A stretch of DNA of 64,000 nt, taken from positions 96,001 through 160,000 of the forward strand of contig JBMNIW010000004.1 in assembly GCA_050951325.1 (NCBI GenBank), given 5' to 3'. Within the stretch, counting starts at the first letter, position 1; every line of letters starts with the position of its first letter. The notes under the pieces are model-generated. The model was given only the letters and a program-made list of their open reading frames with translations, had not been told where the DNA came from and ran no database searches. This DNA is from Clostridia bacterium. Lineage in GTDB: Bacteria; Bacillota; Clostridia; UBA1212; DUPL01. Below are positions 1 to 64,000 of this stretch, one piece after another. The position numbers and the translations under genes were made by a program.

Positions 1-2
1 GA

Positions 3-245
3 ATCCTCTGAGACCTGAGGGCAGCCCTCCCTGTGCTCCAGGTAGTACCAGAAAAGTCCCTTTTTCATGGCAAGGGAGAAATTGGGAAACCTGGGCAGCG
101 TCATCTCAAGAGCTTTCTGCAGCCTGTCAGGATCAATTTCCTCATTCAGGGTAATTGATACTCTGAAATTGTTGGACCACATTGAATTTTTTGTAACAGG
201 AAAAATTTTTGCAGCGTTATCAAGTCTATACCATTTCTTCTCCAT
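3..245 (-). CDS. Partial CDS (5' part), clostridial alcohol acetyltransferase/condensation-domain-like protein
   Basis: Manual translation from ATG at 245: MEKKWYRLDNAAKIFPVTKNSMWSNNFRVSITLNEEIDPDRLQKALEMTLPRFP...KKGLFWYYLE. Runs off the window edge and overlaps the end of the upstream esterase. Not in the ORF track. Confidence 0.7.
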   Translation of the reverse strand, partial: MEKKWYRLDNAAKIFPVTKNSMWSNNFRVSITLNEEIDPDRLQKALEMTLPRFPNFSLAMKKGLFWYYLEHREGCPQVSED

Positions 246-1122
246 CGGACAACCCTTCCATAAACTCCTTGATTTCATTCAATGCTTCTATTGATTCGGG
301 CACTTCAAAACCGTGCCATACATGCCACATTCCCTCAAATATGCTGAGCTTTGCTTCCACATTCGCCTCTTTAAGCCTTTCATACAAAATTTTCGAATCA
401 TCAAGCAGCACTTCATCGGAACCTACATGAACAAGAACAGGACAGAATCCTGTAAAATCACCATATACGGGTGATATGTATGGATTTTTCAAGTACTCTC
501 CATGACTGTACTTGAGCGCTGCAATTCTGAGCTCGTCGCTGGAAAGAATCGGGTCTTTTTTATCCAAGGTTTTGTGGGATTCATTCGTTATGGTTAGATC
601 CGCCCAGGCGGACAATGTAACCATGCCTATAGGGAGTTCCATGTTGTTATCCTTTAGATAAAGCCCAAGAGCAAGGGCAAGACCCCCTCCTGCGCTTTCT
701 CCCACAACCACAATGTTTTTAGGATTATAATCTTTTGTCAAATGCTTCCACACCTTCACCGCATCTTCAAGAGCTCTGGGAAAGGGGTTTTCAGGAGCGA
801 GTCCGTACTCAAAAGTTAAAACACGGCTTTCAGTAACCTGGCATAGGAGACCTGCAACAGGTCTTGAGCTTATAATCGAACCGCTCAAATACGCCCCTCC
901 GTGTACAAATAAAATGATTTTAGCGGAGTTCTCCTCCTTGGGAATAATCCATTCAGCTTGACACGGGAAATCCGGAGCCGGAGATAGTCCTACTTCCTTT
1001 GGCACACCTTTTATAACTCCCAAAAGATTGTGTCCTTTTCTCCTCTTGTTCAAGCCAAGGCTGTTTATTATTGGTTTTACAGCTTTCATGCCTATTCCTA
1101 AAAATTTTCCTGATTTGCTCAC
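226..1122 (-). CDS. Alpha/beta hydrolase, HSL-like esterase/lipase
   Basis: HGGA oxyanion motif, GESAG nucleophile elbow, catalytic E/D (GSDEVL) and H (GMWHVW). Confidence 0.9.
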   Translation of the reverse strand: MSKSGKFLGIGMKAVKPIINSLGLNKRRKGHNLLGVIKGVPKEVGLSPAPDFPCQAEWIIPKEENSAKIILFVHGGAYLSGSIISSRPVAGLLCQVTESRVLTFEYGLAPENPFPRALEDAVKVWKHLTKDYNPKNIVVVGESAGGGLALALGLYLKDNNMELPIGMVTLSAWADLTITNESHKTLDKKDPILSSDELRIAALKYSHGEYLKNPYISPVYGDFTGFCPVLVHVGSDEVLLDDSKILYERLKEANVEAKLSIFEGMWHVWHGFEVPESIEALNEIKEFMEGLSDGEEMV

Positions 1123-1242
1123 TTTCTTAATCCCCTTTCAACTCCTCACTATATTATACCATACAAACTAAATTCATACATATTGTATTTGCCTTAATCA
1201 GAGTATATAATGTTTATACAAATATTTTCGGAGGTATGAAAA

Positions 1243-2817
1243 ATGCTGGACAGATCTCTTCAAAACTGCGAGATTGTTTCAAATATCAATATGGAAAGAA
1301 AGGAAGACTTTGAATTTCTTTGCAACCATATTGTCCTGTGCATAAGAACCAACAACAAGCCAAACAGGCTGTATACAAACTTTGTAAACACCCATACGGG
1401 GAATATAAAGCAAAAGGAGAAGGTGGACGAAAGGGAAGCCCCATTGAGGCATGCAGGTTTCCCAGAAAAGGAAGGTCATCTTGCAAACGGACAAAGGGAT
1501 GCCATAAACAATTTGAACTTTATGAAAAGCGGAGAGTTTTTCTCTGTTAAATATGCAAATACCGATATAAAACTTTCCACCATCAAATCCATGGTGTTTA
1601 ACAACTTGATTCAATCCGCTCTGGGAAGCGGTCCTGCCCCTATCACAGTCTATGCAGGCAATGATGAAACCATAAAAGATTTACTGGCATATATGAACAT
1701 GCAGGACGAGGGAAACACGCTGTGCAAAAGATGGTTGGAAGGAATAAATACTATTGCCACATACGTAAACGACAAGTACGATGCTCGTGAATTCCAGGCG
1801 ATTACAAAAGACGGAAAAGGCTTCATTACTAAAAAGGACGAAATGGTCGCCATTGATGATATGAAGCAGAAGTTCATGTACAACTGTTTCCTGCTTTTTG
1901 ACAGGAACTTTACCGATCTGACCACATGCCGCGACCTGCTTCAGACAAGGCTTGTCCTTCTGGAGGATGCAAAGAAAAGAATAATCGAAGCTTCCCAAAA
2001 TTTGAACTTTGACAAATCACCACAGGAACTTAAACGGAAACTTGATGAAGATATTTCAAAGTTCACTGACAGGCAAAACAAGTTGAATGCCAGACTAAAT
2101 GAATGGAAGGAATATTTCAACTCTCTTCCAAAAGGACTTAAATTCCTTGTGAAGAAAAAGATTCAGGAGAAATTTGAAGGTTTCGTACAGGATGAAGAAA
2201 AAGATATCTTTTCATCCGACTCAACCTATGAAGATGTAGAAAAACATTACAATGACAAGATACAGACTGTAAAGAATGGGCTTGATGACTACAAGAAAGA
2301 CAAAAAGTATGCTTTCGATGTGTTAGATGCACTTGATGCCTTGAAAAACCTTGGAATTGACATTGAAAATAAGCTGACAAGTCTAACACTGGATGAAGTA
2401 AATGAGATTCTTGACAGCACAGTCCGCTATCATCAGGTATGGTATGCCCTCCATTATTACGAATGCAGGTGGCTTATGGGAGAATACTCCCTCAAAGACG
2501 TTTACAAGCATTTGGTTACAAAAGATGTTATAGAAAGAAGATATCGCCGTCTTTCCATGATTACACCACTTCTTGTAATGAATTTTGAGGATGTTCCCTA
2601 CAACTTCTTTGCCTATGTATCGGAGGACAAACCCATCTCCCCCATTACCGACTTCATGGATCTGTTGATTCTGGATAATGCGGATACAATTCCTGCAGGA
2701 GTTGGCGCAAATGTCTTTTTCCTTGCCAAACAGGCAGTTGTCTTTGGAAAAGAAGAAAAATTGAACGACAGCGTGTTTGACGTATCAAGCAAAAGCTGCA
2801 TTGTGAATATTGATTAG
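1243..2817 (+). CDS. Degenerate SF1 (DNA2/NAM7-type AAA) helicase-like protein, probably ATPase-dead and lacking the C-terminal RecA domain
   Basis: Q motif LANGQRDAI. The Walker A position reads SVKYANTDIKLST with no GxxGxGKT. The Walker B region reads DLLILDNA, followed by LAKQAVVFG. Coiled-coil insert in the middle. Confidence 0.55.
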   Translation: MLDRSLQNCEIVSNINMERKEDFEFLCNHIVLCIRTNNKPNRLYTNFVNTHTGNIKQKEKVDEREAPLRHAGFPEKEGHLANGQRDAINNLNFMKSGEFFSVKYANTDIKLSTIKSMVFNNLIQSALGSGPAPITVYAGNDETIKDLLAYMNMQDEGNTLCKRWLEGINTIATYVNDKYDAREFQAITKDGKGFITKKDEMVAIDDMKQKFMYNCFLLFDRNFTDLTTCRDLLQTRLVLLEDAKKRIIEASQNLNFDKSPQELKRKLDEDISKFTDRQNKLNARLNEWKEYFNSLPKGLKFLVKKKIQEKFEGFVQDEEKDIFSSDSTYEDVEKHYNDKIQTVKNGLDDYKKDKKYAFDVLDALDALKNLGIDIENKLTSLTLDEVNEILDSTVRYHQVWYALHYYECRWLMGEYSLKDVYKHLVTKDVIERRYRRLSMITPLLVMNFEDVPYNFFAYVSEDKPISPITDFMDLLILDNADTIPAGVGANVFFLAKQAVVFGKEEKLNDSVFDVSSKSCIVNID

Positions 2818-3641
2818 ACTACTGCAAAAGTGGCTTCATATTCTTTTAGTTTCCAGAAAATATCGTATACGCTGCTTCCAATTTTCTCAAGAGCGGCCAA
2901 ATCAATTGAATAAGGCTCGTCCTTATTCAATTGATTTACAATTAATTTTAACAGTACTGCCAATTCCTTGTGCAGTTTCTTGCCCACATACCATCTTTTA
3001 TCCACGGGAAAGGAGTATTTGTCCGCATCGATATTCCTTGCCCTCAATCTGCTCTGGACAACACATATTGCATAAAGGTCTGCAAGCAAAACGCATCCAA
3101 GATGTCTCTTTCTAATATCCACGTCAATGAATTGAATATTCTCACTTATCAATGTCTTTCTCTGGCATATCTTTTTTACCTCAGGATATTCCTTGCTCAT
3201 AAGCTCGTATGCAATCATCCGCGATGCAAATGCGTTCCAGAAAGCATAACCCATCATGGAGTCAATTTCAAACTCATCCTCCCCTATTCTATTCCTGTCA
3301 TACTCTCCCTTGTGTATTGCATACACTTTCGCAAGTTCCGAATACAGGGCAAAGGTAAAGTATTTTTCCGTTGAGTACGGTCTGTTGGTAACCAGCACAT
3401 AAGCACAGTCCTCATACACCAAAGAAACGCTCCTCAAAAATGTAGTACGCTCATTAAGTTCTTCAAGGGACAACTTGTCCTCTCCTTTAACCTGGCTTAT
3501 CTCTTTTATCCTGTCCTGTATCTGCTCATTGTGACAAAACTCCACGTATATTTCATATTTCGAAAAGTCAACATTGCAATACTCATCAAAGAACCTTTCC
3601 TTTTTGACATTCAACAGCTCAATAACTTCACGTTTGACCAT
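2814..3641 (-). CDS. Hypothetical protein, paralog of 3663..4460
   Basis: 275-aa ORF sharing KERF, AYVL, Y[ST]E[LM]A[KR], GYxFW, LADL, ARNI and EPYxI motifs with its neighbour. Confidence 0.75.
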   Translation of the reverse strand: MVKREVIELLNVKKERFFDEYCNVDFSKYEIYVEFCHNEQIQDRIKEISQVKGEDKLSLEELNERTTFLRSVSLVYEDCAYVLVTNRPYSTEKYFTFALYSELAKVYAIHKGEYDRNRIGEDEFEIDSMMGYAFWNAFASRMIAYELMSKEYPEVKKICQRKTLISENIQFIDVDIRKRHLGCVLLADLYAICVVQSRLRARNIDADKYSFPVDKRWYVGKKLHKELAVLLKLIVNQLNKDEPYSIDLAALEKIGSSVYDIFWKLKEYEATFAVV

Positions 3642-3662
3642 AATTCTTCACTCCCTTCATAA

Positions 3663-4460
3663 TCAAGAACCTGTCAGACCCTTGTAATCGAACATGGCAT
3701 CATCAAATTTTCTCAGCTCAACTCCAAGTTTTATTAATATCTTCTCAGAGATGATATATGGTTCTTCCTTGAGACTTTGTTCGAGCAGTATCTCATGGAT
3801 GTTGTCCGCATGCATTTTGACTCGTGCACCAAGTATAAAGGTGTCATCTATGGGAAAAGAGATATTCCTTGCACCAAGTTTCTTTCTCAACATAAGAACG
3901 GAAAACAAATCCGCCAAAGGATAAAAACCTGTAAGCTGGTTTATTCCCACATAAGGCAGTTTGGCAAAACCTGAACTTATGTATCTGATATCGGTACAAA
4001 GCTCCCTAATTCTGGAATACTCTTCTGAAAGCAGTTTGTTGGCTATAAATTTGGTGGCGTATTCAATCCAGAATCCGTACCCGATAAGGCAGTTTGCATT
4101 AAAGGAAAATTGCAGTATGTCGCTTCTTTTTACACAGCAGCTTCTTGTTACATAAATTCTCGCCATTTCAGTATACACAGCGCCGGTTACGTAAAAATCC
4201 GTCAGTTTTGGCACATCCTTTATCAATACATATGCCTTGTCCTGATATATAAGTGTGGTGGCATTTGACAGTTCGCCCTGTTCATTCAGGGACATTAATG
4301 TGAACAAGTCCCTGCCGTTCCTTTCAAATATGCCTTCTATCCTTTCAAGCAGCTTGTCCTCCCTGGCAATTTCAATATCTACCGGGTATTCCTTCAGGAT
4401 ATTGCAGGGAAACTTGGAAAGGAAGCGCTCTTTTGCACTTAGAATAGAGATGGTTTTCAT
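3663..4460 (-). CDS. Hypothetical protein, paralog of 2814..3641
   Basis: Start moved to MKTISIL at 4460, after an AGGAGG RBS. Shares motifs with its neighbour. Confidence 0.75.
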   Translation of the reverse strand: MKTISILSAKERFLSKFPCNILKEYPVDIEIAREDKLLERIEGIFERNGRDLFTLMSLNEQGELSNATTLIYQDKAYVLIKDVPKLTDFYVTGAVYTEMARIYVTRSCCVKRSDILQFSFNANCLIGYGFWIEYATKFIANKLLSEEYSRIRELCTDIRYISSGFAKLPYVGINQLTGFYPLADLFSVLMLRKKLGARNISFPIDDTFILGARVKMHADNIHEILLEQSLKEEPYIISEKILIKLGVELRKFDDAMFDYKGLTGS

Positions 4461-4619
4461 TCGGGGGAACCTCCTTGAGGGGGTAATATACAAAAAAGCT
4501 CCTCACAAAAATTAACGCAGACTTTTATTCGTTAATTCGTATAAGGAGCATTCATTACTACGTATCTATTCAGTTTAACCTTATTCTAATATGTCCAATT
4601 CCATTTGTCAAATATTACT

Positions 4620-6095
4620 TCATTTTTGTGTAACAAGGCCTACTGCCCATTTCCATCTGTCAATTATTTTACGTCTTTCATCCTTCGTCATTTCCGGCAC
4701 AAACTTTCTGTCTACCTTGTATTTCTGTCTTATCTCATCCTTTGATTCAAAGAACCCAACCGTAAGACCCGCAAGCAAAGCAGCACCAAAACCGGTGGAT
4801 TCCGTCATCTTCGGCCTTACAATCTCCATATTTGTTATATCTGCCTGGAACTGCATGAGGAAGTTGTTGCTTGTAGCTCCTCCGTCCACCTTGAGACTTG
4901 ATATGTCCACCTTGGCATCCTGTTTAATGACTTCAATAACATCCCTACACTGGAATGCTATGGATTCAAGAGCGGCTCTTGCAATATGATACTTGTTCGT
5001 CCCCCTGGTTATGCCAAACATGGAGCCTCTTACATCCATGTTCCAATAAGGTGCACCCAGACCTGTAAATGCAGGAACAAAAACAACGCCCAAACTGTCC
5101 TTCACCTTTAAGGCAAACTCTTCCGACTGGGCTGAACTCTCAAGTATTCCAAGTTCGTCCCTAAGCCACTGGATTACAGAACCTCCTGTAAACACGCTGC
5201 CTTCAACAGCATACTTCCTCATGACGCCCACATCCGATGCAAGAGTTGTTATCATGCCGCTGTCGCTTTGTATAAACTCATCGCCTGTATTTACCAGCAA
5301 AAAGCATCCGGTTCCATAGGTGTTCTTCATATCGCCTTTTTCAAAACAATTCTGCCCAAACAAGGAGGATTGCTGGTCTCCGCTTAAGGCTGCAATAGGT
5401 ATCGTATGGCCAAAACAAGTCGTTTCTCCAAATACATGCCCTGAAGGGCAAACCTCCGGAAGCATGCTTTTTGGAATATCAAACTCTGAAAGAAGCCTTT
5501 CATCCCACTTCATGTCCCTTATATTAAAAAGCATTGTCCTCGAGGCATTTGTACTATCTGTCATGTGCTTTTTTGTGAAATTGTACAAAAGCCAGGAATC
5601 TACAGTACCAAAAAGCAAATCTCCGTTTTTGGCCCTGTCATACGCACCTTCCACATTGTCAAGAATCCACTTAACCTTTGTGGCGGAGAAATATGCGTCA
5701 ACTATCAAACCTGTATTCTCTTTTATATAACCAAAAAGCTCCTTGCGTCTCTTAATCTCGTCACACATGGAGGCACTTCGCCTGCACTGCCATACAATGG
5801 CATTGTAGACAGGCTCTCCAGTGTATCTGTCCCAGACGATTGCAGTCTCCCTTTGGTTCGTAATGCCAATTGCACAAATTTCCGCAGCAGAAATTCCCGC
5901 CTCTTTTATAACATCATTAATTACACTGAAGGACGACTCATATACTTCCTTAGGATCATGCTCAACCCATCCCGCATTCGGATATATTTGAGTCAGCTCT
6001 TTCTGCTTCTTGTGAATCAGATTCAAGTCTCTATCAAAAAGAAGCGCCTTTGACGATGTGGTACCCTGGTCAAGACTAATGACATACTTTTTCAA
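4620..6095 (-). CDS. glpK: Glycerol kinase
   Basis: DQGTTSS, GITNQRET, NAIVWQCRR, GDQQS, KNTYGTGCF and DGGAT motifs. Confidence 0.97.
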   Translation of the reverse strand: MKKYVISLDQGTTSSKALLFDRDLNLIHKKQKELTQIYPNAGWVEHDPKEVYESSFSVINDVIKEAGISAAEICAIGITNQRETAIVWDRYTGEPVYNAIVWQCRRSASMCDEIKRRKELFGYIKENTGLIVDAYFSATKVKWILDNVEGAYDRAKNGDLLFGTVDSWLLYNFTKKHMTDSTNASRTMLFNIRDMKWDERLLSEFDIPKSMLPEVCPSGHVFGETTCFGHTIPIAALSGDQQSSLFGQNCFEKGDMKNTYGTGCFLLVNTGDEFIQSDSGMITTLASDVGVMRKYAVEGSVFTGGSVIQWLRDELGILESSAQSEEFALKVKDSLGVVFVPAFTGLGAPYWNMDVRGSMFGITRGTNKYHIARAALESIAFQCRDVIEVIKQDAKVDISSLKVDGGATSNNFLMQFQADITNMEIVRPKMTESTGFGAALLAGLTVGFFESKDEIRQKYKVDRKFVPEMTKDERRKIIDRWKWAVGLVTQK

Positions 6096-6967
6096 CTTAC
6101 TGCCTCCTCGATAAAATCAAGAATATCCTTAAAAACCATTTCCCTGTTCAGCTCATTCAGAAGCTCGTGCCTGCAGTCTTCGTACAGTTTCACCCTTACA
6201 TCCTTGACATTTGCCTTCTTCATCCTCTCGACAAGCTTCAAAACACCTTTTCCGTTGTTTGAAACCGGATCCCTGTCCCCTGATACAAACAAATATTTTA
6301 AATCCTTGTCTAGGCTTTTTGCCCATTTTGAGCTATTTACTTCTTTCAAAACCTTGAACATCTCAAAATATGCTTTAGATGTAAAAGTAAAACCGCACAA
6401 ATCATCTTTCACATAATCCACAACTCTTTCGTGGTCTCTTGTCAGCCAGTCAAAATCCGTCCTGGTTGGCTTGAAAGCTTTGTTGTACATGCCGAAACTT
6501 AAACGAGACAGCAGTTTGCTCTCATGTTTTTCGCCTCTAAACAAAACTTCAATACCAGCAATAAATTTGGCAAGAGGAATAATTCCATTTACCCCCTGGG
6601 TTCCGCTAAAAACATATGCATCGAATTCACCTTTGTGTTTTGATGCGATGTATTCTGCAAAAAACGAACCCATGGAATGTCCAAAGCAAATGATCCTCAT
6701 GCCATTATACATTTCCCTAATACTCTTGTTTAACTCCAAAACAGCCTTCACAACATCCTCATGGCTTTTGAAATACCCCTTTTTTTCACCCACAGACCTG
6801 CCGTGTCCAGGCAGGTCTGTACCGCAAACCACATACCCATGATCATTCAAAAATGACGCAAACTCTCTGTATCGATCAAAATGTTCCGCCATGCCGTGTA
6901 TGACATGCACGACACCTTTGATATTATTCACAGGAGTAAAGATATATGTTCCGCCTACTTGATTCAT
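6092..6967 (-). CDS. Lysophospholipase/monoacylglycerol lipase-type alpha/beta hydrolase
   Basis: HGMAEH, DLPGHG, GHSMG, GDRDPV and RHELLNE motifs. Overlaps both neighbours by 4 bp. Confidence 0.9.
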   Translation of the reverse strand: MNQVGGTYIFTPVNNIKGVVHVIHGMAEHFDRYREFASFLNDHGYVVCGTDLPGHGRSVGEKKGYFKSHEDVVKAVLELNKSIREMYNGMRIICFGHSMGSFFAEYIASKHKGEFDAYVFSGTQGVNGIIPLAKFIAGIEVLFRGEKHESKLLSRLSFGMYNKAFKPTRTDFDWLTRDHERVVDYVKDDLCGFTFTSKAYFEMFKVLKEVNSSKWAKSLDKDLKYLFVSGDRDPVSNNGKGVLKLVERMKKANVKDVRVKLYEDCRHELLNELNREMVFKDILDFIEEAVS

Positions 6968-8925
6968 TTTTCAATATACTCCTTTATGATATTGAAATTT
7001 TCAGCAAACTCAATCAAGGCTTTTATGTTTATGGCACTCTCCCAGGGTCTGTACTGGGTTCCGGAACTCTTGAGGTCGTTGTAGTATTCGCACCAGGTGT
7101 ATGTTCTGTCAACCAGATTGAGAGTATCCTCATAAATGCGCATTATTGCCCTTAAGAACACATCAAACCTTTCATCCTCCTTGTCGATAACTTTCATAAC
7201 CTCGTTCAAACTGCCAAGAAGGAAACCAAAGTCATATCCTAGGTTTCTGTCCATGCCTGATGCAGAGGGTATTCTACCCGTTTCAAGATATTTCAAAGAT
7301 ATCTCATAAATCTCATTCATTATGTCATTAATGGTGATAACGGTTGAATTGATAAAAATCGGAAGAAGCAGAACACTTTTCAGCTTATGCACTTTCTTGT
7401 GGTTCCTGAACTCCCTTTCTCCAAGGACTTCCTTTTCAAGACAATCCACACACAGATAAAGCGCTTCCTTGCTCTTTTCAATCCAGCCAAAATATCCGCA
7501 GTAGCCTTCACAAACACCATGTCTGTACATTGGCTTTTCATCGTCCGTTATTCTGTCGGGATTGTTGGTTATGAGTTTTCCGTCAACAAAGAAATTCCTT
7601 GCATAAAGCTTCCTACACTCATCCACTTTCTCCTTTATGTGGCTTACATCAAAGTCAATTCCCAATCGTTTAACTTCATTCATGAATTTGAGAGCCGAAT
7701 CAATAAACATGAGTGTTGCTTCGGAGGATCCGTCGAAAATCGCATTCCTTGGCAGTATTCCGCCAGCAATGTATGTTTCATCACCATTGAATGGCAGCAT
7801 GCCGTTTACTACCTGACTGATTTGTGCCTCCAGAGCCCACTTCAAAAGTGGCAAAAACTCGTCAAAAAGCCTTCTCCTCTCGCCCTCGTCCTCCACGAAA
7901 CCCAGGTAGTCAAAGAACATAAGGACTATATATCCGGTTATCTCTACATCATCATTTTCATGTATGTGCATGACACCCCTCAGACCCATGCCGTGAGCGT
8001 TGTTTATCCTTCCCTCTCGCTTGAACTCATTGAGGAAGAAATACAAAACACCAAGAGCTTCTTCCTTCATGCCCAGCTTAAGCATCCCCCTTACAACACC
8101 ATACTGGTCTCTTACATAACCCAGATGATAAGGATATCCTGCAATAACTCCGCCTTCCTCATGCTGCTGTGTCTTAATATTAATCACGTTGGATTCTATC
8201 GCCTTTAGGAGTGTATCCCTCATCGGCATATCCAGAGGAATCATGGATTCAAAATCGGGAAGGTTGTTAAAATACTCTGCGTATCTATCTCTTGCCTTTT
8301 TCTTTTCATCTTCCACATTCAATTCAAAATACTTTTTCGTTTCCTCTACCGTATCTGGATAATGCCCACCGGCTACAAAGGCGATCCTTCCGCCGCCCTC
8401 AAGATAAATATTCCTTCCATCAAAAGTAATGTTTTCTCCATTTGCATTCGAAATCACGATGGATGCGTACATGTGTCCAACCAAAGGGTATGAAAAGTAG
8501 ATGTATGTACCTGAGATGATTTTAAGCTCAAAAACTTTAACATCACTCTTTCCATACTTGAAGGATACATCCTTTACCATTACATAATCATGAACCGATA
8601 TGGTATGGACAATATCATCGCCTTCAATATCCCTTACAAAAACAGGAGCCTCACTAAAACAAAAATCCTTTATTACAGCGCCCTTTACATTGTATGTGTA
8701 AAAGTTAGTATTTGGCTCCTTTTCAACAGCCATATCATTAAATGTTTTTTTGTATTTGTCTGTTACTCGTATTTCGCCAAAGGAAGGCAGACTGTAAAAC
8801 GGACCAAAGAATTGAAACACATCTGCATTATGATGATAGGTAAGTACTTTACCATTGCCGCATGCATGTACGGAAAAACTATTTATCTGCATATTATCCT
8901 CCAACTTTATATTATTTTCACCCAT
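6964..8925 (-). CDS. Six-hairpin (alpha/alpha)6 glycosidase-like protein (GH15/GH63-like)
   Basis: GGVIAGYPYHLGYVRDQYG segment resembles the GH15-like W/Y-x-RD motif. C-terminal EYY...YRPWESA. Confidence 0.6.
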   Translation of the reverse strand: MGENNIKLEDNMQINSFSVHACGNGKVLTYHHNADVFQFFGPFYSLPSFGEIRVTDKYKKTFNDMAVEKEPNTNFYTYNVKGAVIKDFCFSEAPVFVRDIEGDDIVHTISVHDYVMVKDVSFKYGKSDVKVFELKIISGTYIYFSYPLVGHMYASIVISNANGENITFDGRNIYLEGGGRIAFVAGGHYPDTVEETKKYFELNVEDEKKKARDRYAEYFNNLPDFESMIPLDMPMRDTLLKAIESNVINIKTQQHEEGGVIAGYPYHLGYVRDQYGVVRGMLKLGMKEEALGVLYFFLNEFKREGRINNAHGMGLRGVMHIHENDDVEITGYIVLMFFDYLGFVEDEGERRRLFDEFLPLLKWALEAQISQVVNGMLPFNGDETYIAGGILPRNAIFDGSSEATLMFIDSALKFMNEVKRLGIDFDVSHIKEKVDECRKLYARNFFVDGKLITNNPDRITDDEKPMYRHGVCEGYCGYFGWIEKSKEALYLCVDCLEKEVLGEREFRNHKKVHKLKSVLLLPIFINSTVITINDIMNEIYEISLKYLETGRIPSASGMDRNLGYDFGFLLGSLNEVMKVIDKEDERFDVFLRAIMRIYEDTLNLVDRTYTWCEYYNDLKSSGTQYRPWESAINIKALIEFAENFNIIKEYIEK

Positions 8926-9000
8926 TATATCACAAAACCTGATACAGTTTTCATTTTTGTGCTATAATTATCATGAAAATTTATATCAAAGGAGTTTCAC

Positions 9001-11154
9001 ATGAACATCGTAAGAAAAATAGCAAAAGAACTTGATATTAAAGAGTATCAGGTGGAAAACACCATCAAGCTTATCGATGAAGGAAACACCATCCCCTTCA
9101 TAGCAAGATACAGAAAAGAAGCCCACGGCTCATTAGACGACACAACCTTGAGAGAACTGGAAAAAAAACTAAATTACCTAAGAAATCTTGAAAGCAAAAA
9201 AGAAGAAGTAAAAAATCTGCTTGAAAAACAAGGCGTTCTGGATGAAAAATTGACTCAGGAAATCAACAAGGCGGACACTTTGTCTGAAATTGAAGACATC
9301 TACAGACCCTATAGACCAAAAAGAAGAACAAGAGCCACTATAGCAAAGGAAAAAGGTCTTAATCCATTGGCAGAAACAATTTATCAGCAGATAAGAATAG
9401 GCATGCCCTTGGAAGAATATATTCAGAAATTCATAGACGACAACAAGGATACCGTTACAGTAGAGTCTCTTGAAGAAGCAATAAACGGAGTCAGCGATAT
9501 AATTGCTGAATTTGTCAGCGATGATGCTGAAATCAGAAAAAGAGTAAGAGGCCACTTTATCCTAAACAGCCAGATAGTATCAAAGGCTACCGACCCGGAA
9601 ACGGATTCAGTTTACTCAAACTACTACGACTATACGGAATCAACAATAAAAATTGCAGACCACAGAATACTTGCAGTCAACAGGGGTGAAAAGGAAGGCT
9701 TTTTAAAAGTCACAATCCAGGTTAACAAGGAAAATGTACTTAGACTAATAAACAACTATGTAATGAAAGAAGATTGCCAGTACCGTAACTTTATAGAAAG
9801 AGCCATTGAAGACTCCTATACCCGCCTCATAGAGCCCTCCATTGAAAGAGAGATAAGAAACTCCCTTACAGAAAGGGCTGTTGAAGGCGCTATAAAAAAC
9901 TTTTCCAAAAACCTCAAACAACTTCTTATGCAGAGGCCGCTGAAAGGTAAAGTTGTAATGGGAATAGACCCTGCATACAGGACCGGATGCAAATTTGCTG
10001 TTTGTGATGACACAGGCAAAGTTCTGGATACAGGAGTCATCTATCCCACTCCACCCCACAACAAGGTTGAAGAAGCTGCAAAAATGCTCAAAGCAGCAAT
10101 CGAAAAACATAATGTAGATGTAATATCAATAGGAAACGGTACCGCTTCCGGTGAAACGGAGATGTTTGTTGCATCACTGTTAAAGGATATTAAAAGAAAC
10201 ATCGGATACATCGTAGTAAACGAAGCCGGCGCCAGTGTTTACTCAGCCTCCGAACTTGCTGCAGAAGAATTCCCCGATTTCGATGTTGCATTAAGAAGTG
10301 CCGTATCCATTGCAAGAAGACTGCAGGACCCGCTGGCAGAGCTTGTAAAGATTGATCCAAAGGCTATTGGTGTAGGACAGTATCAGCACGACATGCCCAC
10401 CAATCTTTTGGACTCCGCCCTGAAGGGTGTGGTGGAAGACAGCGTCAATACAGTCGGAGTTGACTTGAATACCGCCTCCTTCTCCATCCTCTCCTATGTT
10501 TCCGGCATAAACACATCAGTTGCAAGGGAGATAGTAAAGTATAGGGAAGAAAACGGCAAGTTTAAAAACAGGAAAGAACTTCTCAAGGTTCCCAAACTTG
10601 GTGCTAAGACCTTTGAAATGTGCGCAGGTTTCTTAAGAATTCCAGAAAGCGAGGATTTTCTAGACAACACTGCAGTTCACCCCGAATCCTACGGACCTGC
10701 AAGGAAACTACTGGATATGTGCGGAATAGAGTCCACAAAGGACTTGAAACTGGTTGAGGAAAGAGCGAAAAAAATTGGAGTTGATAAAATAGCCAGGACC
10801 ATTGAAGTGGGAGTCCCAACCCTTTCCGACATAATTGAGGAAATAAAGAAGCCAGGAAGAGATATAAGGGATACATTGCCCTCTCCAATTGTTCGCACCG
10901 AAATTCTCACCCTTGAAAACCTGAAGGAAGGCATGATTCTGACCGGAACTGTAAGGAATGTAATAGACTTTGGAGCCTTTGTAGACATTGGCGTTCACCA
11001 GGACGGTCTTGTGCACATATCTGAAATCTGCGATAAGTACATCAAACATCCCTCTGAAGTTCTAGGAGTGGGAGATATAATCAAAGTCAAGGTTATAGGT
11101 GTTGACATTGACAGAAAAAGAATATCTCTCAGCATGAAAAACATTCCACAATAG
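9001..11154 (+). CDS. tex: Tex family transcription accessory protein (S1 RNA-binding domain)
   Basis: GNTIPFIARYRKE, GIDPAYRTGCK, GNGTAS, IGVGQYQHD motifs and a C-terminal S1 domain. Confidence 0.96.
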   Translation: MNIVRKIAKELDIKEYQVENTIKLIDEGNTIPFIARYRKEAHGSLDDTTLRELEKKLNYLRNLESKKEEVKNLLEKQGVLDEKLTQEINKADTLSEIEDIYRPYRPKRRTRATIAKEKGLNPLAETIYQQIRIGMPLEEYIQKFIDDNKDTVTVESLEEAINGVSDIIAEFVSDDAEIRKRVRGHFILNSQIVSKATDPETDSVYSNYYDYTESTIKIADHRILAVNRGEKEGFLKVTIQVNKENVLRLINNYVMKEDCQYRNFIERAIEDSYTRLIEPSIEREIRNSLTERAVEGAIKNFSKNLKQLLMQRPLKGKVVMGIDPAYRTGCKFAVCDDTGKVLDTGVIYPTPPHNKVEEAAKMLKAAIEKHNVDVISIGNGTASGETEMFVASLLKDIKRNIGYIVVNEAGASVYSASELAAEEFPDFDVALRSAVSIARRLQDPLAELVKIDPKAIGVGQYQHDMPTNLLDSALKGVVEDSVNTVGVDLNTASFSILSYVSGINTSVAREIVKYREENGKFKNRKELLKVPKLGAKTFEMCAGFLRIPESEDFLDNTAVHPESYGPARKLLDMCGIESTKDLKLVEERAKKIGVDKIARTIEVGVPTLSDIIEEIKKPGRDIRDTLPSPIVRTEILTLENLKEGMILTGTVRNVIDFGAFVDIGVHQDGLVHISEICDKYIKHPSEVLGVGDIIKVKVIGVDIDRKRISLSMKNIPQ

Positions 11155-11162
11155 GTGATATC

Positions 11163-13799
11163 ATGAGGTTTTCCACGGAAAGGTTGCTTTCTCTGACTTT
11201 CGTAATTGTTTTAGTTGTAATCATGCTTGTGTCCATCAGGCATGATTACGACAAAAAACCACCCACAGGTCATTTGGAACTGACTGTGGGAGAGGTTTGC
11301 ATATTTTCACTCATGGATAATAAATACATAAAATATAATCTTGAAAAGGACACTGAATACGAAATCTATCTTGACATGGATGCAAAAACCTTCACGGATA
11401 CATACATAGGCCTTTCTATAGACAAAGGAAATATCCAAATTGACGGAAAAGACACAAACAATACCTTGGTTCCAATATCAAACAGCAAACCAATAACCAT
11501 AAAATCAGACAGTGATGCAAACCTTACCGTCTCCGTCTTTACATACAACAAAAGCATAAACAAGGAAATACTATATACCAGCAACTTTAATTTCCTAAGC
11601 AGTATCAATGACTTCTCCAACGAGAAAGAGGATTTGATTCTGGTTCTGACAGGAGATATCAAAACGACTGAAACGTTGATTATTAAAAGACCCTGCGAAT
11701 TCTTCTTGAATGGATTCAACTTTGAATCCACACAAGACTTCATTGTGGATTTTGAATCCACCAAACCATTTATAATTCACATGAGAGATAAAAAACAGAT
11801 CAGGGTTAATGCCTTCTATGCCAATACTCCAAACAGCGACATAACTATTGACAAGATCTTTTTCAAGGATGAGCCCGAATACGCAGTAAGAGCAAAGACC
11901 TTGAACGGAAAATCCATCGGCACAAAAACAACTGTAAAAAGTGCTGAAAAGTTCCTTCAGCTTTTAGATGACAATCACTACCCTTACCTTTATCCGGATA
12001 CAACAATTTCAGTTGGCAATTTTATTCTCGATAACAAGGCTGTTGAATCCTTTTACAACACTTTCAAGAAGGAAATAACAGTTACAAAGCCTGTCAGGCT
12101 CGTTATTAATAAAGGGTTTGAAATAAAGGATGTCGTGTTAAATATCCAAACGGATGAAAAAGGCACCTTGGTAGTTAATGTGGATGAAAATGCAAACTTC
12201 AGCTATCACCATATTTCAATAGATGCCCCAAACTGCTCCCTTTTATGGACAAATTCCGCTCCTAAAGAAGATTATGTGGCAAAATACATGAATGTTCAAA
12301 CATATCAGGGAAAGCCTGTAAACAGCTTTCTTGGCGGCAATGGAAAAGGAAGAATTATAGAATTTGCCAGCAATGACTCTCTGGGTCTGGAGTGGGTGGT
12401 GAAGGGAAATGTAATTGAAGCACAAATCCCCTTTGATACCAGCGACATACAGCTTGCCGATATTGAAATAAGTTTTATGACAAGTGAAGGCACAGCTGAA
12501 ATAGATAAGAAATATGTAAAAGATAATAATTTGGTAGATCTGCATGAATCCCCCTTGATTGTCGTTACCGATGAAAAAGGCAAAACAAGAACTTACATGG
12601 TATCAGTAAAGAGAAAAGCAAACTCTCTTCCAATAATCTACATATACACCGATGACTATAGAACAATCGATTCAAAGGAAGAATACATACCAGGTTCCTT
12701 CATGATGGATGCGGACCATGTAGATGGGAACTATACAATTCCAACTACAAGTATGAATATTAGGGGGAGAGGCAATTCCACCTGGAGACTTTTTGACAAG
12801 AAACCATATAGAATCAAATTTGATGAAAAGGTATCTTTGTTTGGCCTTGCACCTAACAGGGACTGGGTGCTCCTTGCAAACTATGCAGACCACTCCCTGC
12901 TAAGAAATTACGTTGCCATGGAAATGGGCAAGAAACTTACAAACCTTGAATTCACACCTTCTTCCTACCCTGTTGACTTGTTTGTTAACGGTGAATACAT
13001 GGGTGTGTATTCAATTGGCGAACAGATAGAAGTTGCAAAAAGCCGTGTTGATATTGACGAGGACTATGACGATCCTGACACCGGATATCTCCTTGAGGTA
13101 GGAGGAACTGACAATGTCCTTGAACTGGGTGTCGACTTTTTCCACTCCATGCTTCTTAAGTGGGTCGCCATAAAGAGTCCGGACACAAGGGCAATGTCAA
13201 AAGAACACTTTGACTTCATATCGCAATTTACAAAGGATGCAGACAATGCCATAGTCAGAAATCTGGATTATGAAAACTATGTAGACATTGACTCGGTAAT
13301 TGATTGGGTTATTCTACATGAATTTACCTGCAACCTCGATTCAGGATTTAGAAGAAGCTGTTTTCTTTACAAGGATAAAGGCGGAAAACTCCGCATGGGA
13401 CCCATATGGGACTTCGACCTTGCCTTTGGCAACTACTTCAGAGACAACTCTTATGACACATGGTTTACCTGCGGTGGAGAAACTTTGGGAAGCACCTGGA
13501 CTACTTTCCTTTACCAGTATCCTAAGTTTAACGAGAAATACAAAACGAGATGGAACGAGGTTAAGGATGTACTAAAAGATACCGCCCTTTCTGCAGTCAC
13601 CAACGGTAAAAACATGGTTTACAAGTCTGCAATGTACAACTTTGAAAAATGGAATAAGTTGCTTGGCAACAAAACTTCCCTGCAGCCTGAGCATATTAGG
13701 GAGATGAAAACCTATGACGACCATATCAACTATCTCCTAAATTTCATAAATACCCGTTTCGAGTGGCTTGACAACGCTATAAACAACCTGCCCTCGTAG
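11163..13799 (+). CDS. CotH kinase family protein with N-terminal membrane anchor and long extracellular region
   Basis: RGRGNSTW, KKPYRIKF, WVLLANYAD, NGEYMGVY and GPIWDFDLAFGN motifs in the C-terminal ~390 aa. Confidence 0.9.
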   Translation: MRFSTERLLSLTFVIVLVVIMLVSIRHDYDKKPPTGHLELTVGEVCIFSLMDNKYIKYNLEKDTEYEIYLDMDAKTFTDTYIGLSIDKGNIQIDGKDTNNTLVPISNSKPITIKSDSDANLTVSVFTYNKSINKEILYTSNFNFLSSINDFSNEKEDLILVLTGDIKTTETLIIKRPCEFFLNGFNFESTQDFIVDFESTKPFIIHMRDKKQIRVNAFYANTPNSDITIDKIFFKDEPEYAVRAKTLNGKSIGTKTTVKSAEKFLQLLDDNHYPYLYPDTTISVGNFILDNKAVESFYNTFKKEITVTKPVRLVINKGFEIKDVVLNIQTDEKGTLVVNVDENANFSYHHISIDAPNCSLLWTNSAPKEDYVAKYMNVQTYQGKPVNSFLGGNGKGRIIEFASNDSLGLEWVVKGNVIEAQIPFDTSDIQLADIEISFMTSEGTAEIDKKYVKDNNLVDLHESPLIVVTDEKGKTRTYMVSVKRKANSLPIIYIYTDDYRTIDSKEEYIPGSFMMDADHVDGNYTIPTTSMNIRGRGNSTWRLFDKKPYRIKFDEKVSLFGLAPNRDWVLLANYADHSLLRNYVAMEMGKKLTNLEFTPSSYPVDLFVNGEYMGVYSIGEQIEVAKSRVDIDEDYDDPDTGYLLEVGGTDNVLELGVDFFHSMLLKWVAIKSPDTRAMSKEHFDFISQFTKDADNAIVRNLDYENYVDIDSVIDWVILHEFTCNLDSGFRRSCFLYKDKGGKLRMGPIWDFDLAFGNYFRDNSYDTWFTCGGETLGSTWTTFLYQYPKFNEKYKTRWNEVKDVLKDTALSAVTNGKNMVYKSAMYNFEKWNKLLGNKTSLQPEHIREMKTYDDHINYLLNFINTRFEWLDNAINNLPS

Positions 13800-13806
13800 A
13801 AAAAGT

Positions 13807-13833
13807 AATATTTGCGAAAGCTTGTCATATAAT
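13807..13833 (+). promoter_or_regulatory. Putative sigmaE (mother-cell sporulation) promoter
   Basis: AATATT-13nt-CATATAAT upstream of the 13863 ORF resembles the sigmaE consensus. Confidence 0.5.
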
Positions 13834-13862
13834 TTACCATAACTATTTAGTGAGGGATATGT

Positions 13863-14942
13863 ATGAGCTTTAACAATGGATATTACTTTTTCGAGCATAG
13901 TGACAAAAGCGTAAGCGGGTATATCATGTTCAGAAAGTCAAACGGCTCTGTACGCGTTCAAGTTTTGGTTGAAGGACTTAACGTACCTGCTGACAAAGGA
14001 CAAGTGTATCTATCAAATGCGCAGGGTGACAAGCTGCATTTGGCGGATGTGCCTTTGAGAAAGATGAAAAACGGAAGAAGGAGCGTAAACTGCGACGTAC
14101 GCTTCAATGAAAACAGGAAATCATTAAACAGTTTTGACTGCGCCCACATAGTTGTCAGGAACAAATCCGTCATTGAAGCTTTTTCTGGGAAAGTTAGAAA
14201 CTTTGACAGGGACATGTTCAACGACAATTACCAAAAGAAGCCTGAAAAAACTGCTGCTCCTGAGAAAAAGGAGTTGGACAAGATCGAAGAAAAACCAAAA
14301 CCAGAACTCAAACCCATGCCAGAACCAAAACCGCTTGTTGATATTGAAACCAAACCCGAGATAAAAGAGGAAAAACCTCCCGAGCCGCAGAAAACTGCAA
14401 ACGACACAACAAACGGCCGTACAATTGCGCCTTCAAAAACAGAGCAATTTACAAAACCGCAGAACATGGAAAAACCCAGCTTTGACTGGGATGAATTCCT
14501 GAACAAGGAGCTAAAGGCAGCCGACATAAACAAGGAAGTCAAGAAGGAAGAGAAATATCCTGACGACACCTTCAATGAAATGCTCCTTCCCTTTGATCCA
14601 TTCAATACTACCAACAAGGCTTACAACTGGTGGGTTGCAGACAACTATCAGCAGGCATCCGACGCCTTCAAGGCAATAAATGTACTTATGCCCACAATAA
14701 TAACAAAGTTTCTGTACAACAATATTGAAAACCACAAACATGCACTGATTGGCAGATACGAGCAGGACGGACGGAAATTCGTAATACTGGGCATACCCTC
14801 TGCCAATGTCATAACCAACTCCGTTGCCCGCTGGATGAAGTGTTCCGTCTTTTATACGGATACAGAATATGTTGGGTATCTCCTCTACTACATAGACGCA
14901 AAAACATCTTCATTGGTAAAGGCGGTGCCCCAGGAAGACTAA
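13863..14942 (+). CDS. Hypothetical protein with Pro/Glu/Lys-rich linker, possibly sporulation-associated
   Basis: 359-aa ORF with RBS GAGGG, next to spmAB and behind a sigmaE-like promoter. Confidence 0.7.
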   Translation: MSFNNGYYFFEHSDKSVSGYIMFRKSNGSVRVQVLVEGLNVPADKGQVYLSNAQGDKLHLADVPLRKMKNGRRSVNCDVRFNENRKSLNSFDCAHIVVRNKSVIEAFSGKVRNFDRDMFNDNYQKKPEKTAAPEKKELDKIEEKPKPELKPMPEPKPLVDIETKPEIKEEKPPEPQKTANDTTNGRTIAPSKTEQFTKPQNMEKPSFDWDEFLNKELKAADINKEVKKEEKYPDDTFNEMLLPFDPFNTTNKAYNWWVADNYQQASDAFKAINVLMPTIITKFLYNNIENHKHALIGRYEQDGRKFVILGIPSANVITNSVARWMKCSVFYTDTEYVGYLLYYIDAKTSSLVKAVPQED

Positions 14943-14944
14943 AA

Positions 14945-15469
14945 TCAAATACCAAAAATCAAGGATATGAAAACCCCTGCATAGAAGGCGGAAACAAAAC
15001 TTGCTACAAGAGCCGCTGTCAAAACATTGGGGGTTTTCCTTATTCTTGTATTCTGGGTGTATACAGTCAATGTATAAAGTATGGTTTCAGTAGAACCCAT
15101 CATTACAGACGCAATCATGCCGGCTTTTGAATCCGCACCGTAAGTCTTGAATATGTCTGCAAGAAGTGCCAATGAGCCGCTGCCAGACACTGGTCTCATT
15201 ATCAAAAAAGGAACAAGGGCGTCATCAAGGCCAAGAAAGCTGGTAACAGGGTGTAAAAAAGAAACCAGAATATCCAATGCTCCGGATGCCCTGAAAACGC
15301 TGATTGCTACAATCAGACCTACAAGGGAAGGAAGAAGCTTTACAATGGTGGTTGCTCCTTCCTTTGCTCCCACTATAAAAGAATCAAAACATTTCACCTT
15401 TCTGAACACTCCGGAAACGAGAATTAAAAGCACCATTACCGGTATTACATAGGAGATGAATTGAGTCAT
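14945..15469 (-). CDS. spmB: Spore maturation protein B
   Basis: MRPVSGSGS and MMGSTETILYT motifs; follows spmA. Confidence 0.93.
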   Translation of the reverse strand: MTQFISYVIPVMVLLILVSGVFRKVKCFDSFIVGAKEGATTIVKLLPSLVGLIVAISVFRASGALDILVSFLHPVTSFLGLDDALVPFLIMRPVSGSGSLALLADIFKTYGADSKAGMIASVMMGSTETILYTLTVYTQNTRIRKTPNVLTAALVASFVSAFYAGVFISLIFGI

Positions 15470-16047
15470 TACCGCTTCCTCCTTCCATCAAGGATAAAAA
15501 AAACAAGAAGAGCGGTTATAAGGGTAAGAACTGATGTAATCCATATAGGCACCAAAACATCTGCAGGATTCTTCGCTCCGAATGAATTTCTCAAGGCAAT
15601 AATGGTTGTAGGTACAAGTTGAAGGCATGCGGAATTTACAACGAGAAACAAACATGTGCTTTTTCTGGCAGTGGTGTTTGGATTTGTCCTTTCAAGTTCA
15701 TGGACTGCAGCAATTCCTGATGGAGTGGCTCCATTACCCAAACCTAGAAAGTTCGCTGTCAGGTTTGTGACAATATGCTTTTCTGCTTCCTTGTTGTACC
15801 TTGTTTCAGGAAACAGTTTCCTAATAACGGGACTGATTAGTTTTGATATGAAGTTAATGCCTCCCGCATCCTGAAATATGCGCATCAAGCCACACCAAAG
15901 GGAAACCACTCCCAAAAGACCTATGCAGAAAGTAACCGCATCATTTGACGCATCCAACAAGGTTTTGCCAACGGCATCAATTTTTCCGTTGGCAATACCA
16001 ACGACCAGACCAACAATCAACAAAGCAACCCAGATATAATTTAGCAT
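15469..16047 (-). CDS. spmA: Spore maturation protein A
   Basis: MLNYIW start, ANFLGLGNGATPSG, QLVPTT. Confidence 0.93.
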   Translation of the reverse strand: MLNYIWVALLIVGLVVGIANGKIDAVGKTLLDASNDAVTFCIGLLGVVSLWCGLMRIFQDAGGINFISKLISPVIRKLFPETRYNKEAEKHIVTNLTANFLGLGNGATPSGIAAVHELERTNPNTTARKSTCLFLVVNSACLQLVPTTIIALRNSFGAKNPADVLVPIWITSVLTLITALLVFFILDGRRKR

Positions 16048-16076
16048 ATTACCTACCCATTGGGATTCCTTTTTAA

Positions 16077-16104
16077 TATATATGCCTGGACAATTCCAAA
16101 TATT
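16077..16104 (-). promoter_or_regulatory. Putative sigmaE promoter of spmAB
   Basis: Minus strand reads AATATT-14nt-CATATATA. spmAB is a known sigmaE-regulon member in spore formers. Confidence 0.6.
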
Positions 16105-16133
16105 TGTTTAAATATTAATTTATCCTATTTCTA

Positions 16134-16162
16134 TTGACTTTAATTTACATCTAGGGTATGAT
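16134..16162 (+). promoter_or_regulatory. sigmaA promoter of abrB
   Basis: TTGACT-17nt-TATGAT. Confidence 0.7.
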
Positions 16163-16201
16163 GATAGGTGTAAATATTTTTGTAAAGGGGAGGAGAATAA
16201 T

Positions 16202-16444
16202 ATGATGAAATCAACGGGTATAGTTAGACGAGTTGACGAGCTAGGTAGAGTTGTACTTCCCATTGAGCTTAGAAGAACACTCGACATCCAAGAAAAAGAC
16301 GCTCTCGAGATCTACGTGGATGCCAATTCAATCATATTGAAGAAATATGAACCATCCTGTGTATTCTGCGGGAATGCCAGAGATGTGATTCAATACAAGG
16401 GAAAGAATATTTGCCCGGATTGCATTTATGACCTTAAGAAATAA
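16202..16444 (+). CDS. abrB: AbrB family transition-state regulator
   Basis: MKSTGIVRRVDELGRVVLPIELRR plus C-terminal CxxC...CxxC; convergent with rsmI as in other Firmicutes. Confidence 0.95.
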   Translation: MMKSTGIVRRVDELGRVVLPIELRRTLDIQEKDALEIYVDANSIILKKYEPSCVFCGNARDVIQYKGKNICPDCIYDLKK

Positions 16445-16462
16445 CATAATATATAGGCGCTA

Positions 16463-17299
16463 TCAAAGGGTAGTGCCTTTTTTTCTTTCATAAATTGCAT
16501 AAACATCGTTTCTCGAAAGACCAGTTTCCTTTGCAACTTCTTTAATCGCATTGTTTCTCTTTAGACCACTTTCAATCTTTTCATTTACCATGTTGAATAT
16601 TTCAACCTCTTCGTATTCTATTACTTCTTCTACTTCCCGATTCCCTTCAATAACGATAACGAACTCTCCTCTTGGATTGTTTTCTTCATAGAACCCAATC
16701 AAGCTGTCCACACTACCCCATTTCAATTCTTCAAACTTTTTCGTAAGTTCTCTGGCAAGGCAAATCTTCCTGTCTACTACATGTTCTTTCAATTCCTTAA
16801 GGGTGGAGAGTATGTTGTGTGGAGCCTCATAAAACACAAGTGTTCTTTTTTCATCAGAAATCCTTTTAAGGACTTCCCTTCTCTTTTTCTTATCCTGAGG
16901 TAGGAATCCTTCAAAAACAAAACTTCTTGTATTGAAACCAGATAAAACAACACCCATTATCAAAGCGCAGGGACCGGGTATCAGAGTATATTCAATACCA
17001 TTTTCAATTGCGAGTTTCACCAAATCCTCTCCCGGATCAGAAATACCGGGAGTACCCGCATCGGTAACATACGCAATGGATTCTCCGTTTTTCAGCTTCT
17101 CTATCAACTTTTCACCCAATGTATCCTTGTTGTGCTCATGGTAACTTACAAGAGGTTTTCTAATATCAAAACGCATAAGAAGCTTTGCGGTATGCCTTGT
17201 ATCTTCCGCTGCAATCAAATCCACACTCCTTAATGTATCAAGTGCTCTTATGGATATGTCCTCAAGATTCCCTATTGGTGTTGCAATTAAATACAGCAT
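16463..17299 (-). CDS. rsmI: 16S rRNA (cytidine1402-2'-O)-methyltransferase
   Basis: LYLIATPIGNLEDI, AEDTR, DAGTPGISDPG, RELTKKFE. Confidence 0.95.
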   Translation of the reverse strand: MLYLIATPIGNLEDISIRALDTLRSVDLIAAEDTRHTAKLLMRFDIRKPLVSYHEHNKDTLGEKLIEKLKNGESIAYVTDAGTPGISDPGEDLVKLAIENGIEYTLIPGPCALIMGVVLSGFNTRSFVFEGFLPQDKKKRREVLKRISDEKRTLVFYEAPHNILSTLKELKEHVVDRKICLARELTKKFEELKWGSVDSLIGFYEENNPRGEFVIVIEGNREVEEVIEYEEVEIFNMVNEKIESGLKRNNAIKEVAKETGLSRNDVYAIYERKKGTTL

Positions 17300-17308
17300 T
17301 TTCTTCTC

Positions 17309-18028
17309 CTATAAATTAACTTTTTCCTCAATCATTTTGCACGACAGATTAGGGTCCACAAGTACGGGAGTACCCACTTTCAAATTCTCACCACCATACA
17401 AGTTTGCCTTAAGCAAAAACAGTATGGGACTGCTTGAAAGCTTTGAATGTACAAACCTTATCAATTTAGGTTCTAGTTTGTACTTTCTTAATGCAACCAA
17501 AGTGTCGCACAGCCTGTCCGGTCTGTTCACCATATACAAGGTGCCTTTTGGCACCAGTACCTGAGCTGCTCCTTTTACAATATCCTCAATGGTGCAAAGA
17601 ATCTCATGCCTGGCAGCAGCATTGCTTTCATTAACATTCATCAGACCAGTCCCAAGTTTTTTATACGGGGGATTTGTAACAACCACATCGAAGCTGGCTT
17701 TAGGAAAGTAGTCAAGTATGTTTTTGACATCTCCCCTTACAATGGAAATCCTGTCGTTCAAATTGTTCAAACTGACGCTTCTTGCTGCCATGTCGGCAAT
17801 ATGGTCCTGTATCTCAAGACCTGCAAATAAGCTTTCCAAGTTCTTGTATGACAAAAGTATGGGGATGATTCCTGATCCGGTTCCTATGTCAAGAACTCTT
17901 TGTTTTCCCTTCAGTTCTGCAAAAAGCGACAAAAGGATGCTGTCAGTACCAAATCTAAAACTGTCATTTTTCTGTATTATTCTTAAATTGCCAATCATCA
18001 AGTCTTCTATTCTTTCATCCGGATGCAT
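17309..18028 (-). CDS. tRNA1(Val) adenine-N6 methyltransferase (YabB/TrmN6-like)
   Basis: FRFGTDS, LDIGTGSG, NPPY and ARHE motifs; conserved gene position. Confidence 0.88.
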   Translation of the reverse strand: MHPDERIEDLMIGNLRIIQKNDSFRFGTDSILLSLFAELKGKQRVLDIGTGSGIIPILLSYKNLESLFAGLEIQDHIADMAARSVSLNNLNDRISIVRGDVKNILDYFPKASFDVVVTNPPYKKLGTGLMNVNESNAAARHEILCTIEDIVKGAAQVLVPKGTLYMVNRPDRLCDTLVALRKYKLEPKLIRFVHSKLSSSPILFLLKANLYGGENLKVGTPVLVDPNLSCKMIEEKVNL

Positions 18029-18046
18029 AAAAAAACCCCTTTAATC

Positions 18047-18080
18047 AAAAAAGCTTGCTTGAAACCAAGCAAACTTTTTT
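18047..18080. terminator. Bidirectional intrinsic terminator after the ferredoxin
   Basis: AAAAAAGcTTGCTTG-aaac-CAAGCAAaCTTTTTT hairpin. Confidence 0.75.
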
Positions 18081-18107
18081 ATCCATTATTCCAAAGTCAT
18101 GTACAAA

Positions 18108-18278
18108 TTAATCCTGTGGCTTTGGAGCATCAGTAGGGCATACAGCCGCGCAGCTACCACAATCTATGCATTGCTCAGCATCTATTACGTAAATATCACC
18201 CTCTGAAATGCAATCTGTTGGACACTCTGGCACGCACGCTCCGCATGCAATGCAGTCATCTGTAATATGATATGCCAT
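18108..18278 (-). CDS. 2[4Fe-4S] clostridial-type ferredoxin (56 aa, absent from the ORF track)
   Basis: Manual translation MAYHITDDCIACGACVPECPTDCISEGDIYVIDAEQCIDCGSCAAVCPTDAPKPQD, with two CxxCxxCxxxCP motifs and RBS GGGGGTG. Confidence 0.95.
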   Translation of the reverse strand: MAYHITDDCIACGACVPECPTDCISEGDIYVIDAEQCIDCGSCAAVCPTDAPKPQD

Positions 18279-18331
18279 AAATACACCCCCAAATAATTTA
18301 CGTACTATTTTATTTTACCACCAATTGCGTT

Positions 18332-19207
18332 TTAGTCAAGGTCTTCCTCTAAATCCTGTAAACCAAGTTTGAAATTATCCACATCGCAAACATCCGCATC
18401 CCTGATAACCTTGATTTCAGAAACCGAATATGTAGTGAGCTCGGTTTCGTTTTCCTTGTCCAGCCTTACCTGAACATTCTCCTTTAGAAGATTGGAAGAA
18501 ACAACAACTCCATTACCGTCAGGAGTTTCCACCACCGCCCCTACCCCGGGCACTACGGACAACGCTTGTTCGTAAGCATCCTGCTCGTAATTCAGGCAGC
18601 ACATGAGTCTACCGCAAGTGCCCGAAATTTTGTTTGGACTCAGGGAAAGTCCCTGCTCCTTTGCCATTCTTATGGACACCGGCTGAAACTCACCAAGGCA
18701 AGAAGTGCAGCACAAAACTCTTCCGCACACTCCAAGGCCTCCAATGGTCTTGGCTTCGTCTCTTACTCCTACCTGCCTGAGCTCAATACGGGTTTTAAAT
18801 ATTGCCGCAAGATCCTTTACAAGCTCTCTGAAATCTATTCGTCCATCTGCAGTGAAATAAAAGAGAAGCTTGTTATTGTCAAAGGTATACTCGCAGTCTA
18901 TCAGCTTCATTGCAAGCCCGTGCTCGTTAATCTTGTCAAGGCAGATGCCGTGTGCTCTTTTTGCCTTCTCAATATTCTTAAGATGTGTTTCATGGTCTTC
19001 TTCCGTAGCTACACGGACCACATCCTTCAGCGGAGGAACGATCTCCTCATCATCCACCATTCTGTGTGGAATGACCACTTCCCCATACTCAAGTTCCCTG
19101 GAAGTTTCAACAATTACATATGTCCCTTTGTCAAACTTTTGACCTTTGGGATTAAAATAATATATCTTACCATTCGGTCTGAATCTTACTCCTACTACCT
19201 CAATCAT
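18332..19207 (-). CDS. ricT: PSP1-domain stage 0 sporulation protein (YaaT/RicT)
   Basis: Start at MIEVVGVRF; FYFTADGRIDFRELVKDL, GVCGRVLCC, GTCGRLMCCL. Confidence 0.92.
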   Translation of the reverse strand: MIEVVGVRFRPNGKIYYFNPKGQKFDKGTYVIVETSRELEYGEVVIPHRMVDDEEIVPPLKDVVRVATEEDHETHLKNIEKAKRAHGICLDKINEHGLAMKLIDCEYTFDNNKLLFYFTADGRIDFRELVKDLAAIFKTRIELRQVGVRDEAKTIGGLGVCGRVLCCTSCLGEFQPVSIRMAKEQGLSLSPNKISGTCGRLMCCLNYEQDAYEQALSVVPGVGAVVETPDGNGVVVSSNLLKENVQVRLDKENETELTTYSVSEIKVIRDADVCDVDNFKLGLQDLEEDLD

Positions 19208-20192
19208 TAATGACCTCCTGTAGTTTAACCAACATAAGTTCGCAAGACAGCTTGAAGTTGACATTTCTTCCTATGCGTTTCCACGTAGCATCAACAACTT
19301 CAATGCACTCCTTGGCTTTATGGTAGCCTAGTTTGCGTGCAAGGCCGTAAAGCTCCTTATCGTAACCTGCATTTTGTATTTTCACATTCCGTGAATATCT
19401 GGACATAATCATTATGTCCCTGTATATAGACATAAAGGTATAAAATACAAAATCCCTCTTATCCTGATATCCCTCAATAACCTTCATCGCTTGCTTTCTT
19501 TCAGCGACACCGCCGCTTGTAACCTTAACAACACTATTTATGATATCCTTTCTTAACACTTCCACATCAGAATCAATAAGCGATAGAGCACGTCCGGGAA
19601 TTCCGTCCGCATAAGAATATATCATGTCGTTAGATTCCACACCGTTTCTCTTAAATATTTCTCCTATCTCTTCGTCAGTATTCCTGGAAAAATCCATTCT
19701 GCTCAATCTTGATTTAACCGTCTCCAACAAAAGGGACACATTCTGGCAAACAAGCACAAGCACTACATATTCCGGCGGTTCCTCCAATGTTTTTAAAAGA
19801 GCATTCTGCGCCTGTACAGTCATTTTCTCCGCATTATTTATCACATAAAAACTCCTCCTCCCATAAAGAGGAGCTCTTGTCATCGATTCCTGTATTTCTC
19901 GTATCGCATCTATTCCAATAGCATTTTTGCCCTCAGGCTCGGATATAATTTTGTAGTCCGGATTCGTATCGCTTCCATGCAATTTACAGCTGGTGCAAAC
20001 ACCGCATACTTCGCCTCTATTTGTTGTTTCTCCCATGCACATAACCAGCTGGGCAAACCTTTTTGCGATGCTTTTACGACCAATCCCTTCAGGACCAACA
20101 AACAGATAGGCATGTCCTATCCTGCCCGACTCTGCAATATCGAGCAAGGTCCTTTTCACTTTATCCTGCCCTGCTATATCTTCAAAAACCAT
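19200..20192 (-). CDS. holB: DNA polymerase III delta-prime subunit
   Basis: HAYLFVGPEGIGR, zinc-binding Cys cluster, QAQNALLKTLEEPP, TVKSR. Confidence 0.92.
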   Translation of the reverse strand: MVFEDIAGQDKVKRTLLDIAESGRIGHAYLFVGPEGIGRKSIAKRFAQLVMCMGETTNRGEVCGVCTSCKLHGSDTNPDYKIISEPEGKNAIGIDAIREIQESMTRAPLYGRRSFYVINNAEKMTVQAQNALLKTLEEPPEYVVLVLVCQNVSLLLETVKSRLSRMDFSRNTDEEIGEIFKRNGVESNDMIYSYADGIPGRALSLIDSDVEVLRKDIINSVVKVTSGGVAERKQAMKVIEGYQDKRDFVFYTFMSIYRDIMIMSRYSRNVKIQNAGYDKELYGLARKLGYHKAKECIEVVDATWKRIGRNVNFKLSCELMLVKLQEVIND

Positions 20193-20217
20193 GATATATC
20201 TTTAAATAATGCCTCCA

Positions 20218-20553
20218 TTAATACTTCTGAAATCTTTCAACATCAAGTACAAATACTGTCGCTCCGCCTACAGTTACTTCTACCGGGTATGACATGTATA
20301 CCCCTCCTCCAATGGCGGAACTATTGGTGACTGAAGAATCTATAATCTGTTTTCGACTTCTTGATTTTGACTCAATTATCTGCAGCACCTGATCCACGCG
20401 GGACTCGTCAACACCAACCAGCAGTGTGGTATTTCCTGACTTCAAGAATCCACCTGATGAACACATTTTGGTTACCATAAAACCATTTTTATTTAGTTCA
20501 TCCATTACTCTTGGTGCATCGTCATCGTGCACAATCGCCAATACCAGTTTCAT
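20218..20553 (-). CDS. darA: Cyclic-di-AMP receptor, PII-like (DarA/PstA/YaaQ)
   Basis: MKLVLAIV, SSGGFLKSGNTT, VGGATVFV. Confidence 0.92.
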   Translation of the reverse strand: MKLVLAIVHDDDAPRVMDELNKNGFMVTKMCSSGGFLKSGNTTLLVGVDESRVDQVLQIIESKSRSRKQIIDSSVTNSSAIGGGVYMSYPVEVTVGGATVFVLDVERFQKY

Positions 20554-20582
20554 AAGCTTGCCCTCCTAACATTGGATTAGCT

Positions 20583-21983
20583 CTATTTTATCACATTTAT
20601 CCTTTCAATACAATAACTCCGACATATATCGGCATGGGCATCGTTTATTCTGTCATATGGGAAAATTACCGGTATTCCGGGAGGATATGGTATAACAAAC
20701 TGACTGCTTATCCTGCCGACGGCTTCCTTAACATCAACAGTCTCATACTCAAGATTCATGTATGTTTCAAAGTTGGGAAGATTTATCTCCCTAATCTCGC
20801 CCTTGTACACCCTTATACTCTTCTCTTCAACCTCTACCTTTGACAGTTCGTCATAGACTGACACAAGAGTATCAAAAAGCCTTTCAATAACATCTTTATC
20901 ATCTGCGCATGTCAATATGAAAACAACGCAGTTGTCATTGTACATCTCGCAATATACTCCCCTGTCAGCCAGCATTCTTGCAAAATGGACGCCCTTCCCT
21001 TTTACACATACAACAAGCCTTGTAATGTCCTTTTCAAAGCCACAGCCGTCAAATATTATGTAATCCTCATACTTCTCAAGACGTGAAACAAAGTCATTGA
21101 GGCTGTCTGCAAGCTCATCAAGTCTCTCTCTGCCCATATTTTTCATATACTCTCTTGTGAAATCCAGCGTGGCCAGTATTAAAAAGCTCGGGCTTGTCGT
21201 TTCTATAACCTTTAACGCCCTGAAAACCTTATCCTTGTACTTGTTGTCTGCAATATGCAAGAACGCACCCTGATTCAATGACTGCAACGTTTTATGGGCA
21301 CTCTGCACACACATGTCGCACCCCTGGCTCAGTGCACTTTCAGGAATTTTCTTGTTAAAACCAAAATGACCACCGTGGGCTTCATCCACAAGAACCACGC
21401 CTTTATTCTCATGTATGATTTCTGATATGGCTGCCAGGTCTGCACAGACTCCGTAATAGTTGGGTCTTGTCATAACAATCCCCTTTGAATCAGGAAACAT
21501 TTCATACGCTTTTCTTACATCCTCCGGTGTAATTGCCAGTGGAATCAATGTATCCTCATCCACTTTAACAGGCACAACAACCACATTGCAGCCAGTTACC
21601 ATTAAAGCATTGAATACGGACATATGACAGTCAGAAGATACAAAAACCGTATCCCCCCTTCTGAAGGATGAATAAATCATCGCATGAACACCGCAGGTGG
21701 AACCATTCACCAAAAAGAAGGAAGATGCAGCACCATAGGTTGACGCTGTAAGTTCCATCGCCTTTAATATTGCACCTTTGGGGTCATGCAGACTGTCAAC
21801 TCCTAATGTTTCAGTTACATCATGTTTTGCAACTTCCGCAAGATTTCTTAAAAAGGACGAGTATTCCTCTGTCAGGAAAGGATGGGAATAAGAAAAAAGC
21901 ATGCCCGCTTTATGACCGGGCATGTGCATTGATATTTTCTCCTTTTTCGCATGTTGAACAAGCATGTCAACTATTGGCATCAT
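20583..21983 (-). CDS. Arg/Lys/Orn decarboxylase-like PLP enzyme (YaaO-like)
   Basis: HMPGHK, LVNGST, VDEAHG, QSAHKT and PYPPGIP motifs. Confidence 0.9.
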   Translation of the reverse strand: MMPIVDMLVQHAKKEKISMHMPGHKAGMLFSYSHPFLTEEYSSFLRNLAEVAKHDVTETLGVDSLHDPKGAILKAMELTASTYGAASSFFLVNGSTCGVHAMIYSSFRRGDTVFVSSDCHMSVFNALMVTGCNVVVVPVKVDEDTLIPLAITPEDVRKAYEMFPDSKGIVMTRPNYYGVCADLAAISEIIHENKGVVLVDEAHGGHFGFNKKIPESALSQGCDMCVQSAHKTLQSLNQGAFLHIADNKYKDKVFRALKVIETTSPSFLILATLDFTREYMKNMGRERLDELADSLNDFVSRLEKYEDYIIFDGCGFEKDITRLVVCVKGKGVHFARMLADRGVYCEMYNDNCVVFILTCADDKDVIERLFDTLVSVYDELSKVEVEEKSIRVYKGEIREINLPNFETYMNLEYETVDVKEAVGRISSQFVIPYPPGIPVIFPYDRINDAHADICRSYCIERINVIK

Positions 21984-23140
21984 ATTCTTGCTACACCTGT
22001 ATCTCTTGCAGCCTGTGCTACAGCTTCCGCAACAACCCTTGCCACATCCTTGTTGAAAGGATCGGGTATTACATAATCGGGATTAAGCTCGTTTTCGTGA
22101 ATCAGATCCGCCAAAGCCTTTGCTGCTGCAATTTTCATTTCATCATTTATATCGCTGGCCCTTACATCAAGCGCACCTCTGAAAATGCCCGGGAATGCAA
22201 GGACATTGTTAATCTGATTAGGAAAATCGCTTCTGCCGGTGCCAACCACACGGGCTCCTGCATTCTTTGCATCATCAGGCAAAATCTCAGGAATGGGATT
22301 TGCAAGAGCAAATATCACAGGTTCCTCTGCCATGGACTGAACCATCTCAGGAGTAACCATGTTCGGACCCGACACACCTATAAATACATCTGCGCCCTTG
22401 ATTACTTCTGCAAGAGTTCCTTTTTTCATTTGAGTGTTGGTAATGTCAGCCATCATGACCTTTTCACTGTTCAAATCTTCCCTGCCTTTGTAGATGGCGC
22501 CCTTTCTGTCACACAGGACAACATTTTTAAGCCCCATGGACATGAGAAGCTTTGTAATGGCTATACCGGCAGCTCCACTGCCATTCACAACCACTTCGAC
22601 ATCCTCCAGCTTCTTGTTGACGATTTTAAGGCCATTCAACATGGCAGCAAGAACAACAACAGCCGTTCCATGCTGGTCGTCATGGAATATGGGGATATCG
22701 CATACTTCCTTCAACCTTCTCTCTATTTCAAAACATCTTGGTGCTGAAATGTCTTCCAGATTCACGCCGCCAAAACTGCCGGACAAAAGACTGATAGTCT
22801 TGACTATCTCATCCACATCTTTTGAGCGAATACAAAGAGGAATTGCATCCACATCTCCAAATTCCTTGAAAAGAACGCATTTTCCTTCCATAACTGGCAT
22901 TCCTGCTTCAGGACCAATGTCGCCAAGGCCGAGTACGGCAGTACCGTCCGTTACAACACATACAGTGTTCCATCTTCTTGTGTAAATATAGGATTTGTCA
23001 ACATCCTTGCTTATTTCCTTGCAGGGCTCTGCAACTCCTGGTGTATAGGCCACAGCAAGCTCGTCTCTGTTACTTACCTGCGCCCTTACCTTTACCTCTA
23101 TTTTACCTTGCCATTCTTCATGCTTTTTTAGTGCGTCCAT
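21980..23140 (-). CDS. NAD(P)-dependent malic enzyme
   Basis: AYTPGVAEPC, DGTAVLGLGDIG, FHDDQHGTA, GSGAAG, NQINNVLAFPG. Confidence 0.96.
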   Translation of the reverse strand: MDALKKHEEWQGKIEVKVRAQVSNRDELAVAYTPGVAEPCKEISKDVDKSYIYTRRWNTVCVVTDGTAVLGLGDIGPEAGMPVMEGKCVLFKEFGDVDAIPLCIRSKDVDEIVKTISLLSGSFGGVNLEDISAPRCFEIERRLKEVCDIPIFHDDQHGTAVVVLAAMLNGLKIVNKKLEDVEVVVNGSGAAGIAITKLLMSMGLKNVVLCDRKGAIYKGREDLNSEKVMMADITNTQMKKGTLAEVIKGADVFIGVSGPNMVTPEMVQSMAEEPVIFALANPIPEILPDDAKNAGARVVGTGRSDFPNQINNVLAFPGIFRGALDVRASDINDEMKIAAAKALADLIHENELNPDYVIPDPFNKDVARVVAEAVAQAARDTGVARI

Positions 23141-23156
23141 AAATACCCTCCATAAA

Positions 23157-23447
23157 TTATAGTCCTAGCTTTAAAGCCATTATTTCTTTAATTTCCAAAT
23201 CTATTTCCTTTTCTATTCTTGCTATATCTTTTGCAATATCTTCTATGGTTTCCTCAACCTTGATTTTTTTGAAATCTTTCGTGTGGGTCCGGGTTTGCTT
23301 GCCGGACTTTGCGTAGTTTTCATTTCTCCTTGCTCCAGAGACATTCTTCCTATTTTCGTTTATGCCCTGCTCGGTATCCTTATCCATTCTTCTTCTATGA
23401 TTGGGAGCTCTTCGATTGTTCTTACCCCTGTTAATATTCTCCGACAT
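23157..23447 (-). CDS. Hypothetical protein, basic disordered N-terminus and C-terminal coiled coil
   Basis: 96-aa ORF with GGAGG RBS; overlaps the upstream gene. Confidence 0.7.
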   Translation of the reverse strand: MSENINRGKNNRRAPNHRRRMDKDTEQGINENRKNVSGARRNENYAKSGKQTRTHTKDFKKIKVEETIEDIAKDIARIEKEIDLEIKEIMALKLGL

Positions 23448-24039
23448 CCAACTGCCTCCATTTCCTTATGGTAATAATCTCATTGTCATCATTGTTGATA
23501 TATACATTAAATCTATTACACTCTTCTTTAATGTATTTTCCCTCTTCCACCAGCACGTCATAATATCTTTCAAGTGCCAAATCATCAAAAAACGAAAACT
23601 CTTCCCTTACTTTATACAACACCCTGTTCAAATACAAATTTTCAGAACAATCGTACAAAATGGGTTCGTCCCGCCTCCTGTCAAAATCCTCAATCTGATG
23701 TGGTAGCAAGGTGCATTGTATCAGGCATTCGGGTTTTCTGTAAGTACCGAGCCTGTACTCACGGATGGGAACAAGACTTGATTCATAAAGAGACATATTC
23801 TCCTCATCATACAGCGCTCCTTCCGCTATGTAGGAAGCATCATCAGGCGCTTTTATTTTCACGGCCTTGTAGGTATCATCATAAAACTTTGTGCTGTCGG
23901 CAGGATGCAGATACGTGAGAAGAAATCTTTTTTTGAATTCATTTACCGTTATCTCCCTCTCGAAATACTGGTTCAGTTTTATGCCGCAATCCATTACTTC
24001 CTCAGCGCTGTCAATTTTTGTAAAATAAAACACCTTCAA
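23431..24039 (-). CDS. Hypothetical protein
   Basis: 202-aa ORF with GGGAGGAG RBS. Confidence 0.75.
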   Translation of the reverse strand: MKVFYFTKIDSAEEVMDCGIKLNQYFEREITVNEFKKRFLLTYLHPADSTKFYDDTYKAVKIKAPDDASYIAEGALYDEENMSLYESSLVPIREYRLGTYRKPECLIQCTLLPHQIEDFDRRRDEPILYDCSENLYLNRVLYKVREEFSFFDDLALERYYDVLVEEGKYIKEECNRFNVYINNDDNEIITIRKWRQLDVGEY

Positions 24040-24110
24040 TGTATGACTCCTCCCATGCCGATCTCAATTAGAGATTATAGCAAAAACAAGGAGTTATTGC
24101 AAATAAAACG

Positions 24111-24602
24111 TCAAATATTAATGCTGAAACCCGATACACTTAAAAAACTTTCTTGTTCAGATACCAGAAATACGTAAATGCCATCACCCAGCTCATTAAA
24201 AAAAGAATCCTCCACCCCATTATATGCAATTTCTATCCTCGCTGCCTTATCGATCAGCATATTCAAGACCCGGTTTACACAAACTGACCTTTCATCATCT
24301 TCAACATAAACAGTTTCTGATTCGCTTTCCGTCATGCCTGCAACAACGTCCTCGTAAACAAATATCATAACCTTGACATTTTGAGATGTAGGAAGAGCCT
24401 TCACACTTTCAAAGCATTTATCTCTGTCAAGCACCAGATTTCCGTCATCAAAGGAAATACAGTTAACAATCTCTCTGCCTAATAGATTCAAATTCCTTTT
24501 TTCGTCCCGCTTTAAAAATCCTTCATTAATAGTATTAATGCCCGTTAATGCAATCATCAAAAACATCCAGATTGCAACAACCCATGCAACCAGCTGATGC
24601 AT
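24111..24602 (-). CDS. Pilin/TadE-like small membrane-anchored protein 5
   Basis: Single N-terminal hydrophobic helix (MHQLVAWVVAIWMFLMIAL); last gene of the Tad-like operon. Confidence 0.55.
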   Translation of the reverse strand: MHQLVAWVVAIWMFLMIALTGINTINEGFLKRDEKRNLNLLGREIVNCISFDDGNLVLDRDKCFESVKALPTSQNVKVMIFVYEDVVAGMTESESETVYVEDDERSVCVNRVLNMLIDKAARIEIAYNGVEDSFFNELGDGIYVFLVSEQESFLSVSGFSINI

Positions 24603-24610
24603 ATTACCAC

Positions 24611-25021
24611 CTACGCAATTATCGAAACCTTAACACCTGCAGGTCTTAAGACCACTCCGGTAACCTTTTCGAAAATGGAAGGCTCCAGGCTGTACGCCAC
24701 AATCGTAAGCCTGTCGCCTGGATCAAGCTTTCTATTCAATATGTCTTCAATTTTGTAATATGTATCTGTCTGACCGGCCATAACACAGACCTCCAGCTTC
24801 ATTTCAACACAAAAGTCTCCCATTTTTGACAGGTCTTCGTTCAGATACGCCCAAACCTCGTCCGACAACATTCCTTTTGTGCTGACAGTTTCAGCCACAT
24901 CAAACAAAAGATCGTTGGTTCTTTCATTGACACCCGCATATATGCAAAATGATACGCCCGACAATATCAAATACACAAATACGAATATCGAAAGAAAGTT
25001 AGCAATAACCTTGCCGGCCAT
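24611..25021 (-). CDS. Pilin/TadE-like small membrane-anchored protein 4
   Basis: MAGKVIANFLSIFVFVYLIL N-terminal helix. Confidence 0.55.
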   Translation of the reverse strand: MAGKVIANFLSIFVFVYLILSGVSFCIYAGVNERTNDLLFDVAETVSTKGMLSDEVWAYLNEDLSKMGDFCVEMKLEVCVMAGQTDTYYKIEDILNRKLDPGDRLTIVAYSLEPSIFEKVTGVVLRPAGVKVSIIA

Positions 25022-25046
25022 CCAGACACCTCCCTAAAAAAATCGC

Positions 25047-25409
25047 CTACGCAGTTGCCTGTGATTCAATCACAAACAGTATTTCCTTCAACGAACCGTC
25101 TTCCTTGTAGGTTTTGGTCATCCTGTACAGAGCGGTATCACTGACCTTATCAATGTCATCCATTGTCGCTTCCTGCTGGCTATCATCAAGATACACCTTT
25201 ATGCCAAGCAATGCGGCATTCTTGATATAATATTTTACAGTATTCTTTGACACCAGCGAGCTGTCATTAATCATCATGTTTAGCCTTGTCTGATCCGCAC
25301 TCACAATGTCGGATGTGTCCCTAAAACCACTCATCTGTCCAATAACTGCATAACTTATCAAACCCAAAGTTAGAACAATAATAACTATGGAAGCAATTAC
25401 CTTCTCCAT
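25047..25409 (-). CDS. Pilin-like small membrane-anchored protein 3
   Basis: Start at MEKVIASIVIIVLTLGLISYAVIGQ after RBS AAAGGGG; paralog of 25423..25833. Confidence 0.6.
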   Translation of the reverse strand: MEKVIASIVIIVLTLGLISYAVIGQMSGFRDTSDIVSADQTRLNMMINDSSLVSKNTVKYYIKNAALLGIKVYLDDSQQEATMDDIDKVSDTALYRMTKTYKEDGSLKEILFVIESQATA

Positions 25410-25422
25410 CAATATTCCCCTT

Positions 25423-25833
25423 TCAATTTGATTGATCAATCATGGTTACCTGGACACGAATCACTTTTCCATCATGTCCGGTTTGCTTGTTCAACTTGAA
25501 CATTGCTCTTGAAGACAGCGACTCCATGTCTTTTGCTATCACTTGCTTGAATTCATTGTTTATCACCGAGTCTGTGTTCGGTACTACAAAACACTTGATA
25601 TTATTTGATTCATACACAAATTCATATTCAAGCTTGTCCATATTATCAAAATATCTTTGAACTTCCTCTTTACCGATTATGCTCCCATCTTTTACTCTTA
25701 AATTTAGTGCAGATGCGTCACTGCCTATGTGGTCTGAAATGTCCTTGTACTGACTGTTGACCTGGAACAAGCCATATCCAATCAGGCCAACAGTAACAAC
25801 CAGTAAAACACATAAAGCAATTACCTTTTCCAA
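25423..25833 (-). CDS. Pilin-like small membrane-anchored protein 2
   Basis: MEKVIALCVLLVVTVGLIGYGLFQ, TTG start after GGGGGG RBS. Confidence 0.6.
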   Translation of the reverse strand: MEKVIALCVLLVVTVGLIGYGLFQVNSQYKDISDHIGSDASALNLRVKDGSIIGKEEVQRYFDNMDKLEYEFVYESNNIKCFVVPNTDSVINNEFKQVIAKDMESLSSRAMFKLNKQTGHDGKVIRVQVTMIDQSN

Positions 25834-25862
25834 TTAGTACATCCCCCCGTATGTTTTTATCA

Positions 25863-25936
25863 GGTTTGGGATATACTTGCCAAGGACAAAGCTTCCCCCC
25901 AACAACTTCGCCTTCAGGCAAGCATCTCCAACAACC
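25863..25936 (-). other. Long intergenic stem-loop inside the Tad-like operon
   Basis: GGTTGTTGGAGATGCTTGCC...GGCAAGTATATCCCAAACC imperfect ~74-nt hairpin without a U-tract. Confidence 0.55.
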
Positions 25937-25939
25937 TTT

Positions 25940-26335
25940 TCATTTCATGGATGTAAACTCAATTTCGACAATGCCGGCACTTTCATCAGAGCGCATTATC
26001 CTTACTTCAAACACACCCTGCGGGTCTATTGGATAAGTATCAGGATCGTATGCCTCCCCCTCATAAACACAAGATCCGTTTATCATATCCCAAACCCTTA
26101 TAACCGCACCTCCTTTTAATTCATAATACCGGATTGCCGCTATTACATCCGTGCCCAGACATTTTGAGCCATCCCGTAGATTGGGCAGCATCACCTCCTT
26201 TATCTTTTCACTGTAATCGGCCTTTTCAGCCATGGTATTCAGAAGGGCGCTGTTCTGCTGGTATAAAGGTATGATAAATATTAATAAAGACAAAACCAGC
26301 GCACCTATTACCACCTCTGCCACAACCTTGTCCAT
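25940..26335 (-). CDS. Pilin-like small membrane-anchored protein 1
   Basis: Start at MDKVVAEVVIGALVLSLLIFIIPL. Confidence 0.6.
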   Translation of the reverse strand: MDKVVAEVVIGALVLSLLIFIIPLYQQNSALLNTMAEKADYSEKIKEVMLPNLRDGSKCLGTDVIAAIRYYELKGGAVIRVWDMINGSCVYEGEAYDPDTYPIDPQGVFEVRIMRSDESAGIVEIEFTSMK

Positions 26336-26339
26336 AACA

Positions 26340-26987
26340 TCACCATCCAAAACCGCTAATTTCCAGCATCTCTATCCAAGGTGCCAGCAAATATAATACA
26401 AGCACCGTTAAGGCAACAAACAATCCCAACACTCCAACTATATTGATTATCTCAACTTTCTTCTTTACTTTCCTTATGCTCTCCCTTTTCTCCCTAGCAA
26501 AATCATCCTTTATAGTTTTTACTGACAAATCAAAATCATAGTTGCATGCCATGTCAAGTTTTTCATAAAAAAGCTTGACTTCCAAATCCTTTGCACTGGC
26601 CTTAAGTTCCTGGTAGAATATTTCAGTGTCAGTACTGCTTTTCTGGTGAGCTTCATATATCGCCACAAGATCCTTTTTAAAATGCTCCGACCTTGCTATC
26701 AGTGATTTCATGAGTTTTCCAAAGTCTACTGGTTTTACACTGCCGCATATAACAAACAGCTTTTTTAGAAAGTACAGCTCTTTTGCAAGTTTCGTCTTTA
26801 GATATACCTTTTTTAAAGACCTGTAGACCTCGGGCAAAAAGTAGCCAACACAGCTTGCAATAATGATTCTGTATATGTAAAGTAACTTGTTAATACCATT
26901 ATCCACCATCAAATCTGTAAAAAACATGGACAAGCCAAATATGAGACATACTCCCATACAAACAACATTCGCCTTTATACTTCTCAT
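26340..26987 (-). CDS. TadC-like inner-membrane platform protein
   Basis: Two N-terminal TM helices, a cytoplasmic helical domain and a C-terminal TM; follows the TadB-like gene. Confidence 0.6.
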   Translation of the reverse strand: MRSIKANVVCMGVCLIFGLSMFFTDLMVDNGINKLLYIYRIIIASCVGYFLPEVYRSLKKVYLKTKLAKELYFLKKLFVICGSVKPVDFGKLMKSLIARSEHFKKDLVAIYEAHQKSSTDTEIFYQELKASAKDLEVKLFYEKLDMACNYDFDLSVKTIKDDFAREKRESIRKVKKKVEIINIVGVLGLFVALTVLVLYLLAPWIEMLEISGFGW

Positions 26988-26990
26988 TCT

Positions 26991-27950
26991 CTACGACCTC
27001 TCTATAACAAATATGAGAAAAGCAAACCCAACAAGAATCGCATAGTACACAAGTCCAAGCATTATGCCTCCCCTGCCTGAATAAAACTGAATCGACTCCG
27101 CTCCTAATACCTTTTCATTAAAAATCCTCGCTGCAGGCACTGCAAAGGCAAAGGCAAGTCCCATTCCAATATACCCAAGAGCTGCAGCACTCAAGTCTTT
27201 ACTGTTTTCTATGTCATCTATGATGTCTTCAAGCATGTCGTTGAACTGTCCCTTAACAACCTCGTCCCCGCCGTTGTAATATGCATGCCAGATAAGCTCC
27301 AGTAGAAGAGACATATGTATGTTGGAATACTTTCCATCAATAGCGCTGAAGGTGTCCTTTATCCTATCCATATCATTCTGCTTCAGTGCATCGTATATCC
27401 TAATCATATCGCCCCTGATGCTCTTGTGGAAATCCTCGATGCTGACACCTATACACTTCACAATATTATTTAGGCTTGCATATCTTGCACTCAAAATCCT
27501 CAAGGTTTCAGGCATATGGCTTAAAAACCTTTTGTTGGCATACGACGCAAGGAATATAAGGCCGAGACAGACAATGGATGCAAATAGAAGAAGGTAAAAC
27601 ATTGCAATATACCATAGAGGAAAGAACACCACTGTCAAAACGCCTGCAAGTATCAGAAAAACCAAGACAAACAGAATCAAAAACAACGTAGCATATCTCA
27701 TGTTCACTGCATAGGATTTGGCATTGAATATGGAGAGTTTTAGAGACAGATCTTTCATCAGCCTTGCCAGGAATCTCGATCTGGCAAGAAAAGTACACAT
27801 ACTGTCAACTCTCTTTTCAAACAGGAGTTTTGAATCAACATTTCCATATTTTACTCTGTCTTTGAACTTGACTGCATGATATACACCATATGAAATTACC
27901 ATCACTCCACTTGTGGTGCATATGAATACCAAAGGCAAATACTCAACCAT
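26991..27950 (-). CDS. TadB-like inner-membrane platform protein
   Basis: TM helices plus a T2SSF-like segment (RFLSHMPETLRILS); directly after the ATPase. Confidence 0.65.
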   Translation of the reverse strand: MVEYLPLVFICTTSGVMVISYGVYHAVKFKDRVKYGNVDSKLLFEKRVDSMCTFLARSRFLARLMKDLSLKLSIFNAKSYAVNMRYATLFLILFVLVFLILAGVLTVVFFPLWYIAMFYLLLFASIVCLGLIFLASYANKRFLSHMPETLRILSARYASLNNIVKCIGVSIEDFHKSIRGDMIRIYDALKQNDMDRIKDTFSAIDGKYSNIHMSLLLELIWHAYYNGGDEVVKGQFNDMLEDIIDDIENSKDLSAAALGYIGMGLAFAFAVPAARIFNEKVLGAESIQFYSGRGGIMLGLVYYAILVGFAFLIFVIERS

Positions 27951-29595
27951 TCACATGACTCCCTTCAAATATACTCAACCCTTCTTCCATTACTTCTGAA
28001 CTTGCATACCTTGCCAGCTTGTCAAGATAGAAGTCTGATGGAGGCTCCACAAACACCCAATCCTCCCTTTCCATGTCATAACAAACTATCTCCCTAAGGT
28101 GGTACCTTCTTCCAAGAACCAGATCCTTTAACGCCTTTATACCAAGAATGTACAACTTTTTCTCCATCTCCCGCATGTCATCCACATTTGAGCCGAACTC
28201 GCAGTCCTCTCTGTCTATACATATCTCATGTATGCTCATTACCTTAATCCTCCCATCCTTCAGCCTTCCCAGATGAATAATCAAATCAATACTGCCCGCA
28301 ATATCCTCTTCCGCTGTATTCTTGTCGTTGTACATGGATGTCCTAAGCATGAGATTCCGTAGGTTTGGAACAACCTCTTGCGGTGAAAAAGAATGCATTG
28401 TGGCACAAACGCCAGCATTCAACCTCAATGCACTGTTTACAAGCTCCGCCACCTCTTCAGGCATTGTAATCTCACTGACACAAAGGACATCTCTAGATGT
28501 CTTTAAAAGATACGCAAAGCATTCGGAGAGGTTCTTTTTGTCATTCTCCACAAGAGTAATTACATTCTTTGACGGATATTTCCTGCTTACCTGCAGCTCA
28601 TTCTGTGGGTCCAGTATTCCAATTCCCCAGGAATCCGGGTACTTTTCCAGCATGGAAAGTAGAAAAGTGCTCTTTCCCACTCCCATGTCTGAGCCGGTGA
28701 CAAAAAAGCTGCCTCTTCCCGCCTGATTCATAATAAGGAACCTGTAAATCCCATCATTGATTGTGTTATACTTGTCCCTCATTTCTTCAAGAGTAATATT
28801 CTTCAAATTGAATATTCTCTCATTGTAGTACGCATCATCCGTACTGGGAGTTACTTCGTATCCTGCCACACTTATTCTGTTAAAATTGTTCTTGGAAGTT
28901 ACAACAATTGGATTTTGTCTGTCGTAGTTCAGTGATGAGTTCTGCGTTGTTTTCTTCTGAATGTTCAGTATGGTTCCGACACTGTCAAAGGACAAAAACA
29001 CAAGTCTTATCTTTCTACCCTTGTATGTAATATAAACATAATCCTTGTTAAGGACACCTATTTCGTTAATATCCTGGTTCTGCAAACTGTCTATGCAGTC
29101 CTGTCCATAGGCAAACGCATACAAAAGAATGGACAAAAATATGCATCTTTCCCTTTTGCTTTTGTATCTCCTTGTTATTGTGTCATCTTTATCCTCATTC
29201 CTTACTATCTCCCTTAGCTCCACCCAGGTAAGAACGTTTTCCACATGGTATTTGTCAATCATTTCTCCCAATCTTCTATTCTCCAGGAGGAACTCAAACA
29301 CTATCTGCGGTTCGTTGTCCAGAATGTTATCAAAGTTAATTATCCCCACCGTTTCCTTGTCCACATCAAATAGTTTACCGGATGACAACACCCTCACGTA
29401 ATAGTCTATTATATTGTTCCTTGCGTCCGCATCTCCTCTTGCAGCCATATCCTTAAGCTCTGTCATCATATTTATGGCAGACTCCGCCTGTTTCAAATCT
29501 ACATGGTAAACGGACATATACAACTCCACATCCGTAAGTATTCCCGAAACCTTGTTAAGAAGCCTTGTCCACTTTATATCCCTTGAAAGACTCAT
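27943..29595 (-). CDS. CpaF/TadA (VirB11-like) secretion ATPase
   Basis: Walker A GSDMGVGKST, Asp box DPQNEL, Walker B DVLCVSEI, His box ATMHS, IDLIIHL. Confidence 0.8.
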   Translation of the reverse strand: MSLSRDIKWTRLLNKVSGILTDVELYMSVYHVDLKQAESAINMMTELKDMAARGDADARNNIIDYYVRVLSSGKLFDVDKETVGIINFDNILDNEPQIVFEFLLENRRLGEMIDKYHVENVLTWVELREIVRNEDKDDTITRRYKSKRERCIFLSILLYAFAYGQDCIDSLQNQDINEIGVLNKDYVYITYKGRKIRLVFLSFDSVGTILNIQKKTTQNSSLNYDRQNPIVVTSKNNFNRISVAGYEVTPSTDDAYYNERIFNLKNITLEEMRDKYNTINDGIYRFLIMNQAGRGSFFVTGSDMGVGKSTFLLSMLEKYPDSWGIGILDPQNELQVSRKYPSKNVITLVENDKKNLSECFAYLLKTSRDVLCVSEITMPEEVAELVNSALRLNAGVCATMHSFSPQEVVPNLRNLMLRTSMYNDKNTAEEDIAGSIDLIIHLGRLKDGRIKVMSIHEICIDREDCEFGSNVDDMREMEKKLYILGIKALKDLVLGRRYHLREIVCYDMEREDWVFVEPPSDFYLDKLARYASSEVMEEGLSIFEGSHVNG

Positions 29596-30275
29596 GGACC
29601 ACTCACCTTGTTTACAAGATGCAGCCTTGTATCCAAATATCCTGTTAAAAGAGCATTGTTCAGCGTCCTGAACTCCTCTTCATTCACTGCAAGAATTATG
29701 GTGTAAAATCCGTCACTGTCCTTCAAATACTCACATTTGCCATTTACATTGGTACACAATATGTCATAAATCCTAATCCTGCTTATGACTTCCTGGTAGG
29801 AACCGTCCGGGAATCTTGCAATTATGTCCACATAGGTTCCCTTCATTGCAAGTTCTCCCACCAGACTTTTAACTTTGAATTCCTTAAGTCTTCTAGTGCT
29901 TGAGAACTCCTCCTCATCCTGTCCTACAAGGTCAAAAGATATCTGCTGCCCTTTAACAACCGTATACTTCAGCATCCTGTCTTTTATCAAATCAAAATCA
30001 CAAACAGCATTCTCAACGATCAGGTTTGCGGGCACTTTAACAACCTCAAAATTATTCCTGTTCACATCAGTTAGAACCACTCCTGACATAAGAGGGGTTT
30101 CTCCCTTGTATGTCAACACATCAACAAATGCGCCCGTACTCTTTTTATACATCTCCTCGTACACAAGGGATGTTTTCTTCTTAACCTGAGGAATTATCAA
30201 AAAGGTGTACAACGCCGCCAAAAGAGCAAGAGATGCAAGATAAATTGCCACGGTAAAGAAAGCACTCTTCTTCAT
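29592..30275 (-). CDS. CpaB/RcpC-like SAF-domain protein
   Basis: N-terminal TM, SAF-like segment, GTYVDIIARFPDG, IILAVNEEE. Confidence 0.65.
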   Translation of the reverse strand: MKKSAFFTVAIYLASLALLAALYTFLIIPQVKKKTSLVYEEMYKKSTGAFVDVLTYKGETPLMSGVVLTDVNRNNFEVVKVPANLIVENAVCDFDLIKDRMLKYTVVKGQQISFDLVGQDEEEFSSTRRLKEFKVKSLVGELAMKGTYVDIIARFPDGSYQEVISRIRIYDILCTNVNGKCEYLKDSDGFYTIILAVNEEEFRTLNNALLTGYLDTRLHLVNKVSGP

Positions 30276-30279
30276 ACAA

Positions 30280-31851
30280 TCAACCTCCCACCCGCATAAG
30301 CTTTGAAATTACAGTATCATAGCTTGACGCAATGTCGCATACATCATCATTTACATAATAGCTTCCCTTGACATTTCTTGAAACAAGTCTTCTTCTGTCA
30401 TATGGAATTGCGCCCAAATACTTGCTCCTACCCACAATCATGGAAATACCCGACTCAGGAAGACTTACCTTGTCTATGTAATCCCAGGCCACATACCTTA
30501 AATTTTCCTCCGATATGTATCCCTTTTGGGACAACCTGTGGTAATATGCACAGCACAATTGTATGTCGTCAACATTGGCATAAGGAACTGCAATTACATA
30601 GTCTGAATTTAGCATCATTGCATTCTTTACTGGTGACATTAGTCTTTCTTCTGCCGCCACTATTACAAGGTCGAAATTGTTGTATGCCCAGTGACAGAAA
30701 TTCCTCACATCCCTGACATCGTGAATTTCAAGTTCATCAAATATGCCACTTCGTGCAATATATAAATTACTGTTTGCGTCAAAGCTTTTTAAAAGGCCAC
30801 GCCTTACCCATTCTCTTGCGCTTCTGCCAAGATACGTCTTCATCCCATAATTCAGGCTGAAGATATCGCTCTCCGATACATAGGATGCATTTGATGTGCC
30901 GGAAAGATAATATGTAATAATATTATCCGTATCTGCAAGTTCGAATATGGCTGTTTTGTAATTCAGGAAAGTAGCCGCCACATACGCAAGCTCGCAGGCA
31001 AAACCCATGTTCCCATCCACTGTAACAACAATTCTCTTGTACCGGTTTACATATCTCACACTATTTATTTTTGCATTCACAGAAGTACGGGCATTTTTCT
31101 CCCCTTCTTTAAGGAGTTTAATCTCCCTCTTAAGCTCTTTCACATCAGCAAACCTGTCTTCTGGCTCAAACTTCATGCATTTCTCAAGAACTTTTCCAAA
31201 CTTCCCATATTCCTTAAGTCTCTTTCTGTTTACAGGAGGTTTTCCGGACATTGAATAAAGAAGCACTGCGCCTATTGAGTAAATGTCACTTGACAGCATG
31301 GGCTTGCCATACAAAACCTCCGGCGCTGAATATATTTCAGTCCCAAGAACCTTTGTCGTATATTCCTCAATATTCACCGCATTTTCTGATATGTGATAAG
31401 AAGCTTCAAAGTCGCAAATCCAGATTCTTTCAAGCTTTGAATCCACCAGGATATTGGACGGCTTCAAATCTACAAAAGCGTAGGGACCATCGGAGTGTTC
31501 ATGCATTTTTTCAATTACGTCGCACAGAAGCAAACCAAAATCCATGCATTGTTTTCCATCAATGCATCCTTTTTCTTTTATGTACTCTTCCAAGGTAATG
31601 GCCTCAATCCATTCACGGACAAGATACCGAAAATCACCTTCTTCGAAGCTGCATATGAACTTCGGAACAAAATCAAAGGAGAATGAACTAACTACTTTAA
31701 CCTCATTAACTCCACAAAGGTCATCACGGTCCCAACGCTTGATGCAAACTTCCTTGTCTGTTGCCATATCAATCGCCCGCTTAACCTTATCAGACGATGT
31801 ATCGTCAATAACCCTAAAGCGCTCACTCAAGCATACTTTCAGCTCACTCAC
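30280..31851 (-). CDS. Ser/Thr protein kinase fused to a degenerate MinD/ParA (CpaE/TadZ-like) domain
   Basis: VCIK, DLKPSN, DFE, GTEIYSAPE and SDIYSIG kinase motifs. The C-terminus (FACELAY, FDLVIV, SDYVIAVPYAN) resembles MinD/CpaE without a P-loop. GTG start at 31851 after AGGTGG. Confidence 0.75.
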   Translation of the reverse strand: MSELKVCLSERFRVIDDTSSDKVKRAIDMATDKEVCIKRWDRDDLCGVNEVKVVSSFSFDFVPKFICSFEEGDFRYLVREWIEAITLEEYIKEKGCIDGKQCMDFGLLLCDVIEKMHEHSDGPYAFVDLKPSNILVDSKLERIWICDFEASYHISENAVNIEEYTTKVLGTEIYSAPEVLYGKPMLSSDIYSIGAVLLYSMSGKPPVNRKRLKEYGKFGKVLEKCMKFEPEDRFADVKELKREIKLLKEGEKNARTSVNAKINSVRYVNRYKRIVVTVDGNMGFACELAYVAATFLNYKTAIFELADTDNIITYYLSGTSNASYVSESDIFSLNYGMKTYLGRSAREWVRRGLLKSFDANSNLYIARSGIFDELEIHDVRDVRNFCHWAYNNFDLVIVAAEERLMSPVKNAMMLNSDYVIAVPYANVDDIQLCCAYYHRLSQKGYISEENLRYVAWDYIDKVSLPESGISMIVGRSKYLGAIPYDRRRLVSRNVKGSYYVNDDVCDIASSYDTVISKLMRVGG

Positions 31852-31887
31852 GAATAACCACCTGCTTCGGTTTTTAGTCACAAATTA

Positions 31888-31916
31888 ATGATATCAGGTG
31901 TTTTTTTCTAAGTCCA
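31888..31916 (-). promoter_or_regulatory. sigmaA-type promoter of the Tad-like operon
   Basis: TGGACT-17nt-TATCAT with TG extension. Confidence 0.6.
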
Positions 31917-31967
31917 GCTTGGGCTTATTTCCCAAAAGTGATTTTTAGTTTTGCATTGTATGTAAAT

Positions 31968-32004
31968 AAAAAAACACCGTATCCTCCAAGAAATACGGTG
32001 AAAA
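31968..32004 (-). terminator. Intrinsic terminator after cwlD
   Basis: CACCGTAT...ATACGGTG stem followed by a T-tract on the minus strand. Confidence 0.75.
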
Positions 32005-32061
32005 GGCTTTGGATTATTTCCCAAAACGCCATATTTTGTTTTTTATGAGTAAAAATTTTTA

Positions 32062-32859
32062 TTAATTTGGTTTGGAAGTTGCATTTGGCTTTGATGAGGG
32101 ACCTGGTTTTGGTACATTAACTGTAAAATATTTGTCTATACCCAGCTTTATAGCATTTGCAAGCTTGGTCTGATATGCCTCGTCTATTAACTTCTTCTCT
32201 TCCGCCTCATTAGACAGGAAGCCGCATTCAACTATAACTGTTGTAACCTTGCAATCCTTTGTGATGATAATGTCCTCGCTCTTCATAAGCGCTTCCCTCT
32301 TGTTGGAGGGATCCACATTCTCCCTCAAGGCATCCTGTATGCTAATTGCAAGCTTTTTGCTGGCAGGAGAATTCTTTGTATAGAAGACTTGTGCTCCGGA
32401 ATACTTCGTCTGCTTGAACCCATTCATATGAATACTTATAACAATATCGGCATTGGACTCATCCATTAATTTCTTCCTATGCAGCAAATCCTGCCTTCTT
32501 TTTGCAGTATTGGACAGATTATCCCCTTCATAAACCAGAACATCTTCCGTCCTTGTCATAATTACGGTATACCCTGCTTTCTCAAGCAATTCCTTGAGCT
32601 TGAAAGCAATTGCAAGATTCAAATCCTTTTCCTTGGCCCCGCTGTACATGCTTGTGGCACCAGGATCTTCACCACCATGCCCCGGATCCAGAACAACCAC
32701 TTTTCCTTTAGTGTTTAATGTAGGTATTGTGGATGCTTCCACGCCATCCTTCTTGTTGCTTAGTCCCAAATTAACACCAACAATACCGAGTACAAGTACA
32801 AATATCAGAACACTCAGCATTATGTTGCTTCTTTTCAATATTACTATCAATGATGACAC
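32062..32859 (-). CDS. cwlD: N-acetylmuramoyl-L-alanine amidase (CwlD-like)
   Basis: N-terminal TM, LDPGHGG, EKDLNL, ISIHMN, GAQVFY, VECGFLSN. Confidence 0.8.
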   Translation of the reverse strand: MSSLIVILKRSNIMLSVLIFVLVLGIVGVNLGLSNKKDGVEASTIPTLNTKGKVVVLDPGHGGEDPGATSMYSGAKEKDLNLAIAFKLKELLEKAGYTVIMTRTEDVLVYEGDNLSNTAKRRQDLLHRKKLMDESNADIVISIHMNGFKQTKYSGAQVFYTKNSPASKKLAISIQDALRENVDPSNKREALMKSEDIIITKDCKVTTVIVECGFLSNEAEEKKLIDEAYQTKLANAIKLGIDKYFTVNVPKPGPSSKPNATSKPN

Positions 32860-32909
32860 CCCCTGTCATACCTTTTGATAAAGCATATTCATAAGGGAGT
32901 GTAAATATA

Positions 32910-33821
32910 CTAGAAAATTTTCAAATCTTCAACATTTCCGCCCATTTGCTCTATGGTGTTAACCACACTGAAAAAGTACCAATTCTGTTCTTTCCTTTCC
33001 TCTTCGCTCATCTCGGTACTTATCACAATTCTATCTCTAAGATCTATGGCATACTTCCTTAAAAGAGGAACGGCTCTGGAATCACCGTAATCAGCTAACA
33101 TATAGACAACGATATGTTTTACACTATCATCGTTTATACTCTTGAAGCATCTTCTCAGACATCTGTATGTATCATCACTTTTATGTTTTGTTATTGCATG
33201 TAGAAGATTCAGATACTTCATATCAATTTCATCAATATCATTTAGAAAACCAATCACCTTGTCAAAAGCCTGCATTGTAACAAGGCTTTCAACAATATAT
33301 TCCAGAATATTGTCATTGGCAGGATGGCACTTCTTGATACCTTCCAAAAGGTCATCCACCAAATCCTCATAAGCCTGGCTTAAAACCACCGCCTGCCTAT
33401 ATATTTCAAAAGCCTCATATTCATCCTTATCATTGTAAACCTCATTATATGGCTTTGCAATCACATCATCTTGCAGTATATTTTTCACACAGGGCTTGGT
33501 ATACTCAATTTCACTCAAGTAGTCAACAAAAAACCTGGGGGCCAGAATAATAAGATTTAGAGAGACAAGCTTTATAACTTCATATGTCTCTTCCTCGTTT
33601 TCAGGTTTCTTTATACTGTACAAGTACTCCTTAGGAATACCACCCAATTCTTCATTAAAAGTATTAAACCATTTTTCCGTAATTTCATCGAAATATTCGG
33701 TGTAATCGTCAAGACTGCCATCAAAACTTTCCAGCATTTCACTATTATGATACGGATTAATATCAGATATATATTTCGCATACTGCTTTACAAGTGTTTC
33801 CATCGTTCTGTTATCTTCCAT
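32910..33821 (-). CDS. Hypothetical protein with C-terminal HEAT-like repeat
   Basis: Start at MEDNRT after AAAGGAG; LADYGDSRAVPLLR. Confidence 0.7.
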   Translation of the reverse strand: MEDNRTMETLVKQYAKYISDINPYHNSEMLESFDGSLDDYTEYFDEITEKWFNTFNEELGGIPKEYLYSIKKPENEEETYEVIKLVSLNLIILAPRFFVDYLSEIEYTKPCVKNILQDDVIAKPYNEVYNDKDEYEAFEIYRQAVVLSQAYEDLVDDLLEGIKKCHPANDNILEYIVESLVTMQAFDKVIGFLNDIDEIDMKYLNLLHAITKHKSDDTYRCLRRCFKSINDDSVKHIVVYMLADYGDSRAVPLLRKYAIDLRDRIVISTEMSEEERKEQNWYFFSVVNTIEQMGGNVEDLKIF

Positions 33822-33822
33822 C

Positions 33823-34401
33823 TTAGTCTCCTTTGTAAACAAGCTTCTTCTTAATGTCATCAAAATTCTTATTTAAGAATTTCTTACCCCTGTATCCTCT
33901 CAAGTAACCAAAACCTGCCGTAGGAATTACCAAAAGACCAGGCACAATGCTGGTTAGATAATTGACCCTTGGTACAACATTCGGGTCAAAAATCTGGTAC
34001 AGCCAGTAAAACGGCATGTACAGTATGATTCTTACATAGTTGTTTACGTTGTTTATAACGAGGTGGGGATGCTGTACAATAAAGTACTTGTCAGCTATAA
34101 GTATCATAATAACTTCAGCCAGCACCACCAACACGAATCCAACAGAAGCACATACAAAACCTTTGCCTTCGTAAGTTGCACCAATATCCGGGCTTCTGTC
34201 CTTCTCTCCCAAATCATAGAGATTGATGTATATGAAGGAAAGAAGCACCAAGGTTGTTATTATCGAATATATTGACTGTGAAATCGCAAGAGGCACTGCA
34301 AATGTGAGGTGTATAAGCACCGGGTATGAAGCCCAACTCAGAAAAACACCTAACAGGTAGCAGTATATAAACATTTTTACAACTCGAATATGACCTTTCA
34401 T
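33823..34401 (-). CDS. Hypothetical integral membrane protein
   Basis: About 4-5 hydrophobic segments. Confidence 0.7.
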   Translation of the reverse strand: MKGHIRVVKMFIYCYLLGVFLSWASYPVLIHLTFAVPLAISQSIYSIITTLVLLSFIYINLYDLGEKDRSPDIGATYEGKGFVCASVGFVLVVLAEVIMILIADKYFIVQHPHLVINNVNNYVRIILYMPFYWLYQIFDPNVVPRVNYLTSIVPGLLVIPTAGFGYLRGYRGKKFLNKNFDDIKKKLVYKGD

Positions 34402-34461
34402 AAAACCACCAGTTAATCTTCCATTTTAATACTATAGTATTCCTAATATACAGGAATATAT

Positions 34462-36981
34462 TTACCTTATTACCACTTTACCTCTCTCGTCCATGTACAA
34501 AAGCTTTCTGGCAGTTAGATAAATGGGTATTCCGTTTAGAATGACGCCTTCTTTCTTGAGCCAGTTCCTTACTTCAACAAGAGACTTGAAAGGCTTTTGT
34601 TCGTGTTGCAGCTTGATAATCCATCTTACTATTTCCTTGTAGTCATCGGCATATGGATTGTCGGACTTTACAAAGATACAGTTTGGCAAATTGAAATTTC
34701 TCGTAGGTATTTCCACAATGTTGATGTACTGCATGTAGTTTTGCACTATCGATATCAACAAAAACGGAGTCCACTCAACACCCAAATCAGGAAACGCGGA
34801 AAAATCCTTAATGCCTATCAAAGCCATATACTTCTTTTCCTCGAGTATGTTCAACACTTCCAGCTTAATGGCAGTAAGCTTGTCCTCTGTCAAACCAAGT
34901 TTTGAAACATGGACAAGTTTGTTTACATCACTTCTTAAAAACTCATCAGACAAACGACTTATAAGTTTTGCCTTCTTCACAATCTTTATCTGATTATCCT
35001 CGCAAAACTCGAAAAGTTCGTTTATCTTAATTTCCTGCTTATCCCTCAAATATCTTTTCACTATTGTATAATTGCATGCATCATTCGTGCCTTTTGCACC
35101 TATGTTTGGTCTTGAAAATTCATATTCTTCCTCAAACATATACTTAAGTATACCATAAAGTTTTGAATAGTTGGTAATACTATTTCTTTTTATAAAATCC
35201 GCAAAAGCAGATTCTTTTCGTATGACCCCGTATACCTTTCTGCAGGATACCGGTATCCCTTTGATAAGCTCGTCCAGCTTCTCACGAAGATTGATATAAT
35301 CTTCCTGAGTTATGTTCAACCTGTCTGAATGCATGTATGTGTTGTAGTCTATTGTAATAATGTCCTTGCATCTTGCCATGGTCTGGGCCATCATGGAATC
35401 GGAAGTTCCCATGAAGTAGCTTTTTAGATCCTTCTTGGTCACCTCTCCATTTTTCCTTATGAACTCCTTCAACTCATATGCAAAATCTATGCCCCGGTCT
35501 TTGGATATCAAATCCTTGGTAAAGTAATACTTGTTTTTGAGCTTGTACTTCAAAAACCCTTGCAGGAAATATCTGTTGTCAATATTCGACCTTGCGAGAA
35601 GCTCTTCCTTGAAGGCTTCAAATACCTCAAGATATGACAGCGCAACCCTGTCGCTTTCATCAATAAACTCCTCTATCCTCTGAACAAGGTCGTCGGGTAT
35701 GTATATGTAATCAGGATGAATGTAGGTACTCCTGTCACACAATACCGTAATTTCTACAATGCGTGCCTCCACAGCCTTGTTGGACTGCGGCAGTTTTATA
35801 TTCCCAAAGATATCCGTAATTCTTCTTCTAAATATCTCCATTTCCTCTTCATCCGAAACCTTGATTCCAAGAGGATAATATTTCTTCATGACAACCTCGT
35901 ACTTGTCAGCAAGACTCATCTGGTTGTTGCAGTAAACCGTATCAAAGCATGTGTAGTTCTTTTCAATAACTTTTTCAACCAGAAGTGCAGGAATTTCAAG
36001 CTCTTTCGAAGTCTCTTCCACTACTTCATACAGCTCATCGCTCTTGAAATACGGAAGTGCCTCCGACATGTATTTTTCAATATTGATATAGCTGAAATCG
36101 CCCGTCATTGAAAACAGACCGTACTTCTTGTTGTAACTCTGATGAGGCTTTAATGTGCTTTTGAGCAGGTATATGAATATGTCAACAATACTGTCATCAA
36201 CCATATTGGTTATGACATTCTCAAGAGCAATATCAGTATTGTCTGAAATAGCTGCAAAAAGGTTAAGAAACCTCTTTCTTTTGTCGCATTGTACAAAACC
36301 CTTGAACATAATCTCTTCCAGCTGTCTTACCCTCTCTCTAGTAATACCGCTGTCCCTGCCAACATCCTCCAATGGTCTGCCCTGAGAGCGACTTTGCAGT
36401 ATGTACATACACCTTTCAGTACCTGCAATCTTTTCCAGAGCATCACTTACCATGTCGTTGACATCAACACTCAAATACCTGACAAAGCTTTTTACAACAA
36501 GCATCTCTTTCTCATCGCACTCAAATTCCTTTATGACTTTTTCAATATCTGACACGTACTCAAGCACACCAAAATATCTGTTAAGAACTTCCAGCGAATG
36601 GATGTTGTCAGTATATGCGATAATATACGGCTTGAGTTTTCTCTGTTTAACATGGTCGGGAATTGTTTCGAAATGACTCAAAAGAAAATGGGTATCCCCC
36701 ATGCCTTGATCATTCAATAGTTTCTGGGAATTCCTGTCTATAGCATTGACCTTTTCCCTGATTTCCTTCAAACTACCCTTCCCCAGTCTGCTGATAGACA
36801 AAAGATCTTCGTCAGGCATTTCCTTAATATCATTTACAATTATAATATTATTCTCAATCAAACAGTTGTACGCTCTAGTAGACAAAAAAAGATCCTCAAT
36901 GGTAAGTTCGCCTTTTGCATATATTTCCGCAATTTGTGGGTCGATATATTCTTCATTTCGTTTTATAGTTAGTTTTTTCAA
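34462..36981 (-). CDS. RNA polymerase alpha-CTD plus sigma70 region-4 domain protein (839 aa)
   Basis: TIEDLFLSTRAYNCL...LLSISRLGKGSLKEI (alpha-CTD) and GRPLEDVGRDSGITRERVRQLE (sigma region-4 HTH). Confidence 0.85.
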   Translation of the reverse strand: MKKLTIKRNEEYIDPQIAEIYAKGELTIEDLFLSTRAYNCLIENNIIIVNDIKEMPDEDLLSISRLGKGSLKEIREKVNAIDRNSQKLLNDQGMGDTHFLLSHFETIPDHVKQRKLKPYIIAYTDNIHSLEVLNRYFGVLEYVSDIEKVIKEFECDEKEMLVVKSFVRYLSVDVNDMVSDALEKIAGTERCMYILQSRSQGRPLEDVGRDSGITRERVRQLEEIMFKGFVQCDKRKRFLNLFAAISDNTDIALENVITNMVDDSIVDIFIYLLKSTLKPHQSYNKKYGLFSMTGDFSYINIEKYMSEALPYFKSDELYEVVEETSKELEIPALLVEKVIEKNYTCFDTVYCNNQMSLADKYEVVMKKYYPLGIKVSDEEEMEIFRRRITDIFGNIKLPQSNKAVEARIVEITVLCDRSTYIHPDYIYIPDDLVQRIEEFIDESDRVALSYLEVFEAFKEELLARSNIDNRYFLQGFLKYKLKNKYYFTKDLISKDRGIDFAYELKEFIRKNGEVTKKDLKSYFMGTSDSMMAQTMARCKDIITIDYNTYMHSDRLNITQEDYINLREKLDELIKGIPVSCRKVYGVIRKESAFADFIKRNSITNYSKLYGILKYMFEEEYEFSRPNIGAKGTNDACNYTIVKRYLRDKQEIKINELFEFCEDNQIKIVKKAKLISRLSDEFLRSDVNKLVHVSKLGLTEDKLTAIKLEVLNILEEKKYMALIGIKDFSAFPDLGVEWTPFLLISIVQNYMQYINIVEIPTRNFNLPNCIFVKSDNPYADDYKEIVRWIIKLQHEQKPFKSLVEVRNWLKKEGVILNGIPIYLTARKLLYMDERGKVVIR

Positions 36982-37155
36982 AAACTTTCAACCTCTTTCT
37001 GGATTATGGAAAGAAAAAATACAAACAAATCAATTCTACCACAGGAGGTACCTTTTATCAAGAAAGATTAAGCAAGTGAAATCAAACGTTTATATTGCAT
37101 TTTCAATTTATTAATGGTATTATTAACTAAAATATGGAAGACAAGGTGGCTAATA

Positions 37156-38697
37156 ATGAAAAGTAAAAAAACATTTATCCTTTTAATTGCTACAGTAGCA
37201 GTATTAATCGTATGCATAACAGCAGTTATATTTATTACACTTCCCAACGATAAAAATACAAACGATGATAACCCAAGCAAAACAGACAACAACAACAACA
37301 ATGACGACGACAATAACAATGACAACGAGGATACCACTCTAGAAGGAACAAACATAGTCTATGTGAAGGACAATGAGATTCATTACCTGAATCTAGACTC
37401 AATGTTTACAAAACAGGTAACAGAAAATCTGTACGAAACCGAAGAATTGTACTATGACAGTGTTTCAACTGCATACTTGTTCTCACAAATAAGTTCCGAC
37501 TTCAAATATCTTTTTTACACGGACCATGCACAAACAGGAACGGACAAATTCCCGCTGTACCGCCTTGACCTGTCAGACAAGAAAGCAAAACCCGAAAAAA
37601 TTGCCGACAGTGTATATAGCTACAAAATTAACGAAAAGGGTACCATCGTTTACTACAGCGATGATGTTGATGTTGGATTAAACAGTCTATACAAGTACGA
37701 TTTCAAGGAGACTGAGAAGATTGTTTCAAACATTATTGATTACCACATAAGCTCAGATGGTTCAAAACTCCTTTATTATGACGCTACAGGTGTTTACTTA
37801 AAAACCCAATCCGGCACCGAACAGATAACCGATTTGAACCTTGAAGCCATGGAAATACATAAAGTTACACCAAATCTTGATTTCTACATACAGATAAACT
37901 ACGCACTGTATTATAAGCAGGATGGAAAGGACATGACCAAAATAGTTGATTCGGTTATTGGCATTGAAAAAATCTACGATACTGGAGAAATATATTATAA
38001 AAACACGGATTATCAGCTATGCTATTACGATAAAAAAAGTATCACAGTACTCACATCACCTTCTTGGAACAAGATAAGCATAAATGAATCATCTCCTGTC
38101 ATTTCATACTACGAAGACGGAAATACTTATGTTGCAAAAGGAGATGAAAAAATCAGCATAGATGGTGTTGTTCCTGACGTAAGCATATCTTCTGATACCG
38201 CATACTATTTTGTCAACTACGACAACGGATCAGGAGAATTGATTGCTCTTAATCTATCTTCAATGGAAAAAACAATAATTGACGATGGAGTATACAAGAT
38301 ACTAACTGTTGAAGATAACACAGGCAAACTCTTTTATATGAAAAGCTCAACAGCTGCCGGTACCGGCGACTTGTACCATGACAAAAAGAAGATTGACTCC
38401 AATGTATCAGAAAGCCATTTGAGAATGGTTGGAGACAAACTTACATATATCACTCAAACTGGTGAAAACATGACATACAAGGCGTACGACATGTCAGAGG
38501 TTTCTACAATTGCCAATAAAGTAGACACTTATTGCATCTCACTCCCAGAAGGAATTGCTTTCCTTAAAGATTATTACGAAATTGGCGACATATACCTCTA
38601 CGACGGAAACCAAGTAGTGAAAAAGCTGGTTTCAAAAGTACAATTCTTCAACATGTCTTTTCCCGTTTTCAACTACGAATACGAACCCTGGTTCTAA
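37156..38697 (+). CDS. Membrane-anchored extracellular beta-propeller-like protein
   Basis: N-terminal TM, Asn/Asp linker, repeated beta-rich Tyr-containing units (~40 aa). Confidence 0.7.
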   Translation: MKSKKTFILLIATVAVLIVCITAVIFITLPNDKNTNDDNPSKTDNNNNNDDDNNNDNEDTTLEGTNIVYVKDNEIHYLNLDSMFTKQVTENLYETEELYYDSVSTAYLFSQISSDFKYLFYTDHAQTGTDKFPLYRLDLSDKKAKPEKIADSVYSYKINEKGTIVYYSDDVDVGLNSLYKYDFKETEKIVSNIIDYHISSDGSKLLYYDATGVYLKTQSGTEQITDLNLEAMEIHKVTPNLDFYIQINYALYYKQDGKDMTKIVDSVIGIEKIYDTGEIYYKNTDYQLCYYDKKSITVLTSPSWNKISINESSPVISYYEDGNTYVAKGDEKISIDGVVPDVSISSDTAYYFVNYDNGSGELIALNLSSMEKTIIDDGVYKILTVEDNTGKLFYMKSSTAAGTGDLYHDKKKIDSNVSESHLRMVGDKLTYITQTGENMTYKAYDMSEVSTIANKVDTYCISLPEGIAFLKDYYEIGDIYLYDGNQVVKKLVSKVQFFNMSFPVFNYEYEPWF

Positions 38698-38698
38698 T

Positions 38699-38733
38699 AA
38701 AAAATCCCATGCTTTAACGGCATGGGATTTTTT
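38699..38733. terminator. Bidirectional intrinsic terminator
   Basis: AAAAAATCCCATGC-tttaacg-GCATGGGATTTTTT. Confidence 0.85.
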
Positions 38734-38834
38734 ATTCCAAATTTCTTTTCCCTTCCTTTCGCCTAATCCTGCTTTCTCCCATATTTAAAGACTAATTTTC
38801 CTCGATTCGCATATGATAGTAATTCATTCATTAT

Positions 38835-39051
38835 TTACGTTTTTAGATTTGCACGTATTGTCTGAGAACACCATTTGCATATATCGTCTCCTTCTTTGTG
38901 ATATCTGTAAAACCTGGTATCACCATTTTGTGCCTTGTATGCCGAAGGAGTAATTATCCTGCGTTCAGTTAAAATACTACTTATCTTCTTTGCCCCTTTT
39001 TCTGACAAAGCTAACCTGAAGATTTTTTACAACCTCACCCGGTTCGTCATC
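38835..39051 (-). pseudogene. Fragment of a large serine recombinase (recombinase domain)
   Basis: Manual translation with one frameshift: DDEPGEVVK/IFRLALSEKGAKKISSILTERRIITPSAYK...KWCSQTIRANLK. Confidence 0.65.
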
Positions 39052-39093
39052 CGAGAGAACTCATTTTCAAGATAATCTTCAAGGTTGAAATCA

Positions 39094-39636
39094 TTATCCT
39101 TCGCTGTGTTTGGCAAGTATAAATCCGTGCAGTGCGGAAGTAGCAGACAAGGCGTAGCTAATCTGACTCAGATTGCCCATGACAGGCCCCATGATACCAC
39201 CAAAGAATTGTGCTTTAATCTGCTTCTCCCTCAAGTCATCGCTGAGAATTTCAAACTCCTGCTTTGCTGTTTCTTCCTGGCAAAATACTTTCTCTGAGTA
39301 GTACCTTCTACTCATCTTTCCTAGCGTGTTGGCTGCATAGATCAATAAAGGCACCGTAACTATCGTAACTATTGCGAGTATCCAGTTGGTAACGAACATA
39401 AGTACAATCGTACCAATGAGAGTTATGGTTCCCGAGAAAATCTGTGACATGGTACTGTTGAGCATCACACCGACCGAGTCCAAATCATTTGTAAAACGGC
39501 TCATAAGGTCGCCATGAGTGTGAGTGTCCTGATATTTCACAGGCAGTCTCTGAATGCTTTTGAACAGTTCTCTTCTAATACGGGCAATGGCTTTCTGAGA
39601 CACGCCAATCATTATTCTCTGCTGCAGGTACGAATA
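39094..39636 (-). pseudogene. Internal fragment of a multidrug ABC transporter membrane domain
   Basis: SYLQQRIMIGVS...IQRLPVKYQDTHTHGDLMSRFTNDLD. Lacks the N-terminus and the NBD. Confidence 0.8.
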
Positions 39637-40048
39637 TATTTGAATTCAGTTTTTCAAGCAGTTGTAAAAAGTTTTTCTTCTCTTCCTCAGAAAACCCTTT
39701 AAAACACTTTTCATCCGCCATTTTGAATATCTTCTTGCTCTTTTCAACCACGCAATATCCTTTTTCAGTAATGACAATCTGATTAAGCCGATTGTCCACA
39801 TCATCAGTCTTTTTAATAATATATCCACCCTTCTCCAGCTTCTTTAAGGATACCGCAATGGTTGCGGAAGATACATCCATCTGTCTTTCCAGCTCAATCT
39901 GAGGCGCATTGGGGTTTCGTGATATTTCCATAAGCAGCCTGTGCTGCGCATGGTACACACCTGTGGCATCCAAATAGTTTTGCATTATTTTTCTGTGCTT
40001 AATCGCAAAAGTTATAAGCTGATGAATAATATGCTTATCCAAAGTCAT
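39575..40048 (-). CDS. MarR family transcriptional regulator
   Basis: QHRLL, VSSATIAVSLKKLEKGGYI, DNRLNQIVITEKG. The C-terminal tail is out-of-frame ABC sequence. Confidence 0.88.
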   Translation of the reverse strand: MTLDKHIIHQLITFAIKHRKIMQNYLDATGVYHAQHRLLMEISRNPNAPQIELERQMDVSSATIAVSLKKLEKGGYIIKKTDDVDNRLNQIVITEKGYCVVEKSKKIFKMADEKCFKGFSEEEKKNFLQLLEKLNSNIFVPAAENNDWRVSESHCPY

Positions 40049-40204
40049 TTTATCACCTCATGAAAATAAATGTTAGCAAGCTAATAATTGGCTAGCTAAT
40101 TATTTAGTCTATCACTAAAACATTTCTTTGTATCAATCAGTGATATTTGACCAGAATAAATCAATTATGATAAACTTGTACAATAACAAATTGCAGGTGA
40201 GGTT

Positions 40205-40894
40205 ATGGAAAATTATCAGCATGTAATATCATTGGGTCATTTCTGTGCTGTTGCTTCAGAGCTTGAAAGACTGGGATATAGGGACGCAAGCCTTCCTTTT
40301 GACTGGCTTATAACTCCCTTTGAAAGCGTTATGCACATGATAGAAACAAACTTTAATGATTTTCTTGTCCTTGAAAATCTTAAAAGAGATGAAAAACGTA
40401 AATATATAATCAAGGACACAAAATACAATATAGCCTTTTACCATGACTATAAACCGAATCAATCCATTGAAACACAGCATGAAATTGTAAAGGCAAAATA
40501 CGATAGAAGAATAAAGAGGTTTTATGATTACATAACCGAAAAAACCCTGTTTATCCGCTACATTGAATCAAAAAAGGAATATGAATTCATTTGTGAAAAC
40601 TACGACCACATAATGAGCGTGTTGCGGAAATACAATAAAGACAATGATCTTATGCTCGTGTCAAAGGATATTAAGGCTGTAGAACTGCCCATGCATACAA
40701 TCTATCTTGACAATGTACCGTATAAAACTCCTCAGAAGTTTGCCAAGACCAATAAGGAGTTGTATAAGGTACTAACTTCTATTCCCTATCCGGATGAGAA
40801 AAGGATGTTGAATATAAATAGATACAGAAAAAGCTTTCCAAAGCGCTTTTTCAACAGCTTAAGAAAGCTTTATATCAAACTTATTTATAGCTAA
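40205..40894 (+). CDS. Putative papain-like cysteine peptidase (DUF1796-like)
   Basis: ISLGHFC, SLPFDW, FYHD, KYDRRIKRF. Confidence 0.75.
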   Translation: MENYQHVISLGHFCAVASELERLGYRDASLPFDWLITPFESVMHMIETNFNDFLVLENLKRDEKRKYIIKDTKYNIAFYHDYKPNQSIETQHEIVKAKYDRRIKRFYDYITEKTLFIRYIESKKEYEFICENYDHIMSVLRKYNKDNDLMLVSKDIKAVELPMHTIYLDNVPYKTPQKFAKTNKELYKVLTSIPYPDEKRMLNINRYRKSFPKRFFNSLRKLYIKLIYS

Positions 40895-42374
40895 CAATAT
40901 TTGAGAAATCAAAACTGAAGGTTGTATACTCATTTTCTTTGCTGTCCACAGTTACGGCAATATCATGTCTTAATGCTATCTGCTTTGCAATAGCTAGACC
41001 AAGGCCGGTTCCTTCCTTGTTTTTCTCATCACGCATTTTGTAGAATCTGTCGAAGATATACGGGAGGTCTTCTTCCCTTATACCTTCTCCATGGTCTGTT
41101 ATTGACAAGATAAAATTTCTGTACGTAATGTCAATAGTGGATCCTGTACTTGAAAACTTAATCGCATTGTCAAGGATAATCAGTATCATCTGTCTTAACC
41201 TGTCAAAATCACCATTTATCACTTCCACATCCATATCGCTTTCAAAGTTAATTGATATATCCTTTTCGGTACAAAGCCTTCTTGCACTCCTGACAGACTC
41301 ATGTACAATACTCAAGAGATTAACTTCTTCCTTGTTTAGTGAAAAATCAGCATTCTGAAGTCTTGAAAGGTCCAACAAATCATTAACAAGTCTTTGCAGA
41401 TATATGCTTTCAGCAAGAAGATGAGAGTAGTATTCTTCCACCTGCTTTGGTTCCGTAACCACCTTGTCATGCAACGCTTCAACCGAACCTCTTATCACTG
41501 TAACAGGGGTCCTAAGTTCATGTGATATGTTGGCTACAAAATCCTTCCTCATCTTGTCAAGCTTTTCTCTTTCCCTGCTTGCCTCATTAAGCCTTTCACT
41601 TAATATATCTACAGCCTTTGCAACATCCCCTATTTCATCATCCTGGGATACATCCGTTTTAACCTCATAATTCCCTTTTGCCAGTTCCAGTGTAACATTC
41701 CGTATCTTGTCCATTGGTTTTGTAAAAGCCCAGGCAAAGGAAAAAGACAGAATCACAGACAAAACTAGTGCCAGCAGTATACTTATAACCAGCGTCTTGA
41801 TACCCTGCTCTATCGCCTTCTGCATATAATCTATGGGACTGTGAAGCAGAACAACACCAATTACTTCTCCATTCTGAGAAACAATAGGAACACCCACGGT
41901 GAGGGTTGGTGTTTCGAAGAAGTTGCCAAACACTTCGCTGAAGGTGGTTTCACCTTCGAACACCTTTTGTATTACTTTCTCCGCATTATGCGGCAGCTCG
42001 CTGAATGTGTACACTCGGCTTCCATCGTAATATGATGTGCCTGTAGTGATAAAGTTGTAGTCCCTGTCAATTATCCATACATTCGCCATTGTGATACTGT
42101 TCAAAAAACTTATATACACTTGGGCATCATTGGAGAAATAAAAGTTGTTTCTGTTTGGAAAGTCAAACAAGGGAAATCTTGAATACTGCATTCTGAAAGT
42201 GAATTCCGATAGTGTCTCTGAAACACCTACTGCGCTGTTTACAAGATTTCTTTTGTATAGGTCAACAGTATGGTTTCTAAAAAGGATTGTAAACACAATC
42301 CCTATACCTATTGACAGTATTAAAAGCACAATTGTAAAGTAGAAAGTTAGTTTGAAGACAAGCTTTTTTCGCAT
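40881..42374 (-). CDS. HAMP-domain sensor histidine kinase
   Basis: Two TMs, HAMP, SHELRTP, DNAIKF, DHGEG, GTGLGL. Start at MRKKL. Confidence 0.93.
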   Translation of the reverse strand: MRKKLVFKLTFYFTIVLLILSIGIGIVFTILFRNHTVDLYKRNLVNSAVGVSETLSEFTFRMQYSRFPLFDFPNRNNFYFSNDAQVYISFLNSITMANVWIIDRDYNFITTGTSYYDGSRVYTFSELPHNAEKVIQKVFEGETTFSEVFGNFFETPTLTVGVPIVSQNGEVIGVVLLHSPIDYMQKAIEQGIKTLVISILLALVLSVILSFSFAWAFTKPMDKIRNVTLELAKGNYEVKTDVSQDDEIGDVAKAVDILSERLNEASREREKLDKMRKDFVANISHELRTPVTVIRGSVEALHDKVVTEPKQVEEYYSHLLAESIYLQRLVNDLLDLSRLQNADFSLNKEEVNLLSIVHESVRSARRLCTEKDISINFESDMDVEVINGDFDRLRQMILIILDNAIKFSSTGSTIDITYRNFILSITDHGEGIREEDLPYIFDRFYKMRDEKNKEGTGLGLAIAKQIALRHDIAVTVDSKENEYTTFSFDFSNIVSYK

Positions 42375-42376
42375 GT

Positions 42377-43075
42377 TTATCCCTTGCCTTCCTTGTATTC
42401 GGTAAATCTGTATCCAACTCCCCATATCGTGGTAACATCCCACGATTCATGCGGAAACGCATCAATTTTTGCTCTCAGCCTCTTTATGTGAGAATCCACA
42501 GTCCTCATGTCTCCGTAATAATCGTAACCCCAGAGCTTGTCAAGAAGATTCTCTCTTGAAAAGACTTTTCCGCTGTTAGATGCAAGAAGCCAAAGTATCT
42601 CGGTCTCCTTTTTAGTCAAAGACACCTCTTCATCGTCAATCATGACCTCATAGCTATCCATATTTATGTAAAGGTTTGCAATTTTCAATTCATGGCCTTC
42701 CGTTCTTCCTTCATAAGAGCATCTTCTTAATATCGCCCTTATTCTCGCCATTACTTCTCCACCAGAAAAAGGCTTTACAATATAGTCATCCGCCCCTATT
42801 TCAAGACCCATTATCTTTTCAAAATCTTCCCCTCTTGCTGTAACCATGATAACTGGAACATTGGACTTCTTTCTGATTTCCTTGCAAACATAAAAGCCGT
42901 CAAGCTTTGGCATCATCACATCAAGAAGAATAATATCGGGCATAAAGGATGAAAAGAACTCAAGAGCCTCTTCGCCATCATAAGCAACTTTCACTTTATA
43001 CCCTTCTCTCTTGCAATACTCTTCCAATATGGACGTAATCTGTCTATTGTCATCGCATATAAGCACTTTAATCAT
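42377..43075 (-). CDS. OmpR family response regulator
   Basis: ICDD, LLDVMMP, GADDYIVKPF, RTVDSHIKRLR, TIWGVGY. Confidence 0.95.
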   Translation of the reverse strand: MIKVLICDDNRQITSILEEYCKREGYKVKVAYDGEEALEFFSSFMPDIILLDVMMPKLDGFYVCKEIRKKSNVPVIMVTARGEDFEKIMGLEIGADDYIVKPFSGGEVMARIRAILRRCSYEGRTEGHELKIANLYINMDSYEVMIDDEEVSLTKKETEILWLLASNSGKVFSRENLLDKLWGYDYYGDMRTVDSHIKRLRAKIDAFPHESWDVTTIWGVGYRFTEYKEGKG

Positions 43076-43227
43076 TAAACAACACCTCTTAGCTATACTA
43101 CATCATTTCTGTGTCTTTTTTATGGCAAACCCTGTGAATATATTTTAATACAAAAACCGTATAAAAAGAAACCTTCGACCTGAAAAAGATCGAAGGCCTG
43201 TATCTATATATACCATTCACAACCTGA

Positions 43228-43524
43228 CTAGACTTGTTTCGAGGCACCATTGGCTCCACCGTTACCACCAGGTGAGCCTTCCGGAGATGTACCTGGACCT
43301 CCGGCACCTGGACTGCCTCCTGCACCCGGACTTACATCAGGACTAAGGTCAGGACTCAAGTCTGGGCTCAGGTCAGGACTCATGTCACCATCACCATCAT
43401 CAGTCACGTTAGGACTGATTGTTATACCTGGTGATGGATCCAACAGTCCTCCATTTCTACATGCAGCAAATGAAAATATCATCATAATTGCAAGTAAGAA
43501 TACTAAGATATATTTTGCTTTCAT
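43228..43524 (-). CDS. Small lipoprotein with SPD[LV]/SPG repeats
   Basis: Lipobox FAAC, GGAGG RBS, 12-bp tandem repeats. Confidence 0.75.
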   Translation of the reverse strand: MKAKYILVFLLAIMMIFSFAACRNGGLLDPSPGITISPNVTDDGDGDMSPDLSPDLSPDLSPDVSPGAGGSPGAGGPGTSPEGSPGGNGGANGASKQV

Positions 43525-43691
43525 TTGATATCCTCCCAAACTCTATTGAAAAAGATAAACTCTTTCTTTCATATTATTCTTAATATTGGCGATTTTAATA
43601 CTTTTGTTTTTTTCCAATTTTACTTTATAGAATCTGGGAATAAAAAAAGGCAGACAGTTTGCACCGTCCGCCAAAAATCATCTGATTCCAA

Positions 43692-44891
43692 TTAGTCGAT
43701 AATGGCTGTAACTGTACCGGAACCAACAGTCTTTCCACCTTCACGAATAGCGAAGCGGAGACCTTCTTCCATAGCGATTGGAGTAATAAGTTCAACAGTA
43801 ATTTCTACGTGGTCGCCAGGCAAGCACATGTCTACGCCTTCTGGAAGCTGGATAATACCGGTAACGTCAGTTGTTCTGAAGTAGAACTGAGGTCTGTAGT
43901 TGCTGAAGAAAGGCTTGTGTCTTCCACCCTCGTTCTGAGTAAGAACGTAAACCTGGCCCTTAAACTTTGTGTATGACTTGATTGTACCAGGCTTGGCTAT
44001 AACTTGTCCACGCTCGATATCTTCTCTTGTGATACCTCTCAAGAGAGCACCGATGTTGTCACCAGCATAAGCTTCATCAAGCTGCTTTCTGAACATCTCG
44101 ATACCAGTAATAACTGTGCTCATGGTCTCATCTTTCAGACCAACGACTTCAGCCTGATCGCCAACCTTGATAGTTCCTCTCTCAAGTCTGCCAGTTGCAA
44201 CTGTTCCACGACCTGTGATTGTGAACACGTCCTCAACAGGCATAAGGTAAGGCTTGTCAGTTTCACGCTCTGGCTCTGGAATGTAAGTGTCTACTGCTTC
44301 CATAAGCTCTTTGATTGGAGCGTAAGCAGAATCTGTTGGGTCGTCTCCAGCTTCGAGAGCCATCAAAGCAGAACCTCTGATAACTGGCACGTCGTCTCCT
44401 GGGAAGTCATACTTGCTGAGAAGCTCACGAACTTCCATTTCAACAAGGTCAAGAAGCTCTGGGTCGTCTACCATATCACACTTGTTCATGAAAACAACTA
44501 TGTATGGTACGTTAACCTGACGAGCAAGCAGAATGTGTTCTCTTGTCTGAGCCTGTGGGCCGTCAGCGCCGGATACCAGCAAAATCGCACCATCCATTTG
44601 AGCAGCACCAGTAATCATGTTCTTAACATAGTCAGCGTGACCTGGGCAGTCAACGTGCGCATAGTGTCTGTTTTCTGTCTGATACTCAACGTGGGAAGTA
44701 TTTATTGTGATACCTCTTTGTTTCTCCTCTGGAGCATTGTCAATTTGGTCATATGCCTTTACTTCCGCATTACCTACAAGAGACAAATATTTTGTAATTG
44801 CAGCAGTCAATGTTGTTTTACCATGGTCAACGTGTCCAATTGTACCAATGTTTACATGTGGCTTTGTTCTTTCAAACTTAGCTTTTGCCAT
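43692..44891 (-). CDS. tuf: Elongation factor Tu
   Basis: [21 protein letters not shown]. Confidence 0.99.
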
Positions 44892-45024
44892 TTTTATTTC
44901 CTCCTTAAAATTCTCATAATTATTAAAGTTTTTATTATTTTACATAATATTTAGAAAATAGGCAAGTTTTTTTTGTTACTATTTTATATTTCCCTATTTC
45001 CTTCAATTTTATACATAAATTATA

Positions 45025-47097
45025 TTACTTTGACTTTCTTGAAAGCAAATCTTCCTGTATGTTCTTTGACACTTCCTCGTAGTGGCTTGGCTGCATTGTA
45101 AATGAGCCACGGCCTTGTGTCATTGAACGCAGTGATGTGGTATAGCCAAACAGTTCCGCAAGAGGAGCTACTGCCTGTATATCCTTGGAGCCAGCGTTGT
45201 CTTCCATGCCCTCAATGCGGCCTCTGCGGGCTGACACTGAGCTTATGACATCACCAAGGTAATCCTCAGGTGTGTTGATGCTAACCTTCATAATAGGTTC
45301 AAGCAAAACTGGTTCCGCATTTTTCAAAGCTTCCTTGATTGCCATGGAACCTGCAATCTTGAAGGCCATCTCCGATGAGTCAACCTCATGGTATGAACCG
45401 TCAACCAGTGCAACCTTTATGTCGACTACCGGATACCCACCCAGTATACCACTTTGCAAAGCTTCCTTGATTCCTGCATCCACTGCCGGGATATATTCTT
45501 TCGGAATTACACCGCCAACAATCTTGTTAACAAACTCGTAACCAGTTCCTCTTTCCTTGGGTTCAACCTCGATAACGCAGTGACCGTACTGGCCTCTACC
45601 GCCGGATTGACGGACAAACTTGCCTTCAACCTTGACAGCTTTTCTAATACCCTCTTTGTATGCAACCTGGGGATTTCCTACGTTTGCTTCAACCTTAAAC
45701 TCCCGAAGCAGTCTGTCAACAATAATCTCAAGGTGCAGTTCACCCATACCCGAAATGATTGTCTGACCGGTTTCCACATTAGTATGAACCTTGAATGTTG
45801 GGTCCTCTTCAGCGAGCTTCTGCAGCGCAACTCCCATCTTGTCTTGTCCAGCCTTTGTCTTAGGCTCAACAGCAACAGAGATAACCGGCTCAGGGAACTC
45901 CATCTTCTCAAGGATAATCGGCGCTTTGTCTGAGCACAACGTGTCGCCTGTGGATGTATCCTTCAGACCAACTGCAGCGGCTATATCACCGGCATAGACC
46001 TTGTCAACCTCTTCCCTGTGATTCGCATGCATCAGAAGAATTCTTCCGATACGCTCCTTGCTTCCCTTGGTCATGTTCATGACATAGGAACCGGATTCAA
46101 GAACACCTGAATAAACTCTGAAGAAGCAGAGCTTTCCTACGTATGGGTCAGTCACGATCTTGAACGCAAGGGCTGAGAAGGGTTCGTCATCGCTAGGATG
46201 TCTTTCATCTTCCTCGCCATCCATATTGACTCCCTTGATAGCAGGGATATCCAACGGTGATGGCAGGTAGTCAATGACGGCATCGAGCAGTTGCTGAACA
46301 CCCTTGTTTCTGTAGGAGGAGCCACACATTACAGGAATAATCTGTACAGCCAGTGTCGCATTTCTTATAGCAGCCTTGATTTCCTCTTCGGTAATTTCCT
46401 CGCCCTCCAGGTACTTCATCATTATATTTTCATCGAAATCCGCAAGTGCTTCAATCATTTTGTCCCTGTATTCAACAGCCAGGTCCATCATGTCCGCTGG
46501 GATATCGATTTCTTCAACGATTTCACCCTTGTCGCCCTTGTATTGAAGAGCGTCCATTTTAACGAGGTCGATTATACCTATAAAGGTATCTTCGCTGCCA
46601 ATTGGCAACTGGATCGCAACAGGATTCGCACCAAGTCTAGTCCTAATCATGTCCAAAACCCTGAAAAAGTTTGCACCGGTTATGTCCATCTTGTTTACAT
46701 AGGCAATTCTTGGTACCTTGTACTTGTCAGCCTGTCTCCAGACAGTTTCGGACTGAGGTTCTACACCTCCTTTTGCACAGAATAAGGTAACACTACCGTC
46801 CAATACTCTCAAGGATCTTTCTACTTCCACGGTGAAGTCCACGTGACCAGGTGTGTCAATTATGTTTACTCTGTAATTCTTCCAAATGGCTGTAGTAGCA
46901 GCGGAAGATATGGTGATACCTCTTTCCTGCTCCTGAACCATGAAGTCCATGGTTGCGTCACCTTCGTGGGTCTCACCCATTTTGTGTGTCTTTCCCGTGT
47001 AGTAGAGTATTCGTTCGGTTGTGGTTGTTTTTCCTGCATCAATGTGTGCCATGATGCCTATATTTCTTGTATTCTCAAGTGAATAACTTCTTGGCAT
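45025..47097 (-). CDS. fusA: Elongation factor G
   Basis: [25 protein letters not shown]. Confidence 0.99.
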
Positions 47098-47178
47098 TGG
47101 AGCCTCCTTCTTAAAATTCCAATTTCAAAAATACTAATTGTATGATAACCTTGATTCAATAAATTTATTAGCACAAAA

Positions 47179-47649
47179 TTACCAGCGATAGTGAGCAAAT
47201 GCACGGTTCGCCTCTGCCATTCTGTGCATTTCTTCCTTACGCTTGAATGCACCACCTGTTTGATTCAATGCATCAAGTATTTCATTCGCAAGTCTTTCAG
47301 CCATGGTTCTTTCACCACGATTTCTTGCATAAACAACAAGCCATCTGAGACCAAGAGTCTGCCTTCTTTCAGGCCTTACTTCTACTGGAACCTGATAAGT
47401 CGCACCACCAACTCTTCTGGCCTTTACTTCCAATTGTGGCATAATATTATTTAAAGCCTCTTTAAATACTTCAAGAGCGTCTCTTCCAGTCTTCTCCTGA
47501 ACTATGTCAAAAGCTTTATAGCAAATCTTCTCTGCCGTACCTTTTTTTCCGTCAAGCATGATGTTGTTGATAAGTTTTGTAACGAGTTTTTCATTGTATC
47601 TTGCGTCGGGTAAAACTTCCCTTTTAGCAATGTATCCTTTTCTAGGCAC
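47179..47649 (-). CDS. rpsG: 30S ribosomal protein S7
   Basis: GTG start, MPRKG...[11 protein letters not shown]...[12 protein letters not shown]. Confidence 0.98.
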
Positions 47650-47785
47650 TTTCCTTCCCTCCTTTTCATGAGATAAAAATTCATCGGTACTCATCAATGA
47701 ATGATGTCAGTGCTGGTATCTATTCAATTATATATATATAAAAGACACCTAACACCTTCTGAGATGTCCCGTTTCATTTCTTCTG

Positions 47786-48199
47786 TTATTTCTTAGGTGC
47801 TTTGGCGCCGTATTTTGATCTTCCCTGTTTACGGTTTGCAACACCTGCGGTATCCAATGTACCTCTAATAATGTGATATCTTACACCTGGCAAATCTTTT
47901 ACTCTTCCGCCTCTTATCAGAACAACGCTATGTTCCTGCAGGTTGTGTCCAATTCCTGGAATGTATGCTGTAACTTCCATTCCATTTGTAAGACGCACCC
48001 TCGCAATCTTACGCAGAGCGGAGTTGGGCTTCTTTGGAGAAGTTGTCCTAACAACAGTGCAAACACCCCTCTTCTGAGGACTGCTTACGTCCGTACTGCG
48101 CTTGTTAAGAATGTTGTAGCCCTTCTGCAATGCAGGCGCATGTGACTTTTGCTGAAATGTTTTTCTACCTTTCCTAACCAGCTGATTAAATGTTGGCAT
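47786..48199 (-). CDS. rpsL: 30S ribosomal protein S12
   Basis: [31 protein letters not shown]. Confidence 0.98.
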
Positions 48200-48319
48200 C
48201 TTGGCTTTCACCTCCCAGTTTTATATCCTTTATTAATTAAGCTTTGCAGGTGTCAAAAAAGCCACCTGCACAGCCAACTAATACTACACCAATATGATTA
48301 TGTTGTCAAGTTATTTTCT

Positions 48320-51300
48320 TTATTCATCAAAATCATCGACATCAGGCATGCCCGAATCGTCTACGAGAACTTCCTCAAAAATATCCTCTTCGTCGGCAAT
48401 CTGCTTTGTGGGGATAGTATCCTCCACACCATCATCCAGTCTTTCCACCATAATCTCAATATCCTTGTATCTGCTCATGCCGGTTCCAGCAGGAATGAGT
48501 TTTCCGATGATTACGTTCTCCTTCAGACCAAGCAATGGATCCTTCTTCTGCTTGATGGCTGCTTCCGTAAGAACCCTTGTGGTCTCCTGGAAGGATGCTG
48601 CAGACAGGAATGAATCGGTGGCAAGGGATGCCTTTGTAATACCAAGCAGTACCCTCTTTCCTATTGCCGGGGTCTTGCCCAAAGATTCAGCTCTCCTGTT
48701 GACAGCCTCAAACTCGTGAATATTGACAATGCTGCCTGGGAGAAGCGGTGTATCTCCGGGTTCGTCAACCTTTACTTTCCTGAGCATCTGCCTTACGATA
48801 ACCTCGATATGTCTGTCGTTAATCTTAACGCCCTGCATGTTGTAAACTCTTTGTACTTCCTCAATAATATACTTCTGTACACCATATACACCCAGTATTC
48901 TAAGTATGTCATGAGGATTAATCGAACCTTCAACCAGAAAGTCGCCCTTATTGACATGGTCTCCTTCGCTGACCTTGAACTTTGTGCTGTCTATAAATGA
49001 CAAGGTCTTTGATTCGCCATCATCAGATGTAATGGTAAGGTCCACTTTCTTACCGTTGTTTGAGAAGGACACAATACCATCAAGCTCGGATATTGTAGCA
49101 AGTCCTTTTGGCTTTCTCGCCTCGAAAAGCTCCTCGACTCTTGGGAGACCCTGTGTGATGTCGTCCGCTGTAGCAACACCGCCGGTGTGGAAGGTACGCA
49201 TTGTAAGCTGTGTTCCGGGCTCTCCGATGGACTGGGCTGCAATAATTCCTATTGCATCGCCAATGTTGCAGGGTTCGTTTGTTGCCAGGTTTGAACCGTA
49301 GCACTTTGCACAGACTCCATGCTCGCAGTCGCAAACCAGTACGGAACGAATCTTGACTGTATCATGGCCCGCTTTTTCAATGGCACTTGCCTGTAAATCT
49401 GACAGCAAATCGCCCTTCTTAGCCAGCAGTTCGCCACTTTCAGGATGTACGATATCTTCTGCAATATATCTTCCGGTTATTCTTGCGCTCAATGGAACGA
49501 TTGGCTCTGCATCCGCATCGTCGGAACTCATAATTGGAGATATCTCAATATAATCCTCGGTGCCGCAGTCGTTCATACGAATAATAACTTCCTGACTTAC
49601 GTCAACAAGCCTTCTGGTCAGATAACCGGAGTCAGCGGTTCTCAAAGCGGTGTCGGAAAGCGTCTTTCTCGTACCGTGGCTGGAGATAAAGAACTCTAGC
49701 ACGTCAAGACCTTCTCTGAAGTTGGCCTTGATAGGTATCTCCAGGGTCTTACCTGATGTATCGGACATGAGACCTCTCATACCCGCCAGCTGTTTAATCT
49801 GGTTTATGTTACCTCTTGCACCGGAGTCGCTCATCATGTTGATTGGGTTCAACATGCCCATGCTTTCCTTGAGCACTTGAGTAAGGTTGTCGATGGTCTG
49901 GGTCCATACCTTGATAACGTTTGCGTATCTCTCATCCTCGGTAATGAGACCTCTTCTGTACTGCCTTACAATCTTGTCAACAACCGCATCCGCCTGTTTA
50001 ATAAGTTCATTCTTTTCAGGTGGAACAACGATATCCTCAATACTTACAGTTATGGCGCCTCTTGTTGAATACTCAAATCCCATTCTCTTGATTTCGTCAA
50101 GAACAATGGAAGTTCTTGTAGAGCCATGAACCTTTATGCACCTGTCAATAATGTCGCTCAAAGTGCCTTTCTTGACAAGCTCATCTATTTCCAGATTGCA
50201 TACATTTTCCCTCTTGGTTCTGTCAACAAAACCCAGGTCCTGTGGGATAGGCTCGTTGAAAAGGAGTCTTCCCATTGTAGTGTTGATTATCTTGGACACT
50301 CTTTCACCGTTAAAGTATGCAACTCTCCTTACCTTGATTGGTGTGTGTATCTTGATTCTGCCAAGATCGTATTCCATCTTTGCCTCTTCATAGTTTGCAT
50401 AAATAGGTGCGTTCTCCCAATTGGTATCAGGCTGGATTGTCATATAGTAGCATCCAAGAACCATGTCCTGGGTCGGTACCACGATAGGCTTTCCATCCTT
50501 TGGAGCCAGCAGGTTGTTTGTAGGCAGCATCAGAAAACGGGCTTCTGCCTGTGCTTCTGCTGACAGTGGAACGTGCACAGCCATCTGGTCACCGTCAAAG
50601 TCGGCGTTGTAAGCGGTACATACCAATGGATGCAACTGTATCGCCCTACCTTCAACCAGAACAGGCTCGAAGGCTTGGATACCCAGTCTGTGGAGGGTTG
50701 GAGCACGATTTAGCAGAACAGGATGATCCTTGATTATCTCTTCAAGGATATCCCATACCTGCAGGCTTGCCCTGTCAACCATCTTTCTTGCGCTCTTTAT
50801 GTTTGCTGCAAGATTCTTGGTCACAAGCTTGTGCATTACAAACGGCTTGAACAACTCAAGCGCCATTTCTTTAGGCAAACCGCACTGATATATTTTAAGC
50901 TCAGGACCAACAACGATAACGGACCTTCCTGAATAGTCAACACGCTTTCCAAGCAGGTTCTGACGGAATCTTCCCTGCTTTCCTCTTAGCATGTCGGACA
51001 AGGACTTGAGAGGCCTGTTTCCAGGACCTGTTACAGGTCTTCCCCTTCTTCCGTTGTCCATCAGTGCGTCCACAGCTTCCTGAAGCATCCTCTTTTCATT
51101 ACGTATAATTATCTCAGGTGCGTGAAGATCCTGAAGTCTTTTAAGTCTGTTGTTTCTGTTTATAACTCTTCTGTACAGGTCATTCAGATCCGATGTGGCA
51201 AATCTGCCACCGTCCAACTGAACCATCGGACGCAAATCGGGTGGAATGACTGGAATCACAGAAAGGATCATCCATTCAGGCTTGTTGTCGGACTGTCTGA

Positions 51301-51982
51301 AAGCCTCAACAACCTCAAGACGCTTAATAAGTCTCATCTTCTTCTGACTAATGGTCTGACCGCCTTTTTCCTTCTCCTGAATGGTAAGTCTCTCTATTCC
51401 ATCATTAAGCTCTTCTGCAAGCTCATCCAAATCTATCTGCTGAAGCAATTCCTTAATGGCTTCTGCGCCCATGCCCGCTCTGAAGGCATTCTCTCCAAAG
51501 CTTTCAACAGCTTCCTTGTAGTCCTTGTCGGAAAGAATCTGTTTTCTTTCAAGGGTAGTATTACCCTCATCAAGAACAACGTAAGATGCAAAATATAATA
51601 CCTTTTCAAGCTGGCGTGGTGCCATATCCAAAAGAAGTCCCATCCTGCTCGGAATTCCTCTGAAGAACCATATATGGGAAACAGGAGCGGCAAGCTCTAT
51701 GTGACCCATTCTTGTACGGCGCACCTTTGAAGAAGTAACCTCAACGCCGCACTTGTCACATACAACTCCCCTGTACCTGTTTTTCTTGTATTTACCACAG
51801 TGACATTCCCCATCCTTTGTAGGGCCAAATATTCTCTCGCAAAAGAGACCGTCCTTTTCAGGCTTCAGTGTTCTATAGTTTATGGTCTCCGGTTTCTTAA
51901 CTTCTCCATGAGACCAGGATAAAATTGTCTCGGGTGATGCCAGGCCAATTTGAATTGAATCAAAATAATTAAAATCTACCAT
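48320..51982 (-). CDS. rpoC: RNA polymerase beta-prime subunit
   Basis: [12 protein letters not shown] and zinc-binding motifs; start at MVDFNY. Confidence 0.99.
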
Positions 51983-52001
51983 GTTCCGCCTCCCTTTACT
52001 A

Positions 52002-55000
52002 CTACTCCTCAACCTTTTCAGCATGCTTCAAATACGTTTCCTTAATAAGTTCCGCACTTAGATCGCCGCCATCTGCAAAGTCATCATCGCCAGACACATC
52101 ATATTCCAAATCCTTGGTCAACAAATCAGCATTGTCATCTTTCATTTCCACCAAATCAGGATTTTCCTCTTCCCTCTTGGGTCGGTACTTGTCCGGATTC
52201 TTGATATAGTCTTCCTCGGTTTCCTTAATCGGAATTTCTTCTCCTTCTTCAGTGAAGATCTTCACATCAAGGGCAAGGCTTTGCAGTTCCTTGACAAGAA
52301 CCTTGAACGACTCTGGTATTCCTGGTTCAGGAACATTTTCTCCCTTGACAATCGCTTCGTATGTTTTTACTCGTCCTACCGTATCGTCGGACTTGATTGT
52401 CAGAATCTCCTGCAATGTGTAAGCAGCTCCGTAAGCTTCGAGAGCCCAAACCTCCATCTCTCCGAAACGCTGGCCACCAAACTGGGCTTTTCCACCAAGA
52501 GGCTGCTGGGTTACAAGTGAGTATGGTCCGGTGCTTCTTGCGTGAATCTTGTCGTCGACCAGATGGAAGAGCTTCATGTAGTACATGTATCCGACTGTTA
52601 CGGAGTTGTCAAACTCTTCTCCCGTTCTGCCGTCTCTGAGTATGGTCTTTCCGTGCTCGGGGAGACCCGCCTTGCTCAGAGTATTCATGATGTCATCCTC
52701 GGTAGCACCGTCAAATACTGGAGATGCAACCTTCCAGCCCAGCGCTCTTGCTGCATATCCCAGGTGAACCTCCAGAACCTGACCCAGGTTCATTCGTGAA
52801 GGAACGCCCAGAGGATTCAATACAACATCCAATGGAGTGCCGTCCGGCAGGAATGGCATATCCTCTTCAGGAAGTATTCTGGATATAACGCCCTTGTTAC
52901 CGTGACGTCCCGCCATCTTGTCGCCAACTGAAAGCTTTCTCTTTTGTGCAACATATACTCTAACAAGCTTGTTTACGCCAGGTGCAAGATCATCGTCATG
53001 CTCCCTTGTGAACACCTTGACATCCACAACGATACCTGACTCTCCATGAGGCACTCTGAGGGAAGTGTCTCTTACATCCCTTGACTTCTCACCGAAGATT
53101 GCACGCAAGAGTCTTTCTTCAGCTGTAAGTTCGGTCTCCCCTTTTGGAGTAACCTTTCCTACTAGAATGTCTCCTGCCTGAACTTCAGCACCGATGTGAA
53201 TGATACCTTCATGGTTGAGATATCTCAAAGCGTCCTCGCCTACGTTGGGTATTTCGTTTGTGATCTCCTCAGGACCAAGCTTGGTATCCCTGGCTTCGCA
53301 TTCATACTCTTCTATGTGTATTGATGTGTATACGTCTTCTTTTACCAATCTCTCGCTTATAAGGACGGCGTCCTCATAATTGTAGCCTTCCCATGTCATA
53401 AACCCTATAAGCACGTTCTTTCCAAGGGCAATCTCGCCATTGTCGGTGGATGGACCGTCAGCAATTACTTCGTCCTTCTTAACCCTTTCGCCAATCCTTA
53501 CAACAGGCTTCTGATTTATGCAGGTTCCCTGGTTGGAACGCATGAACTTCAGCATATTGTATGTGTCAATCTTGCCATTGTCTCTTCTTATGGTTATATA
53601 GTTGCTGGTAACGTCAACAACCTCGCCGTCTGCCTTGGCAATGACAACGGCTCCGGAGTCCCTTGCAGCCTTGTATTCAATACCAGTAGCAACAATGGGT
53701 GCCTCACTGCGGAGAAGCGGCACTGCCTGCCTCTGCATGTTGGAGCCCATGAGTGCACGGGATGCGTCGTCGTTCTCAAGGAATGGAATCATTGCTGCTG
53801 CTACGGAAACAACCTGTTTTGGCGAAACGTCCATGTAGTCAACCTTGTCAGATTCAACCTCTATAAACTCATCCCTGAAACGGCAGACAACCTTCTTGTT
53901 TACGAATCTGCCTTCTTCGTCCAGAGGTTCGTTTGCTTGTGCAATTACATAGTTGTCCTCTTCGTCAGCCATCAGGTAATGTATCTCGTCTGTTACCTTG
54001 CCTGTTTCCTTGTTAAATTTACGATAAGGGGCCTCAATAAATCCGTACTCGTTGATTCTCGCGTATGTACTCAGCGAGCCAATAAGACCGATGTTTGGAC
54101 CTTCAGGTGTCTCAATTGGACACATCCTGCCATAGTGCGAGTAGTGGACGTCACGAACCTCAAAGGTTGCCCTGTCCCTATTCAAACCACCAGGTCCCAA
54201 TGCACTGAGTCTTCTTTTGTTCGCAAGTTCAGCAAGCGGGTTTGTCTGATCCATGAACTGTGACAGCTGGCTGGAGCCAAAGAACTCCTTGATAGCTGCA
54301 GTTACAGGTCTTGTGTTGATGAGAGCCTGTGGAGTAACGGCATCCATGTCCTGCATTGCCATACGCTCCTTTACAACACGTTCCATTCTGGACAAACCAA
54401 TTCTAAACTGGTTCTGTAAAAGCTCTCCTACCGCCCTTACTCTTCTGTTGCCTAAATGATCTATGTCATCTATTTGTCCCAAATCATACTGCAAGCACAG
54501 CATGTAGTTAATTGTGGCTACTATGTCTTCTCTTGTAATATGTTTTGGAATCAGCTCGTTAATTCGTGTTTCAAGTTGAACCTTGAGCTCATTCTCATCG
54601 TCGGTTGATTCAAGTATTTCCATAAGCACGTCAAAATAGACATGCTCGTTTATTCCCACTTCAGCAGGATCAAAATCGAGATATGCCTTTGCATCAACCA
54701 TCTTGTTGCCGATGATCTTTACAGGTCTGTATGGAGTCATTACATTAACTTCATTAAGACCACTGTTTTGTATATCCCAAGCTGTTTTTTCGTCAATCAG
54801 CTTGCCAGCCTCAACAAGAATCTCTCCTGTTTGAGGATCTACAATATCACCTGCCGCTGCCTTTCCAGTTATTCTTGCAGCAAGTGAAAGCTTTTTGTTA
54901 ACTTTGTATCTTCCAACCCTTGCAAGGTCATATCTTCTTGGATCGAAAAACATGCTTTCAAGCAGTGTCCTTGCATTGTCAACCAGAGCGGGCTCGCCTG

Positions 55001-55814
55001 GACGGAGTCTCTTGTATATCTCAATAAGGGCTCTGTCTTCTCCATTGTCCTCCGCAGAATCCTTGTCAAGAGTATTCATTACACGCTCGTCTTTAATCCA
55101 GCCGTCATCGGAATCGTCAAAGCCGTCAGCTGTTGCTTCTTCCTTGTTAACGGACAAAAGCTCTATGATCTGGTCATTGGTTCCGTAACCAATAGCCCTC
55201 AAGAGCTGGGTTGCAGGCATTTTTCTATTCCTGTCAATCCTAACGTATATGACATCGCTATGATCAATTTCGAACTCAAGCCATGCTCCTCTGTTTGGTA
55301 TGAGGGTTGATGTTGTGATGTACTTACCCTTGGTCTTGTCGTATGTTCTGTCAAAATACACGCCTGGAGACCTTACCAGCTGGCTAACTATTACCCTTTC
55401 GGCGCCATTCATAATAAATGTACCGTTTTCCGTCATCAGCGGAAACTCACCAAAGTATATAGTGTCGGTTTCTTTTACAATACCTGTCAGTTTGTTCAGA
55501 ATACGGGCTTTTACCCTGAGAGGAGCCGCATAAGTTGCGTCTCTTTCCTTGCACTCCTCTATTGTATAAGGAGCCTTGTCTTCCTCTATAACGTAATCGA
55601 CAAATTCGAGCACCAAATTACCGGAATAGTCCGTTATAGGTGATATGTCTCTAAAAACTTCTTTAAGTCCAACATCCTTAAAATGCTGATATGAATCTTT
55701 CTGAACAGCTATAAGGTTGGGCATCTCAAGAATTTCGTTAATCTTGGAATAACTCTTTCTTGTAGTTCGGCCGTACTGTACATCCTTAACATTAACATCA
55801 ACATCTTGCACCAT
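52002..55814 (-). CDS. rpoB: RNA polymerase beta subunit
   Basis: [34 protein letters not shown]. Confidence 0.99.
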
Positions 55815-56112
55815 ACTGATTGTTCACCCCAAATTCAATTTTTTGCTACCATACCTTATTATTCCACATTATTCCTTGTGTTAAACAAGCTATTTGGTTG
55901 ATGTTCATACAAAAATATGTCAGAACAAATATTTTTTATTGCCATCTATATTTTTGTGTGCTATAATATCCTTGTAACTTCACCATATTTAACTTAAAAA
56001 CATAATAAAGCCTAAAAAGAGATTGCAGCGCAGTTTATTATTCTATCACTTAAATAATAACAAAGTCAACAGGTAATAATTAAAAACCTGCTGATTAATT
56101 GTTAACATTCTA

Positions 56113-56334
56113 TTAACTCTTTTCATCTGGGAACCGTTTATTAGCTTGTTTTACTGCAATGATAGTTGCTATGATAAAACTAGCTATGCTGGACAAAATA
56201 AATGCCAATGTCCAGTTGAAGCCTTTGCCATCTCCATTATCCTCTGGTTCAGGTGAAGTATCGGCATTTGCCGCCACTGGCATCATATTAACGAATAAAA
56301 AAAGAACCAACAATATTGAAACTGTTTTAGACAT
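56113..56334 (-). CDS. Small protein with signal peptide and C-terminal TM
   Basis: 73 aa: AxA signal-peptidase site, ~15-aa acidic linker, TM helix, basic tail; GGGGG RBS. Confidence 0.6.
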   Translation of the reverse strand: MSKTVSILLVLFLFVNMMPVAANADTSPEPEDNGDGKGFNWTLAFILSSIASFIIATIIAVKQANKRFPDEKS

Positions 56335-56374
56335 ATAGCCCCCGATATTATAATATTGGATACTAACCTATAAT

Positions 56375-56579
56375 ATCACAATTAAAAAAAATATACAACA
56401 TAAATTTTTCTATAAAAAAAAGAGGTGGATTTCCACCTCAATTCGATAGTTTGACACTTGCTCACATATCCGATTTTCAGAAAAGCTCATATTATGACAA
56501 TGTCATTAACTTAAGAGATCGCAATACATGTTTTGTTGCGATCTCTTAGTTTATTTCAAATCTTAAATTAACTGGCACG
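56375..56579 (+). repeat. Left copy of the 205-bp direct repeat (long TSD of the IS1634-family element)
   Basis: Identical to 58616..58821 apart from one extra G at 58626. Confidence 0.93.
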
Positions 56580-56678
56580 CCCTAGTTTAACAGTTAATCT
56601 TTCAATTTAAATTGCATAAATGCCCTAAATAACGCCAATTTGGCGCTTTTTTTATGTCAAATAATTTACATTTTTATG

Positions 56679-56707
56679 TTGACAATAGTTGACAATTATG
56701 ATATAAT
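56679..56707 (+). promoter_or_regulatory. Consensus sigmaA promoter of the IS1634 transposase
   Basis: TTGACA-17nt-TATAAT with TG extension. Confidence 0.8.
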
Positions 56708-56738
56708 GTAACCGACTATTTCTTGGAGGTGCTGTTGG

Positions 56739-58512
56739 ATGTTTCTGAGAATAACCAAGCAGAAGAACGGCAGGATTAATCTATGTTTCGCTGAAGGATA
56801 TCGTGACCCTGTCACAAAAAAAGTTAAACATAGGATTATCGAGAATCTGGGCTATTTGGATGAATATATTGATCGTTACGAGGATCCAATAGCGCATTTT
56901 AAAGAGATTGCACGCATTCGCACCCAGGAACTTAACGAGGAAAAAAGGAAAAAGGAAATATTTCTGGGTACTATTTCTGAAGGCGAGACCATGGAAGTGA
57001 ACGAAGATTCCTTGCAGCACATGGGATTCCTTCCTCTAAGCTCAATTTACCATCAGTTAAAAATCGACAAATTCATTATCAATCGTCAACGAAGCCTGTC
57101 CATGGATTATTCGCTAAACGATGTTATGCAATTGTTGGTGTATACAAGGATTCTATCTCCAGGATCCAAGATAGACAGTTACAGACAAAAAGAACGTATG
57201 GCTAAAGATTTCAAATGTGATTGGTATGATGTTTATCGTGCATTGGACTATTTTGCATCTTTTCGAGATGACCTTCTCCTCCATCTTCACGAGCAGGTCA
57301 GAATCAACTATCAACGTAAAACTGATGTTGTTTTTTACGATGTCACAAACTTTTACTTTGAGATTGACAAAGAGGATGAATTTCGTCGCAAGGGTTATTG
57401 CAAGCACAATACACGAAATCCGCTAGTGCAAATGGGACTGCTTCTTGATTCTGATGCTATTCCAATAGCGTATCAGTTATTTAAAGGGAACACCCATGAC
57501 AGTCAGACAATGATGCCGCTGTTGCATAAAATACGTGCCAGTTATGGACTGGGTAGAATAATTACCGTAGCAGACAAAGGATTGAATAGCGGAGACAACA
57601 TCGCATTTCTCATGGCCAAAGGAGATGGATTCATATTCTCTCAGAAAATACGGGGAGCTTCCAAAGATCTGCAAGACTATGTTTTTGATCAGTCAGGATA
57701 TGTAGATGTGCACGGGATAGTAAAACATGCTGATGCATGGAACGAAAGGAATGGCAACCAAGACAGCGGATTGTTCCGCATGAAATCACGACTATATCCA
57801 CAGGAATTCTGGGTAACTCATGCAGATGATGTCAAACGCAAAATACCGTTGGATGTAAAACAGATTGTATGTTACAACGAGCTTTATGCAAGACGCCAGA
57901 AGCACAAGAGGGCTGAACTTATTGCCAAGGCCAAAAGAATCATAGAAAATCCCAAACGCTATGATAAGAGTGAGGCAGGTGGGGCATTACGATATGTAAA
58001 AAACATTGAATATGACCCGGAAACTGGTGAGTACATTAAAACCAGGCGTTTACCCAGCCTGGATGAAGACAGGATTGCGGAAGACGAAAAGTATGATGGC
58101 TACTATGCAATCATTACAAGCGAACTGGATATGCCAGACCATGATGTCGTCAAAGCATATCACGGTCTTTGGGAGATAGAACATAGTTTCAGGATTACTA
58201 AAAGCGATATTGAAGCCAGACCTGTTAATGTTACACTCGAGCAAAGGATAGATGCCCACTTTCTTACATGTTTTATAGCATTGCTAGTCTTAAGGCTTTT
58301 GTGTAAACGACTGGACGGAAAGTATGCCCCTGAACAGGTACTCAAATCTTTGAGAAATTATCAGGTTTGTTGGATTAAGGACAATGTATACAAGGCAACC
58401 TACTATGACCGAAATACTAAAAGATTTGGGTGAGGATTTGAATTTGAGACTGGATAGACGCTTCCTAAAAGCAGGCGACATCAGGCAACTGATTGCAGAT
58501 ACCAAAAAGTGA
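56739..58512 (+). pseudogene. IS1634-family DDE transposase with an apparent +1 frameshift near 58410
   Basis: FYDVTNFYFE, VADKG, YHGLWEIEHSFR. Removing one C at 58410 extends the frame YYD-EILKDLGEDL...DTKK to a stop at 58512. Confidence 0.8.
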
Positions 58513-58615
58513 CCATAAATACACAACATTTTTCTGAAATAAATAAAACCTCACAAACCCACTAATTACAAGGGTTTATGGAGGTTTTTTCTAAATTCTA
58601 ACTGTTAAACTCAAG

Positions 58616-58821
58616 ATCACAATTAGAAAAAAATATACAACATAAATTTTTCTATAAAAAAAAGAGGTGGATTTCCACCTCAATTCGATAGTTTGACACT
58701 TGCTCACATATCCGATTTTCAGAAAAGCTCATATTATGACAATGTCATTAACTTAAGAGATCGCAATACATGTTTTGTTGCGATCTCTTAGTTTATTTCA
58801 AATCTTAAATTAACTGGCACG
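58616..58821 (+). repeat. Right copy of the long direct repeat
   Basis: Matches 56375..56579. Confidence 0.93.
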
Positions 58822-60448
58822 GTATTTTATTGATCCTTCTAATACACTTTATCTTTGTCTTGTTACAGATTTAAAAAATGACATAAAAAAGTTAAGTTAT
58901 AGTTTATAACAATAACTCTTGCTATGTAAATATTAGGAATATGGAAAACTAGGAGTTTCTTTTAATATTATTAAAGAACCTCTTGCTTTTTGCATTTTTG
59001 TGTCTGTTGAAAGAACGCCCTTTTCTTACAGGTATAAGTTCTGATTGTATTTCTTTTATGACTTTCTCGAATAAGATTCTGCGTTCAACATCACTATCAG
59101 TTGCTACAAATCCTATTAGTTCATCCCTCATTACTCCGATTGCGAAGTTTTTATTTATAGTCATAACATGTTTGTATTTGTTAAGTTTTCCCTCACGCTT
59201 TAACGATTCTTCGGCATCTCGAATAACATCTTGGATAATGTTACACAGATATACTGTCGCATATATATCTTGTTCTATAAGTAACGGTTTTGTTCCTGTA
59301 AAATTTTCGATTTCTAATTTGTTTTTTAAGGTATCATATACTGTTTCTATTGCCCATCGCATAAAATACAAGTCCGAAATTTCTTTGGTATTGAACTCTT
59401 CTTGGCTTAAATTAGTAGCAAGATACTCAGTTTCACCGGAAGATAAATGCACGCGTACAAATCTTACAAACATAGAACCAACAGTACGTAGTTTCTCTGC
59501 AAACTTTGTATTTCGATAAGGGTTAATACGGGTCTGATCAAATTTTATCTCAATAATTTCATCATCGGAAGTCATAGACGATTGCTCTCTTTTGAACTGC
59601 GAAGAGCTTAACCTCATGAGAAATTTTTGTCCCTTCTCGAATCGATTAAGCATATTTTCAATTGAAGGATAACCTCTATCAAACAAAACGATAAAGGCTT
59701 TGTCTTCAATAATTTCAGCAATGTTATCAATATTCTTCTCGGCAGCAGCACGTTCGTCAAAATTATTCCTGTTAATAGATATATCTAAAATAAATTCATT
59801 ACACACATCGTATATACAAGAAAGACCAATCTGTGCAGTAGGCTTTGCAGATGGCACCGAGGAGTTACCATATAATTCTAGAGTTTCTTTATTTGTGGGT
59901 ATAGTAATATTACTACCGTCAACAGCGAGAACTAAATAATTCTTAATTGTTCTTGCTGTCTCTTCGTTGTAGAAATTCTTTAAATGAAAGCTATTCAAAG
60001 CGAGAAAAGCTTTGGGATCAAGCTTTAAACGTTGTTTTAAATACGCTACTTTTGATACAGTTTTGTCATCTTGTTTCATCTTTAAATATCTCCTGATTTC
60101 AAGTTTCAATGAAAAACCAACTCGAGTAATGGTAGATAGAATGATATCAAACATAGTTAACTTCCTTTTTCTTGTGAAGTCAGTGCTTTTTTGCCTATAT
60201 GTTTTTTTGAACTCTTCTTTCTGCGCATACTCCAGGTCTTTTTCTAATCTAATCTTAGATAATAATTTTAACATCTTATACTCCCCATTTCTAGCAAAAT
60301 CGAGAGTATTAAATAATATTTAAAATTTAACAACTCTGTATTATTTTATCATATTTGTTTTAAAATGTAAAACTGAAAATGTGATAAAAAGACCCTAACC
60401 GAATAAGTTAGGGTTCTTTAAAACGAGTTTCTTAAGTTAATGACATTG
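58740..60448 (-). mobile_element. IS4-family insertion sequence with 10-bp TSD
   Basis: TIR CAATGTCATTAACTTAAGA at both ends; TSD CATATTATGA at 58730..58739 and 60449..60458. Confidence 0.92.
58949..60274 (-). CDS. IS4-family DDE transposase
   Basis: LAVDGS, FDRGYPS and YFMRWAIETVYDTLK (YREK motif). Confidence 0.93.
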   Translation of the reverse strand: MLKLLSKIRLEKDLEYAQKEEFKKTYRQKSTDFTRKRKLTMFDIILSTITRVGFSLKLEIRRYLKMKQDDKTVSKVAYLKQRLKLDPKAFLALNSFHLKNFYNEETARTIKNYLVLAVDGSNITIPTNKETLELYGNSSVPSAKPTAQIGLSCIYDVCNEFILDISINRNNFDERAAAEKNIDNIAEIIEDKAFIVLFDRGYPSIENMLNRFEKGQKFLMRLSSSQFKREQSSMTSDDEIIEIKFDQTRINPYRNTKFAEKLRTVGSMFVRFVRVHLSSGETEYLATNLSQEEFNTKEISDLYFMRWAIETVYDTLKNKLEIENFTGTKPLLIEQDIYATVYLCNIIQDVIRDAEESLKREGKLNKYKHVMTINKNFAIGVMRDELIGFVATDSDVERRILFEKVIKEIQSELIPVRKGRSFNRHKNAKSKRFFNNIKRNS

Positions 60449-60652
60449 CATATTATGAGCTTTTCTGAAAATCGGATATGTGAGCAAGTGTCAAACTATC
60501 GAGTTATATTTTTTAGTTTACAATCTTTTTATACGTTAATGTTATGATTATTCACAAGAATTCATAGAAAATCTGTCTTAAGTATATTGACATTCATTGG
60601 TGTAGTGTGATAAATATATGTGTGAAAAAGTAATTAAATTTATCGAGGAGGT

Positions 60653-60797
60653 ATGGCAGCTATGTACATTTTTTATTCAAGCAGTGGCGGTTTATCAAAT
60701 GATCTGAGATGCCTCCGTGTAGATGAAGTGAGGTACAATCTTCTTATCATTTCTTAGGCGCATAAACCGCTGATTCGGACGGTTTATGCGTTTTTTT
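60653..60797 (+). promoter_or_regulatory. Putative leader-peptide attenuator
   Basis: GAGGAGG RBS, 34-codon ORF 60653..60757, terminator 60759..60797, and a segment at 60687..60695 complementary to the terminator's 5' arm. Confidence 0.5.
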
Positions 60798-60866
60798 CTT
60801 CCGAATATTGCAATAGTTTTATTTTCGTTTTATTTCGATTTATATTTTTGAATAAGGAGGCACACG

Positions 60867-61187
60867 ATGAAACATAGGTTATTTTCTCGTTCTATAGCTT
60901 TGCTCGTTGTTTTCGGGTTATTGCTGACTGGCTCTATTTTGCCAGTTTCGGCAACTACAATTTCCGAAGTTGTCGATTCATCGAACAATCTCATTCTTGA
61001 TGGAGATTTGATCAAAGATGACAACTTTATAATTTCCGATGAAATCATTCTTCGCGCAGATGATCCAAGCATTGCGGAAGAAAGTATGATTTTGAAATAC
61101 GTTGACAGTGCGCAGTTTAATGCAGCACGCCATACTCAACGACTCACAGATTTGGAAGATCTAAATACACAGAACTGTAGGATGTAA
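60867..61187 (+). pseudogene. Truncated N-terminus of a large secreted protein (RHS/wall-associated type)
   Basis: Strong RBS AAGGAGG, signal peptide, then HTQRLTDLEDLNT ending abruptly. Confidence 0.5.
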
Positions 61188-61204
61188 TGTCAATTTTTAG
61201 AGCA

Positions 61205-61244
61205 TAAAAAACGCCAGCTCTGAGTGTAAACTCGGAGCTGGCGT
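61205..61244 (-). terminator. Intrinsic terminator
   Basis: ACGCCAGCTCTGAG-tgtaaa-CTCGGAGCTGGCGT stem; the preceding A-tract gives a U-tract on the minus strand. Confidence 0.8.
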
Positions 61245-61259
61245 CATATTGGTATCCAT

Positions 61260-62678
61260 CTATAAAAGTATTAACTCTACTGATTGGTCAATAACGATAT
61301 CTTCTTTGATAATAAAATAAAGCATTGACCTTAAATCCGATTGATCAATATGCTTCAAAATAATTGTTGAAATTATGCAACGATCGGCATCGTTTTCGAG
61401 TTCCGGGTAGTTTTCCAGATCCTCCGGGGAATAAGTAAGGATCAAATTTTTTACAGCAGAATTGAGTGTTCCATTCTTAATTTCAAATTGGATACCGACT
61501 GTTTCGCCATTAGCCAGAGAATTCTGTACTTTTTCGATAGCACTGTCAATATACGTTTCAAGCATATTGTCAGGAATATCCTTTGAAATTCCTGCCCGAT
61601 AATCATCAATGACAGATAAATATAGCTGCACACGCTGATCTTCGCTCATTCCGGTTTCACAATAAGGAAGCTTGGTTCGCTGATTGGTATAGTTATGCTG
61701 GCAAAACATTTCGACTTCGCCTGTCATGCCCCAGGAATTATTGCTTGCGAGAGAGTCGTATCGTTCTTGTGTGCTGAATGCGAAATAATCCATATTGTCG
61801 TGGGCAAGGTGTGGTGCCTGCCAACAAGCATCAAAGTGATACCACTGTCCTCCTATGCAAATCATCGACCATGCGTGGTCTGCTCCTTCGAATCCGTCTT
61901 TTCCCAAAGAGCGGGCCAAGATTGTTTCGAATCCGATCTGGTTTGCAAGCATATTCAGATAGCTGGCATATTCTACACATTCGCCCATTTTATAGATGAT
62001 GCAGTTATACAAATCGGGGTGAACACCGTAAGTCTGGTAGGGGGAGCCATAAATCATGTGCTCTGAAACATACAAATACAGCTTTGCAATGCGCGACCAA
62101 TCACTGTCGTCTTCCTGAATCAGCGATAGTGCTTCATTCATGATTTTTTCAAAGGAACGATAATTTTCTTCGCAAATTACTTCGTTTGCTTTGAATTTTA
62201 GTATTAAAGTACTGTTTTCGTATAAAAATGGTTCGCTGGAATCAGCGTAGGTTTGAATCAGGCTTCTTACCGGAACAAATTCAGAAAGTAAAAAACGCCA
62301 AAGCTTCCATGCTTCATCTTCCGATGCAAGGCCTTCCACAACGCCGTTGTAAGACAAAATGGAATCTATCATTTTACAATAGAGCGAATATTCTCGCTCC
62401 GTATAATACGACTGCGCATCGGCAGATATCATATACGGATCATATTGGAACAACGGCTCCGAATCGGCTGGGGGCGGATCAGGGATCGTTGGCGTTGTGG
62501 GCAGAGAAGTTTCCTGCGTTGGTTCGCTGCCTTGAGATTCATAGCCGGAAGAAGGGCAACTGCTCATTTGCGAGGGGACAGAAGTGTTTGGGGTATTGTC
62601 GATTTGTGCGCTATTACACCCCGTTACAGATGCCAAAATCAATATAAGGGACAGTATTATTGTCAAGATTCTTTTCAT
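61260..62678 (-). CDS. Transglutaminase-like domain lipoprotein
   Basis: Lipobox VTGC; GECVEYA, HAWS and WYHFDACW supply the Cys-His-Asp triad. Confidence 0.85.
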   Translation of the reverse strand: MKRILTIILSLILILASVTGCNSAQIDNTPNTSVPSQMSSCPSSGYESQGSEPTQETSLPTTPTIPDPPPADSEPLFQYDPYMISADAQSYYTEREYSLYCKMIDSILSYNGVVEGLASEDEAWKLWRFLLSEFVPVRSLIQTYADSSEPFLYENSTLILKFKANEVICEENYRSFEKIMNEALSLIQEDDSDWSRIAKLYLYVSEHMIYGSPYQTYGVHPDLYNCIIYKMGECVEYASYLNMLANQIGFETILARSLGKDGFEGADHAWSMICIGGQWYHFDACWQAPHLAHDNMDYFAFSTQERYDSLASNNSWGMTGEVEMFCQHNYTNQRTKLPYCETGMSEDQRVQLYLSVIDDYRAGISKDIPDNMLETYIDSAIEKVQNSLANGETVGIQFEIKNGTLNSAVKNLILTYSPEDLENYPELENDADRCIISTIILKHIDQSDLRSMLYFIIKEDIVIDQSVELILL

Positions 62679-63048
62679 AACTATACCTCTCAAGATATCC
62701 AAATTAAAATACATTTCTTATACGCTCTATTGTGTACTCATGTTTTATCATTTGCTGCTCGATCTATATTACGCTTTATAATCAGTTCCTTTGCAGCTAA
62801 CGATAATATTTGGGGCGTATCCTGCAGGGGTAATAACAATATCAGAGTAATATTCACGCTCATTTTCTCGAAGTGCCGAAGACAACTCATTACTGGATTT
62901 GCTAATTTTCAAGCAGTTAAATAATTAATCCTGTCTAATCCTTTGGGTTCAATTCAAAAAATATATCCGTTTTTTAGTTGATATTTTTGATATTCACAAA
63001 AAAATATGCCAAGGCTTCTCTTTTGGAACAAAGACACTTGACAGACTA

Positions 63049-63083
63049 TACAGTCTCACGCAACATTGTTGCGTGAGACTGTA
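63049..63083. repeat. Perfect 35-bp palindrome
   Basis: TACAGTCTCACGCAACA-T-TGTTGCGTGAGACTGTA. Confidence 0.85.
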
Positions 63084-63151
63084 ATTAGCGACACAGAAGT
63101 TTTGCTACCATAGTCTATGTGTCTGAATTTTTACAGCTAAATCGCTTTGGG

Positions 63152-63652
63152 TTAATTTTTAGTAACATGATACCACCCACCTTGAATTGATTTCACTTTC
63201 ACTTTTGAATTTTCGCTTGGGGAATTCACCCACGATGGCTTTTGGTCGGGAGAATATACAAGAGCATATTCTCCGTTAGAAATACAAAATGAAATCCGAT
63301 TCTCATGAATCCTAATGGTATCAAAAATCGAATCCTTGTCAGGAAATGCATTGTTGCGTATTGAAGTAAGAGATGATACGACATCACTTGGTAAGATTAA
63401 ATAACTTTTAGTTTCCGGATCAAATAATGTAACTTCTCCATTCCCATCATTTGAAACAGATAGCCACTTGTCAGATTTGTCAGGAAATGCTTCGGTAATA
63501 TAATTTTTAACCAAATCAAAGTCATTTGCAAACTTTTCATAATCAGCAGAGTATTTCCAAAAATGATTATAACTGACTATCATCAATTCAATACCGAAGA
63601 TCGCAATAACGCCTATCATCAGCGTTGTTAAAATCCAGATTATTTTTTTCAT
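63152..63652 (-). CDS. Hypothetical membrane-anchored protein, candidate immunity protein
   Basis: N-terminal TM; directly downstream of the DUF3289-like C-terminal domain. Confidence 0.6.
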   Translation of the reverse strand: MKKIIWILTTLMIGVIAIFGIELMIVSYNHFWKYSADYEKFANDFDLVKNYITEAFPDKSDKWLSVSNDGNGEVTLFDPETKSYLILPSDVVSSLTSIRNNAFPDKDSIFDTIRIHENRISFCISNGEYALVYSPDQKPSWVNSPSENSKVKVKSIQGGWYHVTKN

Positions 63653-63702
63653 AGAAATATTGGCCCCTTTCCATATTTGAATTTGTGCATATTTGTAAAC
63701 AC

Positions 63703-64000
63703 TTATGAAATTGTTCCGGATACCCTGACATCAAATTCAATCATAGTTAGAAAAGGTTTATATGCTGAGTCATATGCTGCATAATGTTGTAACACATACC
63801 ACGAGCGAAACCAGCCAATGGACCGTATTTTTCCACATCTGCTTGATCTAAACCAAAATGGTCATATAAGGTGTAGTGTAGCGTGTATGAATAACTGTTT
63901 CCACTAATGTTGTACGAAGTTACTTCAATTTTGTTGCCCCACAAACCATCTATGCATATAGTCAATCCGTTGATTTTATCAGATGCAGTATTGTAAACCG
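63703..64000 (-). pseudogene. 3' end of a DUF3289-like (YPO3983-like) domain gene with an apparent 1-bp deletion near 63807
   Basis: NGLTICIDG...YTLYDHFGLD. Restoring one base gives GFRSWYVLQHY...YKPFLTMIEF to a stop at 63703. Confidence 0.6.

Follow-up and report, generated by a model that had tools for sequence, protein, structure and literature searches.

The 64-kb window (the whole stretch of DNA that was analysed) harbors, on its minus strand, ten co-oriented ORFs, here designated G1–G10. The features of the locus are as follows:

24111-31881, minus strand: ten-gene operon
32022-32014 and 31933-31925, in the upstream intergenic region: two GGGAAATAA hairpin motifs
32000-31975, in the upstream intergenic region: terminator-like hairpin downstream of cwlD
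31882..32061, minus strand: intergenic region upstream of G1
31916..31888: promoter-like match, TGGACT-17-TATCAT (consensus match only)
30280..31881, minus strand: G1, head gene, Hanks-type Ser/Thr kinase fused to a MinD/ParA-fold domain
31123..31788, minus strand: kinase domain of G1, residues 32-253 (533-aa numbering)
30283..31050, minus strand: MinD/ParA-like domain of G1, in the TadZ/CpaE position, residues 278-533
29592..30275, minus strand: G2, N-anchored CpaB/RcpC-like protein, 227 aa
27943..29595, minus strand: G3, CpaF/TadA-like secretion ATPase, 550 aa, with a long N-terminal extension
26991..27950, minus strand: G4, polytopic platform protein of 319 aa, of a divergent T2SSF (TadB-like) type
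26340..26987, minus strand: G5, second platform protein, putatively TadC-like, 215 aa
25940..26350, minus strand: G6, small N-anchored protein of the G7/G8 paralogue family, probable start 26335, 131 aa
25834..25939, minus strand: G6-G7 gap, 106 nt, containing a stable stem-loop
25423..25833, minus strand: G7, small N-anchored protein, tandem paralogue of G8, TTG start, 136 aa
25047..25439, minus strand: G8, small N-anchored protein, probable start 25409, 120 aa
24611..25021, minus strand: G9, small N-anchored protein with a conserved M-x-G-[KR] N-terminus (alignment A10), 136 aa
24111..24602, minus strand: G10, small N-anchored protein, 163 aa

The first-pass annotation had described ten co-oriented and mostly abutting or overlapping genes, in the order kinase–MinD, CpaB/RcpC-like, CpaF-like ATPase, TadB-like, TadC-like and five small N-anchored proteins, and both the arrangement and the order proved correct. 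With the probable starts, the intergenic gaps are 4, -4, -8, 3, 4, 106, 13, 25 and 8 nt, i.e., all but the 106-nt gap lie between -8 and +25 nt. All ten ORFs are intact, and a purine-rich ribosome-binding site precedes each of the ten starts (10/10). Folding of the stem-loop region (25834-25945) yielded an MFE of -35.2 kcal/mol (z, -2.94), which was equalled by 1 of 200 shuffles. The single sigmaA-type promoter proposed earlier was not borne out: the region contains 27 promoter-like consensus matches versus 26.4 expected from shuffles, and the match listed above is therefore not counted as evidence.

The longest ORF of G1 encodes 533 aa, and its most likely start is the GTG at 31851, with AGGTGG 6 nt upstream; the resulting 523-aa product has the same length as database cluster P0001. 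G1 matches the Pfam Pkinase model (E-value, 1.4e-27; 97.2 bits, cut-off 31.7), and the AF2 model of the whole protein (pLDDT 77.8) has PknB (5u94; E-value, 2.3e-14) as its top fold match. The assignment of the C-terminal domain as MinD/CpaE-like was confirmed by both profile and fold comparisons. Its profile (A3) matches the ParA-family structure 3ea0 (E-value, 2e-9) and MinD-type 6riq (2.8e-7) in the PDB, and its AF2 model (pLDDT 83.2; pTM 0.85) gave 252 Foldseek matches at E<=1e-3, with MinD/ParA/FlhG chains at TMq 0.55-0.66 (TM of ~0.65). The P-loop of the window domain is degenerate (VDGNMGFACE); an intact GKT P-loop is found in seven homologues. Against the MinD, BcsQ and Ssd models, the head domains gave weak, sub-threshold scores only: intact-P-loop heads match TIGR03815 ('septum site-determining protein Ssd') at best with an E-value of 1.6e-8 (34 versus 154 bits cut-off), and neither the six scanned copies lacking a P-loop, the window's included, nor the GTT-type copy of locus L013 matches any of these models.

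The MinD-like domain is present in all 37 related loci in which the head gene is seen (nearly) whole. The N-terminal domain is a kinase in 26 of the 37, and in ten it is a non-kinase, (beta-alpha)-patterned region, whose sole top PDB profile matches are response-regulator receivers (E-values, 0.021 and 0.071). These regions are therefore weakly receiver-like by sequence, which lends comparative support to the earlier proposal of a kinase in the place of the TadZ receiver domain, although both E-values are weak.

As for the proposed control by phosphorylation, the kinase fold is confirmed, and residues K48, E60, D138, K140, N143 and D157 are invariant among 12 homologues with ~30% identity; the control itself is no more than a proposal, because the kinases of the window's clade (group A) lack the Gly-rich loop, have DFE in place of DFG and are of the non-RD type. 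Since the MinD P-loop is lost as well, a scaffold or low-activity role of the group A kinase appears as likely as active signalling. The same losses would be expected of a decaying relic in which the kinase is a pseudokinase, the MinD domain is dead and the stand-alone MinD gene has gone; a separate MinD-like gene is indeed lost in group A and kept in group B. Such decay is nevertheless extremely improbable, given that all ten ORFs are intact and preceded by ribosome-binding sites, that the catalytic residues of the kinase (K, E, D, N and D) and the motifs of the ATPase are invariant, and that a well-supported clade of 12 rows keeps the gene set.

Window G2, G3 and G4 all score under every curated family cut-off. 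The sole match of window G2 is to TIGR03177 CpaB (E-value, 0.03). Of its family, 16 of 24 members match PF16976 RcpC at E<0.01 (best, 1.1e-6; 29.0 bits, cut-off 28.8) and 3 of 24 match SAF, and G2 is thus CpaB/RcpC-like at the family level. G3 aligns with CpaF in the PDB (8rkd; 3.5e-9) across residues 170-458, and its best NCBIfam match is the TadA-family model TIGR03819 (4.5e-10; 39 versus 373 bits cut-off); Pfam T2SSE gave no match for window G3. The Walker A motif GVGKST, E375 and H401 do not vary among 20 homologues, and homologues of G3 carry CpaF/TadA-type source names. Judged by these similarities, G3 is a CpaF/TadA-type ATPase.

No Pfam match was obtained for any of the 24 G4 family members (24/24). 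A profile search with G4 retrieved 140 relatives, and a scan of 46 remote ones detected PF00482 T2SSF in 5; alignment of G4 (A5) to the remote relative set was highly significant (hhalign, 99.8%; E-value, 2.6e-29). Via these remote relatives, G4 is identified as a divergent T2SSF-type, TadB-like protein. Compared directly, G5 does not match T2SSF at a significant level (A6 vs A9, 2.2%; A5 vs A6, 1.5%). There are two Atlas leads for G5: one cluster (0.94) bears the name 'secretion protein F family', and in the other (0.93) 28% of the members carry T2SSF. Natural fusions of G4-like and G5-like proteins were found (P0215, P0216, P0242), and the C halves of ~680-aa proteins match the G5 profile A6 (96.2%; E-value, 2.1e-9). 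Because single polypeptides with A5-like and A6-like halves exist, G4 and G5 are likely partners; G5 itself is putatively TadC-like on the basis of its position, the natural fusions and the Atlas leads only.

Each of G6–G10 has one N-terminal hydrophobic segment, and family scans matched none of them to a pilin family; they could be structural membrane parts instead of polymerising subunits. G6 (A7) aligns with G7/G8 (A8; hhalign, 93.5%; E-value, 2.2e-7), G7 and G8 share 30% identity (A8), and G6, G7 and G8 are paralogues. G8 is the best conserved of the small proteins (26-59% identity to homologues in the loci) and is a candidate for the major subunit. Group-B relatives of G9 carry a C-terminal extension of ~110 aa, and the fifth small gene of these loci encodes a homologue of G10 (local hhalign, 97.4%; E-value, 1.2e-11).

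In agreement with the earlier observation that neither Flp nor a peptidase is visible, Flp or type IV prepilin motifs had 0 matches in every frame of the 64-kb window, and Peptidase_A24 was not detected in any of 55 scanned window ORFs; 13 multi-TM neighbours from related loci likewise included no A24 peptidase. The N-terminus of G7, MEKVIA, has no leader, and in 15 of 23 G7/G8 family members the longest possible ORF begins right at M-[EDK]-[KT] ahead of the hydrophobic helix. A few homologues (loci L013, L021, L036, L042) have a leader of ~10-20 residues ending in K/R-G-G, so leader-bearing subunits may be processed by a peptidase encoded elsewhere.

In the survey of related loci, the cluster proved to be a conserved unit within Clostridia: 26 of 46 have G2, G3, G4, G5, G6, G8 and G9 on one strand, 24 of them in the window's order, and many of the remaining 20 are truncated at contig ends. 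The unit recurs in related genomes, and the clustering is far beyond chance. All of the carriers are Clostridia, and in group A the operon always lies downstream of the spore-cortex amidase gene cwlD (TIGR02883; 2e-65). This context, the weak match of intact-P-loop heads to TIGR03815, and spoIVFB-like and ftsZ genes near loci L023 and L042 (named by reading N-termini) would fit a sporulation- or division-linked envelope device, in which the MinD-like head positions the septum or forespore, as proposed for actinobacterial Ssd. However, the terminator-like hairpin lies between cwlD and the operon, the cwlD linkage is limited to one clade, with group-B contexts varying by locus, and no conserved sporulation-sigma promoter motif was found upstream of the operon, which makes such a device highly improbable.

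Several group-B operons are directly followed by co-oriented genes for secreted proteins with SLH (L013 twice, L042) or Cu_amine_oxidN1 (L021, L036) domains. A distant Paenibacillus plasmid locus (L047), which has the layout of the TANB77 cluster described below and matches the window families in the ATPase (1.9e-34), the CpaB-like (3.3e-14) and the MinD-like protein (2.8e-5) and not in the platform protein, likewise ends in an SLH protein. Together with the globular domains of ~100 aa in the small proteins, unlike those of Flp pilins, this might indicate a protein-export device resembling a T2SS pseudopiston and not a pilus, with a short G6–G8 pseudopilus pushing surface proteins through the wall. 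Export is a possible but unlikely function, as neither the window nor the other group-A loci have such a gene after G10 and no cargo signal is defined; to our knowledge, moreover, all Tad-type machines known to date build pili.

A DNA-uptake pilus would have a precedent in the actinobacterium Micrococcus luteus, in which, as published, Tad-like loci serve Flp-pilus-dependent transformation (PMC4322843), and the TadA family of the best NCBIfam model of G3 is described as 'conjugal transfer-associated'. A role in competence is very unlikely, though: ComEA-, ComEC- and DprA-like genes are missing from the scanned window ORFs and from the ORF maps of eight loci, no mobile-element genes flank the operon, and the nearest plasmid or phage relatives share <=29% identity.

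Taken together, the operon is probably, with moderate confidence, a highly divergent, Clostridia-specific monoderm derivative of Tad (type IVc) filament machines, which has a kinase–TadZ head and would assemble G6–G8. The earlier description of a monoderm Tad-derived filament or secretion machine is thus retained with regard to component homologies and folds, but it has to accommodate the sub-cut-off scores of window G2–G4 and the lack of pilin-family matches of G6–G10. In such a machine, G4 and G5 would form the two halves of the platform and G2 an N-anchored ring outside the membrane, and the ATPase would power the polymerisation of the paralogous, N-anchored G6, G7 and G8 into a filament or short pseudopilus, with G9 and G10 as minor or priming subunits. 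Most subunits would be synthesised without a leader peptide, and a prepilin peptidase would therefore not be needed. Around the ATPase, the role of TadZ/CpaE may fall to the MinD-like domain of G1, and the kinase domain would occupy the place of the TadZ receiver-like domain. In the Caulobacter model, a ring of CpaE dimers was fitted round CpaF, with receiver domains bridging the dimers (PMC13170226); by analogy, the MinD-like domain of G1 could ring G3. Through the kinase module, the building or positioning of the machine would depend on phosphorylation or, in the window's clade, where the nucleotide loop of the kinase and the MinD P-loop are both decayed, merely on protein contacts.

No characterised system matching the cluster was found in the literature. 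Hanks-type kinases are also encoded within Bacillota envelope-machine loci of novel T7SS subtypes, where, by the published account, they are separate proteins, often with FHA partners (PMC11217815); the window kinase, in contrast, is covalently fused to a MinD-like scaffold, and a family scan detected no FHA or phosphatase gene within the operon. The actinobacterial Tad-like 'helicase/secretion neighbourhood' loci with Ssd are, like the window system, monoderm Tad derivatives and share with it the matches to TIGR03819 (G3) and TIGR03815 (intact-P-loop heads), but these scores lie far under the cut-offs and the model descriptions include no kinase.

The C-terminal domain of G1 superposes on 3fkq (Foldseek; E-value, 2.4e-7; TMq, 0.55), a structure with the PDB title 'NtrC-like two-domain protein', which we take to be TadZ of Eubacterium rectale, in agreement with reference lists in the literature. 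As with TadZ/CpaE, the gene heads the operon, and the ten related loci with a weakly receiver-like N-module would have the TadZ architecture. The window G1 differs in its kinase N-module and in lacking the deviant Walker A motif, reported to serve ATP-dependent dimerisation of TadZ (PMC13170226, PMC6668835). With the Tad/Flp systems (Caulobacter Cpa, Aggregatibacter Tad), the operon shares a CpaF/TadA-type ATPase, two separate platform genes, a CpaB/RcpC-like N-anchored protein, a MinD-fold accessory protein encoded beside the ATPase gene, and the core order of TadZ-position gene, CpaB, ATPase, two platform genes and small proteins with hydrophobic N-termini. Unlike them, it has no Flp pilin (G/XXXXEY motif), no TadV/CpaA peptidase and, as expected in a monoderm host, no secretin; a kinase replaces the TadZ receiver-like domain, the MinD domain is without Walker A, the ATPase has an additional N-terminal region of ~100-170 residues, and the components compared all lie under their curated family cut-offs.

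The closest described system is the kinase-less pilus cluster of TANB77, an uncultured order of Gram-positive gut Clostridia, a putative cluster known from sequence and predicted structures (PMC11680825); the earlier view that the machine may be uncharacterised thus has to be moderated, since a cluster of its general layout has been described. The TANB77 cluster is annotated as CpaB, TadZ-like, CpaE-like, TadA and TadB/TadC, followed by seven N-anchored 'pilin-like' proteins of no recognisable pilin family, and that paper mentions neither a peptidase nor a kinase (PMC11680825). Compared by this description, both clusters share the general layout without a recognised pilin family or peptidase. 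In TANB77, a single fused protein of 693 aa makes up the platform, the ATPase has 640 aa and there are two stand-alone MinD-type proteins (PMC11680825), whereas the window operon encodes a kinase with the MinD domain fused to it, two platform proteins and a 550-aa ATPase.

The window is chromosomal, low-GC (about 40%) Clostridia DNA, and its genes include rpoB, rpoC, rpsL, rpsG, fusA, tuf and the spore-cortex amidase gene cwlD. The ten-gene operon reported in the first-pass annotation was confirmed by ORF calling, and the region is delimited as follows:

24111–31881, minus strand: ten co-oriented ORFs, G1–G10
32000–31975: terminator-like hairpin 3′ of cwlD

With the most probable starts, the successive inter-gene distances are 4, −4, −8, 3, 4, 106, 13, 25 and 8 nt, and a purine-rich ribosome-binding site is found ahead of each of the ten start codons. 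The head gene, G1, probably starts at GTG 31851 and encodes 523 aa, as indicated by AGGTGG 6 nt ahead of this codon and by the identical database cluster P0001, which has the same length of 523 aa. The sigmaA-type promoter annotated at 31916–31888, from which the operon end coordinate had been taken, was not upheld: it is one of 27 promoter-like matches in 10 kb vs. 26.4 expected by chance, and therefore carries no weight. A sigmaE or sigmaK promoter was also dropped, as the sporulation-sigma −10 motifs 5′ of the head gene vary among the related loci. A mobile-element origin of the operon was rejected, given that no relative in the phage and plasmid collections exceeds 29% identity.

Several features of the non-coding DNA were observed. 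The sole long gap in the operon (G6–G7, 106 nt; 25834–25945, minus strand) holds a stable stem-loop (−35.2 kcal/mol, z −2.94). It has no U-tract and directly precedes the ribosome-binding site of G7, a strong one; a role in processing or stabilisation, through which the expression of the small-protein genes would be set apart, is possible. The sequence GGGAAATAA (minus strand, 31925–31933 and 32014–32022) occurs twice in the whole 64-kb window, both times in the 180-nt cwlD–G1 spacer and each time inside a small hairpin (TTTGG..CCAAA and TTGGG..CCCAA). In 10 out of 11 relatives counted in the clade of the window, one to three copies of GGGAAAT lie ~40–210 nt upstream of the head gene, the nearest copy in locus L010 being at −324; the background rate in the other loci amounts to 124 copies in 526 kb. 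The hairpin stem bases vary among the loci of this clade (L001–L010, L030 and L039), and the element, possibly an operator or regulatory hairpin, has no match in Rfam, as is the case for the entire 23000–33000 region.

Elsewhere in the window, an 839-aa protein of unusual architecture (34462–36981, minus strand) has an N-terminus resembling the RNA polymerase alpha C-terminal domain (3.3e-14) and a weak match to sigma-70 region 4. An 878-aa protein (11163–13799, plus strand) carries a C-terminal CotH kinase domain (1.6e-48), which together with cwlD suggests a spore-forming host. Two DDE transposase genes (56739–58433 and 58949–60274) are located in a lower-GC stretch, and a 172-aa ABC-transporter membrane-domain fragment adjoining a MarR gene (39094–39612) is probably a truncated gene.

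Scanning one genome for each species revealed 46 related loci, all of them in Clostridia. The cluster is conserved as a unit: BLAST-detectable homologues of G2, G3, G4, G5, G6, G8 and G9 are found on one strand in 26 of the 46 loci, with the gene order of the window kept in 24 of those 26; in L015 and L034, G6 has changed place. Contig ends truncate many of the other 20 loci. On a quick IQ-TREE tree of the ATPase, the window belongs to a clade with strong support (group A; 12 rows, SH-aLRT 100) that consists of gut and rumen Oscillospiraceae-like MAGs, which have the cwlD neighbourhood in common. The other clade (group B) includes the cultured Pseudobacteroides cellulosolvens, Alkaliphilus hydrothermalis, Sporosalibacterium faouarense and Wukongibacter; here, the contexts vary, G5 and G9 are longer, and an extra stand-alone MinD-like gene lies between G2 and G3 in all eight loci mapped (AAA_31 at 6e-5 in L016).

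The N-terminal half of G1 is a protein kinase (Pfam Pkinase, 1.4e-27; 97.2 bits vs. a cut-off of 31.7), with sequence matches to both bacterial and eukaryotic kinases and PknB (5u94) as the best fold match of the AF2 model of G1. The database search was swamped by generic kinases; among the 8000 scored candidates sharing most words with the query, at least 12 clusters align over at least 89% of the G1 length. G1 has the Hanks catalytic set (VAIK Lys, alpha-C Glu, D-x-K-x-x-N, DFG Asp), and residues K48, E60, D138, K140, N143 and D157 show no change across 12 homologues (~30% identical). In the window copy and in ten tabulated group-A relatives (all but L010 and L011), no glycines are left in the glycine-rich loop (GxGxxG), DFE stands for DFG, and the kinase is non-RD. 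The 14 kinase heads of group B possess a canonical loop (GxGGxG in 14/14), the AIK lysine and APE, and are mostly (Y/F)RD, with DFG in 13/14 (DFS in L023). In the Mageeibacillus-like MAG of L010, the head gene (2487–4207) is split into two ORFs of 499 and 79 aa, which is a frameshift or an assembly error.

The C-terminal 256 residues of G1 were aligned with the matching segments of 24 head genes taken from the related loci. The resulting profile best matches, in the PDB, the ParA-family ATPase 3ea0 (2e-9), followed by the MinD-type proteins 6riq (2.8e-7) and 3q9l (1.2e-4). For an AF2 model of the domain (pLDDT, 83.2; pTM, 0.85), Foldseek gave 252 matches at E ≤ 1e-3, with MinD 4v02_B at 4.9e-9 (TMq, 0.66); the model superposes on MinD, ParA, FlhG, FleN and 3fkq (TMq, 0.55–0.66), the last of which we take to be the Eubacterium rectale TadZ structure. 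Based on the Pkinase match and these profile and fold matches, the annotation of G1 as a kinase fused to a MinD/CpaE-like domain holds. The deviant Walker A motif (KGGxGK[ST]) is missing in the window copy, where VDGNMGFACE occupies the P-loop position. Seven relatives (L013, L023, L025, L026, L027, L032 and L033) have an intact P-loop (xxGK[TS]T or GTT), and eight further ones have another degenerate version. Curated MinD, BcsQ and Ssd models gave weak, below-threshold matches to intact-loop copies, and none to L013 or to the six P-loop-less copies scanned, including that of the window. A search with the C-domain region returned five proteins; being limited by the word index, this number is a poor gauge of the spread of the domain.

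An HMM of the head C-domain matches the first gene in 37 of the 37 loci in which that gene is whole or nearly whole. Their N-regions comprise 26 kinases, 10 non-kinase regions and one degenerate region (L038). Nine of the 10 non-kinase regions were aligned and display a (beta-alpha)5-like pattern, and their only top PDB matches are response-regulator receivers at E-values of 0.021 and 0.071, i.e., below significance, which suggests that these regions may be receiver-like. The earlier proposal that a kinase sits in the place of the TadZ receiver gains comparative support from the 10 loci with a possibly receiver-like head. Because the non-kinase heads are scattered in about three places among the kinase heads on the ATPase tree, the N-terminal module of the head has been exchanged more than once.

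Among the remaining large proteins, G3 is closest to CpaF chains (3.5e-9, residues 170–458) and matches the TadA-family model TIGR03819 (4.5e-10) well under the model cut-off. No Pfam match was obtained for the window copy, and PF00437 is precomputed on part of its homologues. The family is large and its conservation good: it counts 165 proteins at E ≤ 1e-3 among 8000 scored, the best 120 of the 165 all having E ≤ 1.3e-134; the few named homologues among the matches listed are CpaF/TadA-type proteins from Clostridia. No variation is seen in Walker A, in the catalytic glutamate or in the His box. For G2, the window copy reaches the CpaB model TIGR03177 at an E-value of only 0.03, the family matches PF16976 (RcpC/CpaB) at E < 0.01 in 16/24 members (best 1.1e-6; one above cut-off) and SAF in 3/24, and the family profile reaches RcpC 9gzr at E 0.93, short of significance.

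None of 24 members of the G4 family has any Pfam match, T2SSF included. A profile search of 1.84 billion representatives yielded 140 relatives of G4; PF00482 (T2SSF) was detected in five of 46 remote relatives scanned (two above cut-off), and hhalign joins the family to the remote set with 99.8% probability (E-value, 2.6e-29). Judged from these sequence comparisons, G4 appears to be a very divergent T2SSF/TadB-like protein, linked to T2SSF only through intermediates. Direct comparison of G5 with T2SSF was negative (hhalign, 1.5% for profiles A5–A6 and 2.2% for A6–A9); the G5 family profile (A6) retrieved nothing relevant from the PDB, and the profiles A4 (G2 family), A5 (G4 family) and A9 nothing significant. 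As leads only, the Atlas neighbours of G5 comprise, among others, one cluster named 'secretion protein F family' and another in which 28% of the members carry T2SSF. The natural fusions P0215, P0216 and P0242 match both G4 and G5 profiles, and in nine ~680-aa proteins the N-halves match G4, while the C-halves align to the G5 family (96.2%; E-value, 2.1e-9). Based on such fusions, G4 and G5 appear to be two halves of one platform.

Three of the small N-anchored proteins, G6–G8, are paralogues: G7 is 30% identical to G8, and hhalign joins the G6 family to the G8 family (93.5%; E-value, 2.2e-7). The start of G9 is conserved as M-x-G-[KR], and the fifth small gene of the distant clade encodes a homologue of G10 (hhalign, 97.4%; E-value, 1.2e-11); G9 and G10 have no detectable kinship to G6/G8 or to one another. 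G6–G10 gave no Pfam or NCBIfam pilin match. The impression that neither Flp nor a peptidase is visible was borne out, as a six-frame scan of the whole window found no match to the Flp (G/XXXXE[YF]) or type IV prepilin motifs, and Peptidase_A24 (TadV/CpaA) was found neither among the 55 window ORFs nor among 13 multi-TM neighbours in related loci (HlyIII, Rce1-like, transporters, etc.). In the G7/G8 family, 15/23 ORFs are not extendable upstream of M-[EDK]-[KT], and a frame closed in this manner would leave no room for a leader peptide. The homologues in L013, L021, L036 and L042 have a leader of ~10–20 residues ending in K/R-G-G. In the same four loci and L047, all distant relatives, genes for secreted proteins with an SLH domain or a copper-amine-oxidase N-terminal domain come after the operon; their products could be cargo or wall anchors. 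In L024, L028 and L040, which have no detectable G8 homologues, a 7-TM Rce1-like (CPBP) intramembrane protease is found downstream on the same strand (~18.0–19.3 kb).

The anatomy put forward in the first-pass annotation is supported by these component homologies and folds; the phosphorylation control proposed there is hypothetical. In a fitted arrangement for Caulobacter, a ring of six CpaE dimers encircles the CpaF hexamer, and the receiver domains make the inter-dimer contacts (PMC13170226). By analogy, the MinD-like domain of G1 would surround the G3 motor, with the kinase domain in the receiver's place; the kinase could phosphorylate machine parts or, in the clade of the window, perhaps make contacts only. 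The platform would consist of G4 and G5, with G2 as an outer ring; G6–G8 would be the subunits from which a filament or pseudopilus is polymerised, and G9 and G10 may be minor parts. If leaderless, the subunits would have their mature N-terminus exposed from synthesis onwards, and no prepilin peptidase would be involved. Taken as a whole, a machine building type IV filaments from leaderless subunits, its assembly gated by a Ser/Thr kinase in a TadZ-like ring around the motor, seems to us an unlikely reading.

If true, the leaderless and kinase-gated reading would bring regulatory and biogenesis logic new to type IV filament systems; we know of no such system with it. Real absence of leader peptides and peptidase would relax a rule held to define these filaments. 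To our knowledge, no core part of Tad machines is understood less well than TadZ/CpaE; as a kinase here takes the place of its receiver-like module and relatives in cultured, non-pathogenic Clostridia keep both modules catalytically canonical, the family offers a direct handle on the control of assembly by the motor ring. Members of the family are common among gut and cellulolytic Clostridia, and a cluster of similar layout in TANB77, an uncultured Clostridia order, is linked to immunotherapy response in PMC11680825; knowing what these machines build is thus of practical interest.

Tad systems are recorded in Clostridia and Bacilli in PMC6668835, in which the word 'kinase' does not occur. With Tad, the operon shares the TadA/CpaF-family ATPase (G3; CpaF, 3.5e-9). 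Tad has TadB and TadC, each with one T2SSF domain, where the operon has G4, tied to T2SSF via intermediates, and G5. The Tad CpaB/RcpC protein combines SAF and RcpC domains with an N-terminal anchor, and the G2 family partly matches RcpC/SAF. Unlike Tad, the window has no Flp-type pilin motif, and no TadV/CpaA Peptidase_A24 among its 55 ORFs. TadZ/CpaE consists of an atypical receiver and a MinD-like ATPase with a deviant Walker A; G1 shares the MinD fold, but the window copy has a kinase for the receiver and lacks Walker A. With Hanks kinases, G1 shares the fold and catalytic residues, although in the window it is devoid of the glycine-rich loop and the DFG glycine; its C-domain has the fold of MinD/ParA (SIMIBI) ATPases without, in the window, their deviant Walker A. 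A full-text search of the literature, subscription-only papers and supplements excepted, found no description of a kinase fused to TadZ/CpaE, and the one relevant work containing both 'threonine kinase' and 'TadZ' deals with T7SS variants.

The closest described system is the putative pilus cluster of TANB77 (PMC11680825). Its Table 1 lists CpaB, TadZ-like, CpaE-like, TadA (640 aa), a fused TadC/TadB (~690 aa) and seven N-anchored 'pilin-like' proteins, two of the components being MinD-type; the paper makes no mention of a kinase, peptidase or electron microscopy. A Paenibacillus plasmid locus has the TANB77 layout and is distantly related to the families of the window. By the description of TANB77, the window is set apart by split platform genes, a kinase head and the lack of a separate MinD gene. 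The system is best read as a variant of the Tad-type machine with a kinase in its TadZ-like head.

Follow-up and report, generated by a model that had tools for sequence, protein, structure and literature searches.

The window analyzed here, a stretch of 64,000 nucleotides (64 kb) from a Clostridia bacterium, contains an insertion sequence (IS) that lies at the centre of a perfect 99-bp palindrome, which raises the question of how the element and the palindrome came to share one axis. Long spacerless perfect palindromes are unstable in bacteria, and one of 99 bp in a chromosome is in itself unexpected. An earlier note on this DNA had proposed two explanations, namely that the transposase chooses dyad-symmetric or palindromic targets, or that one arm of the palindrome was generated de novo as an inverted copy of the other flank.

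The IS and the palindrome around it

The IS (58740..60448, minus strand) is 1709 bp long and apparently intact. It carries a single ORF, a transposase gene of 441 aa (58949..60274, minus strand), between 19-nt perfect terminal inverted repeats (TIRs), the left one (58740..58758, plus strand) being 100% complementary to the right one (60430..60448, minus strand); the 19-mer has 3 matches in the 64-kb window, compared with 0.07 expected. Both ends of the IS are abutted by an exact 10-nt direct repeat, CATATTATGA, which represents the target-site duplication (left copy, 58730..58739; right copy, 60449..60458). Deletion of the IS and one repeat copy with a script restored, as longest palindrome, a sequence of 49 nt + 1 nt + 49 nt (99 bp), just as the earlier note had described, with exactly complementary arms at 58685..58733 and 60454..60502, an unpaired centre T at 58734 and the duplicated centre T at 60453. 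The note's further observation that the duplication straddles the centre of the palindrome was borne out as well, as the midpoint of the repeat (58734.5) is 0.5 nt from the axis. The two 10-bp copies are direct and have the same unpaired centre T, and the 10-mer together with one neighboring base forms the 5+1+5 core of the palindrome, for which the chance in an unrelated target is 1.1e-3. In an inverted-repeat search that included the 10-bp repeat, the same arms were scored as 57 nt with 96% identity.

Because 49 complementary positions in a row have a probability of ~1e-29 per centre, a chance origin of the palindrome is excluded; the next longest perfect close inverted repeats in the window have 17-nt arms (among the 21 pairs listed). 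The symmetry ends abruptly past both arms, with the right flank departing from the mirror of the left flank after 49 nt. The outer-flank score was reached by 217 of 300 shuffles, and a larger decayed palindrome outside the arms was thus not detected. No direct repeat was found outside the arms, in line with what the earlier note had reported. Apart from a copy that belongs to the duplication of a neighboring IS1634-type element, the arm does not occur elsewhere in the 64-kb window, and it had no match in plasmid and phage collections or in the 124 loci fetched for a shared TIR (among the matches listed). No known structured RNA in Rfam was matched at gathering score anywhere in the window. Two candidate identities for the palindrome were rejected. 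The 13-nt likeness between the arm and the TIR of the IS1634-type neighbor, which could have made the arm a relic of that TIR, was not significant (it was reached by 97/500 and 187/500 shuffles), and a foldback MITE is not consistent with arms that have no duplication outside them and no other copy in the window, the plasmids, the phages or the loci listed.

The 441-aa transposase was recognized by Pfam DDE_Tnp_1 (PF01609; E=2.3e-15, 57.3 bits, cut-off 23) and by the NCBIfam model for IS4 family transposases (NF033592; 150.2 bits, cut-off 115), and a regular expression found one complete Y(2)R(3)E(6)K motif, at aa 303. For subgroup IS4, a table in PMC2266710 gives ends with the pattern -AATR--------WTW, duplications of 10-13 bp and a typical size of 1400-1650 bp. 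By eye, the ends of the IS match this pattern, with AATG at positions 2-5 and TTA at 14-16, and the 10-bp duplication is inside the tabulated range; the length of 1709 bp slightly exceeds the size range, which is descriptive rather than strict. TIRs and a duplication of approximately one helix turn, the features by which the consulted part of PMC2266710 delimits the IS4 family, are both present. The IS is accordingly classified as a member of the IS4 family and, from its ends and its duplication and with InsG as the one transposase compared pairwise, as one of predicted subgroup IS4 type, sharing with this subgroup a single-ORF DDE transposase, the complete YREK motif, the end pattern and the duplication length. 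E. coli K-12 IS4 resembles the IS in 13/19 TIR positions (by eye) and has a 12-bp duplication in K-12, but is shorter (1426 bp versus 1709 bp) and encodes an InsG with 19% identity to the 441-aa transposase (E=2e-11). A DNA search of the plasmid collection with the IS found no match, and the best plasmid protein match to its transposase was 32.8% identical (204 records, all below 60%).

A later insertion into the left end of the IS

A second element (56580..58615, plus strand; 2036 bp) is inserted in the left end of the IS4-type element. It encodes a transposase of 564 aa (56739..58433, plus strand), which was recognized by the family model NF033559 (372 bits, cut-off 100), and its TIRs, although imperfect, share an exact core of 13 nt. 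The YREK block of this transposase contains Y-x2-L instead of Y-x2-R, and a YREK block without R is the state given for the IS1634 family in the consulted part of PMC2266710. The element is flanked by a long target duplication, with a first copy at 56375..56579 (195 nt exact) and a second copy at 58616..58821, so that the direct repeat extends to 205/206 nt with an extra G at 58626 as the single-base difference; the same source reports direct repeats of 8-514 bp for IS1634 and IS1549, a range that includes the 205 bp found here. These protein and repeat features identify the second element as a member of the IS1634 family. Unlike IS1634 and IS1549, it is found in a Clostridia-like host and not in Mycoplasma or Mycobacterium, and its target was the end of another IS.

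Since the 205-bp duplication holds 82 nt of the IS4-type element, the IS1634-family element was inserted after the IS4-type element. Besides a copy of a terminator hairpin, the first copy of the duplication carries the left arm at 56443-56491 and the 10-bp repeat at 56488-56497, and it ends with 82 nt from the start of the IS4-type element (56498-56579). This additional occurrence of arm, repeat and IS start (56443-56579) had been missed in the earlier note. The terminator-like hairpin itself, followed by a T run (58664..58681, minus strand), is located 3 nt outside the left arm and is host sequence separate from the palindrome. To the right of the palindrome, the sequence is unique and includes a promoter-like site, with ORFs downstream; the insertion site is intergenic and upstream of the rpoB-rpoC cluster.

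Elements with the same terminal repeat in other genomes

A scan of genome contigs with an 18-nt TIR found at least 125 stretches, and 124 loci were fetched; this end sequence is common to many unrelated elements across phyla. Among the matches listed, neither the interior of the IS nor its arms or flanks occurred in any of the 124 loci, and the only alignment of at least 40 nt to the IS, arms or flanks was found in locus L065 (73.6% over 106 nt). A duplication directly against the CAATG tip was present in 32 of 46 unique paired elements sharing the TIR, 10 bp being the commonest length (23/32; both counts among the matches listed). Because the duplication adjoins the CAATG tip in these relatives, the palindrome arms lie outside the transposon, and the view of the earlier note that the arms are not part of the TIR is upheld. 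Of the 32 insertions of these related elements with a readable duplication, none had perfectly inverted flanking sequence exceeding 10 nt (among the matches listed); the note had called for such a comparison at all copies with the TIR.

Centring of the duplication on a hairpin was scored where a perfect stem of at least 7 was present and the midpoint of the duplication was at most 1.5 nt from the hairpin axis. With loops of up to 12, 4 of the 32 sites were centred (L041, L044, L077 and L086), and loops of up to 30 added a fifth, L065, a full-length element with the intact transposase most similar to that in the window (all among the matches listed). Control positions in the same loci were centred in 72/13818 (0.5%) and 152/13818 (1.1%) cases, respectively (binomial p ~2e-5); these controls represent all flank positions, intergenic or not, which is partly corrected by considering only sites with a stem within 40 nt, where 4/10 and 5/13 were centred compared with ~5% expected (p ~1e-3 and 3e-4; matches listed). 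The variant with loops of up to 30, as well as a split by phylum, was picked after the data had been seen, and the relatives used for this test are distant, with transposases 27-48% identical where present and 30 of the 32 sites MITE-sized (matches listed). There was no hairpin at the axis in 27-28 of the 32 sites (among the matches listed). The 4-5 centred duplications out of 32, compared with 0.5-1.1% of controls, lend modest support to targeting of dyad-symmetric sites by this IS lineage, and with the duplication in the window also on the axis, they fit the target-choice explanation of the earlier note.

A strong target-site consensus, by comparison, was not found. Base preferences in the relatives are weak (A first in 11/19, T last in 12/19; among the matches listed), and the 10-bp duplication in the window does not obey them. 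Likewise, no repeated target element was seen among the relatives, as the outside flanks of 137 TIR-sharing ends are unalike, with 3 pairs reaching 28/40 identities, 2 of which represent one place fetched twice (among the matches listed).

Origin of the site

One explanation for the symmetry is that the IS has a dedicated or repeated element as its target, represented by the palindrome, or that it carries the arms along; every IS copy would then be found between the same 49-nt arms. There is precedent for the former, since some subgroup IS4 members have strongly conserved target arms on both the left and the right in the consulted part of PMC2266710, and ISRm22 was located in REP in 10/10 copies according to the consulted part of PMC1525189; the abrupt end of the arms is also what a discrete element would show. 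However, the arm is unrepeated in the window except through the IS1634-type duplication and unmatched in the plasmid and phage collections and the 124 loci listed, the arms have no flanking duplication, and the unalike flanks of the 137 listed TIR-sharing ends do not point to a common landing site. Arms that travel with the IS are, in addition, difficult to reconcile with the CAATG tip as cleavage point of the relatives (among the matches listed), and we consider this explanation unlikely. De novo formation of the inverted arm during or after transposition, in which one flank was copied to the other side through an opened hairpin, template switching or fold-back priming, could account for the perfect identity and the sharp outer limit of the arms, which fit recent copying, and for the fact that searches with the arm in the window and in the plasmid and phage collections found no empty site. 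Yet the repeat copies have the same orientation and an identical centre base; had the left flank been copied exactly in inverted form, the product would be one base out of register with the observed right flank and would have the complementary centre base. If the copying had begun farther out than the repeat, it would take a coincidence of ~1e-3 for the repeat to be palindromic as well. In IS4-family transposition as known from Tn5 and Tn10, it is the transposon ends that form hairpins rather than the flanking DNA, which also counts against this mechanism, as do the 0/32 related insertions with perfect inverted flanks (among the matches listed). De novo generation of the flanks is thus not supported and appears very improbable, so that of the two explanations in the earlier note, target choice is the one that stands, with modest support.

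An assembly or fold-back artefact in the right arm is conceivable because repeats such as multi-copy ISs are commonly misassembled. A fold-back path through the IS would, however, mirror the left flank exactly and continue to do so, but the observed mirror is shifted in register at the repeat and ends after 49 nt, where unique sequence, the promoter-like site and ORFs follow; a proper 10-bp duplication is present, as in real insertions of the family. An artefact is therefore exceedingly improbable.

We favor, with a probability of roughly 60%, an ordinary insertion of an IS4-family element into a 99-bp perfect palindrome that was already present, which would probably make this locus a curious insertion site and not a new mechanism. 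The palindrome (49+1+49) would have been present first, in the intergenic region upstream of rpoB-rpoC; it may have arisen by a one-off inverted duplication through strand switching or may be a discrete palindromic element. An intact IS4-type element would then have entered it by the usual cut-and-paste reaction of the family, with the transposon ends attacking the target strands 10 bp apart, gap repair producing the 10-bp direct repeat, and the cuts placed symmetrically around the palindrome axis. A two-fold symmetric complex of transposase and transposon ends may prefer dyad-symmetric targets, the centre here being AT-rich too, and a palindrome would offer any liked half-site on both sides of its axis; modest support exists for the centring as a reflection of target choice. 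From what is established for long palindromes, separation of the arms by 1.7 kb should have given the site a stability that the empty palindrome lacked. The IS1634-family element came later, entering 82 bp from the left end, and its duplication of 205 bp took in the left arm. The palindrome is most likely older than the IS, a view that rests on parsimony because neither an empty palindrome nor a second copy of the same IS was seen.

A target motif is known for E. coli IS4 and is visible at the E. coli K-12 IS4 copy (a single copy, hence anecdotal); a literature search for this motif found no paper. The target in the window differs from those of subgroup IS4 precedents in that it is one long perfect palindrome and not a short conserved motif. 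ISRm22, an IS4 family element of the same broad transposase family, is also inserted in a palindromic extragenic sequence, and IS1397, ISKpn1, IS621 and ISPpu9 are named as other REP-targeting ISs in the consulted part of PMC1525189. A REP element is short, imperfect and present in many copies, and these ISs have all their copies in such elements, in contrast to the palindrome in the window, which is 99 bp long, perfect and unrepeated in the 64 kb. For S. aureus IS1272, the consulted part of PMC5678879 describes "inverted-repeat-replacing" transposition, in which new insertions occur at stem-loops with 9-12 bp arms of differing sequence, which suggests that structure or symmetry is what is recognized. 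In that reaction the target repeat is replaced and no duplication arises, whereas the IS in the window keeps its target whole and makes a 10-bp duplication. In the part consulted, a published target-motif model places the cuts symmetrically around a palindromic motif, as is the case here and in 4-5 of the 32 relatives (matches listed), but this model covers short degenerate motifs of ~14 bp and not a perfect palindrome of 99 bp. No comparable case of an IS inserted in a long perfect palindrome or a cruciform emerged from a literature search.

It is also possible, but quite unlikely, that the transposase of this lineage recognizes DNA structure and not sequence, or that the palindrome is an undescribed discrete element serving as an IS-specific landing pad. 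If structure were recognized, the enzyme would respond to a cruciform once extruded, or to a hairpin that forms in single-stranded DNA at the replication fork; insertion would occur at hairpin tips whatever the sequence, with long perfect palindromes as the best targets, and insertion would both disarm and preserve such palindromes.

The locus represents one insertion site that is accounted for by known transposition chemistry. If its centring reflects target choice, the IS4-type element would be a clear addition to the short list of DDE ISs that aim at dyad-symmetric DNA. Since the 18-nt end sequence is very widely shared and many MITE-sized derivatives exist, this lineage would be a convenient system for asking whether sequence symmetry or extruded structure is the cue. 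Moreover, the locus is relevant to the origin and persistence of long palindromes, since it shows a 99-bp spacerless perfect palindrome that has survived in a bacterial chromosome only after being split.

The IS4-type element and its target

The IS4-type insertion sequence (58740..60448, 1709 bp) is bounded by perfectly complementary TIRs of 19 nt and has the transposase gene (58949..60274, minus strand) as its sole long ORF. The encoded 441-aa protein was classified as an IS4-family transposase because it matches Pfam DDE_Tnp_1 (E=2.3e-15), scores above the curated cut-off of the NCBIfam IS4-family model NF033592 (150.2 bits; cut-off 115) and carries a complete YREK block, Y(2)R(3)E(6)K, at residue 303. 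Compared with subgroup IS4 as described in PMC2266710, the element has ends that match the subgroup pattern and a 10-bp duplication within the subgroup range, but is approximately 60 bp longer than the typical size range. The TIR of the type element, E. coli K-12 IS4, is visibly related, and the K-12 duplication is 12 bp; the two transposases share only 19% identity (E=2e-11). In the one K-12 copy examined (L125:4060-4110, 5500-5545), the restored target has AAA and TTT 20 nt apart, which we take to be the weakly symmetric motif of IS4. In a protein search, 870 of 7219 candidates reached E<=1e-20. They included a single cluster identical to the transposase, whose 39 member sequences come from contigs no longer than 2320 bp, another cluster at 80% and a 307-aa fragment at 98%, from a MAG named Clostridia bacterium by its source; the remaining matches among the best 120 of the 870 proteins were at or below 53%. 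The element is thus far undescribed, yet it is an ordinary member of the IS4 subgroup.

Terminator-like hairpins are found just inside both ends, one on the left (58753-58791, plus strand, 16-pair stem) that overlaps the TIR and one on the right (60392-60414, minus strand) upstream of the transposase gene; these may shield the element against read-through transcription. A weak, outward-pointing promoter-like site (58715-58742, minus strand, 9/12) straddles the point where the left tip of the IS meets the arm, and the same site is present again at 56473-56500.

The 10-nt repeat CATATTATGA adjoins the element at both ends. Removal of the IS and one copy of CATATTATGA restores an exact 49+1+49-nt palindrome that begins at 58685 and has a centre T at 58734, which confirms the perfect 99-bp palindrome reported in the earlier note. 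The duplication straddles the palindrome centre, as had also been claimed, with its midpoint 0.5 nt from the axis, the minimum possible for an even-length duplication in an odd palindrome. A direct repeat outside the arms was looked for and, in agreement with the earlier note, none was found. Chance is irrelevant as an origin of the symmetry (computed probability of 49-nt arms, ~1e-29 per centre), and the next-longest perfect close inverted repeats in the 64-kb window have 17-nt arms. The symmetry breaks off sharply at the arm ends, the outer-flank score being reached by 217 of 300 shuffles. For the restored site as single-stranded DNA, folding with DNA parameters predicts one hairpin at about -57.5 kcal/mol. 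Between two minus-strand genes (63049-63083) lies another perfect, spacerless palindrome, which has 17-nt arms, a 1-nt centre and an unrelated sequence.

The nested IS1634-family element

A third occurrence of both the TIR and the arm is found near 56463-56516, within a direct repeat (56385-56579 and 58627-58821) that is exact over 195 nt and extends to 205/206 nt with an extra G at 58626 as the single difference. This repeat brackets a 2036-bp IS1634-family element (56580..58615; whole structure, 56375-58821), whose transposase gene (56739..58433) encodes a 564-aa protein that scores 372 bits against the IS1634-family model (cut-off 100) and has the YREK motif without its R. Direct repeats of 8-514 bp have been reported for IS1634 and IS1549 (PMC2266710), and the repeat found here is a textbook-style example of their long target duplications. 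The IS1634-family element was a later arrival, 82 bp in from the left end of the IS4-type element; its target duplication took in the left arm and the 10-bp repeat together with the terminator hairpin of the host and 82 nt of the IS4-type element. The extra arm copy is a product of this duplication and is therefore uninformative on the origin of the palindrome. Between 56498 and 60448, two identical left IS ends now face one right end; the outer pair could, in principle, mobilise a 3951-bp composite that carries the IS1634-type element.

Elements sharing the TIR

A genome scan with the exact 18-nt TIR recovered at least 125 stretches, those listed being from Clostridia, Bacilli, Desulfobacterota, Gammaproteobacteria, Bacteroidota and others. 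At the 124 loci analysed among the matches listed (L001-L124), neither the IS interior of the window nor its arm or flanks were present. Most of these loci carry MITE-sized elements of about 77-390 bp with mutually unrelated interiors. Among the matches listed, there were 49 paired ends with the exact TIR, of which 46 were unique with usable flanks. A duplication (8-12 bp, <=2 mismatches, directly against the TIR tip) was recognisable in 32 of these and in none of the other 14; it was 10 bp long in 23 of the 32 elements, and 30 of the 32 were MITE-sized (<500 bp). Transposases at the ten of the 124 listed loci with a match were 27-48% identical to that of the window, the best intact one (L065) showing 41% identity over 438 aa. 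Exact conservation of the end sequence across such divergent elements from many phyla is striking. Since the duplications in these relatives lie directly at the TIR tip, cleavage can be placed at the CAATG tip, which leaves the arms external to the transposon. In two MAGs, separate small TIR elements (L057/L069 and L059/L104) have similar outside flanks that are G+C-rich and hairpin-bearing, indicating either a locally repeated target or a repeat unit larger than the TIR-bounded part.

Origin of the palindrome and possible choice of its axis

The earlier note had considered that transposition or repair generated the inverted arm; this is not supported. Both repeat copies are direct and have an identical unpaired centre base, whereas the left flank copied in inverted form would start one base out of register and with a complementary centre base, unlike the observed right flank. 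Moreover, the duplicated 10-mer and one adjacent base form the 5+1+5 core of the palindrome, and had the arms arisen after a normal insertion, a palindromic core would be a coincidence of ~1.1e-3. Perfect inverted flanks of >10 nt were found at none of the 32 related sites among the matches listed. The mirror image also ends at 49 nt, beyond which the sequence is unique and contains a promoter-like site and ORFs; this likewise argues against a fold-back assembly path as the source of the right arm. We therefore favour, with a probability of roughly 0.6, an ordinary IS4-subgroup insertion centred on an unusual palindrome that was already present.

The palindrome has a core-chromosome setting: a 73-aa ORF and rpoB, rpoC, fusA and tuf lie downstream of it, and a terminator-like hairpin is 3 nt away. 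It is not repeated elsewhere in the window (the third arm occurrence belongs to the 205/206-nt duplication), its arm had no match in plasmid and phage collections, and no Rfam family matched. Resemblance of the arm to neighbouring IS1634-type ends, as a possible relic, was not significant. That the arms are perfect and sharply bounded suggests either a discrete event of recent date, for example strand switching that produced an inverted duplication, or a discrete element. In bacteria, long palindromes that lack a spacer are unstable; separation of the arms by 1.7 kb upon IS insertion would have stabilised the site, and may explain why the palindrome is seen only in split form.

The alternative view in the earlier note, that the transposase selects dyad-symmetric targets, gained modest, indirect support as a tendency and none as a strong rule. 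Among the matches listed, the duplication midpoint lay no more than 1.5 nt from a perfect-stem axis (>=7 bp, loop <=12 nt) at 4 of 32 sites (L041, L044, L077 and L086), the control rate in these loci being 72 of 13818 positions (0.52%; binomial p=2.4e-5). With loops of <=30 nt, a setting picked after L065 had been seen, L065 was added (5/32 versus 1.1% of controls, p=2.5e-5). Since hairpins are more frequent in the intergenic regions in which insertions survive, the analysis was also conditioned on a stem within 40 nt, whereupon 4 of 10 listed sites were centred against ~5% expected (p ~1e-3), or 5 of 13 with the wider loop (p ~3e-4). Several centred targets resemble terminators, and in a post hoc split by record title Clostridia or Bacilli contributed 10 of the 32 listed sites, including 4 of the 5 centred ones. 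At 27-28 of the 32 listed sites, no hairpin of the tested kind was found at the axis; bases within and next to the duplication showed weak preferences (19 sites), and the outside flanks of 137 listed TIR ends were mutually unrelated.

IS1272 has been described as inserting at stem-loops of differing sequence (PMC5678879), but it replaces its target with no duplication, whereas the window element duplicated 10 bp. Another precedent is the IS4-family element ISRm22, reported to lie in a REP palindrome at 10 of its 10 copies (PMC1525189). The data from the 32 listed sites support a target bias towards dyad axes, with no requirement shown, for which the cue may be either sequence symmetry or an extruded structure, the data being compatible with both. 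The unusual feature of the site is the target itself, a perfect and spacerless palindrome of 99 bp.
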